64,000 nt of DNA from Raillietiella orientalis (GCA_036172245.1 JAYWIR010000068.1:62001-126000), one strand, 5' to 3'. Positions 1-64,000 are shown, numbered from the stretch's first letter. The notes: generated by a model from the sequence alone, not told the origin. Numbers and translations are program-made.

Positions 1-1661
1 AAGGATTTCCGATAATAGTGAAACATGAAAACCTTCATGTAAAAATCACATACTGCGAAGGTTCATACACATAAATGGAAATGCAGCATGCAAGTGAGTA
101 CAATTTTACATTTACAAAGCATTTGAAACCCCTGGTGCTAAGGAAAACGATAAAGGATCCACTCCACATTTTTCAGCATTTATGGAGCACTTCACGATGT
201 TGGACAAACAAGTTCATTACAACGCAATCAAATGGAAAAGCAACAACAGGTATGGTGTTCAATCTTATCTGCACTCTTGCAATGCTGCACCCACATATTT
301 GCACAGAGATCTCGGTAAGAACCACCCAAGTGTCAATGATGCCAATGAGTGGAAACAAAAGGAAGCATTTGATTCATCACATGGTATTTCTGAAATCAAA
401 GTGTTGGTGAAATGAACTACAGATGTGCAGCTACTCTCGTGCTAACTGAATACTTAGCACTCTTTCAAAAACTTTAGAAGACACCATTTGCTCAAGAGCA
501 ACATGAGGATAGCACGTGCAAACTTCTGAGAAGAAAGTTCTACAAATCCCATGTCTCAAGAAGACTTCAGGTTATGCTACATGATAAAATCTCAAAATGA
601 CTTGCTGTTTGCTGGCAAAGCCACACCTATTGAACAACACTTTACACAGCATTGGGTGCTCAAGCCACATCTAAAGGTAAAACCCTATTGAAGTCTTGAG
701 GGGAACACATCAGGAAAACACAACTCCTTGTCAAGGAGTGCACAATGAGCACTTACCCACACTACACGTCAACGTGGAATCCCTGCATTCGAATGCAGCT
801 ATTCTAACTTTCGTTTTCATGCTGATCCTACTTCCTCTTATTCAACGTTATGTGCACCTTTTGCAATGATCCTTAATGCCAGGTTGGGAAAACGAATTTC
901 CACTAGTGGGGAAGAGGCCACGTTCACATGGATTTACGGACCAGTCGGAATCAGAAGGCAAAACAACATATATCTGTTGAACATATCTTTTCCCCAAATG
1001 CATGAAGATGGGGCATTAACGAGTTCGGATTGAGGACAATCGCGTTACGGGGCTTTCAGGCCATTTCCCAGCTACGAACATTCCACGTCCCCTTTTTGAG
1101 GCGAGAAAGCAACGAAGCGCAAGCAGTTGCGCATTCGTACAACAGAGGCATGCAAACTTACTGCAAAGCAACCTGAGCCGGCCAGATGCTAAGACGAGCA
1201 CTCCAAAGCCACCTCCACGCTGCCACAGACTTGACGCTTCCACCACCGCCAACCACCACGAAGCACATCCGGAGCGTCCATTTTGCTTCCGTTCGACGGA
1301 GCCCTCCTCTCGGTGCTGCCATCTCGGAACAGGCGGCAGAGGTGGAACTCTCGCTGCCACGCCGACGTTCCGGTGAGTTTCCGTGATGCGGCAGGTCTTC
1401 GAGCCGGATGGTCCGCCGCCTCAGCTGCGATGGGGCAGTAGGGGTGGCGGCCGTCCCGAAGGAGCGTCCTCCTTGCAAAGGGGGCGCGCGTTGCTCCGAA
1501 CCCGCTTGCTCCGCTGGACGGCGGGGACCGCACGCCGATCTTCCCTAGTGATGGCCGCTCCTGCTATCGCCTTCAAGCTGACGAAGAAAGGGGTGGCAGC
1601 AAAGGAGGGCCGAGGATCAAGCAAGACTGGACTCTGGACCCAAGCCACCATGCCTGCCCGC

Positions 1662-1677
1662 ACCCCCAATTCAAGGT
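1662..1677. repeat. Putative target-site duplication, copy at the element 3' end
   Basis: ACCCCCAATTCAAGGT, identical to 6184-6199. Confidence 0.8.
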
Positions 1678-1755
1678 TTCCCCAAGTCCCACAAGGGGTG
1701 GGGTAAGTTTATTTTTCTATAAAAATACAAAATTTACATTCGCACTCTCATTCAC

Positions 1756-4700
1756 TCAATACAAACATTTTGCACTTGGGGGTCCTTGGGTTGCACTAGA
1801 GTTCTGCTTTTCAGGGGGAATTCCAGCTGGATGGTCCCGGGCGTCGTCCTGGATCCTCTTCAGGATGAATCGGTACGTCCAGGCGTGGATCTTCCCGCAG
1901 TTCCTGATGCCGATTTCCCTCTTCAAGAGCCCTTGTAGGATCTCCATCGGTGGTGCGGCTCTCCTGGCTTTCCTCATTTTCCACCACCGCACAAGTATGG
2001 CCGTGATGAAGAGGGCTATGGTCGTCCTCACCATAGGATTGTAACAGGGAACATTACCATCCCCATGAAACATCCCGGCGAGGATCTCCATAACGGACTT
2101 GTTGGTAAGTCCTATGATCCTTTTCAGGATCAGCCAGTCATGCAGCAGTGTGGGACACGTCAAGACGTGAAGTCTCGTGTCGTCGTCTCCACATGCTGCG
2201 CAGTCTCGGTCTTCCCGTCTTCCTGTGAAGTGCTGCAATCGGGACCCACTCTGGATTCCTCCGTGATAAAACATCAGGAGGTCATCCTGGGTGCCCGGCG
2301 GAAGGTCACTCCTCCAGAGCGTCGTGCCGATCGCTAACAGGTTGAACCGTTCACTCCCGTAGCGTTCGGTGGCTTCCTGGAGGGCACTGGTGTCACGGTC
2401 GTTTTCTTGGATAAGCCTTCGGAGGTTTGTTCTGTTACCCTCGACCATGCGAAGTCGTTGTGGTTGAACCACACTTCGCGGGTCCTGTGGGTAAACCTTC
2501 CTAACATCATCTCTGTATACCGAAGTATACGAGTTTGATGTAGGTAGCCTCCTCGCCTCCACTCCTGGATTTGCAGTAGGGTAACTCTGGAACGCTGGTA
2601 GATCCAGCTTCTCGTGTCCGGCGGGACAGGAAGCAACCAAGGGATCACCAGGATGAACTCGTCCTGCCAGAGTTCCCTGCTTCGCGGCACGATCTTGATT
2701 TGGTGCTTCCGCACCAGCCGTTGCTTCCTCCTCCAGGTCGGGTCGATTGTTATCCATTCCCCTACTTTGCCTAGCAGCGCAGTCATCAGGCCTTTCGAGT
2801 TGTTAAGCAACAACGCGTAGGCCCTGTGCGCCGCATACGGCCAGTCATTTCAGTAAGTGGCCATGTCCAGGATGTGTCGCGTATCCATGATTTCCATGGA
2901 ATGTGCAAGCGACTTCATCCCGGAACCGCCTTCTTCCCTGGGACGACACAGGGGTTTCAGTCTTACTCTTGGGCGATAGTGGCCCCAGAGTGTTTTTCTT
3001 TGCAGCTTGTCGAACTTCCTAGTAGTGTCCTTGTTCATCCTGGCGAAGGCCGCCCCGAAGAGCACTTTCGGAAGGAGTACTCCGTTCCATATGTTGGCCT
3101 TTCGCTTCATCCCAAGGTCCGTTCGGGTGTACTTGGCTGCTTCCTTGGCCGTTTTCCCCAGGATTTCCTTCCACAGCAGCTTCGACGCAGAGCCTTCGCC
3201 GATGTAGACTCCCAGGTACTTGGCCGTGTCCACCGTACGGAATCCACTACCCGTTAGAGTGGAGAGATCCAGTATTCCAACGGGCAAAAGCTGGCTCTTC
3301 TGGGAATTGATTTTTAAGCCCAAGCCCTGTTCCATCAGGTCCACCACATCCAGAAACGCACGCTGATTTTTCTCTCCCTTGATGAAGAAGAGTAGATCAT
3401 CGGCGTATGCCAGATGGGTAAGACGCTGGCCATCGATTGTTATGCCTTGCAGTCGTCCGCTCTTCTCGATAAAGGACGACAACGCCTCCATGTAGATGAC
3501 GAACAGCATCGGACTTAGCGAATCGCCCTACCGGACTCCCCGTTCCATCCGGATTGCTGCCGTCTCCTGGCCGTTGATCTTGATCCGGCAGTACTGGTTC
3601 TGGAGTACCACCCTCACGAAGTTGCTGAAGTGTTCCGGAAGCCCTAGCTTCTCCAGAACCTTCAGCAGCATCCCATGGTCGATGGAGTCGAAGGCCTTCT
3701 CCATGTCAGTGAACACCAGCACCAGGTTCTCGCCGACGTATCGACTGAGTCCAACAGTGGTCTGGGCACACTTGACATTGTCCGACATGTGTCGTCCTGG
3801 GACTGCACATGTCTGGACCGGAGAGATCAGCCTCGACATGACCTTGCCTAAGCGGTTGGACCAGATCTTCGCCAACCACTTGGCATCGGAGTTTAGGATC
3901 GAGATTGGCCTCCATTGGGCGATCTGGGTAGCGTCGCCTCCTTTCGGCAGCAATCTCATCCGACTCTCGTAGAAGGACTGAGGTAGTCTGCCTTCTTCCC
4001 GGATGCAGAGGGTCAACTGGTGGAACAAGCGCAGGTAGGCGTGCAGGTACCGCTGATAGTGCGTGATGGGTACACTGTCAGGGCCCGCTGCCACGTCCTT
4101 GCGAAGTTGCACAAACGCAGTCTTCACCTCTTCTTCGGAGAACTCCTCCTCCAGTCTGTTCCGCTGGAGGTCGTCGGTCCTCTTCTCGAGATAGCTCAAG
4201 AAGGCCTGTTGACTAGAGCGACACAGCTGTTGTCGCCTGAAGTGTTTCGTGTAATGCCTGTGAAAGGCATCCACGATGTCCTCAGACGACTGTCGCTTCT
4301 GGCCGTCGTACTGGATGCAGAAGATATCTGTTTCCAGATTTCTCTTCTCCAGCACGCCGACTTCCCCTTTTATGTTATTGAGGACGTACCGACTCTCGTA
4401 CTGATCGAAGTACTTTGAGAGGGAGCGATCTTGGATGTTCAGCTCCCGGTACGCCTCTTGCCTCAAGCGCCTATCCCCGAACTGCATGTTCGCAAACCGG
4501 TGTATCCTGTGTTTCAGGCTGTCCCAGTCGGCGACTCTTCGGATTGTTGTTGCCCTCAGAATCGCCTCCAGGACAGCCTGATGTCCGGGATGGGTTTCGA
4601 ACCAGGCGGGCATGCTGATGAGCGCGGCCCTGGTGCCTTGCCTCCGCCGAGGATTCTCCGTTCTTAGGGAAAACCGCACCAGGGGGTGATCGGACACCGT

Positions 4701-5327
4701 AGTCATAGTGTCGCGAAACCCCTGGATGCGGTTCCCAAGTTCGATGCTGTGCAGGACGTGATCGATTGGCTTGTGGCTTGCTGTTCGCCAGACCAGTCCG
4801 AACTCCTCGGATAGCCGTCGATACGCCGTCCTTCCTCTGGCGTCTTCCGAATGAATGATCTCATCCAAGATGTTGAGATCGCCAGCAACAATCACGACGT
4901 CCTTAGGGGCGACCTTTTGCAGGAGTGTTGCATGCAGCGCCTCCGCACAACGATGTTTTAGCCTGTGCGGCCCGTACACGTTCACCAGGATAAGGTGAAC
5001 AGTTGCGGACCAGGCCAGTCGCACGCCGATGATTCGTCCGGGTTGGGGACAGAACACTTTCAGAATAGTGGGGGCTAAGTGGTTCTTTATTAGCACCGCC
5101 ACACCCTTCGTGTTCCGTTCTCCTTCGTTGACGAACATCTGCCCGTTGAATCGCCGTTCCATTCGCTGGCTTATCTCCAGACCCATCCTGTGGGTCTCCT
5201 GCAGGCACACGATGTCTTGTTGTGCGATGGTCCGCACAATCCTTCTTCTTTTTCCCTGGTCGACCACACCGTTTACGTTCCAGGAGCCGATGTTCAGCCT
5301 CCTGGCGGTCGATAGGGAAGAGGTCAT
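1756..5327 (-). pseudogene. LINE ORF2 (APE endonuclease + reverse transcriptase + zinc finger), disrupted
   Basis: ATG at 5327. APE motifs SWNVNG, CLQETH, NVYGP, AGDLN, SDH; RT motifs AGPD, WRPISILN, DMEKAFD, GVR*GDSLSP, YADD, KYLGV; C-terminal CAACGDDDTRLHVLTC. In-frame stops at 3528-3530 (TAG at the conserved Q of QG) and 2850-2852 (TGA); a frameshift somewhere between about 2420 and 2750. Confidence 0.9.
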
Positions 5328-5340
5328 AAAAGGGGAAGAC

Positions 5341-6183
5341 CTATTTCTTGGCCTTCCTGAGCTTCTTCTGTCTGCGAGAGCGTGCTCTTCCAGACGTCGA
5401 AGAAGCAGCGGGCTTCTCGCTGCCGGCGTCACTCTCCGTACCTGTGAGGTCGGTAATTTCCGCCTCCTCCGTAGAGTGTTCCGCCTGCGCAATCAATTTT
5501 CGAGATAGCGCCTCTATCTCGACCTTGGCGCAGAAGTTCGCCTTCACGTCGAGAAGCTGTTCCTCTAACTTCTCGCGTTCAGCGACCTCCACCACCTGGT
5601 TGATGTTCTCTTGTGCAGTGCAGATCTTCTGCAAGATTTTCTCTTCCTGAGGACCGCTCTGCACCTCCATGATCTCCTCCGCCAGTGTTGCCAACTCCTC
5701 CGTGGTCTGCAGAGCTTCCTGCGACACTTTAGTGGCTTCCTGTCTCTCTTCCTTCGCGCCTTCCTGCGCTACCTCCATCTTCTCGCCTTCCTGCTCTGCT
5801 GCTTCCAGGATTTGAGGAGTTCCTTGCTCCTTGACGAGCATCCTCCTCTTTCCCTTCTTTCCCACTTCTATGAAGCCGTCCGCCGACACCGGGACGGCTT
5901 CTTTCACTTTTTTCTGCCTTCCTGCCTTCTGAGGCTGTTCGGCCTCCTTGATGTTTCTCTCTCTCACGGGAGAGAGACCTCGAATCCTTCTGCAGTTTTC
6001 AAACTCCGGACAGCTCCATTTCGCATGTCCGTGTTTCTTGCAGAAGGAGCACACCTCCGGCTGCGGGCGGTTTCGGACTTGATGTCCTACTTTGCCGCAG
6101 CGGAAACAACGACACGTTGGGCAAGCGCCGGCCCTGTGGCCGAACTGCTTGCACCCGGTGCAGAATACCGGTTGTTGCCGGTA
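5341..6183 (-). pseudogene. LINE ORF1 C-terminal part (three CCHC-type zinc knuckles + Glu/Lys-rich region)
   Basis: Frame of ORF 5341..6054 stays open upstream and reads YRQQPVF-CTGCKQFGHRAGAC-PTCR-CFRCGKVGHQVRNR-PQPEV-CSFCKKHGHAKWSC. Stop at 5341-5343 lies 13 nt before the ORF2 ATG. No N-terminus: the frame meets the direct repeat at 6184 and hits a stop at 6193-6195. Confidence 0.85.
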
Positions 6184-6199
6184 ACCCCCAATTCAAGGT
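6184..6199. repeat. Putative target-site duplication, copy at the element 5' end
   Basis: ACCCCCAATTCAAGGT, identical to 1662-1677; coincides with the loss of recognisable ORF1 sequence. Confidence 0.8.
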
Positions 6200-7618
6200 C
6201 GTGGCTACCGAGGAACGGTAGCTGTGAACGCAGCCTCCAGTTGCTTTCTGCACGCTGCGCGCTCTTTGCGTACCTCCACGAAACTCCTCCACCTGCAGCT
6301 CCATCTCAGAGCGGCAGAGGGAGATTTGGCAGGAAGCCCCCGTCTCTGTAGTTTTGACTAGCTCTTCTAGATGGCGTTCGGATCCCGGATTTGTGCGTTG
6401 GCTCTTCTCGACCGAGGAGGGCGAAGGGCAGACGAAGAATGCTGTTCGCTCCAACTGACCCAGGAAGGAGCTTGGGCTTCTTCCTCCTCCGGGCAAGAGA
6501 CCCTCCAGACGCGCAGCCACTCCCGCAGCCTCGCCTGCGCGCGGCCTGACCGAGCAGAAGGCCGGGACGAGCGACGGGTCCGGCAACCCGGATCGCAACT
6601 TGCACAGGACGAGGCGCTTCCCGACGGCGGCGGTCACCGGCTGCAAGGCGGCTCAAGGTCGCAGGAGATGGCAAATTTCAGGCGGAACTTTTCCAACTTT
6701 TCGCGTTGGACTGGATGACGCATCGACATCCGCAGTCCATCCCGAAGGTCTCTTTTTCTTTCTCTCTGAGTGACATCCCGACGGTGTTCCGTGCTTCTCC
6801 TGAAGTGGCGGGACTCGGGTCTCCCCATGCAATTCACGTCGTCTCCACTGGAGCGGAAGAGGCACGGCTCGTGGCTGAGCCCCCGGCCCCCAAGGGGCAA
6901 CGTGGAGCACGCGTGCTCTCCACGAGTGGTGGAAGGTCACCTGCGGCGGCGGCGATCTCGGCCTCGAGCTGCACTTGAGGAGCTGTGGCAGGAAGGAACC
7001 GCAGTCCGCGGGAGGAAACGGCAGTCCAGGGGTGTGCTGACCACTGTGCTCTCCTTCACCAAGATGGCCGCATCCACGACAGCAGAGGGAGGAACTCGCC
7101 GGCATCCCAGAAAGAATGATGATCAGACAAGACACCCGGTTGAGCCTGGGCGTTTGTTTATATAAAATGAACATAGATGTCGATGGCAGCACTCTTCGTC
7201 CCGCTACATCACAGATGCAACCATGGCAACCTGCCGAGGAGCGGCACGCTTTTGCCTAGACGACCCCAAAACCATTTTCCGGCGCCTCTTCATGCGTAAC
7301 GTCCTGCCGCCAGCAGCATCTCTAGCAGTTCTCTGCTCCGTGCGCGGAAGCGTGGCAAAGTGAAACGCGAAAAGAGGGCACAGTAGCAGGGATGCCATCC
7401 ATTGGACGGGAATCTCCTTTAAGACTGGGTCCCGATGGCTCCAACTGCAACCAAAGATGCAGAATGCATCCTAAACAGGATGCAGAGAACGTCTCCGGGT
7501 TAACAGTGATCCCTTCCCGCCCCTCTTTCCCCTAAAAACTCCTCCTCCCCCATTTTTATCTTTTTTTTTGGCTTGTGTTTGGTTTTCCCTCTTCCATTGC
7601 CGCTGGGGAGGAACTCAC

Positions 7619-7760
7619 GGGTCTGAATACCGGTTTTCGGCAAGTTCTACCACGCACATTCGCGCGTGGTAGAACCACGTGTTCTACCACGATTTTGTAA
7701 TCACGACTTTTATAATTTTTTTTTATAATAAACGCCCCAGAAAATCCGGATGGCAAACCC
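7619..7760. repeat. Short hairpin-rich, MITE-like element
   Basis: GTTCTACCACG at 7644-7654 and 7681-7691 with its reverse complement at 7665-7675; imperfect terminal inverted repeats at about 7619-7638 and 7740-7760. No clear TSD. Confidence 0.4.
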
Positions 7761-8879
7761 GCGCGTCGAGAAGCCCTCCCCTTGAACTTCTTATCCCTTA
7801 ACTTGGAAGCTTCGTTCCTGGGTGGTTTGTTGAGCTCTCCCGATTAACCCTCCCGGTGCAACCGGGTGATAAACGACGGAAAGCGACCCGCAGGCGCTGC
7901 TTCTCGTGAGCAGCTCGTCCGTTGAGTTCCTCACGAAACGAGTGGGGGAAGGGGTAAACAAAACAAAAAAAAAGCCGTTTTTTTGTCCGCCTCCAGCCCA
8001 AAAAATGTTGGGGGGGAAGAGAAGGGATGATGGACTTCTTGCCAGCGTGCTCAGCTTCCTCTGGAGGATGTTGGCAGCTTCCTCCTCTTCTTGTTGGTAG
8101 CGGCGTGGCCATCTTGTCGCTTTCCTCGTAAAGGGGCAAGAGATTGCGATGACGTCACCGTTCGACCAGCCTCTTCCTGCGCTGCTGATCGCCTCCACAA
8201 TCCCACGAAGGCGGCACGGAGCTGCGAGGGAAGCTGCAGGCCACGTCGAGTTGCGCACGAAGAGGCCCCGCATGACCTCCCCGCCGTTGTCCATGACGAC
8301 TGGGAGGGCCGCGGCGTTCCCGCGCTCTCAGGAGGGCAACGACGCAACCCAGCGACAGGAGCAGGTAACCTTCCCGCCCCTGTTGTTGCGCCTGGCACAG
8401 TCCGCTACTTCACTGCACCTCGTCCAGTGGTGGACTCGCGCGTCGCCTGGGATCGCCCAGTGCGACAACTGGGATGCCGAGTCCTGCTTCACTTCAGGGG
8501 AAGCGTGGAGCTGCCCACAAACTCAGAGGGACTTTTCGTTCCTTCTGGAGGAATGCCCAAAAACTTCGTACAGTGAAGGATTCTCCGGAGAGGACGGCGG
8601 GGGTGGAGGCGGCAGCCAGTCGACGCGCCGTCTAGCATTCCAGCTGCTTTCCCCCGATCTTGCAGGACGATTCCCATCTTTCAAGGCCATGGCCGTTCCC
8701 ACTTCGTTGGGCTAAGTGTGGCTGCTGCAAGTGGGGGGTGCTTCATGCTCAGAGGGTCTTCCTCGGGCAATCCATGGTTTGCTGCAGCGTACAGCGAGCG
8801 CAGCTCGAGTATTGCAGGCATCGCGATAGCTCCGAGCTCTTGCCGTCTCTTGCCGCCCACGCCTGAACCGTTCGCTGTT

Positions 8880-9215
8880 CCTTTTTTGGGGATTCGCCAA
8901 GTACCTCAAGAACAGTCACGCACCTGGAGGCCCACGCAGCTCTTTGGCGCCGTTCCACGCCACCCGAGCGTGAGTGCAATTCTTCAAGATAGTGGGTGCT
9001 CGGGAGGGGACCGCCTTTGAATCTAGGAAAGGCTTCAGAAAAGGGAGTCCGTGCCTCTTACGCTTGGGATGGCTCCTACAAAGGCCACTGTCACCCTGGT
9101 TGTCTCAGAAGGGAACCTCGAAGATGTCCGCTCTGTTTTTTTCTTCTCCAGAGGGAACCCTCTAGGAAGCAGTTTTCTATTTCCTTCTCCTCTGAAGATA
9201 ATCCCGAAAGGACGC
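8880..9215. repeat. Diverged repeat, copy A (inverted relative to about 10290-10620)
   Basis: CACTGTCACCCTGGTTGTCTCAGAAGGGAACC (9086-9117) matches the reverse complement of 10347-10378 at 28 of 32 positions; weaker colinear similarity continues on both sides. Boundaries approximate. Confidence 0.65.
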
Positions 9216-10289
9216 TTCCGAAATTTTCTCAGAAGGGCGCTCCCCGAGGGGAGCAGCGCGATTTTTGGCACTCTGGAAGGGCATCACCAATCCACCAACT
9301 CCATCGTACAAGACAATGGTCCCTCCCCCGTCTTCTTTGTACAAGTGGAGGGGAACTACCACTCGCTGATTTTGTTTCCTGGAAGGACCCCGGATGGTCG
9401 ACTCCCAATCCCGGCCCCTCATCAGGGACATCCGGTTTGAACAGCTACCAGCGCCGCACCCAAACACAAGTCAGTCAGCATCATCTTACGGGATGAACTC
9501 GAATCCAAGACGCACCTCCATCTCTTGACATCGATCTTTCCCCTGGTGAGATTCGAACCCGCGCCGCCTGTTGTCACGCGCGGAGACCACGACCATGTGA
9601 CCTCTGACGCAAATAAGCGCTGCCGTTTCCTGTTTCCAGGAGCGACAGGTGGCGTATCGGCGGAAAATCCATCTGTTCTCCCAGGCCGAGGCAACCTTTG
9701 GGAGGACGCACTGGTGAGGAAGAGGACCAGGCGAGGAGATGGTCTTGGATTGATCCTCTTCAGCTGCTGCGCTGGGGTGGTGACTTGAGCCCGCAGGGCC
9801 AGTCTTGAAACCCTGCCCCCCAGTTCTCCTTGAGCCCCAGCAATCCCAGTGCTCGCCGATGATCCGCTCCACCCTCCAGATGCACCGGCACGTGGCACGC
9901 AACTGAGCTGGAGGCGGACAAGAAAAAAGTGCGATGCGGTGCTTCTGGGAGCGACAGACCACCAGAGAGCGGGAAGAGCTCGCTGGGATCACGCAGGGAA
10001 GACACCTAAGGTGCACCGATCGGCGAGTTCGATTGCGAAACAGCATGGCCCATCCCCTTGGCGTCTGTCGCCAAGGCGCAATACCTCCCTTCGAGGGGGG
10101 CGAATTCCTTCCGCCCGAGCGAGCTGCCACTTGGGGCACCTTCGCGATGACCAAACTGAGGTCCTCTGTTATTAGTTTCCCTCTCACCACTGGAGTCAAG
10201 AAACGCTTGCGCTCCACCCTGCGGAAGGCGCTGTGGCCCCGGTAGGCCTGTGGCGCAACCGCACGTCGAAAACGCTTCTTCTCCCTTTG

Positions 10290-10620
10290 CTAGAGACTCT
10301 TCAGGGTTCTCATCACAGGAGTAACAAGGAGCAGCGGTTGTGTCAGGGTTCCCTCCAGAGACAACCAGGGCGACGGTGACTCAGGAGGTTCCTTCCAGAG
10401 ACAACCAGGGAAATGATGACCCCCGAGGTCCCTCCCGGATAGTAAGATGAATGGACTTCTTTTTCCAGAGACCCTCCAGGACTCATAGGATGGACCCCTC
10501 CCATGATACCTCCTTTAACTTAAAGAGCGACCCTCACCCATGGGAGACGTGGAACTGTGCTAAAAGGTCCCATTAGCCCCTAGGCGAAGGTTCTTGGGTG
10601 TTCAGTAAACCAACACAAAA
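10290..10620. repeat. Diverged repeat, copy B (inverted relative to about 8880-9215)
   Basis: See copy A; contains two tandem ~40-bp units with GGTTCC(C/T)TCCAGAGACAACCAGGG at 10347 and 10387. Boundaries approximate. Confidence 0.65.
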
Positions 10621-10786
10621 AAAAAACCTCCCCAACAGAAGAGGGAAGGGAAGCATCGAAGACGGAGATAGTTCCCAAAAATCACCATCAAGGACATCTG
10701 CCTGCCGAGAAGCCTAAGGAGAGTGGACATTCCCACCCTGCAAATCCTCCTCGATCCACTCTCAATCAGGACGCTACAACTGGATG

Positions 10787-13234
10787 TGTGGCGGAAGTAG
10801 TGGAGGAACTCCCAGAGTTGCCTCGGAGACACGGCGGCTTCTTCCCCCACGTGAGGGAGGGCGGCAGCGCCTCGACGGACGCGGGAGACTGCGCGCGCGA
10901 ACGCGAGCGCGCCGCCTCGAGGGCCGCGCTCTACCGTCCCCCGCGGTCGCGCACCGCCCGCCGGACAGCGGGTCAGCGGCTTCGCTTCTCCCAGAGGCCC
11001 CCTCCCTCCCCACTCGGCCCGCCGAAACGCGGTGAAGGCATCCTCCGGACGGGAGCATCCGCTTGGCACCGGCAGCGCGACCGGAAACGGCGGGCGCGAG
11101 CAAACGTCTCCAACGAAACTGCTGCGGACGCGTGGAGACGCACGCAAGCGGCACCTCTTCCCCGAGGTGCTTCCCCACCGTCCCGAAGCAACACCCAGGC
11201 GCCAGGGGCAGCGCACCTCACAAGGACCGCTCCCTCGCCCTCGCTGCCTGCGAGCATCCCGCAAGCTTCCCCCCTCCAGCCAAGTGCTGCCGGACGGTCG
11301 AGCGCCAACAAGGCGGCTTGGAAGAGGCGACGGCGAAGACGACGCGAATACCGCCTGCGCCGTCCGTCGCCGGCATCGGACAATGGACGGGAAACCTTCG
11401 TTCCTTCCTATCGGAGAAAAGACGGCAGCCACTGGGCAAGAGAGCGCCCGCAGAAAGAGCCACGCTGCAAGGGCGAACACCTTGCGACCAGAAAGACCAT
11501 GCTGACGCGCACACCGACGACTCCGCGAACTGCAGCGCCAGCAAGCGGTCGCGCTCAAAGGCGTGCCGACAGCACGCAGGGACCGTTCAGCTGTGGACAT
11601 TTTCCCCCTTTCACGCGAAAGAACGCACTCTGCAACGCAGCCTCGCTTGCATGCATGCAGCCCGGCCCCACACACGTCACACCGCGCATGGCCACCACCT
11701 TCACAAGGAACACCCCTGACATCCCTTACTAATCGCAAGCACCCAGTTTCGCCACAGCTTTCCACCTTGCTCGGTGCGATCTCGTCCACGGCCATTCAGC
11801 GGACGAAGAACGAAAGCCGGATCCCCGACAATCCGGAAGCAACCATTGGACAACGCATCCCAATGGGTGCACAGTCCTGAACACCTTTTATTCAAGGCAA
11901 CTGCTCCACCGAGCAAACCGAGCGTTCAACACTCGATGCTTCTTGTTGGTCTTGCGGACTCCCAAACCATTCGTCGCATCTCCGAAGTGGGTGGCATCTT
12001 CCGAAATGGCAACTTATCCATCCATAATTTGATCTCAAACGGACTGCCTGGGATAGGCAACCAGCCAAAATCACGCTTCGGCCAAGCAGGCACTCCCCTT
12101 CTTTCCTTCCAACCTGCTTCCCATTTGGTAGCATGAGCTAGAACAAACACCCTTCCTCCTCATTAGGCCACCACACTAGAAATCCGCCAGCAAGTGAGCA
12201 ACAAGTAGGTGCCAGCAGCAGCAGTGGTGACTTGGTGCAGCACTGCTGAACAAGTGGAAAAAGATGTGCACAGCAGTTCTCACACCACACTGGCAAGCAG
12301 CTTGTGTTTGTACAAAACAAAGTCACAGTTCAAATTCCTGCTTTTGTCAGAACTTTGGAAGGGAAGCTTTCTGGGAGCAACCTCAAAATCACTGCACAAG
12401 CATCAAACTTCCTGGACAGCCTGGAGTTTCGCACCACACAGGGGAGAGGTAATCCAAAAAAGCAAAACTGGGGCCGCAGAAGATCCAAATGGCAGGCCTG
12501 CTGGCTTCACCTACGCCGCCGTCTGTGAGTGTGTTTCGGGGCTTTCACAAATGCCCAGTCCACACTGATGGGTTGCCCCAGAACCTCAGCTCCTGCTGAT
12601 CCCAACAGGGCATTCGAGGCTTCTTTGTATGTCTCAAATTCGACAAGGGCGTAACCCTTGAGGAATCCAGTGCGACGGTCCATATTCAGATGCAAATTCT
12701 TGATCTCCCCGTATTCAGAAAATTTCTCCTGGATATCATCCTCCTGTGCCTCTTCATGGACTCCAGTCACAAACAGGATCCACCCTTCCACAGCTGCAAA
12801 GAAGACCACTGCAATCTTTGATCCTAAACACCTTTTCCTTACAGCGTTGTGGGCCAGGCAGGTCATCACCATCCACATCCACCGACTCGTAGAGATTCAC
12901 ATCCGTTTTTGTGGAGCTGTCCAATCCAAATCCTCGACCCTTTCGGTGCTTCACTTTCTCCTTCAGTTTTTGAACCCCTTCTGCAAACTGCAGTAATGTA
13001 CGGGAAACCTTCACAAAAACGGCAAACTCACGGTCTCCTTCCTCCTCCACTTCAAACTCTTCTGCATGGATGTCCAACACATCTGCCATTTCAACAGGAA
13101 ACAGGAATCAACGAGATGGACTCGAACACGCGCAGGCGCGATGCCAACTGAAATAGTACACTGCAAGTGAAGCCCATTCTTGCCTACTGGGAAATACTCC
13201 TCTCCCCTCACAACACCCCAAGCATGATTTCCCC
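10787..13234. repeat. Left arm of 2,448-bp inverted duplication
   Basis: Reverse complement of 14876-17323; mirrored ORF pairs have coordinates summing to 28110 (e.g. 12507+15603, 10973+17137, 12754+15356), so no indels. Confidence 0.97.
12507..13089 (-). CDS. RBM8A: RNA-binding protein 8A / Y14 (exon junction complex core), left copy, 160 aa
   Basis: Exons 13089-13032, 12980-12843, 12793-12507 with GT-AG introns; protein MADVLDI...[13 protein letters not shown]...[23 protein letters not shown]...[21 protein letters not shown]...VDWAFVK is the Y14 RRM signature. AATAAA on minus strand at 11887-11892. Confidence 0.96.
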
Positions 13235-14970
13235 TATGATCCCCTATGTACATCATACAGTCTCATGACGCTGGAAAGTCTGAGTATGTTCTTATTAGTA
13301 GTTTTAGGCTAAAACAAATGTTACAACAGGCTTTCCACAGTTCGTATTGGCACTACCCATACACTTTCATTATGTTTGGCAAGCACAACTGCCTCTTCCT
13401 ACATGAAACGAGGGAAATACGACATGGTGCCTTAGCGACCCCACTGCTCGTCCAAAAGAGCTTTTCACAAGGAATACGAAAATGCATGCCTTCTAAAGAA
13501 TTCGGAATATTGTGGGAATCATGGATTCCGCCAGCCTCTTACAGGGATTTAGAAAGCTGATGGCGACTTCGCAGTGGATGAGCGGACAGCATTGTAAACT
13601 ACGCCGCAGTAGCCCATTCAGCAAAGTACATTAAAAACGACACACATGGGAGAACCCAACACACGCATTCACCGTTTCCAATTCCACACCCACAGTTCGG
13701 AATTGGGCTCCTCAAGAAATGCTCATACGACCTTTCACGGAAGTACCACCTCCTTTCGTGGTTTACTCGCGCGGAATGAATTCGCGCATTACTAATCCGA
13801 ATTATTGAAGATGCAGTGCATGGTTTTGTAATGAACTTTTCGTAGGTGGCAGTGGTCACTTTGGAATGATCAGTTTAATTTTTTTAACACACAGATTGGT
13901 TGGGTTCATAGTTGACTAAGTTTATGATTCCAGAGCCCAAAACTTGGAATTCTTGGATAAGATTAAGAATATTCTACAAGAGACAAAAAAAATGGCTCTA
14001 CTTTCTCTGTTGTACATAAATTATCAGAAGAACAATTATTCAGCTGAAGATAAAACCAAATTGTATCCTTAGAAGATATTTTTAATTGCATGTATGATGG
14101 AAGGGAAAATACTTTAAGAAGATTCTTTTGTTATGTGGCATGTGTCCTGATACTAAAAATTTCCAGAAACACAATTTCTCCGAGTGCAAATACTAAAAGC
14201 TTCTGAACTGTGAAAAGATCGTGTCGTGTCATGTTTCCTTTTCATTGAGGAGGAACAACTGGAACGTTTCGAATCTTGATCTTTTACGTAAGAAAGGATA
14301 GCTTGGCATCTCTGCTTCCTCACGCTACTGTTATTTTGCAAATATCCTGCCCAGAATTGCTTGAAAAAAGCTGCAGCAAGTCTTCACGACACCGTCGGCT
14401 ACATATCGTTACAGATTCACGTTCTATAGCCAAGTCTCGCATACCGAGAACATTTTGAAGGTGAGTTACTTAAGTTTTCTTAAGTAATCGTATCGTGCCT
14501 GCCTTCCATTTTGAGAAGAATTGCCTAAATATCCTATGATGTCTGGTAAAAATAGATGTTTGTCTTTGTTTTGGGAGTTGCTAAAAGTTTTCACACTGAG
14601 TCCCTGATAAGCGAAAACAAAAATAAATATTCAAGAGAAGTGAGCGAAACTTTCGAGAGCAGTCCAATAAAACAGATTGCAGGAAAACATTCCCGGTTAG
14701 CGTACAGAACGAAAGGCAGGGGAAAGACCCAATGCTCTTTATGCTGGCTCACGCCCGTGTTCATCCAACCAGAGCATAAGAAGCGACACTGTTTTGTAAA
14801 TAGCCACCACCTATTTAGATACGATACGGAATTAAAGAATCCCACAATAATGAGAAACGTCATGGATCATGTTTTGGGAAAATCATGCTTGGGGCGTTGG
14901 GAGGGGAGAGGAGTATTTCCCAGTAGGCAAGAATGGGCTTCACTTGCAGTGTACTATTTCAGTTGGCATC

Positions 14971-14980
14971 GCGCCTGCGC
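14971..14980 (+). promoter_or_regulatory. NRF1/Erect-wing-like motif upstream of RBM8A (mirrored at 13130-13139)
   Basis: GCGCCTGCGC matches GCGCNTGCGC, 41-50 nt before the ATG. Motif match only. Confidence 0.35.
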
Positions 14981-15020
14981 GTGTTCGAGTCCATCTCGTT
15001 GATTCCTGTTTCCTGTTGAA

Positions 15021-15603
15021 ATGGCAGATGTGTTGGACATTCATGCAGAAGAGTTTGAAGTGGAGGAGGAAGGAGACCGTGAGTTTGCCGTTTTTGTGAA
15101 GGTTTCCCGTACATTACTGCAGTTTGCAGAAGGGGTTCAAAAACTGAAGGAGAAAGTGAAGCACCGAAAGGGTCGAGGATTTGGATTGGACAGCTCCACA
15201 AAAACGGATGTGAATCTCTACGAGTCGGTGGATGTGGATGGTGATGACCTGCCTGGCCCACAACGCTGTAAGGAAAAGGTGTTTAGGATCAAAGATTGCA
15301 GTGGTCTTCTTTGCAGCTGTGGAAGGGTGGATCCTGTTTGTGACTGGAGTCCATGAAGAGGCACAGGAGGATGATATCCAGGAGAAATTTTCTGAATACG
15401 GGGAGATCAAGAATTTGCATCTGAATATGGACCGTCGCACTGGATTCCTCAAGGGTTACGCCCTTGTCGAATTTGAGACATACAAAGAAGCCTCGAATGC
15501 CCTGTTGGGATCAGCAGGAGCTGAGGTTCTGGGGCAACCCATCAGTGTGGACTGGGCATTTGTGAAAGCCCCGAAACACACTCACAGACGGCGGCGTAGG
15601 TGA
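15021..15603 (+). CDS. RBM8A: RNA-binding protein 8A / Y14, right copy, 160 aa
   Basis: Exons 15021-15078, 15130-15267, 15317-15603 (483 nt); introns of 51 nt (GTGAGT..TTGCAG) and 49 nt (GTAAGG..TTGCAG). Same protein as the left copy. AATAAA at 16218-16223. Confidence 0.96.
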
Positions 15604-18600
15604 AGCCAGCAGGCCTGCCATTTGGATCTTCTGCGGCCCCAGTTTTGCTTTTTTGGATTACCTCTCCCCTGTGTGGTGCGAAACTCCAGGCTGTCCAGGA
15701 AGTTTGATGCTTGTGCAGTGATTTTGAGGTTGCTCCCAGAAAGCTTCCCTTCCAAAGTTCTGACAAAAGCAGGAATTTGAACTGTGACTTTGTTTTGTAC
15801 AAACACAAGCTGCTTGCCAGTGTGGTGTGAGAACTGCTGTGCACATCTTTTTCCACTTGTTCAGCAGTGCTGCACCAAGTCACCACTGCTGCTGCTGGCA
15901 CCTACTTGTTGCTCACTTGCTGGCGGATTTCTAGTGTGGTGGCCTAATGAGGAGGAAGGGTGTTTGTTCTAGCTCATGCTACCAAATGGGAAGCAGGTTG
16001 GAAGGAAAGAAGGGGAGTGCCTGCTTGGCCGAAGCGTGATTTTGGCTGGTTGCCTATCCCAGGCAGTCCGTTTGAGATCAAATTATGGATGGATAAGTTG
16101 CCATTTCGGAAGATGCCACCCACTTCGGAGATGCGACGAATGGTTTGGGAGTCCGCAAGACCAACAAGAAGCATCGAGTGTTGAACGCTCGGTTTGCTCG
16201 GTGGAGCAGTTGCCTTGAATAAAAGGTGTTCAGGACTGTGCACCCATTGGGATGCGTTGTCCAATGGTTGCTTCCGGATTGTCGGGGATCCGGCTTTCGT
16301 TCTTCGTCCGCTGAATGGCCGTGGACGAGATCGCACCGAGCAAGGTGGAAAGCTGTGGCGAAACTGGGTGCTTGCGATTAGTAAGGGATGTCAGGGGTGT
16401 TCCTTGTGAAGGTGGTGGCCATGCGCGGTGTGACGTGTGTGGGGCCGGGCTGCATGCATGCAAGCGAGGCTGCGTTGCAGAGTGCGTTCTTTCGCGTGAA
16501 AGGGGGAAAATGTCCACAGCTGAACGGTCCCTGCGTGCTGTCGGCACGCCTTTGAGCGCGACCGCTTGCTGGCGCTGCAGTTCGCGGAGTCGTCGGTGTG
16601 CGCGTCAGCATGGTCTTTCTGGTCGCAAGGTGTTCGCCCTTGCAGCGTGGCTCTTTCTGCGGGCGCTCTCTTGCCCAGTGGCTGCCGTCTTTTCTCCGAT
16701 AGGAAGGAACGAAGGTTTCCCGTCCATTGTCCGATGCCGGCGACGGACGGCGCAGGCGGTATTCGCGTCGTCTTCGCCGTCGCCTCTTCCAAGCCGCCTT
16801 GTTGGCGCTCGACCGTCCGGCAGCACTTGGCTGGAGGGGGGAAGCTTGCGGGATGCTCGCAGGCAGCGAGGGCGAGGGAGCGGTCCTTGTGAGGTGCGCT
16901 GCCCCTGGCGCCTGGGTGTTGCTTCGGGACGGTGGGGAAGCACCTCGGGGAAGAGGTGCCGCTTGCGTGCGTCTCCACGCGTCCGCAGCAGTTTCGTTGG
17001 AGACGTTTGCTCGCGCCCGCCGTTTCCGGTCGCGCTGCCGGTGCCAAGCGGATGCTCCCGTCCGGAGGATGCCTTCACCGCGTTTCGGCGGGCCGAGTGG
17101 GGAGGGAGGGGGCCTCTGGGAGAAGCGAAGCCGCTGACCCGCTGTCCGGCGGGCGGTGCGCGACCGCGGGGGACGGTAGAGCGCGGCCCTCGAGGCGGCG
17201 CGCTCGCGTTCGCGCGCGCAGTCTCCCGCGTCCGTCGAGGCGCTGCCGCCCTCCCTCACGTGGGGGAAGAAGCCGCCGTGTCTCCGAGGCAACTCTGGGA
17301 GTTCCTCCACTACTTCCGCCACATACCGCCGGGTCAAGTGGTCGGTGGCTCGTACATCTGATTCGCTCTGTGCTTCGCCTGCTGGGATTGCCGGAAGTGT
17401 CGCGCGAGGGGAGAGCACCTTGCTGCTTGGTAGGCGTTCTGCCGACGGCTCGCGGACGGCAGGATGGCGCTTCCGCGCCCGCCGTTGGATCGGCTGCGGA
17501 AAGCTGTCGGCAACGACCGGAGGTGGCAGGCGTAGCGCATCCAGAGGCCGAGTCTGGCCCCTCGTCCACGCGAGCTGTGGTGGCCACACCTTGCCGACTT
17601 CCGTTCTTCCGCGGTCTTCTGTTCGCCACTACACGGAGTGGAGCTGCCTACCTGCCTTGCAAAGCGACGAGTGTTGCGCTGCAGTAACAGAGACCGGGTT
17701 GCGCCTGCGCGGAAGACAGGCGACGCCGATTGTGCGTCAGGCGGCAGCGCCAGCTGGCAACGGCCTGGGGTGGTGTCGCCAAGTGACGGCGGGTGCTTCC
17801 CGTCCGCGTTCTTCCCTTTTCTTCGCGTCCCCACCTCCGCGTGCCTAGGGACGCCCCCGCCCTCCCGACCTGCTTTTCCATGCGACCATCATCTCTGGCG
17901 AATGGATCGCGGCGGGAGCTTCGGGAATGCGTGGAAGGCGGTAGGGAGGCCCCTCTTGGAGACTCCGTTCGCCCATGTCATCTGCCCCCAGGCTGAGGTG
18001 ACCGCGTAGGCATCTTCATGCGGGAGGCGACGCGCACGCCAAAGAGTCGCCTCGGACGCTCGGCTGGGTGACCCCCGTCCGCCTCTCCTAGCCGGACGTC
18101 CCCTTCCCGGGAAGCTGTCCAGCGAGGATGGAGGGCGCCGCCTGGCCCGGCGATACTCTCCTTTACGGATACCGGAGCTTTCGATGGCTGCCTTTTGCCA
18201 TGAGATGATGACGGAGACGGGGCCTCGCCCTCCCGGCCCGGTGGCAGCGTTTCCGGGATCTTAGCGACGGGACGCACGTCGCCCGCAGTCGCATCCCAAC
18301 GCTTTCCTCGCAGCAGGGGGTAGCGGTCGCAGACCAATGACCTGCATGCTCGAGAGATTCCGCGTGTAGCGCGCTGCCGTTTCGGGGCTAAGGGTTTTGG
18401 GCCGGCTGCCCTCCTCGCGCCCGGCGTGCAGCCCCCCCCCCCCCCCCCCGCGACAAGCGAATTCGTGCGCTGCCTCCGGGTGGCGACTCTTCCCCGGTCT
18501 CGGCACTTTTCCCAAGGGTCACCCTTGTGACGGGCGCCATCTTACCGCTCCCGACTCTGTCGATGGGAGGGGCAACCCGAAGCAGCATGCCCCAGGGTTG

Positions 18601-21600
18601 TGCGCCGGCGAAGAAGCAGCGGTCGGCTAGTCCCCGTAGCCCGGATGCGCCCCCGGGATGTTCCTTGATGGAAAGTGAGGAGCCAGTAGCGGATGGTGTG
18701 ACGTCATCCTCCGCCGAGTGCGGCGCCAACGAGGTCCACACCGAGGGGGACGGGGTGGGCCACGGTCAGAAACGTCTTGTCCTTTCCAGGACCTCGCCTT
18801 GATGGCGACGTCCCGGGTGGGACCACCCCCGCAGGCACCGGGCGGTGAGGAGAGCGGCCACCCCGTCGTTTCGAGGTGGCGCCTCTGGGGTTGTCCACGA
18901 GGACGGGTAGAGACGCGGACACACGACCCACGACTCCCAAGCGTACTGGCACGCGGGGGTCTCCCTTTGCCCACTCCTGGGGCAGTAGGCCCGGCACCCC
19001 TTGGGGTTCCCGGTGCGACGCCGGCTTTCATGACCCCCTCTGCTTTCACCTGACGGGGAGGGACGAGTAGCGCCCGACCACTGGGGGGTGCTTGCAGCTC
19101 CCCCGGTGGCGCCAAAGAAGCTCAGTCCAGAGAAGACATCCTCTTGGGGGAGGGAGGGAGGGGGTCAGTCGCTGCACCTCTAGCGAGCGGTCTGCCCATG
19201 GAAGGGGGGTGCCAGGTACCCGAGGTCCCTCAGGGAACCTCCCGCTTCACGGGAAGGCAGGCGCCGGGGGGCCTCGTGGACGATGGACTTTGTTGCGGAG
19301 AAAGGGTAGATTGCTCCACTCCTGGCACCGCTGGATGTCGGCGCCAGAGGTCGGCGCGTCCTCGCAGAAATGCAGCCTGCGGCGTCCCGGTCGCCGGGTG
19401 TCGCCTCCGTCTCGGGCGACGCTCGGACAAGCCGGAAGACGCGCACCTTACGCGGACGCACGGTCCTCTGGGAGACGGACGCAGAGCCACTGGAGATGAA
19501 CGTCTCCTGGATGCTGGGGTTCTGCTCCCACCAGACATCGCCGGTGACCGCGGGGGGTCGTGTTCCGGGAACACGCAGACGGCAGTCTTCCCAGGGCACG
19601 CAGCAGCACGTAGTTCCAGTAGGCGAGCGAAGATGGCGCTCTCCTTGCGGGTCAGCGGAGAGCTCCCGCCAGAGGGTGAGCGAGGTGGAGGAGGAGGAAG
19701 GGAGGGAGGAGAAGCCGTGGCAGGAGTCGAGGAGACGGGGGCGCGCCTCTTCCCATTGTCCTCCCTTCCTCCCTACCCGCATAGCGAAACGCGACCTCGC
19801 TCGCCCCAGGGGCGCTTGCGCGGATGCCCTCACCCTCCTTTCCGACCGGAGGTTGGCTCGGCAACTCCGGATCGTCGTCAGCGTGGCCTCCTGTGCGAAC
19901 CCCTCCTTGCGCTTCGGGGTAGGTCGATCCCCGCCGCCTCCTCCTCGGCCGAGAGCGGAGGAAGGGAGCACCACTAAGGCGCCATTCGCCTGGCGCGATC
20001 CACTTCCGCGCCGCTTGCCGCGGAGAACGCGCAATTCTGCGATCCCCGACCCCCCGCTTCGTCGACTCCTTTCGGCGATCCTCAGTGGGAAGAGATGCGC
20101 AGGGATGCGTGAGACACCGCAAATCCACTTCCATCGGTGGTAGCGAAGGAAAGTGGCGTGTCGAGAGCTTCCGATCGATAAAGCGGTCCATCTCCACTCA
20201 ACGAAAACAAAATGTAGTCGGGAAGAACGGGAATTCGCGGCTCCAGCCGCTGCCCAAACAACCGCGCGCACAAACGCACGCGCCGGAAAAGGGAAAGGGG
20301 GGGTACGGAAGGAGGGAGGGGGGGGAGGACGAAAGAGAAAAGAAATCCTCTCGCAGACAGGATATCCGCCCGTGGCATCTATCGGGGTTACCGAGAACTA
20401 AGTTAAGTTTGCGCCCGCAACCCGAGTGCGCTCCGTGATTCGTACGTTTACAACCGTGTGGCTGCGAGGAATGTCCGCTTGACAGGGGTCAAAAGGAACT
20501 GAAATTGAACGATGGGATACAGTGCGACCCTCGAAAGCAACTGTTGTGCCCGTTGTTGTCGTGGACTGCGGCCCTCGCTTCCCGCGGTCTCCGGCACCTG
20601 AATCCGAGTTCCATGCTTTCCCTGGACATGCGGACGTTGATGATTGAAGCCTAATGGTATTGTCATCAGATTTGTTTACTGTTGCTTTTAATCCTGCGGT
20701 GGCGTGTTGAGGTCATTCTTTTCTTTTTTTATTTTTTTTTTTTATTCTTATGTTTTTCCACTCGCTGCTCCGACCGGATGGAGTTGCTCGGCGTTTGGTT
20801 TCCTCAAATGTTTGTGTCCGCGGCTCCTTTGATCGTCTTTGCAAGTGTTTGCGGGATTCGAAGGAAACGCGACGCCCGTTCTCCGCGCCGTTCGGTTGTT
20901 TTTGCTAAATCGGGGGTGCCACCACGTCGCGCTCGGTGTCGCCTTGTGCGACGCCTCCGCGTTCGGTGTCTGTCGCAATGCCAACGGCTCCCCCGTTGCG
21001 TACGACGAAGGGATACCTAGAGTGTAGCGCGTGCACCTCACGTGTTCCCTGTCCGTGGAGGAGGGGGAGGGATGGCGCAACCATCGCCACCGCCGCGATA
21101 AGAGAGGACTCCGCAACAATGGAACACGGGCGGAACGCCGCAGTTTCCGGTCTTCCATTGTTGCGGAGTGCACGGGGAACACGTGCGATGCACGCGCCGG
21201 TGTTCCATTGTTGTTCGACGGAGGGGTACCCGTCGTCGGCTGTTGGGTCAAGAATACGCTTGGTCTCCATGGTTTCGTCTCCAGCGTTCTCGAGGAACGC
21301 TCGCTACCGTGTCGCGCGCGAACGTCGCGCATTCCGTGGGTCCGTGTGCTGGCCGTAAGCTGTGCCCGGCACTTGCGTGTTTTTTTTTTTTTTTTTCGTG
21401 CATCCAGTGGGCCAGCACGTAGGGATGCTGGCTGGAAAGTAATGAAAAAACAATAAATAGTAAACAAAGTGCTCGTGAAATGTTGTGCCGATCAGCGGTC
21501 CCGAGTTTCCCAAGCGGTCGTTAATCTCGGGGAGCTGGAAGAGCAATAACTCCGGACACGTCGGTCCGTGAAATTGAAGGCAGAGATCGCGACCGCTTGC

Positions 21601-23488
21601 TTCTTCCAAGACGCCAACTGCAAGGGGATTAAAGGGGAAGCAAGGCATAACATAACAGGGGGGTAGTGTTCGTGACCCTAGGAAGTATTGATCGGAAGCC
21701 CCAGTCCATCTGAAAAGCCACACGGAAATAATGGGCTGGCATGCTCCAGATGTCCTTGAACCACTGAAATCGTAAATCGCAGATGTCGTTTGAGCAAGTA
21801 TTATTAAAGTAGCTGCATGCGGTGTTCTGCAGGGTACGAGGAGCGGGGAGGCAGTGAAACATGGAAGGAAGAAAGAAAGGGAAAATTAAAAAAACTGTAC
21901 CGTGGCCGCGCGTTTCTTTTTTTTTTTTTTTGTCCTTTTTTTTCTTTTTTTAATTTGCTACTTGATTTACAAATGCGTTGGCGTTTCCTTTTTTTTCTTT
22001 TTCTGTTTTATTGTTTTCCTTTTGTTTCTTGCGCGCGTCTGCGTGCGTGCTTCCTCTTATCTTTCCGGAATGGCATTTCCCTGCACTCGCGCTGTCCAAA
22101 AGGGGGAAAAAAACACCAAGGCTGGCGTCAGATTTCAGGCGACGTTCCCGAGACGGGAGGAGGCAACGGAGCAGAAGCTGGTTGAGTCCTCCTGGCCCCC
22201 GGTTGACTCCCCCTCGCGCGATCGGATGCTTCGAAAAGAAAAGAAAAAAAACACGTCGTGGGACGTGCTCCAGAGTATTCCGCCGAAACTGGCACGATGC
22301 AGATAAGATGAGCATGGTACGGAGAGTCGTAAGGGGCTTTTTTTGTGTGTGTGTTTCGTGGTCCCAAGCGCCTCTGGGCTTCGTGTGATAAAGTGAACAC
22401 TTCCGGTTCGTGTGCCCATCGCAAGCGCCGCCGGCGAGCTCGCACGCCGGAGGGCATCGGAGACGAGGATGAGACGCCCGTTTCGGATGGGGGATGACCG
22501 CAGGGTCGTGTCCTGGGAAAGAAACGGCGAAGCGCCCCTGTTGCCATCGTTCTGCCTGCGAGGAAGCCGTTCGGACGTCCGTTTGGCCGGTGTCGGGCAG
22601 GAGGCGTCGGCGCCACCACCGGGACACCCCCCTCCGTCGGCCGCAGCCCGCAATGGAGGAAACGGGAGCAGGGGCGGACGGGAAGAGATGCGGGGCGAAG
22701 TTGGCGCGCGCGCGGCGTCCTTTGAGCGGTCTTGGACCTCAGCAGCTGTTTGGCCCGGCTTCACTTCCTTTCTCTGAGCTCCCGAGGATGCGGTGCCGAT
22801 TCTTCGTTAAGAGCGGAGCGCTCCCGTAGAAAAACCTTTCAGCGGCTCGCCCGTCTCCTTCCTTCCCACCGCCACTGCCAGGAACCTATTCGCGCCGTCG
22901 GGGAACCCATGCGGTCGTCCCCGTCGCTCCTCCGTCGTCGGCCAGTGGCTTCCCTTCCTCCTCCACCTCCTTTTCTTCGCTTCTTCCTCCTCCTTCCCTG
23001 GCGACCTTTCTTATATCAGAGGGTACTGCGCGTTTCCTAGCAACCTTGACACGTTAGGCATTCGGAGGTAAAAGCGTCAGGACCATCATAAATGCCACTC
23101 GTAATTTTTAATTGAACCACCATCAGCTCCGCGACGCTGCATCCGTGTCGCACGACACTTCGGCGTCCCTCTCCAATCGAGTACAATTCCTGCATGATTT
23201 TGTACACGCCGTACGCACTGTGCGATGGGGAAATGAGGCTCTTTGGTGCACCTTCTGCTCAGCTCGGCAGCGGAAATCGAGTCGGTGGATCGGGGAGGAG
23301 GGGGGAGCGGTCTCGCGCTCGCTAGAAGCGGACAGGTCGCACCACCTGGGGGCAGGGTCACCCGTTCCGGAGAAAGTCGGAGTGGGGACGAAGCCTGCGG
23401 CGAGGGGCAGACGGTTGGCAGGTTCCGTCCGGTAGGACGCCAAGTTTATTGCGGTCCGTTGCAGCTGGAAAGCAGCGCGCGCGCGCCG

Positions 23489-24559
23489 ATGCTTTCGCCG
23501 ACGGAGCGCTGCCGCCTGGCCGTCGTCGCGCTCTTCCTGCTGGTCGGCGACCGGGCGACCACCGCTGCTGCTTCGAGCCTGCCCAACTGCCAGGACGCCA
23601 ACGCGCGATGCCTCTACAGCGACGCCTGCCGCCACGCGGTGCAGCAGTTCCACAGCCTGTGCGAGGACGTGGTCAGCGGCCGCTGGAAGCACTGCACGAC
23701 GCCCTGCCGCGATGCCACCATCGTGCTGCTAGCGGGCACGGAGGAAGGACGTTCTCTATGGGATGTGCGTATCTCTCTTTTTGATTTTTTGTTTTTGTTT
23801 GTTTGTTTTGGAAGGGGACGGGAACTGTTCTTCTTCCCCTCTTACTCCTCTCTTCTCCTCCTCCCCTCCTCCTCTTCCCTTCTCCGTCTTCCCCTCTTCC
23901 CTTCCTTGTCCTCCTCCTTCCCCCTCTTCTTTTCCCCTTCCACCGCTGCCCCTTTCCCCCGAGTCGGTCGGTACGAGAGGAGATCACCAGTGCCTTCGTC
24001 TGACCCCCAGTGCCGCTGTGAAGACGAGGGTTGCGAGGAGATCAAGCGGGGCGTGGAAGTCTGCCGTGCGCCGGTCCTCCGGCAGCTCCGCAACGACAGC
24101 AGCGTCCCTTGGGGGTGTGGTCCGGCTCACGCCTTCTGCGAGGCGGACCCCGTGTGCGCGGAGGCGCTGCACTACTACTTCTTCAACTGCCGCGCTATGA
24201 TCCGCGGGAGACAGTGCTCCAACCGCTGCCTCAACTCCATCTCCATCCTCTCCCGCCAGAAGCACGCTGTCCACCTGCTCACCTGCGTCTGCGACGGCAC
24301 GGAGGCCTTCAAGTGCAGCAGGGTGCAGCAGAACACGCTGCGCTTGTGCTACCCGAGCAAGGCACGGCACCGCCAGCCCGCGGCCGTCGCTCCCGCGGCG
24401 GCGGAGCCTCCGGGCGCCATCCGGACCGTCGGCGGCAGCAGCGATGGAGGGCCTCCGCCGCCCTCCGCGACTGCCGGTCGGGGCGGCCCTTGGGCGGGCC
24501 GCGCGCCTTCGACTGCCCTCCTCGTCCTCGCCGCGCTGCTCCTCCTGGTCCGCAGATGA
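23489..24559 (+). CDS. Gas1: Growth arrest-specific 1-like protein (two GDNF/GAS1 cysteine-rich domains, signal peptide, GPI-type tail), 274 aa
   Basis: Exons 23489-23764 and 24011-24559, phase-0 intron GTGCGT..CCCCAG. Hydrophobic N-terminus, CQDANARCLYSDAC...TEEGRSLWD|CRC and CEADPVCAEALHYY...CSNRCLNSISILSRQ...LLTCVCDG, hydrophobic C-terminus ALLVLAALLLLVRR. Confidence 0.88.
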   Translation: MLSPTERCRLAVVALFLLVGDRATTAAASSLPNCQDANARCLYSDACRHAVQQFHSLCEDVVSGRWKHCTTPCRDATIVLLAGTEEGRSLWDVRISLFDFLFLFVCFGRGRELFFFPSYSSLLLLPSSSSLLRLPLFPSLSSSFPLFFSPSTAAPFPRVGRYERRSPVPSSDPQCRCEDEGCEEIKRGVEVCRAPVLRQLRNDSSVPWGCGPAHAFCEADPVCAEALHYYFFNCRAMIRGRQCSNRCLNSISILSRQKHAVHLLTCVCDGTEAFKCSRVQQNTLRLCYPSKARHRQPAAVAPAAAEPPGAIRTVGGSSDGGPPPPSATAGRGGPWAGRAPSTALLVLAALLLLVRR

Positions 24560-25639
24560 AACCGGGAAGCACCTGCGCCCCGGCCCAAAGCGCCCCGCGA
24601 GTTGAGTCCCCGTGGGTGGCGCTACGCCGCTTGTTTCCTGGTCACCCGGAGACAGCGACAGCGGAAGCGCCGACGGAGGAGGAGGAGGAAGAGGCGCGTC
24701 GCCTTACTTAGCGCCAGCGTTCGTCCCGCCGGCACCTCCCCAGCGCCGCCAGTGGAAGGAAGGAAGGAGAGAGAGAAAAGAAGGAGCCCAGGGCACTCGT
24801 GGCATCGCCCCGCGGTGCGAGAGCGAGTTCCCCACCCGCCTCGCGGTTCCGCCAGCCGCGACCAAACTGCTGATGAAATGTCAAGAAATCTCCATAGCAG
24901 CAACAGCAGCTCCTGCTGCTTCTTGTGTTTTTTGGAGGGGGGATTGGAGGGAGGGGAGGGAGGGGAAGTCGCCCTGGGGCGAGTCCCATCCGCAGCATCG
25001 CAGTCTTCCACTCGCCCTGTGGCGAGTTTTTCTCCCGATCTTCGGAGGGGTCGGCGCCGCGCCGGATTCCCCGCCCTGCCCGAGGCACCGGGGCCCGAAA
25101 GACCATGGAAGGGGGAGCGTTGGGAGCGAAGCCGGGGAAGGGACGGAAAGGATTTCCCCTCCCCTCAGCCCCGATGTCCCGCGGGATGCCGAGAAAGGGG
25201 AGAGGCGCGCGCTCCCGGAGATGGAAATCCTTTCAAGCGTCTCCTCACGGTCTGCTGGTTGCCCCGGCGACCGAGGGGGCCGTGGGGAAGAGCTCAGCGT
25301 TAACGGTTGGCTGCGCGGGGCACGTCGGCGGGGATGCGAGGGAACGGGAAGGAGCAGGGCGCGGTCGGCTTCCGCCGACTCCCCGCAGGTGGGCGCGCCG
25401 CCGCCGCCCGCCCGCCGCACGTCCGAGGCTGCCGCGAACTCGCTAAGGTGACCCCGCGCTGCGCGTGCTGGGAGGGCGCAGGCGCCCCGGTCGCATGCAC
25501 CGGGCAAGGGGGGTGGGGGGGCAAATGAAGAAACGGGCGGAGGAGGGGCGTCTTGCTAGGACCTGGCAGGAAGGGAAGTCCCCCAGAGGGCTCGTCGTTT
25601 GCGGGGTCGCCGTCTCTCCTTCGGATGCTCTAGGCAGCC

Positions 25640-25870
25640 TCCTCCTCCTCACCGCTGCCGCCACCACTCCACCTACCTCCGTGATCACCAACAACACCTC
25701 ACCTACTTTGTGACCACCTCCACGCCTACCTCTGTGTTCACCAACACCGTTACCACCAACACTGCCACCATCAGTACCACTACCATTACCATCATCATGA
25801 CTGCCAGCACCATGGCTTTCTCACCTGATTCTGGTGATTGTCAGCAGCAGCAGCACCACCACCACCGCCG
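25640..25870. repeat. Low-complexity ACC/CAG triplet-rich tract
   Basis: Degenerate (ACC)n with a short (CAG)n(CAC)n run at about 25842-25866. Confidence 0.6.
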
Positions 25871-27232
25871 CAACCATCTGCTACGGCCGCCACGATTTAC
25901 GCGTCTCCCGCGACGGGACGCGCCACTGGTACTCGGAGGTCTTTCTGCGAAGGAGACCGGCAAGCTCAGCGGAAGGGCAGACGAGGGGGACAGGAGGCCT
26001 CTTCGCACCTCACATCCCGGGGTCGGGTGTGGGGACCGATCTCTGGCACCTCTGTTTTCCTACTCCTCCTCTCCCCGTTCTTCGGAAGCCGGTGTTGGAT
26101 GTCCCGATGCGAGGGAAGGAGTCGCAGGTGACCTGCAGCCCCCTGCCCTTGCCTCTTTCGTGCCCACTCTTGGTTACGGCACCGTCCTCTGGGTTCCTAC
26201 AGGCGCCGGCGCCCTTGGTAACCAACGACAGCTCGATGTCGACTCGCCTGGAGCCATCGTCCGACGGCCTCCGAAAACGGAGGACTGGTTCCCTCCCTCC
26301 TCTTCCCCTGTTCAGGCGCCACAGCAGCGTCAGCAGCCTCTATGAGGAAGAGAGGAACGCGCAGGGACGGATGCACCGCGCCCTTTCGCGAATGCCCAGG
26401 AGCTTCCTCGAGCCACACCTGCCACCACCGACCGGGCGGGTCGCAGGCTTCCCGTTGCTGGCGGGACGCGCGCCCACTCCAGGGGAGGCTGCACTCTTCC
26501 CCCCGTCAGGCGGCAAGCAGGATCCCTGGCACCGGCTCCTCGCCCGGAATGCCGGGAGCGGAGAAGCCGCTGCTGCGCTGCTAGCAAAGGAGGGAGGGAG
26601 GGAGGGAGGGAAGCGGAAAAGACGAGTTGCCAGGCCGTTGGGGACATCCCCTTCCTCCCTCCCTTTCGCCTCTTTGCAGCGCTACCCTCTCAACCAGAAC
26701 CTTCTCTTGGAATCAAACCGTGAAGACGAAGAGCAGCAAGGCGCTCACCCGGGAGGCTGAGGGACGAATCTCCCCTTGTGTGGGAAAAGGGGTGCCCAAA
26801 GGTGTGTCTTCATCCCTTTCTTGTTTCCGCACGCGAGAGGAGCCCTTCCCTTTCTCAGCCGAAGAGGAACAGACGAAAGCAAACAAAAAGATAGGAGAAA
26901 AGCAGGAAAAGGAAGGTCGCAACAGTTCGCAGCCTCTTCAGGGAAAGAGCACCGTGCGCGCGGCGACCGCTCCATCCCATCCCTTCCTCCCTCCGTGCGC
27001 ATTCCTTGTTCTTGCTTAATCGAACGCGAAATTGGAACTCTCTCCGTCCGGGACAAGTGGTCCAGCCTTTTCCGCGGCGTTTTATTTTTCCCTCCTCAGA
27101 ACGCTCCTTTCAACGAGGACCTCCCGATGATCGCAATTTTAAACTTTCCAAATAAACAATCGAAATGTTGACAGCACCCGCGAGCACGTCGACGAGCGCG
27201 TGGAGCACGGCGAGAGCTGGAGGAGGAGGAGG

Positions 27233-27254
27233 GGAGAGAGAGAGAGAGAGAGAG
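27233..27254. repeat. (GA)n microsatellite
   Basis: Run of about ten GA dinucleotides. Confidence 0.8.
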
Positions 27255-30200
27255 GAGGAAGAGGAAAAGGGTTCCTGCGCGCGGAAGGGAGCGGGGAGAG
27301 AAATCCTTCGGAAGCGTCGTGCCCAACGCCCGCGCGCGAAACGATCAGTAATTGCGATTAAGACACTCGAAACTGGAGAGGGGGAACCCACTGGCATTCC
27401 AAGCAGAGAAAACAATGGGCCCGACCGAGCGGCCGGCCACCTCCTGGTCTCCCCCTCTCCGTCCACCCTCGACGTCTACCGGCGACCTGACGTTCGCTCC
27501 GCATGTGTCGAAAGCGCAAACTCCCACGTACCCTCGGAATTTTTTCCGGATGAGCAGCGGAGGATCGACGGCAACCCGAGGGCGACCCGTCGGGAATCCC
27601 TCTCCTGGAGAGCGGGAGACGGGAAAACATGGCAGCATCAGGAAAAGGCCCGCGTCAGCAGCCCGTGGCCCAGCTGGTGGCGCGTCAGAAAATCACAACA
27701 GTGGGAGGTGGAAAAACACTCTCCTCTCTCTTTCTTTCTCTTTCCCTCTCCCTCTCCTTGGAATCACCTTCTGTTCCCGAAAACCGGAGCAGACGAGTTT
27801 CGGGGGGGGGGGGGGGGAAGCACGGTGTGGGTCGCGTTGGAAACCACCGACAAGCCCAGCGCATTGTGGAGGGAAAAAAAAGAAAGGAAGAAGAAGAAGG
27901 GGGGGGGGGAAAGGGAGCCAAGGATGACAAAAGACAAAGTATCTGAGCTGGACTTTGAAAACCACTTCGTAGGCAGGCTGCTGACACACACCAGTCGGAC
28001 GACGTGTTGCGCACTTCCGACGGCGCGCTTCCGCCGTCCCAATCGCCTCCCAACGGCGCGCGCGCTCCGTTTCCATGACATCCGGATGCGGCGGACGGAC
28101 GGGACTCCTCCCGCGTGCGATCTCTCCGCCGAATCCGTCATGATTTACCCTCCTCGGTTTCGCCTCCTGTGGGCACCACCGAGCTCCGCGCTTCGGCACG
28201 GTTCGAAATTTCCATGTGCGATAAATAAAAATTCCCTCCGTCCTCCCCCCCGACGTGACGTTACCTTTCGGCACGCGTGGCGACCGCTTCCCCGGGCTGC
28301 TTTACAAAGTTGCATTTCGCACATGCAGTGGTGATTGCCGAACGGTATCCAACGGTGATCGCTCGTCGCGGCGCGTCCCGAGAAGGGTAATCCCACGCAC
28401 CGTTCGCGCACGCCGGGAACAAAGGTGAAAAGTGGATCAGAGATGCACAAAGAGCCGTGCGTCGGGGCAAGACAAGTGCTAATTTGAGGCGCGAGTGGTG
28501 GTGCGAAGGAAAAGACAAAAGGGAGGGGCGCCCCGGGAAGCGTCGCCGCGAAACCGACCGTGCGCGCAGAAGGAAAACGGCGCACGCCCGGACCCATCGC
28601 GGAGCTCGGCGACCGCCGAACTGGCGCGGGTTTGTGCCGATCTCGCAGGAAGGAGGAAGGAGCAGCAGCAGGCTGATTTCATTTGTGTGCGCGCGCGTCT
28701 GCTCGACCTCGCAGCCGTGTGGGTCACCGCCATGCTCGTGCCACTTCGCATCGGAACGGAACGGTGAGTTTGAAAGAGAACGGCGGTGCCTCGCGCGGCC
28801 ATCGCAGGGGGGCGCCTTCGCGAAGCGACCTGCGCCGGGCCGGCCGGACCGGAAATGCTAACCGAGGCAGGACGGGCACCAGTTCTACGCCCTACGCCAC
28901 GCAACACCTCCACAGGAAGGGGAAGAAAGAAAGACAGAAAACAAACGGCACGACAGTCCTTTTTTTTTTTTCTTTTTTTTTTTTCGGTTGGTGTTTTTGT
29001 TTCGAGAGAGGAGGAGAAGGAGCGCGAAACGACCGTTGCTGCCTCGGCGTGCGGTCACATCGAACTCCTCGCGCGCTTCCGTAGGAATAGGGACGACATC
29101 GGACGCGACGAGAGAAAGCCTCGGACGCCCCGGTGGCGGCTTGCGGATGGGCATCCCCTCCTCCTCTGCCCCGTCGTCCTGTTCCGTTGCTCCTCTCCCT
29201 CGAAGGATTCCCTAGCTGAAGAAGAAAGCAGCTCGGGGCCTCAGGCTGCCCGCGTCCGCAGCGGCGCCACCCTCGATGAGAGCGACCGACGTGCATCGAA
29301 GTGCGGCGGAGGAAGGGCTGAAGGGGTGGGTGGGACGCCAGCTGTCCGCGCGCGAGAGCGCTGCTCTCACGGAGAGCCGCTGGAGGTCATCTCCGCCCCG
29401 GGCGACTCTCGCTGGAAGGCGGGAAAGATCGAGCTGCCCAGCCTCTGCTGGCTCTCCCGCTCGAGTCCCTTGTGCACAGAGAGGCCTCTTCCGTCTGTGA
29501 TACCGGTCCCGCCACTCCCCGCGGGACAACCGTAGGGTTCCTGCGTTGGAGTAGGCCTCGCCTCCGCCCTGTCCCGTCCTTGCCTGGCCCCCGGCCGGAT
29601 GCACCTTGGCTCCGTTGCCCGGGGGCAAGCGGCGCGAAGCCAGAGGGCTGCTGGGGCCTTGACCGCTTCCTCGTTGACTCAGTGATCCTTCGAGGAGGAG
29701 GAGAGGGAACTTCTTCCCTCCTTCCCCCGTCGTCTTCCACCGCCGAGTGCCCCCGCGCAGACAGGGAGGGCAGCGGTGCTCTCGAGAGGCGTTGGGAAGT
29801 CGCGGAGGAGGTGGCGTGTTCTGGTCCGGAAGTGCCGCGACCCCCTCCTTTTCCCCGGAGTTGCGAATCGGGATGCCTGGAGAGCCTTCCCGTCCTTCGT
29901 CATCCGAGGATGGCCGTCGTCGTGGCAATCCGATCGTGAGGGAAGCTCCGTGCGGAAGGACCGATCTTCGCCCGTCCTGCCTGCTGCCTGGTTTCACGTC
30001 CGATGCAGCCCGCAGTCGCGCGTTCTCGGAGGGCTCCTGCCGGCGACCCTTTGCTGCGCCCGGGGTTCCCTGGGCGGAGAGCGCGTTTCCCGGTGGTCGG
30101 AAATTGTCGCGACCCTTGAGAGCGTCTCGCGTTCCAGCGGGTTCGCCCTCGAGGCGCAAGTCCCGCGCCCCTGCACTCTCCGGCCGCGCGGGAAGAAGCG

Positions 30201-31291
30201 AGGTGCGCCGCTCCGTCCAGCCCCGCGGTCGTCGCTGCGAGAATGCCGCAAGAGGGCAGTTACGTCCGCAGGGGCCAGCGAACCCTGGGCAGCGCCGTGG
30301 GTTGACCGTTTCTGTCTTTCGTCCCTCCAGGCCGCAGTGACCCTGCTCCGCCCGAGAAGCAGCTCGCAGGCTCGCTACTGTTGCGGCCGTTATGGCGACG
30401 CAGATGCACGTGCGGATCCAAGGCAAGATGGGCAGGCTCCTGAAAATCGGTCCAGATGATGGCCGCGCGCGCCCTTGGGAAGTTTTTGAGGAGGGGAAAG
30501 CGCGGAGCCGTGGTCCTTTCTCTCTTTCCCACCAGCAGTCCGCCCCCTTTCTTGGCTTACGGCGTAATGACTTGCACTAAAACCGGTCGGTCGCCCGTCA
30601 GCCTCTGGATCCCCTCGAAGAGACCTTCCCCTCGGCATGCTCGTTCCGCCCGCTTCCATGGAGACGAGCCTCCACGAGCGCGAGCATGACCACAAGGTGC
30701 CCCTCGGCGGCGCCTCGAATCCAAGGAGCGACAGCATGGGGGCGCCGCGAGCTGCTCAGAAACGTCTCCGCCAGTGGGGGCTGCGGCCAGGTCTCGCGAC
30801 ATTTTGCTACGCGTGCGCACGCACATCGCACACGTTTGCGCCGACGCGCGTGCATCGTCCTTCCATCGCAAGATCGAGGCGCGCACGTACACGGAACGAC
30901 GACGCGCACACCCGGACGCATGTGTGACACGTGCGTGCGAGCGCGTCTGCACGCCGTTGCCACAGGGTGGCGGGACAAATGTGCGGGTGGTTCGTCACCC
31001 TGGAGATCGAAAAAAAGGGAAGCAAATTTGCTTCCCTCTTTTTCGTGCCGCAGCATAGGGATGTGGAAATGAATGCGCGCGTGACCAGCGGGCGAAGGGA
31101 CGGAGCCGAGCAGATGAGGTGATGTCGTCAGGGAATCCAGGAACCGGGATTGTGCGAGAGTGCGTTTCCGGGAAGGTCGCGGCAGAGTGGCTTCGACTCG
31201 GCAGGGAAAACGGAGCAGCTGATGCGCACAGCTCGAGACTCGAACGGAACGCGAAGACCAGACGGGCGCTTGGATCGGCGGTGACTGGCGA

Positions 31292-31305
31292 CTGCCATCT
31301 AGTGG
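31292..31305 (-). promoter_or_regulatory. CTCF-like motif
   Basis: Minus strand reads CCACTAGATGGCAG, matching the CCASYAGRKGGCRS core. Motif match only. Confidence 0.4.
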
Positions 31306-32887
31306 CGGAAGGAGGAAGCCGATCAGTTCGATCTCCACGGGATCAGGTGGCGGTGTTTTTTTTTTTTTTTTTTTTTTTAACACACCTTAAGCGCGCACAC
31401 AATCCTTTCCTTCCACGTTGAATTGTGTAGGTGAGATAAACCACATGCTTCGAATGGCTTCCATTGAACCACGCACTCACGCAGGCCTCCGGACGGTGTC
31501 ATTTTTTCGTGAAGGGAATCGAGAGCAGAGCTATCCCGCTCCCGCAAGCGTGCCCGGTCAAAGGCAAACATTCAAATAAGTGCGAACCAAGGAAAGACTG
31601 CAAAGAGACTGCCTTTGATTGGAGTCTTTCCGTTACTTTTCTTTTGGAGAATGAAGCACCCGGAAACTTGAGGTTCGGTTTAGGTAAAAGAAGTCGCGGT
31701 CAGGTCTTTACCATCGATTCGAGCTCACCGAACGGCGAAAAGACTCCCGACCGTCTTCCCGTGCGAACAGTGCCGGGGGCTTTTTAAAATGGTCAGTAGG
31801 CTCTTGCAGCTTTCCGTCTACTTGCGCCGTTTTATGCGGAAGGTTCAATAAACACCATCTTAAAAGGACTGAGAGTAATAACAGGAGAGCCGAGAGTAAC
31901 CCATCTTCAAAGGATCACACAGTGGTTGAGTGATCCTGATTGCTATCACAGCAGAAGGGATCTGGAAGAGCAGCCTTTCCCCCTTATCTGTCTCCTTTTT
32001 TTTTCGCGCATTCTTTTTGAACGCATGAAAAGATCACCAGAAATTGTCTGCGCTCATGCCATCATAACATACAGATGGCGATTCGACGCATGTGATTATT
32101 TCTACCATTATATATTCAGCAATTATTTTCTCATGCTACGAAAATAAATCGGGCCGGCGTCGTTTTGTATGCTTTCCCGGATCTTCTTTCCCGTATCCTC
32201 TCTGCCCTGATAAGAATCTGGCCTCCATGTTTGAGCCCAAAAGGAAAGATCATTTGGAAATAAAAGGTTTTGGAATTCTGTCTGATAAATTTTATTCCTC
32301 GGGTGTGCCAAGGAAGAAAGGAATATGGGCTTCAGACGCAAGAGTAGAACCGACTCGTGGTGAAAATTTTGCTTCGCTTGATGCTCTTGAAAGAGTTTGG
32401 TTGCTCCTCCGAAAATTCAGTTGTCCGCCACCACTCGGTAAGATCCAAAACGAATTCTGTTGTCCCTTTGGTTTTTCTGACCACGCCAAGGACGCTGGCA
32501 GCCACTGCTGTCCACGCTGGTGTAGTTTTCTAAGGCCATTTCGCTTTTCCATCGTTTCTGGTGCAAGTCACATTGAGCTTTCAGCGAAGGACGAAATTCA
32601 ATCTTTTGTTTTGTTTCATTTTTTGTTTTTTGTTTTCCAGATGAACAAGGTGCCTTCAGGTTCCACGTCAAAACATCTGGTTACTAGCAAACAACCGAGT
32701 ACGTTATCTGTTCTTCAGCTTCCGAACCAGACACAATACTAACAGCAGCGCATTTTTGCTGTGAGAACGTGATCTATCTATAGAACCGCGGATCTATAGA
32801 ACATGTGATCTGCCTGCATCACAAACATAATAGACGTATTTAGAATCAATATTTGTTGACGGATCCGCACCGGCGGTGCACCTGCAG

Positions 32888-33024
32888 CATTGTCGACACG
32901 TTTTGCGGATCCGCACCATTGTCGACACGTTTCGCGGATCCACACCATTGTCGACACGTTTCGCGGATCCGCACCATTGTCGACACGTTTCGCGGATCCA
33001 CACCATTGTCGACACGTTTTGCGG
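32888..33024. repeat. 29-bp minisatellite, about 4.7 copies
   Basis: Unit CATTGTCGACACGTTT(C/T)GCGGATCC(G/A)CAC starting at 32888, 32917, 32946, 32975, 33004. Confidence 0.95.
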
Positions 33025-36000
33025 CATTGCAACGTGGATGCGATTGTGATCCGCACACGTGTCAATAATGCGCCACAGCGCACCAGCTAATTGCCGATGC
33101 GATTCTGCAAGTGCATGGTTTTTTTTTGTTTTTTGTTTTGTTATCGCGCAGTGTTTTTGATGCTGGTAACTGCTTACAGCTACATTTCTTGGAAATCAGC
33201 GTGTTCGGCGCGAATGCGGTGTGACCAAGTGGGTGAAGCATCTTTGAAGCACACTGATTTTTGTTTTCGTTTTTCCTTTTGGAACGCGCTGGTATGGTAT
33301 AAGGTATCCTTTTTCGTAACTGACAGCAAAAGTGAATAAAAAGGAGCGTGAGCAAAAATAGCTGCTTCCAGCAGCACCCGCCCTCTAACTTCGCATTTCG
33401 GTGTGCTAACCGCGAGCCTGGCAAATCAACGTCGTGTCCGTCGTTCGTCAGGAAGTTCCCGAAGGTCCCGTGGCCATGGCAGTTGCAATCGACGCGGCTC
33501 CAGCGGAGGCTGAAACAAATTCGCACGCAGAAATCGGCGAATAGGTGGCGTGTGGCACTTCCGTGCCTGAAAAACGTTTCGTCTAGAAGACGAGCAAGGT
33601 TGAAGACGTTGTCGATTTGTGCTGTACATTTGTGTCATGTTTTATGCATGAGGTTTTGTTTCTTTCATCGTTTTTTTTTTTTTTTGTTTTGATTTTTCAA
33701 TTCTATCCCGAGACTTTTCTGAAATCTAGCAGCGACAGCTCAATTATTTTGAAGTCAGCACGATGGTAGCTACTTCGTTCCTTTTTATTTTTTTTTGTGG
33801 CGAGGGAAAGATTGCAGAGAAACCTCTCTTCCACCAACCCTTTCAAAAAGCAGGTTGAGCTCCGAATTGAAGCAATAAAACAACTTAGTGGGACTGAGTG
33901 AAAAATACACTGGTTCCCGCCATCTTCATGCATAGACGGTATGGGATTCAACGCTGAAACCTGAAGACCCTTTAAACGCAACGAGGGTGAAAATCTCCAA
34001 AAAAAAAAAAAAAATAGCACAAGACAGACTAATATTCAAATCACTCGCTTTGAGCATGCAAACATAGGAGAAGCTGAGTTCACACCGGGAGGAAAGAATA
34101 GGGAGATGCTACAACATGCGGGGGAGCACAGGCAGGGGCTTCGTGCACTTGATCTTTGCAGGGCAAGATCCATCTGACATCGAACAAGGTGGCTCAGGGC
34201 ATGCCGCAGCCATTCAGCTAGTTTCGAGCCGGCAAAGCGACCGGTGTTGAGAAGCGATGCCCGTTCCATCCTGGAGCATCCATCGATCTCGCCTATCAGC
34301 ATGAACACAGACGGGAAAAAGCATCGGACCGTCGAAACGGAACAAGGCCGCGGCCCGAGCTGAAAGATGGCGCGCTCTGACTCAAGTTTCGGTTTCCACG
34401 TTCGTGCTTTTCGTCGCGTGCGGTGAGCGCCGTCTTCAGCCTGGCTCGGTCTCATCCACTTGGATGCCACCGGGCTTGTTGGCATTTCCGAGCGACCCGC
34501 CCTCGCTGCTGAGGCCGACGAAACGTGAACCGCTGCCGTGGCTTGCGGCAGTGCCATCAGTAATCTTCAGAGTGGGGAATGCAGGTGTGTGTGGACGCAC
34601 TGTCAAGAGGTCTCGCTGCTGTCGGTTGCTGAGCACTGCGGCTCCACTTCCCCTTTCTGGCACCCGGCTGTTGAAAAGATTCGCTTGCGCCACAAGCGGA
34701 TTCGGCTGCTGCAAGTCCGGTTCAGGTTCGAAGAATTCTGGAAGACTTCCTAACGCTTCGGGGAGTGCGTGCAAGTGGTCCACCGCTAAAGAGGTAAGGG
34801 AGAAGGAGGTACAAATGCAGACGTTCCCAAAGAAATGAGCCAGCCAGGCAGGTTTGAACCTGACGTGAATCTCACAAGTCTTGAACGGTGAAGCGAATGA
34901 GCTCTGCGGTTACCATCATCACCGTCGAAAGACTGGGACGCAAACGTGCGCTTTTTCATAAAGTGGGTGGAGGCAGAGGCGCACCCGGAGTCGACTGGAA
35001 AAACAACGTATGCTGCCACGAATCTTCGGCGGTGCAGCCTGCGACAGTGCCCAATCATTGCAGTTGCGTCCTTGCGGATCACCATGCTAAGGCATAGAGC
35101 GTGGGGCCGCCGGGCGATGACTTACCTGAAACGGAAATTTACAACTTGGCAGAAGATTTCCAGTGGAGAGACCCGGACACAGCTACAAGCACACGAAAGA
35201 AGCATTAACACTGTCGCTGCCCGAAAATTCCGGAAAAAGTTGGGCTCCCTGTCTGCTCTCGGAAGCCTCCTGCATAAAACTACGTGGGCACACCCCTGCC
35301 GTGTGCCGCGTCCGATCCCTGGCGCTTATCAGGAACGGCTGGTCGCTTCCTGCGTACGCCTCTGGTCCAGGAAAGAGGCGAATCAGCGACCGCACCGTGG
35401 TCTCGTCTCGCAGCCAGGCAGGTAAGCGAGGCGTAGAAACCGGATGGTGATCGGCATGTCGCGGGCGACATCTGCCACCACCAGAGGACGAGTGATCGGC
35501 AACTCGCAGATCGTCGATCTACGAGTTTCCGATCCCGGAATAAAGCGTGAGGGAAATCACCCGTTCGCCCTTCGACGTACTGCTCGGTGCTCTGGGGGTC
35601 CCCTCGACTGGGACTGCTTGGGGCGGGCACCGCATCCACACGCGCCCCGCGGGAATGCACATTCCCCCCGTACGCGCGGCGAAATTTGCAGATGGCTGCC
35701 GGAATCCCATCGCAGCCGCCTCTCAAGCACGTTTTTGACACGCGCATTGGATCAAGTGGTCAAAACACGTCATCCATGGCTTTGCCTTGAGTGTTTCGGG
35801 GGGGGAGGCTTCAGATACGATGCACCATGTGCGTGGAGCTTGATAAGATGTTCGGCTTTCACGACACTACTTGAAGCCTGTGAAGCGTAGGCGCCCGGAA
35901 TCCGGTGGATCGCGTAGCTGTCATCATCTTTCTTCTTGTTCTAAAGTGCTTTTTTTTCCTCTTCTTTCCCTTATTTAATAATTACGATTTTTGGTATGAC

Positions 36001-39000
36001 GACAACTTCAGCAGATCCAGCTGAGATGCTGTTTTGATGTTCTGCTTTCGGGACGCCAAGAGTTCCATGCAGACCATCCTCCGCTTCCAACGAAATCAAT
36101 ATCTCCCGGTAAGCCTGAGGATTCCGACGGAGTTTTAGTAAACGGCGCCTACCTCTAGAAAGCTCCTCGCACACTTGAAATACTCCCTCGTGCATCAGTA
36201 GAAACCTACATTCTATTCATTCCCACAGATAATGACAAAGACAGAAAATGAACGAACAAATATCTTGGAGGGTTCCGCTCTTTGTAATGCTATCAAATAA
36301 GCGAATTCCGGTAGTTAAAACTGTTCCTGGATCTCGACAATCCGTTGGTTCCCCTAATTACATGATGCACGGTGATGTGCCAGCAATGTTGCCAAGGGCT
36401 GGAGAACTCCTTTCCCATGTCCCACCTTTCCCATGCAAGACGCGCGCGCACTGCCTGCGTCTCTGAAACCGACGTTCTCCCGTGCGTATAATAATGACGA
36501 CCACACATGACCATGACCATGACCACCACGGGCGGATAAGCAATTTGAATGCGTAGGAGTGCTTTGAAGAATGTTGGTGTTTTGGAAATGGAAAGCCCGC
36601 CGCGCAGGCTGAGAGCACAGCTACCTCGGTTTTGCTGACCGCATCGCAGGTAACCGAAGTGTCGCCGAAGCAGAGCGCACCCAAAAGTGGACGCAGTTTG
36701 TTCCCGCTTTCGCGACAGGGCATCCTGATGATACAAGGGTTGCGCGGGAAATCTGCCGAAGAGCTCGAGGTTCCATCAGAATGCCAACCGCATGAACACT
36801 GGAAACTGTCTGCTCCAGTCGACCGCAGGGTGCGATGACTGGCGGCTTGGAACAGGCCTGTGGGTCACTGGTTTCCTTCGAGTATCCGACCCGTCCAGAG
36901 GGACCCGAGTTCGCTCCCCACCTTGAGTGCGATTCTGTGAATACAAGAAAACCCGTTTGCACAGACGAACAGACGGGGACAGACGGTCAGGGTTCCCACC
37001 CGAAGGCAAATGTGGTGGCGAGCGCTTCGTAAACTGCTGCAAGAATTCAGGGAGACGCCTTCTGACCAGCTTCTGGCATTCGTCAACACACGGGAGCTCC
37101 CCGGTTCAGATCGGCACCGAATTCCGCTCACGCGCTCGCTTACCGACTACATAGTTCACCAAGGCGGCGAACTGGGGGAGGGAAAATCGGAACCACCACC
37201 CCTTGGGCTACGAAGAAAGCGCCACCGTTCCACGCGCGCACGTCACGTGCCAAGCGCGACTTTCACGCAGCCTGTGCAGTGTTTCTAGGCGAGGAAATCG
37301 CCGCCTCGTGGCTGCAGCCGGGCTCCTCCCGACTTGCATCCACCGGCTGCTCCCATCGTGTTCCACCGGATGGGCTGACCGACTGCGCTGGACGCTTCCA
37401 CCTGTCAGGACTTCTGGACCGACCACCTCGTGAAATTTCATTCCGGTGGACTCGTGCCGCGTGCGTGGAGCAACGCGCTTGATAAGATCGGCGCGCAGGT
37501 CACCCGAAAGAGGCCTCGAAGAGCATACAAAAGCGGGCCGGCGGTCGGGGTCTTTCCACAAGGCTCCGGTGACACGCAGTCGTACCGGGAACGCTTCGGC
37601 ACGGGGAGTCTCCTTCGCGGCGCGGAGCGCACCCGCGGGCCCAATTTAAATGCTCAGAACATCACCCGAGCTTCAACGGAAAATTCGATCGATGCCTTCC
37701 CTCTCTGCTGATGTACTCCGCCACGAATCTGCTCGAAGAACCACCCGAGGCTCAGAAATGGCACGTTACATAAAAATTCGTGCATTTGGAATTGGGGCAG
37801 GAGAGTGGCGAAAAGTGGTGTTTCGATGGCAAACGTTTCCTGGGAGCTCGCGGGCATTCCCTTTAACTTTCGGGAACCCGTCGCTGCATCTGCGCCTCGA
37901 CGGCAAAAATTCGGATCCCTTCACGAGTGCGACGGCGAACAGGCGCTGAAAATTCCATGCCACTCTTGCACAGGGAGTTTCCGGTAAATGATCACCCGGC
38001 AGTGAAACCAAGCAAGCGACAGGCATGAGACGGACAATCTTTTAATACGTTGGGCACCCGAATAAGGACGGGAAAGGAGCAACAACTTTTCACGTTGTCG
38101 ATTTACCGGCTTCTTTGGCCAACATCTGAAGACGCCGTGAAAGCTCGGCGCAATCTTGAAATTCGAATTCGAAAAGCAGCGAGCCCACCAGCAGCTCTGC
38201 AAGGCAAACAAGTAACAAGTGCGGAGACTTTGTTGATGCTATCCGCAGCCACAGTTGCAACATTCCTTTTGGGGCTGTTTGAAGAGGCAGCACAGGGTAT
38301 GTATTATGATTGTATGCAAACTGCAAAACAGCAACAGAACGGGCGATTTCAGTACAGGCTAAGTAAGACGCAAAATGTAGTTTTTTAAAAGATAAGAAAA
38401 TAAAATAAGAAAATAAGTTGATATCCGCAACAATAATAATCACAATCACCCTACTGGCCTGCTTACATTGAAACACAAGAGAGGAGCTACCACGAGCGGA
38501 CACAACATTGAACTATTCAACTGCAGAAATACCGACTGCAAGTGCTTGCAAAGATAACACCTGACCGAGTTGAGCAGCACTGGTTTCTGAACTACCTAGA
38601 AACAATTCGGGGTCTTTTTGCATGAGAGGTGCTGGTGGGATCATCACTTACATTTCTGTGGGCTAAAAATGCAGCAGCTCCTGCCATTCCAATGCACGCT
38701 GCATAGCTCGAGTACCTGGCATACGAACGGAGGCTCAGAAATTGACGATATATGTGGCAGATGTATGCACTGCTGAGGCCTGCAGCCACACCAGCTATTC
38801 CTGACCCAAATCTCAGGGAGAAGCTAAAAAATCAACATGAACTATGCAGATCACACTTTATAACTTACACATCTCTCACGGGAGTCCACTCACTCAGCAG
38901 CTTTCTCTGTCTCCACAATGCTTCATCCTCACTGGTTATGAGAACAGCATTTGATGGTAGCTTTTCATTCTTTTTATAACTTATTGCCATTAATGACCAA

Positions 39001-39833
39001 GTGAATTCAATCTTCCATAGTGAATAAAGGCGAGTACAAAATAAGCAAAATTACTCATTGCATTTTTAATGAAGCGGGACTGTGATCAAACTGGATCACC
39101 AAAAAAAGTTAAGACATAATATGATTATCAATGTGGAAGCCATGTAATTTTAAAAAGGGGCACATTGATCCAAGGATTTGAGCACTCCTTTTATTAACTA
39201 ATACTTTAACTGATGCATTACAATTTTATTTATTTAGATTATTATATAATCCAAAAGTAACTAAAAAGGAAACAATGAAATAAAAAAGTCAGTTTAATTC
39301 ATAAATGCCATTCATACCAAACATTTGATGCTTTTTTTTTTCAAATGAACAATATTTTTTTTTTTAATGTTATCACAGCAACCTAAGCACATCAAAATAA
39401 AAAACTGTCATTTAAAAGAATGATATTCTTGTATCACCTGCAAACATAATTATCCAAACAATTACTGATAAACGTCATGAGTACACACTTTCAAGGCAGA
39501 TAAATTAATCCACTGCCTATAAAATTGGTTGTAAAGAAATCCTGTTCTACGAATTTTTCCTATTTTTTGTGGCAAAACGGAAGATAATACGAAAAATAAA
39601 GTGTCATAAATTTTCAATATATATAAAACAAAATGTTGTGGAGAGAAGAAAAACAAGTTGATATTTTTCTTTCCTGAGATTTAAGTAACTGAAAGACACT
39701 TCTGGATAGTTCAATATCCCCACAGGTACCCCTTGAACATTCGTGTTTCCAAAATAAAAATAAAATACATTCGAAGTATAATATAGAAAATATGAATACA
39801 ATTGCTTCTTAAACAGTAATTAAAATAAGCATG

Positions 39834-41894
<2,061 letters not shown>

Positions 41895-42032
41895 AACAGC
41901 AACTAATTTTGATTAAGGCATTGGATTCTTCAACAGCGAGTATGGTTTCATGAATGTATTCTCCCCATCGTAAGCACCGCACAACCTTCACTGAGGTAGC
42001 GTGTAATAGAACTGACAACAAAACATCCGTGC

Positions 42033-42047
42033 AGCGCCACCTGCTAG
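42033..42047 (-). promoter_or_regulatory. CTCF-like motif near the AMMECR1 5' end
   Basis: Minus strand reads CTAGCAGGTGGCGCT, one mismatch to CCAGCAGGTGGCGCT. Motif match only. Confidence 0.35.
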
Positions 42048-42416
42048 ATGGATGCCAAGCAAATTTGCATTTTCGAAACCTCGGAACTCGACGTCCCCGC
42101 CGCCGTCAGATCTCCGTCAAACTTCCCGAAATTCGTCCCTTCGTCGGGACGAAGGGAAAAGCCCCCCCCCCCCTTCCTTCCTTCCTCCTCCTCCTCCTCC
42201 TCCTCCTCTCCACTTTAGACGCGTGCTCCTGCTTTCCCCCTTTATTCTCCATCCATTCATTTGCATTTACTTCCTGTGTAATATGGTTCCGTGTTTGGTG
42301 AACCGACGGACGCATTTTCAAAAAAGCCCAAAAAGAGAAGAAGAAGGAAAAAGAAAAAGAAGGAAACGACGGACAGACAAACAAACAAACCACTCGCGTG
42401 CTTTTGGATATTTAAA

Positions 42417-42464
42417 ATATATATATATATGTATATATATGTATATATATATATATGCGATAGC

Positions 42465-42530
<66 letters not shown>

Positions 42531-42540
42531 GCGATAGCGT
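42417..42540. repeat. Interrupted (TA)n microsatellite
   Basis: About 110 bp of TA repeats with GCGATAGCGT at 42457-42466 and 42531-42540. Confidence 0.95.
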
Positions 42541-43479
42541 TTTTCCCTTTTCCCAGTAATCTTTTGGGATTTTGCTCATTCCGTTCCGTTGGGATTCCGA
42601 ATTTCATAAACGTACTCGAAAACGTGTTTTCAATTGGTGTGTGTAAGACGAAGATGCATTTCAAGCTTTCAGGATTTTCGAAAATGTGGGAAATTTCATT
42701 TCAGAAGATGAAAGCTGTTTATCGCATTAGCAAAATTAAGAGCCAAATTTTTTTTTTTCTTTCTTTTTTTTTCAAGAGGGGGGGGGGGGGGAGACCAATA
42801 AATAGATATGAAAGCTTTTCAAATCCTCTTGCTTATTGCTTCAACATGGATGCTGTAGTGAAGTTTTTTTTTTCTTTCGCACACTTATTTTACAATATGC
42901 TAGCAGAATATTTTTTTTCTTTTTCGCTATTGATTAAAAAGCGGAAACAAAATTAATTTATTTTGTTTGATATACTAACGTAGGACCGATTCGCCAGAAA
43001 TGTTTTAAAATGATTACATCTCAAATGCACGTTCAATTATCTGTATCTGCAAAATGGATAGGATTATGATCAATAAAAACTTGTAAATGCAAAAGAAAGT
43101 GACAAATGTAAACTCCCCATACTGTAAAATATTTACTATAGCTAGTAATGAAGTATCATGAAGAAAAATGAATACATGATGGGGGATGAGTTCCCTTCCT
43201 CAGAACTGAAAGGAGACTTTCTTTATGTAAATACGCATTATACCCCATAGTTCGTGGAAATCCATCATCGAAAAATCATTGTTTTTTGTTCGTTCGAGTT
43301 CGTCGCTATTTTCTATTTCTAAAATTAATGACGTATGCGACACTCATGTTTATCGTGGCAGGTTGTCGTGCTCCTTGGCTTGAGAGAGAGAGAAAAAAAA
43401 AAAAAAAAAACACGACTGGTAACATCGGAAATGCGAAGAATAGGACGAAATTGAAGTGTGCGACACCAAAGAGAAGCTG

Positions 43480-43930
43480 CGTAAAACAGTGCGATGTTCA
43501 ATCAATTTGGTACATTAGCCGAACGGAAGCGACGACGGGATCGTGGAAAGCAACCATCTACTTTGATCGGTTGGAAACGAAACGCAGAGCCAACATTGCC
43601 TTTCCGAGATTTCTTCTACGTAGAACATGGTACCACTACATGTACATTCGTGGGTATAGAGCTGATAGAGGTGTAGAGCTCCAGTGCGACACGACAGAGA
43701 ATCTAGGTCAAGGCAAACAACAGTTGTTACTAATTGTAGACTTTTATTTCTCCTTGGGTATGGAATCAAGTTGTGTTGGACAGCCAGCGAGCTTTCGATT
43801 TGCTACCCCGAAGCAAATCCCACATTCGCACATCCTCTGCTTCCGGACGTGCGGAGCCCTTCCGTGTCTGTACGTTTCCCGCCTGATTCATCGTACGTTT
43901 CGAATACACTCAAGTGAGCCAGGCCTCGGC
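43480..43930 (+). mobile_element. Possible degenerate LTR-retrotransposon integrase remnant
   Basis: ORF 43286..44095 has VKQCDVQ, KQQLLLIVDFY, FRFATPKQI and IHSSEP in the order of integrase motifs (VKxCxxCQ, YLLVVDY, FxRFGxP, SSP); catalytic motifs are not intact. Confidence 0.35.
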
Positions 43931-45199
43931 CACCTCGTAGGTGCTCTGACGATGACATGTGGTGCTTCGGTGGTGAGTTCAGACGGAAGAGTCCGAACGT
44001 CCCGGTCCCTCGAAAGTGCACCCGGAAGTCCATCCCGCGTGCTGCCCGAGGAAGTCCCCATGAATTTCCCTGATTTCCTTCTTGGCGTTCCTTGAAATAA
44101 ACTTCCTTGAAATCAAAACTGTATTTCGAGATCCATGGAAGAAAAAACGGAAACTGCCTTTTTCCTTTTGTGAAACGTGTGGCTCCATTAGGTCGGTAGC
44201 AACACAACGCATCCTGAGATTGGTGGCTGGAAGCAGGAATCATGATCATCTGTTTGCACAGAACCTGTTTGTTCTCCGAATCGCCTAATGAACGGGGAAC
44301 GTCCGTCCACGGATGATCCGGGAAAATATTTGTTTCCGCAGGTTCCAAGGGGGGGGCATTAGAATGCGGTCTAAAATGTAATCATCGGTTTTGATTCGAG
44401 CCAATTTGCATGGGATTCAGGGAAGAAAGGGTGGGGGAGGGGGGAAGGCAGTATATATACATAAAAAGAATTCACTTTCTGCTAAAATCCTCGGAACGTT
44501 GGAAAAGGGATTGGTGGTAATGTAGGAACATAGCTGACCATTCGGAAATTCTTAATCTGGACAACTGTGGGTGAGTTTCTTGGGTGGCGCTTTACAGTAA
44601 TCTCACAAAAGCTGAAAAAAATGCTGTGTATGTTATTTTTTTGTGTACTTGGCCGAGCGTAACCATCATCTCAAAGTTTCCCAGCAGTGCACACTGAAAT
44701 TCCCGCGTTCCCGAGACGGAGTTTACAAAACGGCGCAAGGCGCGAAGACATAAATTATCACGATAGTAATTAAAAAACGATTTATTGTCCCTCTCTTTTT
44801 TGCTTTCAGTGTACCGCGTGCTATTTACCCTGGCTAATGTGCTGCTGAAACAGCTAAAATCGTATAGCTGATCTCAAACGAATGCAAAGAATTGCAAGGA
44901 GGGAGTTCTCGGATGGCCATTCCAAATGGCGAATCGCCGGAAGGAGATTTTGAGCATCCCTTGCTCGCCTCCCTCGTGCATTGGTGGTGGCCAGTGGCAA
45001 CCTTCGGCGACCACAAATCAAGATTTCCCTAGCAAGTGTGGTGGGTCAAGTGGGTGTGCTTTCGGGCTCCGGCGTGGTTGGGGTACCCCAAAAACCTTCC
45101 GAAAGGCTTGAAGCAGCGGGCAGAAAATTTATGTGACATCAGACGGCTCGAGACTTCACACACGAGCCGATTTGGTGTATCCCTTCCCAACCCCCACTG

Positions 45200-47260
45200 G
45201 AGATTCGATCGCAGAAGAGTCATCTGATATGACCTTTACGTGGCATAGTAGTCACCACGAATTTCGTTTCAACCAGGTGGGTGCGCCTTTAGAAACTTTA
45301 GCACAAGAAACGATTGAACACGCTCGCTTGCAACACGGTGTTCACCTCTAATGGCTCCTTTGTGGCCTCCCCTGGCCGGAGAACGCTTACGAAAAAGACA
45401 CGAAAAATTCGCTGTGTTTTGTGGCAAAACAGAAGACAATAAGAAAGATCGAAGCGTTGTAGATTTTTAACATGTAAAAGAAAATGCCATGGAAACTGAA
45501 GGGCAAAACTTAGTTGGTGTTTTCCTATCCTGAGATTTGAGCAACTGAAAGATACTTTCCAAGGAACATCCTGCTGTGAAAACATTCTGTAAACATCCAA
45601 ACAACGTCATTCTGCGTACATCCTGTGAAGTTCAAAGAACATCTCCCTGTGAACATTCTCGGAGATGCACAGTCACCATTAACGCACAGAAGTCGACATT
45701 TTCGGGTGGCAGCACGTTGCACGTCCGCCTGGAGAAATTTCCACTCGACGGGAAGAGCTGCTCCAGATAGTGCTTCGAACCAAGCGCCGGGGGGATGAGA
45801 AACACATATGTGTGTTCTGATGGGGGAAAGAGTGTGGAAACTGAAGGTGTTAGAGGGAATGTCTGGAAGGAGATTCATTCTCTCCTGGTCCTGACGCGAG
45901 TTTGCGGAACCACGTCCTCAGAACCAAGGTCTCTGACCTCAGTACCACTTCCAGGTTTTTGATCGCAGGCACGAAACATCTAACAGCGCTTTTGTGCTGG
46001 AAAGAGCTCTGTTTCTGTGCAGCTCGTGAGCATCTACTGTGCTGCCGCAAACACTCGAGGAAAGTACGTAATTTGATGAGTGCTTTAGGCTGCATATCGC
46101 ACGACTGAAAGATGTCCAGAGGACGCTGCCTTCGGCCACGAGAGCTGAACACTCTGCCAGTTGTGTAGACCGAGGTCGGCCTCAGGCAGAAAGAAACGAA
46201 CCCAGGTGCGAGTTCAAGCCTGAAAACAAGCTACCGCGTTCCAAACTTAATTAATGCACTCATTCCTACACCACCTTTATTCGCAGGCGCTCGTGCACCT
46301 CTACGAAGGGAAGAACGTGTTCTTCTTCGTGATGCACCTGTGGTTCGAGCAGACAAACGACCCAGTCGCCACCCTTCATTTGTCGAGAGCACTCACTGAT
46401 CGATGAGGAGCAACTCGTCAAGTTTCTTTTTGCTACCTCGACGCTTCTCCGAGCAGATTTAGCAACGTTTTCGACAAATTCACAAGTCGCTCGAATAGCG
46501 GCAGAGGCCTTTCACCGGCGCTGTTGGTGTTTTCCATTGGATTTGGCACCAAAAAAAGGAAAAAAAAAAAAAAAATCAGTGGAAAGGGAAAATACGCATG
46601 AAGTCTATCGAGGGTAAGGATTAAAACTATGGCGAAGTGTACTTCGGTGTACTCTACGGGTGCGCACGTTGAAAAACTTTCTCATTGGCGAACGGTTTCT
46701 TCGCGACACGGCTTGTGTTGTCAGGGTGGCTGCGTTCCGTCGTCCGAACCTTCTCCTCTTCCTCGGCCAGAGCTCTGTGGCTACCTGATTTTACGATCCT
46801 CCTAGTCGAAGGGTGAGCGCATCCTGCATGCCACCGCGCTGTGCCACCGATGCGTGGATAAAAGGCAACGCTCCTCTGCTTCGAACGCAGCCCTCCTCCA
46901 CTCCACTTTGAGTCTGGAAAATTCCGGTCTTCGGTTCTTATTTTCGCTCACCTACAAGAGCGTTTCCCCTACTCCAACAAGTCCGGTCGGACTCCTCACC
47001 CTCGCCGAAGAGCCGTTCTCCAGGGAGGATGTGTTCTTCACCACCGGAGATCTCAACGAAAGGAAAGCGCCTGGGGACGTTGGACTCACCGCGAAGTTCC
47101 TCAGGTGCTTATCGAAGCAACTCGCGGTTACCTGTGGTGCTTTGGGCGGCGACACCGGTGGCGCCAGACTAGCGGTGCGCCGCGCTCCTTCCGCTCGCCA
47201 AGTTCTACGCCTCCTCACCAAGCAAGTCCAAGCAACCAGCGTCCAGTTACCTTGGTGAAC
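45200..47260 (+). mobile_element. Possible fossil LINE fragments
   Basis: Scattered motif-like peptides in different frames: TFTWHS (about 45230), SPGPD (45881), a DxxxxFD-like stretch (about 46456, needs a frameshift) and DVFFTTGDLN (about 47030-47058). No continuous ORF. Confidence 0.25.
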
Positions 47261-50200
47261 ATTTCCTGATGCCAAGCTGTCCTCGAAGCGGCAGACGGAG
47301 TGATTGGGGACGGCCATCGACTCCCTCGGGGCAGTCATGAGCTGTTGGCGTGCAAGAACCGACTGCCCTTCGACCAGGGTCCCACTGAAGCAGCGGTAGA
47401 CCCAGGAGCCATCGCGATGGCAGTCGAGGTCTACAGAAGGCCGGCCGCGCCAGCCAAGGGCTCCTGGAACGACTCCTGGAAGATTCTCTTGAGCTCGCCT
47501 CCATGACTTGCCGGTGTGGAGAGGGGTCACGGCAGAGCAGCAGGCTGAGACCCCGTGCTCCTCACCATTTACTTCGAGCTGTTCCTTAAGGCGCGAGGAT
47601 CAACCCTAGAGTCCTCAACCTCACCGCCTGTACAGGCGACGGCCGCGGCAGCACAGACGGGGTCACCTGCTCCTTCTTGCGACCTCGATCCGCTCCCGGA
47701 CTAGGTCAAACAAAACCTCGGTGTCCTACCGGAGGAAGTTTCCTCTGGATCCCTGTGGGCAGGGCGAACCAGACGGTGAAGCCCCTCAAGCATTCGGGTG
47801 CCCCGACTTCTGCGCGTGGAACTCGTCGGGCCCCGCGCCCGAAAACGGCGCCCACCTAGCCATCCAACACCCCGCTTCCCCCTTCGTTCCATGAGCAGGA
47901 AGAGAGTCGTCGTCCCTCGCTGCTTCGGGCAACCTCGAGGAATGGGATAGGATCCACCGAGTGAGGCGCCACTTCTTGCGTGATCCCCGGGGGAACACGG
48001 AAGAGGCATCGAGGAAAAAGCTTGGGAAGTGCGACCTCGCCTCCCCCCTGTAGCTTCGCCGTAGAAGAACGCCGGACATGGGAACTGTACTTTCACTTCC
48101 TCGAAAGGCAGCGCGGCTCCTGCCAAACCCACTCCCCAAGGTCAGGAGCAGACGTGGCATCGAGTGCTGCGTCGCATCAGGACAGCGACCTCTCTCTCCA
48201 AATATTGAAAAAAAAAAAAAAAATCTATTTATTTATTCAGTCTTTCCCGCTTCTCCCTCCCACTTCCCCTCCCTTCCCGAGTTTCGGCGTCGTCCTCCTC
48301 CTCCTCCTCCCCTCACTTCTTCCTTGCGCGTTTGTTTGCGATCCAATAGGTGGCCGGGTTCAAAACGGCCCCACGGTCAATAGCGATCGGCGCGCTTCCT
48401 GGGCTACCGGCAAACCCACCCCGCCCGTCGTCAGCTGAGCGGAGCTCAGCAGCGCTGCGCGGCGGCGCTGCTGGCGCGACCCGCTTACGCGCTTCCCACC
48501 ATGCTCGCGCCGCCAAGCGAGCGAATGCGCAACAACAGCAGGCGCGGGGCGGGATGCAGCACGCCATCAACGCGTGACGGAAGCTGCACTCTTCTTCGTC
48601 CGACGTCGTCAACCAGGCTGTCGGCGCGTTTCTCCCGCACTCGCCCGCCCCGACTCGCGCGCGCCGGCGGCGGTGGCGAGCCACCACGCGCGGCCTCCAC
48701 CCGCCCCGTCCCTGCCGAAGCGTTGGATCGGGTGGTCGTGGATCACGGTGTGGATTCCAGGTTTGTGGTTGTGTGCTCCCTCCCTGCCGACGAGGGAAGC
48801 TGCTGTTGGCGCGATCTCTCGAAGCATCGTGCACTGCGGGTGCACGCGTGTTCCCTTCGAGACGGTTGCTACGTGCTTCGCGTGTGCGCTTGGTTTTTCT
48901 CTCAGTTCCCGTCGGATCCAAGTTGGAAGGGGGGGGGAGGAGGGAGAGGGAGAGTTTCCGTATTTTTATCCCGCCTCTCAGACGTTGCAACTCGTTCTGG
49001 TATCATTCTTGAATTTTGGAACCTTCCTGCCCTTCAGTGCACTCCATTTTGATCCCACAGGCTATTTCGGCTCCGAAATTACGTGAAGACGGTTCCCAAA
49101 GAACTCGCGGGAACGCTCGGCTCCCACATTGATCACACCTTTGCGCCATCGGACGAAATGCCGTCGGGAGGCCCTCGAATCCCTCCGTTTTTGCAGCGGG
49201 TCCATGGCGTGTGTGCACGGCTTCGCATCGTCCCGTTTTGTCTCCCCCCCCCCTCCCCTCTTCCCTCCATCCCCCCCCCCCCCAAGCCATCCTGCTGGAA
49301 TTACGTGCGCGCACTTCGTTCTGCACGTGTTCACGAAACATTCGCAGTCGTGTCAAAGCAGTCCGTGCCATGTGTGCAGAAAGAGTTTACGCGCCCCGGC
49401 TGGGTTTCCAGGTGATTCCCCGACGAGCAACCGAGCAGTTTTTCAGATCCCCTTCGTTCCTGCCTGCTGGAAGCGAGAAATCTCTGCGAATGAATCATCT
49501 GGATGGCCGGGAAAGTTAGACCCAGATGTTTGAGCGGATCGCGGGAGAAAAACACTGCGATTCACGACGTTTTCCCGGTCGCAATCGTGCTGTGACAGTT
49601 TTCTGATGTGCATCCGCCGGCGCTGTGAACAACAAAGTTTCCGCATCCGCAGAATCGCCCGCCATCGAATTGCTGGCGATGGCCGCCGTCGAAATTCGGT
49701 TCCTGCAGCCGCGGAGCGCCGAGTCGCTCTTCGGCACCGCCGGTCATGCGGGAGGGCGAGCGTCGGAAACACTCCGGCAGCAGTTCTTTTCGCGGGTCCG
49801 TCGGCAAGCTACCTTCTCCCATGGCAACGCGACTTGGTGCAAGGAAGATGGCGAGCATCCCAAGTGGATTGGAAAGTTCGAAATTCGCTGCCGAAATGGA
49901 GACGCGCTCTCCGCACGCACGTCCCCGGCGTCCCTTCGATTCCTGGCTGAGAACCGCGAAACGACACTGACGTGCAGACCATTTGAAAAATAGGAAAAAA
50001 AAAAAAAAAGGAAGGAAAAAGTACCTGGATCTTCCTCAGCACCTTCCAGGCAGTCACCAGCCACCCGCTGTTTCTTGTGATTTGTGACCGTTCCACTTGG
50101 TTGGCCTTGGCAACCATGGATGGCGGGGGACTGTTGAAAGTTCACTCTGCGTCGGTCTTTGTCACCGCATGCCCACTCGGAGCCGGGCTCAGCTGAGCAT

Positions 50201-53200
50201 CTTGAAAGAACACCTCAGTAGCAGACACACGTGTCCGCGTCACGAGCGGAGCTCTCGTGCACGGGTGGTACGTTCGGTTTCCTCGTGTGATGAATTGGCT
50301 CAATGCATTCCGACCGTCCGTGGTGCGTTCTAAAGAGGGAACGAAAATGGTGACATGACGTAGGATACGAGTGCTCGGGAAAAAAAGAGGAAAATTCCTC
50401 TCAACCACGGAAGACAGCAAAGTAACAGAAACTGCTCGATTGCGTTTACGAGATGTTCCATCTCAATATAAGAAGACCCTGATGGGAACGCTCAGTGGAG
50501 CTCACTTGGCCCCTCGTTTCAAGGGATCGGATTCCTTGTGCTTCCAGCCGACTACATTTTATATGGAACTTCTTTTCCACGTGTCAGTCAGTCGTCGTTT
50601 AAAGTGCACTTGGGAGGGGGGGAGAAAGAAAAAAAAAAAAAAAGGAAAAAAATCCTTTCGAGACTTTAGGAAAGGTAGGGAACCTTCGGAATATTGCAAA
50701 AAAAAAAAAAAAAAACAACCTTTTAACCGATGCGATCTCAGAGGCTGTTATTGATTTTATAAATAACACATACATTGAAATGTACATTGAAAATGGAAAA
50801 TTTTCCATTTGTAAAAAGCACACACACAGACACACACATCCAGTGACTTAATGAAATCATTTCATTTGGGCGCTTGTCATCGAAAGGTGCTGTTCAGTCA
50901 GAAGGGTCATTCAAAATGGGATGGGGAGAGGGGAAGGGGATGGGGGGGGGGAGATAAAATAAAAATAAAAAACGAAAAAGATGAAAAAACAAAAACGTGT
51001 AGCGAAAATTCTCTATTCGGAACGAACACCGACGTCACAACAACTGGACCGCGTGCAGTCCACACTGTCGTTGTACGGCCAGTGGACCCGGCGAATGGTG
51101 TTTCAAGCGACAAGGGGAAGCCCCGATTCCTCGGAAGAAAAAAAAAAACAGCTCCTAAGGTTGCTTCAGAGGAGACACACCATAAGAAACACCCTTGCAC
51201 ATCTTAATGGGTGCGCGGTCTCGTTTTAACCCCCTTTATAGTCGGAAAAGGTGAGAAATGGAAATGTGCGTACAATGCAAAGTCGCAAAGCGTTCTGTGA
51301 AACGCGAGTTGGGTCCACAACTTGCTTCAATCACCTTAGGATTTTGTTGATTTTTTGGCGAACAGAAGATAGCCGGGAATTTTTCACATGACCTCCATTT
51401 GTTATCTTCTGCACATTAAGTTCCGTTTGCTCTTTGCCGGTTGCTCGTTTCAGTGCATGCTCACCTCATGGGGACCTCAGTTTCATCCGACGCAGCTCCT
51501 CTTCAGATCCAAACCAAAATGAAGTTTGCTTCAAGACGACTTTCATTTAGAAAACAGGAAACAGTTTCGGATTTCGTTTTTTTTTTTTTTTTTTTTCTTC
51601 CTTCTTTCCATCGAAACGAATTGCACCGCTCACGGGAGTCCACTCGAAGTGGTTGGGCACGGTGTGTATGCATGTGGTAACGGTGAAGTTCTGTCGTGTT
51701 CCCTGGCAACCTCACATCCGAGACGTTTTCCCACTTCAGAAGAGATGCTTCTTTGGGCTCCTCGATCTCGATCAGATCCTGCGCTACGGACTCATCGTCT
51801 GAACATGTTCCTACTGGCCACGTTATCAGCTCGAAGATCACAAATGGGAAAACGTCATTCGGGATTAAAACGTGAATTCTGCAAAACTCGAACTCACGTA
51901 GGCGCTTGCAAAAGTCATCCAGGTTTTGAGCATTCGAAAGTTTGCATATATTTTATTTTTTTTTTTCTTCTCATGTGCATGATCAAAACTTGAGTCTGGA
52001 CCCCGGTTTTGTTCAATCGAAAACGCGTATGTGGTGGCAGAGAGCTTGCAGTGCTAAAGATGAAATACCATGCCAGAATCAGCTCCTTTCAGGTTACATT
52101 ACACAGGAAGCTCTCATGGCAAATAAATTGTAAATCCACTTTGTTTTTTTCCTTGTCCTCCTTTTGTTTTCTTGAATCCACAGAAGAATCTATCTTCGAA
52201 CAGCGAATAGAGAGAACCCTATAACTCTTTTAAACGCCGAGTGTTTCATTGGTTTCCGAAACTTCAAATACGCTAACTGTATTTACATTTCTCTATTTTT
52301 CTTCTTATTTACATACAGATTCTCCAAAAAGAAAGTCTCCATTCCAATCGCAGAAAGATTCGATCGTGTAATGCAACCTTCTCAGCATCCGTAGGAATAG
52401 CAAATCTGCTAAACTTTGTAGAAAGTATAAATGGCAACATGTGCTTAGAAATGCATACGAGTAGGAACAAGCAAGATCCTTCGATGAATTGGTGTCTCAC
52501 CTGGGGACCCACTACTTGTACATGTACCGACCATGTTGAAAGTAATCTTGAGGCATTGGATGTGTACACACATGTATTCGTGTGCTTGACACTTCCTGAA
52601 GCGGATCCATTCATTGCAAAAATGAACGATTCGTAAAAAGGAAATCCCCGAAACTTCAATTTTCAGGACGTTTCCCCCCTCCAGCGCAAGATAGGGAGTC
52701 ACAGGGAGACGGGAAAAGACTCGTGGGTGAGCACTGAACGCCTACCGTTGTAACATTCGGTGGACGAAATGGGTGGAAGGTTTTTCTGAAACTGTGGACT
52801 TGAATTCGGACTCCTGAAAGGAAAGCTGCAATTGGTGGTATGTTAGCAAGAGCACACCGGTAATGCAAACGAAAAAATAAAACCCCAAGAGAGACTTTAA
52901 ATGAAGCAAAGGGACGATAAACTTCTGAAGAGGAATCTGGGAATCTGAAAACAGTTTTGAGAAATGGACACTCAAATTCACTGTGATTGCATCAACTGTA
53001 CGGATGAGCAAGTTGTGAGCAAACAAAAGTTCGTTCCAGCTAAAATCTGTAGATGGAATCAGTACGTGCCGAATAGACGCTTGTTAACGTTGTTCTTGTG
53101 AAGGAGTGGCAGGAAGAAACTCCCACGGATGAAGCACATTCGAATGATGCAGATTTGACGATTTCGAATTTTGTAATCTGAAAAGATACTTCAATCGATT

Positions 53201-53908
53201 GTTTCGTCCGGTACAGGAAAGCACGGTTTACTAAAATCCACTGCGAGAGAATAAAGATTTCTCCCATGTTCTACAGAATGTTAGCATCTCTTCTGACTAT
53301 CCAAGGAGTTCCAGGCAGCTTTTTTGTTTGCAAATGATCCTATTTTCCTTTCTTCGACGGGATCGAAAGTATGAATCGATGGACCTAAGTTTAACTGCTC
53401 TGTGGCCGTTTTGGCTGCTAGGGTATTACAAGAGCTATGCATTCTTACGAGGATAACTGGATGGAAGAAAAGAAAAAAAATCCTCCACTGTGTGGAAGTA
53501 ATTTTTGGAACATGTGGAATTGTGTAAAAGAGTAGAATGGAATCGGTCAATGAGACCTTACAAAGATTTCTGCGGTCAAATAACAACCTACACGATTTTC
53601 AACAAATACAACTATTTGTTTACGTTTCGCTGTGTACAAATCAAAAACTGCTACTTTTGCATTCATCTTTGAGAAATTAATTTCCTATTTGCGTTGCACA
53701 TTTCAGTTCAGTTTGACAACTGCGCATGTCTTTGTGGGGTTCGTCACATGAGGTAGCCGCCATTGTCACCTGTGCATAAATGGTTTGAGTGACTGAGTTG
53801 CTTATAATAAACTGTTTTGCATAAACCAAGTTGAGGGTGTAATTTTCATATTGCATTTGGAAAAACTGTAAAAGTTCTATTTGAAACTTTTGACTGCTAA
53901 TTCTGGTA

Positions 53909-56900
53909 ATGTCTGGAGTTCCTAGCGTAGATCAGGTAAGAAAGTGATGACATTGTATAATTGTTCATCCTTTAGGTTATAATATCTCTGCAAAAACAAC
54001 ATGTGAAGCGTGACATCAGACCGAAAACTCTGTGCATATCTTACCGAGTTTCTTGAAATTAGTGCTCGTTTTTCTTTTTTTGTTTTTTTAAATAAAATCG
54101 TAAAGATGTCAGTGATAAGTGAAAATAAGTTCTTCATGGATATTTCTGTTACTGCCGTGTTTGAGTAGCGAGGTTGTGTGCTCTTCCGTAGTAATGATTT
54201 GAACCATCTTTTAATAAAGATGTAATATCGTAAGCCGGTTTTTTGTTCGTAGTAAGTGGTAAGATGGTAAAGTTTAGAGGCCGCTTAAGTTTTTCCAAGA
54301 TGGTGACATTGAGGTTCGGTTTCCAGAGCAAAATATATGCCGCTTCTAATGATTATGAAAAAGAATGTGTTCCATTGGGTGCGTTCTATGTTTAGCTCCA
54401 AATTTCATATGTTTAGGACAAATGTTTTGATCAGTATTTGCTAGATCAGTATTTGTTTCGTGGATGTGTTCATGATGATCAGTACAGGAGATTCAGGTTT
54501 TCATTCTGTTATCGATTCCACCCAAACTATATTATGGTTCTAAAATCTGGTGTGATAATTATGTAAAAACGAAGTTTTGTGATATTGCATTTAGAAAGTT
54601 AGTATAAGAAATTTTGTGTCACGTGTGACATTATGTTTGTACATAAATGCATGTGTGTTGGTGCATGTGAGGACTTGAATGAGAGCATCCTTTTCTATGT
54701 TTTTAAATGTTTCAAATCTAGTGTATGGTTATTCGACATAACCCGTGGCCTTTAAAAATGAAAGTCAGGTATCTTATTTCAAATTGTAGATTTTGTGATT
54801 ACACTTTTGAAGTTTCCTTATTTGCAAATTTTTTTTACACACATCGGGTTTTTGAATTGCTGTTGCAAATCAAGTACTTTGAAAAATAGAATCTGCAAGT
54901 TTTGCTTCGGTTTTAATGATTGAGTGAATGGAATGTTTAATGTGATTGTTTATGTGAATATGGTGTTTACTTCATTACAGTTTTCAAGTGCTTGTGTTTG
55001 ATCTATCATGTTGATTCATAGCATTCATGTACCCATCTGTGATTTCTTTAGTTTTACATCACAGAATGCAACTGAACTATCTGCCTTGCAATTCGTTTTC
55101 AGTGTTACGAATTTGCATTAATTATGTGTGTCTATACTTAATAAGTGTGTGTAACGTATATTTGAGTTTGGAGATGAAAACTGAGCACTATTCATAATTG
55201 TTGTAATCTGTCAGTAATGAGAATAATGAGAGTAAGCAATCATTTCTTTAGTGTTTTTCAAGAGTGATCCTTGAATTGATTTGTAAGTTTACTGAAACTG
55301 TAAAAAAAACAAACTATCAAATATGTTTCAGTGGGTATAAGGGTATTAAGCTTTCGTCAATTAATGTATTAGCTCGAATTGAATAGACTTACGTTGACTG
55401 TTTTAATGAAATAACTCGGGCGTTTTTCTGATAATTGTTAATGGAAATGTAAATTGTTAACTGTAAAAATGGTAAATTAAGTATTGGTGTCATGTTCAAA
55501 TGTTTCCTTATTTAATTATGTTTTATTTGAATCTTTCTTCATTATCACAACCTTTTCATAACCCATGTGAACAGAGAATCAAAGGACATGGACAAGGTAA
55601 AGGATAAGATTTCCTTTCATTCAGATGTAGGCTGTTCGTTTATTTTAGCACATCCTGCAAATAAAGATGGCATAGCTGAACATGAAGAATTTGATGCGTG
55701 GAGAGGGATACATCATCAGGTTATTTGATTTGTGCTTCTTTAAAATTTTATGAATAAAAAGTTTTTCTTGTGTGAATATTTGGTATTTGAATGACAGTAA
55801 TATAATTATATGGTTGGGATGAAAACACATTTTTATAGATATTTGCTGTCAGTATATGTAATAGGGGTGTCCGTTTGTTGTCTGTGTGGTTATAATGGTT
55901 GTCACTTCAGCCTTTGTAAACTGTTTTGTGAACAATAAAAGGTTTGCAAAAAATCGGTTTGCAAGAAGTCTTGACAGTTTTTGAAAAAAAACACAATGAA
56001 AGCACGTAATTTGGAATGTGCTGTTAGCATTTATAAATGCAGTGTTTGTAAGTGCACATGATGAAAGAAAAAAAAATATATTAAATCCATGTTCCATGGT
56101 TATGTTGGTTGCATCTGCAATTAGGTAAACGTGTTGGTATGTAACATAAGTATGTAACAAATATTAGCTCATGCAAATGCATGATTGAAATGATGAAAAT
56201 CAAATTCAGGGTTGCATCATGGTTTGCATTTTGACAGAAACTCGAACACTGCTCATTATTTTGAATACATTATGAAAGTGAATGAATAAAGCAACTTAAG
56301 CATGGTGATATAAATTTGCAGCAGTAAATGTCTGTTAATGTTTTGCAATGAATGTTCTTAATTCGAAATGCATGCATAAGTTTCTTGATGATTGTTTCTT
56401 AATTTGAGTGATCACAATAAAAACAAGAACCTCAAATTGAAGAGTGGCTTTTCCCATTTTAATTTTATGTACTGAAAGCAAACTTAGATTGGAAACAAAG
56501 GTTGTGCTAACATTTTGTAACTTTTGAAGTCTTGTAATGAAATTCTGAAACAGCAAAGTTTGGACAATTCAAGCTAAAATACGCGAGCCGATGAGTTTGC
56601 ATGCCTGTGTGATTGTTTTGTAGGAATGAGAAAGCATTTTTATACATGGTAATTATCTAGAGGCTTGCTGTCACAGTACCATGTTTTGTCTGATGCGTCT
56701 CTTATTGCAAAGTACCATACAATTTTTTTCTTTTCAAAGTATTTGTGCCATATGGCAACTCTTTAAAATATATCTTTGCAGAAGTACTTTTAATTCATTG
56801 AATTGCGTAATCTCATTCTTATTTTGCCTGCAGTTTCAAAGTGAACAAGTATATTTGCATTCATCAAAAAAACACACTGATCAGTTCAGGATATGCATAG

Positions 56901-59900
56901 CTGTACTTGTTTATCTTAAGTTCATTGTAAAGTTGGTTTTGTTTTTTGCATCTGTGTAAATTGTAAACTCATTAAAATAGTATGTGCATGAATTAAGAAG
57001 TGAACTTTCAGTATTGGAAATTGTGCTGGGTGATTTGCAAAGCTGTGAATTTAATTCTTCATGCAGGTCAACTTTGCCATTAAATCAGAGGTTTTTTTGT
57101 TTGTTTGTTTTTCTTTAGTATTTGCTAGTTAATCTAGGTGTACTGTTTTGATTCAGCTTATTTGATGGTTGAGATTTCTCCAGTGACTGTCTGATGAATA
57201 CTTCAATTTCATTAGCAAATACTCATCCTTAAAATTCATTCAATGGAGCTCTAAAGTGCCAAATTCAGTTAGAGAATTTTCCTATCCCTTGGTTCTTATA
57301 AGGCAACATTTAAACTAACATTTTTTGCCACTGTTGTGTTCACAAGTTACATAGATGAAGTAAATTTCTAAAGCGAGAAGCATGCTTGTATTTCTGTTTT
57401 TTATCATCATCATTGTTCATGTTAGTCAAAGTTATTCATTTGTTCAAAATAAGTTAATTATGGTCCTTGCACATAATAGGATAATGGCCATGTATACTTA
57501 GCCATAAAAGTATGTATCATTAGGCAGCCTATCAGTTCAGTTGCCTCCCTCCAATTCTGAATGCTTTTTGTTCAAGGAGCTTCTCAAGCTCTAAATTCCT
57601 ATAAACTGTTTCCCAATGTTCCATGTCTCCTAATCTTTTTTGAGCCGGCGATTTATTGGTTCTCACGAGTTTTTGGTATTGCATTGATGGTTTTACAATC
57701 AAGAGCAATTCTCGAGAACAAAGGGAATTTCACTGTTGTTCAAGTAATGGTGCACATGGATCGCGAGATGCCATCACCTTATTAGGACTGTTGTTTTAGA
57801 TGTAGTTTTAAATGAGAAAATATTGTGTCGTAAATAAACTGGTGTCTGTATTCATTCAATTCTTTGGGTTAGGGTAATAATCATTTTTGAATACTGACAA
57901 ATCGGTAAAATTTATTTTTAGAGTTATGGTCCTCCATTATCGACGTCTATGTCAGATCCATACATGCCAAATTATTATGGGGCATCTTTTCCCTATCAAA
58001 CATTTGGAGTTGGTGATGGTGCATGGTCCAATGGTGGTGATCCAATTACTTACTCCTGGAGTGTTAGTGGACAAATGGGGCATGACTCCTATAACATGGA
58101 TGGTGTTTTTGGACCACCAGGAAGTTTCGGAAGTTTTGGACAACCTGGATATAATTACGGATTTCATGGAAGTGGTGACTTTTCTGCTTGGGGAGCTTCT
58201 AATATTAGAAGAAATCATTATGATGATCATTATCCTGATCGTATTTATGGACATAATGACAGAGGGAATATCAAAGCAGTAGAACAGGGTATGCAAGGAA
58301 TAAGTATTACGGATAAAAAAGATCATAAAGAACTGATTGGGAAGGATATAAGAATGGATATAACAGGAATCAATACACAAAAAAAAACTACTTGGGCTAG
58401 CATTGCAAGTCAACCAGCTCGACCCCAACCTTTAAAAGCAAAAAAACTAGGTTTAGGACCTTCACCTGTGATCCCTGGAAAACATATTGATATTGGAACT
58501 TGGGAATCCAAAAATGGGGGGAAATGTAATGTGATACCACCAGCAGCTACATCCCGCCCAACCTGGATAGCTCCAAGAGGACGTGGTATTCCCCCATCAT
58601 ATATGGCCCCTCCTTCTTTGCAACTTTTACAGCCTAACAGCATAACTGCATCTGCTACAATTGCAAATCCCATTTTAGATGACCTAAAACTGAGAAATGA
58701 GTATAATCCAAAAGAGTTTGACTTGAATCCAAAAGGTGCAAGGTATTTTGTGATTAAAAGTTACTCAGAAGATGATATCCATCGATCTATTAAGTATGAG
58801 ATTTGGTGTAGTACTGAGCATGGAAATAAAAGACTGGATACTGCTTTCCGTGAAAGAGAAGGAAAAGGCCCTATTTATTTATATTTTTCTGTTAATGGTT
58901 CTGGACATTTTTGTGGAATGGCTCAAATGGCTAGTGCTGTGGATTATAATTCTTCCAGTTCAGTGTGGGCTCAGGACAAATGGAAAGGACAGTTCAAAGT
59001 GAAATGGATATATGTTAAAGATCTTCCGAATTCACAATTACGTCATATTAGATTAGAAAACAATGAGAACAAGCCTGTGACTAACAGTCGTGACACCCAA
59101 GAAATTCCTCCCGAAAAAGGAAAGCAAGTTTTAAAAATAATTCATGTTTATAAACATTCAACCTCAATCTTTGATGATTTTGTTCATTATGAGAAACGAC
59201 AGGAAGAGGAAGATGCACGTCGATTGTCTAATGAGAGCCCCATTAGCAATTCTACTAGCATCATAAAGGTGTGTAATTTTTGAAAAATGTTTGTCTTTAC
59301 ATTCTGATTCAGTATGCTTGCTAATAATCTTGATCTGAGAGGGTATTGTGTATGAGTACTCACAGATGATTAGGTTTGCAGATCATTTTGCTTTTATGTG
59401 TGTGTGCTAGGTATGTTGTAAATTTTGACATGACTGTCATTGATATGTGTGCTGTTGGTTCAAGTTGTGATCCAAGTGACTTAAGAAAATGTGGATAAGG
59501 CACTGTTGGGTTGGGATTTCGATTTTTCATTTTTTTCGATTTTGTTTTTCAAAAGTTCCTGAGCTCAGGAAACTAATTCTCAATACAAAAAAAGGTAAAT
59601 TTGAAAAACATAAATGAACCTACTTTGCAGATTTCTCTTGGATATTGTCTTGATTTCCAAGTTTAAAGATTGAGAACTTCTCCCAGTGTTTTTGTTGTTG
59701 GTTCACTGTTGTCACCTATCACATTTCTTATGAAATGTTTTGAGGAAATGTCGAAAATTCAAATTCTGAGAATGCACAAAATGATTTCAATATTCTTTAC
59801 TTGATTTCTTCAGATTTTGAAACTTCAAGTAAGGAAAATCCTTTTGGCACAAAAATTACAGTAATTACTTGTACGTTAAATTGTGCTTTACCTCAGGTGA

Positions 59901-62900
59901 TTGTGACTTCAGATGTTTGAAAGCTCACTGATCTGTAGTTTTCACACCAAAGAAGAAATGACAGTATTCTGTTAAAGTTGACACATATCAGCTTGTGAAT
60001 CAAAAAGGTGCCTGTGTAAAACTTTCCTTTGATTTCGAGTTTGTGTTAGGTATTTCATTTTTGGGGGGGGGGGGAGGGGGGTATTGATGGCACAAAAATT
60101 TGATTTAATAACGACTTACTAGTGAACAGTTTCACATGTTTTACTGCATAGCATTTCATTTAGTAAAACATGTAGAAGATGCTTTCTATTCAATCTCATA
60201 CGTCACATTTAGTGGAAAATTCTTTTGGTGATTTTTGGATCATCATGGTACACATTTCGTTTGTTGTAAAAAGAGTGGAGGTTTACCCAAGTAGTTATAG
60301 TGTTGTAGCTAAGACCTTTGCATTGCAGAAATAATACATAAGGAATGCTATCCAAAAGCAACCTTATAGAAGTTGTGTGTTGTGTCAGATGCTGTAAAAT
60401 CTGTTCTGATAAAGCTATCTATGTGGTAGGTTGTGTTGTAGAACAGCTTCATGTGGTAAATCACAAGTCATTAATGTCTTTGGTTCTTTTCTGTGATTTT
60501 TTGGTGAATGCTCAACTGACCGATTCTTCGCTGAATTATCTTTTTATTTTCCCAATCGCGTAACTGTTTTTTGGTGTCTTGTAAGTTACGTAGTTGCGAG
60601 TGATGAAAATATCCCATTTTCGTTTTTTATTCACGCGATGCTGCGTTCGAGTTTCCCACAGTCGGCTTGTTTGACGCCTGCATTTTCATCTCTGCTCCTC
60701 GCGTTTTGGGAGCGAAACATTGCATTCCAGTGCACGCTGCCCTTTGTGTAGAGAACGTGGCCTAACGTTTTTCACCTGTGTGCTGCCTGTTGAAGCACCC
60801 TTTTCGCTTCCATTGGAAGTTTTGCGTGAGTTTTCCAACACACAGCGCACGTGGTTCCCGGAATGCAGTCTTCACGTTTCCTTACTTCCGGGTTCGTTTC
60901 GTTCCCGGTTCACGCCGGGGGGTGTCGCGGAGAGGTTCGTCTTCCGCGGCAGTCTCGTCATTGGGATGCATTTCGCCTTTCAGGTCGAGATCTGTGCGTT
61001 CGCTGTCGCGGAGTCGATGTTTTCCATAAACGAATCTTTTCTCTCCGTTTTCAATCGCAGTGGCGAAGTGAAAAGCCACGTAATTGTATCGTCGTGATTT
61101 CTCGCAGCGCGGCCTTTATTTCAGGTGCCCGAAACGGAGTGGTGCGGGGGAACACACGTTTTCTGAAAGCCTCCCGTTTCGATTTGGGGGACGTCGCCCT
61201 GTAGAGCGGGCGAGGCGTGGACGCAAGTCATCCTGAAAGCGTTCTTAGGAGATGCGTTTCCGCAAGTGGCCGGTTTCGCTTTCCTGCGTTCTCGGTCGAG
61301 GGTGTTTGTCTTCGTGAATTGCGATTGGGGAGGGGGGCGAAGTGTATCGGTGTGCTCGCAAGCGGATTCGATGGAATGGCACCGGAAAAGTGTTGGAGAA
61401 GGTCGGTCGTCCCTGCAGACGACGGCACGTGTTGTGGGGCGCCCCTCGCGTCCCCGCCGAGTGCGTTCCGTGCGCCCTTCTCCAAGACCCTCTTTCGGAA
61501 AGTGTGCTCTTACCCGTGCACGGATTCGTACACTCCTGGTCAAGGTCAAGCCAGATGTGGTTCACGTGCTTCATTTGTATTGGACTGTATTGTATCGGTC
61601 ATGGGATTGGATGGAGAAACGATTACAGACCGTCTCAGCGATATACGCGAATCACCGACGTCCGCCTCCTCTCGACACGGTTGCTCTTGGTGTTCTCTTT
61701 ACCGCATTCGTGACCTTTTTCCTGCTCACGTGGATTCCGGCCCTCGTTCCATTAGGGCCTACCATTCATTTCGGTTGATACAATGTAATTGATTGTATAT
61801 TCATGTGAAAAGCTCGGTTCCGTAACAGCACGACCGGTATTGACGGACCCTTCGCCGAGGAAGGTTTCGTTAGCCCCGTCCGTAAAGGTTTGTGTCAAAT
61901 TCGTGTTTTCGCTTACCTGCGGCACTCTCGTTCAGGTGTCCAAAGATGGGTAGGCCTTGACCTCGCAGTCGGTAAGGCTGCGTGATTCGCTTGCAGTTGT
62001 CGGATGGGATGATGGGCTTGGAACATCTCAGCGTGGTCGAGGTGCAGCGCCTCGCCTCGCTAGCAAAATCAACTACCAATTCAATATTGGTAGATGATTT
62101 TGAAATGTAAGGTATTTAGGGAGTTATTTTTTGTTGCCTGATGGTTTCTCCTGTGTTTGTGTGGGCGGGGCGCTCGTGTTTTCGTCTGTTTGCCGTACGA
62201 TCCTACCGACCGGCCGAGGGATCGTTTGCACCGTCCGAAAGGTGTGTTTCGTGTATGGCCGGAATGTGTGGAGTGTGCTTTCCGTGCACACCGTTTCTCT
62301 CCAGCGCTTCCTTGTGCTCAGCATCCTCTCCGGTTTGGCATCAGCGCGGAGGGAGGCGCGGGCGGGGTTCTCGCGTGGCGGATGGGTTCCCCACAGAGTG
62401 GTCACATTTTTTTTCCACCGCATCTCCCGTTCAAGTGGCACGCCGCAATCAACAGACGGCACGTGCCAGGCGCGTTCCCTTCTCGTGCCGAACGCTGAAT
62501 GCACCGTGGTGGTCCCCCCCCTCCCCCTTCCACCCCCCTCCCCCCCCTGCTCGAGGTTGCGGTGGTGGCCAACGCGTTCGTTTCACCACGTTTCCCCTTT
62601 GGTCTCTCCCGGTGCGCGCGGTCTTCCTCGTGGCGGTCCAAACGCCCGTCGGGCATAGCCGAGCACAGCGCGCGTCCTTCCGTCCCCTTCTCATTGCCCC
62701 GCGCTGCGGTCGTTTCCCCGCTCTCGGCGACCCAATTCGGGACCGAACGATTCCTTTCCCTTTTTTTCCTTTTTTTTTTGTTTTTTTCGACAAAAAATGT
62801 GTGCAGTGGCGTGGAAGTTTTTTTTTTTTTTCTTTTCCTTGCTGCGAGTGCCCGGTGTTTGGACAGAGGAATAACAGCGGTGTTTATGTGTTTCAGGAAG

Positions 62901-62944
62901 AACGTCACGACTCGAACAGAGGAAGAGGAAGAAATCGCAATTAA
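53909..62944 (+). CDS. YTHDF: YTH domain family protein (cytoplasmic m6A reader), about 504 aa
   Basis: Exons 53909-53935 (MSGVPSVDQ), 55575-55596 (RIKGHGQ), 55649-55719, 57922-59268 and probably 62897-62944 ([15 protein letters not shown]); 1,515 nt in frame, all GT-AG. YTH domain [34 protein letters not shown]...[10 protein letters not shown]...[10 protein letters not shown]-terminal [10 protein letters not shown] and [14 protein letters not shown] at 63625-63630. Large exon is certain; small exons are inferred. Confidence 0.92.
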
Positions 62945-63226
62945 GTTAAAAAGAGCGTCACGATGACTAGTTTGTGTAGATTCGATTCCTAGTTTCCTAA
63001 CTTTTTTGCTGTATATGTGTAATTGAAATTTTAAGTGCTCAGAATTGTTTACTTTTTTGCACCGATATTAGATATATTTGTTTAAGTAAAACGAATTTAA
63101 GATATTAAGATATTTCATATCTGTACTGCTTTATATAATGCTTTCTGAGTAAAGGTACTTTTATATGTGAAAGAAATCAAAGATATGTTTACCCGAATTT
63201 AAAAAAAAAAAAAGAGGAAAAAAAAA

Positions 63227-63252
63227 GAAAGAAGAAGAAGAAGAAGAAGAAG
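63227..63252. repeat. (AAG)n microsatellite in the putative YTHDF 3' UTR
   Basis: About eight AAG units following A-rich runs. Confidence 0.8.
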
Positions 63253-64000
63253 TATATATCAAGATTGTACCCATGACGAAATATCAGTTCTCTCCCCCTT
63301 ACTGTGTGAGCCTCAGTGATGACTGATGATGTTTTTGGGGATCACCTCACAAAAGTGAATCCGCGTGAAAGGTTTCAATGGACGGCGAAGACTCGAATCA
63401 CAAAAAAAAAAAAAAAAAAAGAAGAAAAAAAAGAAGAAGAGATTGCTAAACTCCTTCCCTAACGATGGTAACAGTTGCATTGGAAGCACTTCTGATATAG
63501 TTTATTATTGTACCTGGCACATGTGTTGTTTTTCTTTCTTTCTTTTTGGAAAATATAAAGCATTTGTTGCTGGAGTGCTGTATTGTTATGCTTAGCACTT
63601 GTTATATTATTGGACAAAGTAATCAATAAAAGAAAACGGCAAACGCTCGTTATTTGTCATTGTTCAGTGACCGCTTGTGCAGACCGGGTCACGGCCACCC
63701 TCGGGAAGGCAGGAGGTGAAGCCGCCGCTGCGGGCCACATGGAACCTTCCAGGTAAGGTGCTTTTCAAGTACAGTTTGCTTGCCGAGCTTTGCACTGCGA
63801 CACGCGCCGCCGTGGGGCTTCCTCTTCCTCCTCCTCCTCCTCCTTTTTCTTCTTCTTCTTCAGCAGCCCCCCCCCCCTTTTCGAGCAGGACGCGGGTGCG
63901 TTTGGGTGCCTCGGGCGCTTCCGAAGTGGTCCACTGGCCATGCCAGAGGACAAAGAGGTTCGGAGCAAACTTCCCGGTCGCTGCGGTAACCAAAAGGTGA

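What the first reader, a model, noticed from the sequence alone, without database searches (positions are those of the whole stretch)
10787..17323. Palindromic head-to-head duplication of the whole RBM8A/Y14 gene
Seen: two 2,448-bp arms (10787-13234, 14876-17323) are indel-free reverse complements around a 1,641-bp unique spacer. Each arm has proximal upstream sequence, all three exons with introns, the AATAAA and about 1.1 kb of downstream DNA, so this is a DNA-level duplication, not a retrocopy. Known: Y14 is a core exon-junction-complex subunit, forms an obligate heterodimer with Mago, is dosage-sensitive and is usually single-copy. Inference: two intact copies transcribed divergently from a shared spacer, possibly doubling dose.
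Basis: partly seen in the sequence, partly recalled or inferred. Interest (0 to 1): 0.8.

Follow-up and report, generated by a model that had tools for sequence, protein, structure and literature searches.

The report
Head-to-head duplicate Y14 genes
An arthropod genome window holds two mirror-image copies of the exon-junction-complex gene Y14 (RBM8A/tsunagi) that encode the same protein, set around a 1.6-kb spacer; it looks like an ordinary young inverted gene duplication, and sequencing reads could not confirm it here.

Summary
Arms 10787-13234 and 14876-17323 are indel-free reverse complements (2,444 of 2,448 bases agree) around a unique 1,641-bp spacer. This is the only long repeat in the 64-kb window. 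Each arm carries a complete three-exon Y14/RBM8A gene: 145 bp of upstream DNA with an Inr-like TCAGTT, 51- and 49-nt GT-AG introns, one AATAAA, and 1.1 kb of non-coding GC-rich DNA. Both copies encode the same 160-aa protein. The single coding difference is a synonymous Ile codon.

The two outer flanks are unrelated to each other. The spacer has no mirror symmetry, and the structure lies well inside the window. A fold-back read, a haplotype mis-join or an inversion heterozygote therefore cannot produce it. GC content is continuous across the right outer junction but jumps from 0.49 to 0.75 at the left one, so the right copy is probably the parent. Three of the four mismatches lie in the last 25 nt next to the spacer, which looks like a breakpoint scar.

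The read-level test failed: one low-coverage run reached only one junction. Expression, dosage and mago copy number are untested.

Verdict: probably real (about 0.75), and an ordinary young inverted duplication like the Drosophila Hsp70 or Amy pairs. The scan has reported gene-bearing palindromes before, on other DNA.

The parts
10787..13234 (-). Left arm of the palindrome (probably the derived, inserted copy)
   Evidence: GC jumps from 0.49 to 0.75 at its outer junction.
12507..13089 (-). Left Y14/RBM8A gene: exons 13032-13089, 12843-12980 and 12507-12793 (stop included), 160 aa
   Evidence: Mirror of the right-arm model. The protein is identical to the right copy, and the exon-3 translation is identical.
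13146..13151 (-). Inr-like TCAGTT, 62 nt upstream of the left ATG
   Evidence: Motif match only. Its role as a start site is inferred.
11887..11892 (-). AATAAA poly(A) signal of the left copy
   Evidence: Mirror of 16218-16223.
10787..11886 (.). GC-rich non-coding outer block of the left arm (GC 0.66, CpG obs/exp 1.11)
   Evidence: No codon-position periodicity in any long ORF and no Pfam hit.
13210..13234 (.). Inner 25 nt of the left arm, holding 3 of the 4 arm differences (13210, 13215, 13231). Candidate breakpoint scar or pre-existing short inverted repeat.
13235..14875 (.). Unique spacer, 1641 nt, GC 0.40, with no internal mirror symmetry and no ORF of 120 aa or more lying wholly inside it. 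Probably the native upstream region of the right copy.
14876..17323 (+). Right arm of the palindrome (probably the parental copy)
   Evidence: GC is continuous into the right flank: 0.75, 0.665, 0.695.
14959..14964 (+). Inr-like TCAGTT, 62 nt upstream of the right ATG
   Evidence: motif match only.
15021..15603 (+). Right Y14/RBM8A gene: exons 15021-15078, 15130-15267 and 15317-15603 (TGA stop), introns of 51 and 49 nt, 160 aa
15041..15041 (+). The only coding difference between the copies: Ile7 is ATT here and ATC in the left copy (13069). It is synonymous and can serve as an expression marker.
16218..16223 (+). AATAAA poly(A) signal of the right copy, the only one between the stop codon and the arm end
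16224..17323 (.). GC-rich non-coding outer block of the right arm, continuous with a GC-rich block in the right flank

Best explanation
This is a real inverted segmental duplication (a small palindrome) in an arthropod genome. A 2.45-kb unit was copied in reverse orientation to a site 1.64 kb upstream of the original. The unit holds the whole Y14/RBM8A gene with its core promoter, both introns, the 3' UTR and 1.1 kb of downstream non-coding GC-rich DNA.

The right copy (14876-17323) is most likely the parent, and the left copy (10787-13234) the insert placed between the present left flank and the spacer. The event was probably a replication template switch or an ectopic repair-synthesis event with little or no microhomology. 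The three mismatches in the last 25 nt next to the spacer would then be a breakpoint scar.

The duplication is probably young. Without gene conversion, 1-4 differences in about 2.4 kb correspond to roughly 1e5 generations, using a recalled insect mutation rate. Both copies are structurally intact, encode the same protein and point away from each other, so both are expected to be transcribed. How far this raises Y14 dose depends on whether 145 bp of native upstream DNA suffices as a promoter.

Shown: the structure, gene integrity, identical proteins, unrelated flanks and the compositional asymmetry. Inferred: genomic reality, polarity, mechanism, age and expression.
For: 1. The arms sit exactly as reported, with no indels and 4 mismatches of 2448.
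2. All four junctions are distinct. The outer flanks are unrelated, and the spacer has no mirror symmetry and no other copy in the window. The structure is gap-free, with 10.8 kb of sequence to its left and 46.7 kb to its right (no N). A fold-back chimera would give mirror-image flanks and no spacer. A haplotype mis-join would give homologous flanks. An inversion heterozygote would reuse the same inner junction. None of these fits.
3. The arm differences are not spread evenly. Three lie in the last 25 nt at the spacer (P about 4e-6), which is the pattern of a junction scar rather than scattered allelic sites.
4. GC in 200-nt steps runs 0.75, 0.665, 0.695 across the right outer junction but jumps from 0.49 to 0.75 at the left one. 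The left flank (0.49-0.53) matches the start of the spacer (0.43-0.49). That fits an insertion of the left arm into formerly continuous DNA.
5. The gene is complete in both arms: canonical splice sites, one AATAAA, an Inr-like TCAGTT at -62, and a 160-aa product aligning end to end with 12 orthologues at 60-74% identity.
6. One 151-nt contig of run X1 matches the left inner junction with 0 differences, against 14 differences to the mirror position on the right side. That junction therefore exists in short-read data. The piece reaches only 12 nt into the spacer, below the tool's 31-nt bridging rule, and the run may come from the same sample as the assembly.
7. Inverted pairs are common among young linked duplicates in animals, at 20-50% (PMC3194840, passages read).
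Against: No read or contig spans an arm together with both of its unique sides. Three of the four junctions have no cover in the only run found, so reality rests on the logic of the assembly.

Near-identity of the arm interiors (0 differences in the outer 2,282 nt) is also what consensus or polishing would give if reads from the two arms cross-mapped, so the true divergence could be higher.

If the DNA had been whole-genome amplified, as is common for small arthropods, palindromic chimeric reads would have been abundant (PMC6218980, passages read).

No clear microhomology or target-site duplication marks the junctions, so the mechanism is not pinned down. The polarity argument rests on composition alone. 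No RNA data exist for either copy.
Confidence: 0.75

Rival explanations
1. An old palindrome kept nearly identical by arm-to-arm gene conversion (concerted evolution), as in the Drosophila Hsp70Aa/Ab and Amy-p/Amy-d pairs or the primate sex-chromosome palindromes. This shares the core claim of a real duplication and differs only in age and maintenance. The confidence given is a share of the real case and is not additive with the best explanation.
For: Divergence is concentrated at one arm edge: 3 of 25 nt differ there, against 1 of 2,423 elsewhere. That could mean the edge shows the true age while the interior is homogenised. Palindromic gene pairs in Drosophila are documented to undergo ectopic gene conversion (PMC3924832, passages read).
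Against: Conversion should spare both edges, yet the outer 166 nt of the arms show 0 differences and end abruptly. No decayed homology continues into the spacer or the flanks. The sharp GC step at the left outer junction looks unblurred by time. The arms are not GC-enriched relative to the right flank (0.66 against 0.67), so biased conversion has left no sign specific to the arms.
Confidence: 0.25
2. An assembly or consensus artefact. The genome would have one Y14 copy, and the second arm would come from chimeric (for example amplification-derived or fold-back) long reads or from a wrong path through the assembly graph.
For: The arms are almost identical, and no independent read evidence exists for three of the four junctions. 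Palindromic chimeras are frequent in amplified long-read libraries, at 40-50% of reads in one data set (PMC6218980, passages read).
Against: Read-level palindromes fold one region back on itself, which gives no unique spacer and mirror-image flanks. Here the spacer is 1,641 nt of unique sequence, the two outer flanks are unrelated, and both continue for many kb. A single-copy truth cannot supply four different junctions without two independent chimeric joins at exactly matching arm ends. The clustered differences at the inner edge and the compositional continuity on only one side are not expected from an artefact. There are no Ns and no other repeat in the window.
Confidence: 0.18
3. The arms are the long terminal inverted repeats of a mobile element (a foldback-type or other DNA transposon) that captured Y14. 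Alternatively, the left copy was moved by the nearby LINE.
For: A LINE with endonuclease and reverse-transcriptase domains lies at about 1.7-5.5 kb. Long inverted termini are a feature of some transposons (recalled).
Against: There is no target-site duplication at the outer ends: the left flank ends ...GGATG and the right flank starts TACCG.... The spacer holds no transposase-like ORF and no ORF of 120 aa or more lying wholly inside it. The arm has no other copy in the window, and the arms lack the internal tandem repeats of foldback elements. Introns are retained and no poly(A) tract sits at a junction, which speaks against LINE-mediated retroposition. The LINE ends more than 4 kb away.
Confidence: 0.03

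Closest known systems
Drosophila Hsp70Aa/Hsp70Ab and Amy-p/Amy-d gene pairs in 'palindromic' orientation (PMC3924832, passages read)
   Same: Two complete copies of one gene in mirror-image orientation, tightly linked, in an arthropod, with very high identity between the copies.
   Different: Those pairs are old, predate species splits, and are shown by shared polymorphism and by within- versus between-species comparison to be homogenised by ectopic gene conversion. Here age and conversion are untested, and the edge pattern favours a young event. Those genes are stress or digestive genes, where extra dose is plausibly useful. Y14 is a stoichiometric partner of Mago.
Young inverted gene duplicates of animals, including the excess of close inverted pairs among the youngest C. 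elegans duplicates (PMC3194840, passages read; it cites Katju and Lynch 2003)
   Same: A multi-exon gene duplicated at the DNA level in inverted orientation a short distance away, with near-zero synonymous divergence. The whole gene plus a short flank is copied.
   Different: That is a statistical class and not a mechanism. This case adds a fully resolved structure with a compositional hint of which copy is the parent.
Primate X- and Y-chromosome palindromes (PMC8327919, search listing and start of the abstract only; Rozen et al. 2003, seen only as a reference inside PMC3194840 and PMC3924832)
   Same: The arm-spacer-arm architecture with more than 99.8% arm identity and protein-coding genes in the arms.
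   Different: Those arms are 8.7 kb to 1.45 Mb long (figures quoted in PMC6218980), carry testis-biased gene families and are conserved across species. This one is 2.4 kb, carries a housekeeping gene, and its chromosome and conservation are unknown.
Fold-back-primed and template-switch inverted duplications (PMC10622511, passages read)
   Same: They give an inverted copy adjacent to the original, with a short imperfect inverted repeat at the centre of symmetry as the priming site. The 22-of-25 match at the inner arm ends could be such a site.
   Different: The spacers used in yeast were 6-35 bp, and the products are terminal duplications that pass through dicentric intermediates. Here the spacer is 1,641 bp and the duplication is interstitial, so it needs a second switch back.
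Palindromic chimeric reads after whole-genome amplification (PMC6218980, passages read)
   Same: Inverted repeats of one region that are identical at the sequence level.
   Different: Those are read-level fold-backs of a single region. The structure here has a unique spacer, two unrelated long flanks and clustered arm differences.

Membership tests
RBM8A / Y14 / tsunagi (exon-junction-complex core subunit) | A single central RRM domain | tested here: met
   Pfam RRM_1 E 1.2e-14, covering residues 6-75 of the exon-3 product.
RBM8A / Y14 / tsunagi (exon-junction-complex core subunit) | Specific similarity to Y14 rather than to other RRM proteins | tested here: met
   Human RBM8A chains E 1e-41 to 2e-40 and Drosophila CG8781 E 1.3e-39, against the best other RRM protein (PABP) at 1.1e-17. 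In the protein database, 1762 of 1878 candidates have E <= 1e-10, and the named hits among the best 120 listed are almost all labelled RNA-binding protein 8A or tsunagi.
RBM8A / Y14 / tsunagi (exon-junction-complex core subunit) | Full-length architecture: acidic N-terminus beginning MADVLD, the KGRGFG motif, the RRM and an Arg-rich tail, about 160-175 aa | tested here: met
   The spliced 160-aa model aligns end to end with 12 of 12 orthologues at 60.5-74.4% identity.
RBM8A / Y14 / tsunagi (exon-junction-complex core subunit) | Obligate heterodimer with Mago nashi | not tested
   No mago sequence of this organism is available because no genome is held. A complex prediction with a stand-in partner would pass by likeness to solved structures and was not run.
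Retrocopy (processed duplicate) | Loss of introns, a poly(A) tract at the 3' end, and no shared flanking DNA | tested here: not met
   Both introns, 145 nt upstream and 1.1 kb beyond the AATAAA are present in both copies.
Gene-conversion-maintained palindrome | Inverted arms around a unique spacer with very high arm identity | tested here: met
Gene-conversion-maintained palindrome | Arm identity higher than the age of the duplication allows (orthologous palindrome in related species, or polymorphisms shared between arms) | not testable with these tools
   No related eukaryotic genomes or population data can be reached: no genome is held and only one low-coverage run exists.
Fold-back or amplification assembly artefact | No spacer or a very short one, mirror-image flanks or a position at a contig end, and uniform identity | tested here: not met
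   The spacer is 1,641 nt and unique. The flanks are unrelated and extend 10.8 and 46.7 kb. The differences are clustered at one edge.
DNA transposon with long terminal inverted repeats | Target-site duplication, an internal transposase or tandem-repeat-rich arms, and multiple copies | tested here: not met
   No target-site duplication, no Pfam hit in the ORF that overlaps the spacer, no tandem repeats in the arms and no other copy in the window. Genome-wide copy number could not be tested.
Hairpin-RNA (hpRNA) endo-siRNA locus | One transcript that spans both arms, and Dicer-dependent small RNAs from the arms | not testable with these tools
   No RNA or small-RNA run was listed.

The most novel reading that the evidence does not exclude
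The palindrome is more than a passive extra copy. Transcription that reads from one arm through the spacer into the other would give an RNA with a 2.4-kb perfect stem. That is an hpRNA-type source of endo-siRNAs against Y14 itself, so the duplication would create a self-limiting dosage circuit for a core exon-junction-complex subunit, or a germline-specific knock-down. A second version of the idea: both copies are expressed, and the doubled Y14 dose is matched by a parallel mago duplication. That would be a fresh natural experiment on the co-evolution of an obligate heterodimer.
Probability: 0.06. Interest if true: 0.65.

Novelty: new member of a known kind. Interest (0 to 1): 0.3.

Why it matters
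Y14 works one-to-one with Mago and is single-copy in most eukaryotes surveyed (PMC3885619). A very young, fully intact second copy would catch a stoichiometric, probably dosage-sensitive gene in the first moments after duplication. The copy has a built-in synonymous marker (ATT against ATC at 15041/13069) that lets expression of the two copies be told apart. It would also be a cleanly resolved example of an interstitial inverted duplication with a kilobase-sized spacer, where the parent and daughter copies can be guessed from composition.

Beyond that it is an ordinary event. Inverted pairs make up a fifth to a half of young linked duplicates in animals, and most such copies are soon lost. If it is an artefact, it matters only as a correction to the assembly.

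Tried and rejected
1. Whole-genome questions (other Y14 copies, mago count, copies of the arm elsewhere): no genome is held for this window.
2. Public reads: only one run was listed, at a share of 0.06, and no RNA holder was listed. Laid on 6000-22000 it proved to be a low-coverage skim of read-sized contigs. The junctions 10786|10787, 14875|14876 and 17323|17324 have no cover, and depth cannot give copy number. This is no evidence for or against the structure or its expression.
3. A 'frayed' inner edge: a shared ATGATCC just beyond the inner boundary looked like decayed homology with an indel, but 29% of 2000 shuffles score as well. Dropped.
4. Decayed mirror symmetry inside the spacer: only chance-level matches of 23 nt or less.
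5. A second gene in the arms: long ORFs in the GC-rich outer block have no Pfam hit (0 of the 5 arm-overlapping ORFs) and flat GC at the three codon positions, unlike the control genes. They are by-products of stop-poor GC-rich DNA.
6. Non-coding RNAs: Rfam 0 matches and tRNA 0 over the whole window.
7. The bacterial-type promoter/terminator scan of the spacer gave chance level (4 found, 4.0 expected) and does not apply to a eukaryote.
8. A linked mago gene: Pfam scans of 77 long ORFs in all hit only LINE, GAS1/GDNF and YTH domains. Small exons would be missed.
9. Earlier scan notes: nothing on this genome and nothing resembling this sequence. A word search returned palindromes in unrelated genomes only.
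10. Taxon: two protein searches place the window among arthropods, but no relative is closer than 80% (Y14 exon 3) or 63% (full YTHDF exon). No related locus could be fetched.
11. In print: no paper describing a palindromic Y14 duplication appeared in the one literature search that used Y14 and Mago as terms. That single search does not show that none exists.


Full report
OBSERVATION. It is the only repeat of 60 nt or more in the 64-kb window. A base-by-base comparison shows no indels and four mismatches, at 13069/15041, 13210/14900, 13215/14895 and 13231/14879, which is 99.84% identity. The four sites are not scattered. All lie within 166 nt of the spacer (P about 2e-5), and three lie in the last 25 nt (P about 4e-6). 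Homology ends abruptly at all four arm ends. The two outer flanks share nothing better than a 13-nt match. The 40 nt beyond the inner ends align no better than shuffled sequence. The spacer (GC 0.40) has no internal mirror symmetry and no second copy in the window.

WHAT THE ARMS CARRY. On the + strand the right arm holds 145 nt of upstream DNA and an ATG at 15021. The exons are 15021-15078, 15130-15267 and 15317-15603, separated by 51- and 49-nt GT-AG introns, and the gene ends in a TGA stop. A single AATAAA sits at 16218, followed by 1,100 nt to the arm end. The left arm mirrors this on the minus strand (exons 13032-13089, 12843-12980, 12507-12793). Exon 3 has an RRM (Pfam RRM_1, E 1.2e-14). 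It matches human RBM8A chains at E 1e-41 and Drosophila CG8781 at 1.3e-39, while the best other RRM protein scores 1.1e-17. The spliced 160-aa product aligns end to end with 12 of 12 orthologues tested, at 60.5-74.4% identity, including the N-terminal MADVLD...GDQG and KGRGFG motifs and the Arg-rich tail. The two copies encode identical proteins, and the only coding difference is a synonymous Ile7 codon, ATT on the right and ATC on the left. An Inr-like TCAGTT lies 62 nt upstream of each ATG, inside the arms. This is a motif match only.

The outer 1.1 kb of each arm is GC-rich (0.66, CpG obs/exp 1.11). It is not coding: its long ORFs have no Pfam hit and flat GC at the three codon positions (about 0.65-0.70). 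The control genes show periodicity: Y14 exon 3 0.62/0.37/0.55, the GAS1-like ORF 0.65/0.58/0.77 and the LINE 0.57/0.42/0.70. Y14 is therefore the only gene in the duplicated unit. Retention of introns and flanks rules out a retrocopy.

CONTEXT. The window is animal DNA. It holds a LINE with endonuclease and reverse-transcriptase domains at about 1.7-5.5 kb on the minus strand, a GAS1/GDNF-domain ORF at 23237-24559 and a large YTH-domain exon at 57922-59283. None of a further 45 long ORFs has a Pfam hit. There are no Rfam families or tRNAs. The best database relatives of the Y14 exon (80% identity at most) and of the YTHDF exon (63% over its full length) are arthropods of many orders. So the source is an arthropod without a close sequenced relative in that collection. 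No whole genome is held, and the scan has no earlier notes on it.

REAL OR ARTEFACT. The decisive test with reads could not be done. Only one public run holds any of the stretch (share 0.06), and no RNA run was listed. When laid, it proved to be a low-coverage skim of read-sized contigs. One 151-nt piece (13096-13246) matches the left inner junction with 0 differences, against 14 differences to the mirror position on the right. So that one junction exists in short-read data. The piece reaches only 12 nt into the spacer, the run may be the assembly's own sample, and the other three junctions have no cover.

The case therefore rests on structure. A fold-back or amplification chimera folds one region onto itself (PMC6218980, passages read). 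It would give no spacer and mirror-image flanks. A haplotype mis-join would give homologous flanks. A heterozygous inversion of arm plus spacer would reuse the same arm-spacer junction. The sequence instead has four different junctions, a unique 1.6-kb spacer and unrelated flanks that run on for 10.8 and 46.7 kb without gaps. It also has arm differences clustered at one edge. I put the odds that the palindrome exists in the genome at about 0.75-0.8. One caveat: if the assembly was polished with reads that cross-map between the arms, the interiors may look more alike than they are.

HOW IT AROSE (inferred). GC in 200-nt steps is continuous across the right outer junction (0.75, 0.665, 0.695) but jumps from 0.49 to 0.75 at the left one. 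The left flank (0.49-0.53) resembles the start of the spacer (0.43-0.49). The simplest reading is that the right copy is the original, embedded in a GC-rich block that continues to the right. The left arm would then be an inverted copy inserted between what were contiguous left-flank and spacer sequences.

No target-site duplication, transposase or poly(A) tract marks the junctions, and microhomology is at most 1-2 nt. That points to a replication template switch or ectopic repair synthesis rather than transposition. The 22-of-25 match at the inner ends may be a pre-existing short inverted repeat used for priming, as in fold-back priming (PMC10622511, passages read). The spacers reported there are only 6-35 bp, however. 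Alternatively it may be error-prone synthesis near a switch point; that is recalled from Carvalho et al. 2013 and was not seen here.

The outer edge is perfectly clean and only the inner edge is ragged. A young event therefore fits better than an old palindrome homogenised by gene conversion, which should spare both edges. I give about 2:1 for young over old. With a recalled insect mutation rate of about 3e-9 per site per generation, 1-4 differences in about 2.4 kb correspond to roughly 0.7-2.7 x 1e5 generations without conversion.

HOW IT WORKS (inferred). The two genes point away from each other. Each keeps its core promoter region and an identical coding sequence, so both are expected to be transcribed into the same mRNA, apart from one synonymous base. 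Only 145 bp of native upstream DNA was copied. The left copy sees the far end of the spacer in reverse where the right copy sees its native upstream region, so equal expression and a true doubling of dose are not assured. Nothing here tests expression.

COMPARISON AND NOVELTY. A survey of 36 eukaryotes found a single Y14 gene in most and up to three in a few, with duplicates mainly in cereals (PMC3885619, passages read). The one literature search that used Y14 and Mago as terms listed no palindromic Y14 pair. Inverted pairs are 20-50% of young linked multi-exon duplicates in animals, and they dominate the youngest close pairs in C. elegans (PMC3194840, passages read). The nearest named analogues are the Drosophila Hsp70Aa/Ab and Amy-p/Amy-d pairs in palindromic orientation, which are homogenised by ectopic gene conversion (PMC3924832, passages read). 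In architecture, the primate sex-chromosome palindromes are also close.

The scan has already described gene-bearing palindromes on other DNA, in a red alga and in Giardia (e1-556389 and e1-618328; I did not check them). This is therefore a new member of a known kind. It is modestly interesting because the gene is a stoichiometric EJC subunit and the copy is very fresh.

The boldest reading not excluded is that read-through across the spacer makes a 2.4-kb hairpin RNA and endo-siRNAs against Y14, by analogy with the Drosophila hpRNA loci (PMC10317233, search listing and start of the abstract only). I give that about 6%.

VERDICT. Interest is 0.3.

Noticed in passing
window 1756-5492 (minus strand), possibly to about 6200: A non-LTR retrotransposon (LINE). 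One 654-aa open frame carries an Exo_endo_phos endonuclease domain (E 3e-16) and the start of RVT_1 (E 1e-13). The rest of the RT lies in the adjacent frame 2850-3527 (E 6e-12), so the element has at least one frameshift or stop between the two parts.
   Followed up: partly
window 23237-24559 (+): A GC-rich, apparently intron-less ORF of 440 aa with a GDNF/GAS1 domain (E 2.3e-6) and clear codon periodicity (GC 0.65/0.58/0.77). It is a GAS1-like gene about 6 kb to the right of the palindrome.
   Followed up: partly
window 57922-59283 (+): A 453-aa open frame with a YTH domain (E 6.9e-54), AT-rich at third codon positions (GC3 0.24). It is a YTHDF-type m6A reader with most of its coding sequence in one exon. 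The best full-length database match is only 63% identical.
   Followed up: partly
window 1-64000: GC content swings strongly within 64 kb, from 0.32 to 0.68 in 2-kb windows. Long non-coding blocks (about 16.4-31 kb) have GC 0.60-0.68 and CpG obs/exp near 1. They carry many long ORFs in all frames with no coding periodicity and no Pfam hit. The nature of these GC-rich blocks is unexplained.
   Followed up: partly
window 10347-10433: A 40-nt unit repeated 2.2 times (80% match), about 350 nt to the left of the left arm. No link to the duplication junction was found.
   Followed up: no
window 15319-15600 (+) and its mirror 12510-12791 (-): In the RRM, this Y14 reads G-S-A-G-A where most of the 12 aligned orthologues have an L-N-G-type motif. 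It also has IQEKF for IHDKF and KAP for KGP. These are mildly derived residues shared by both copies.
   Followed up: no
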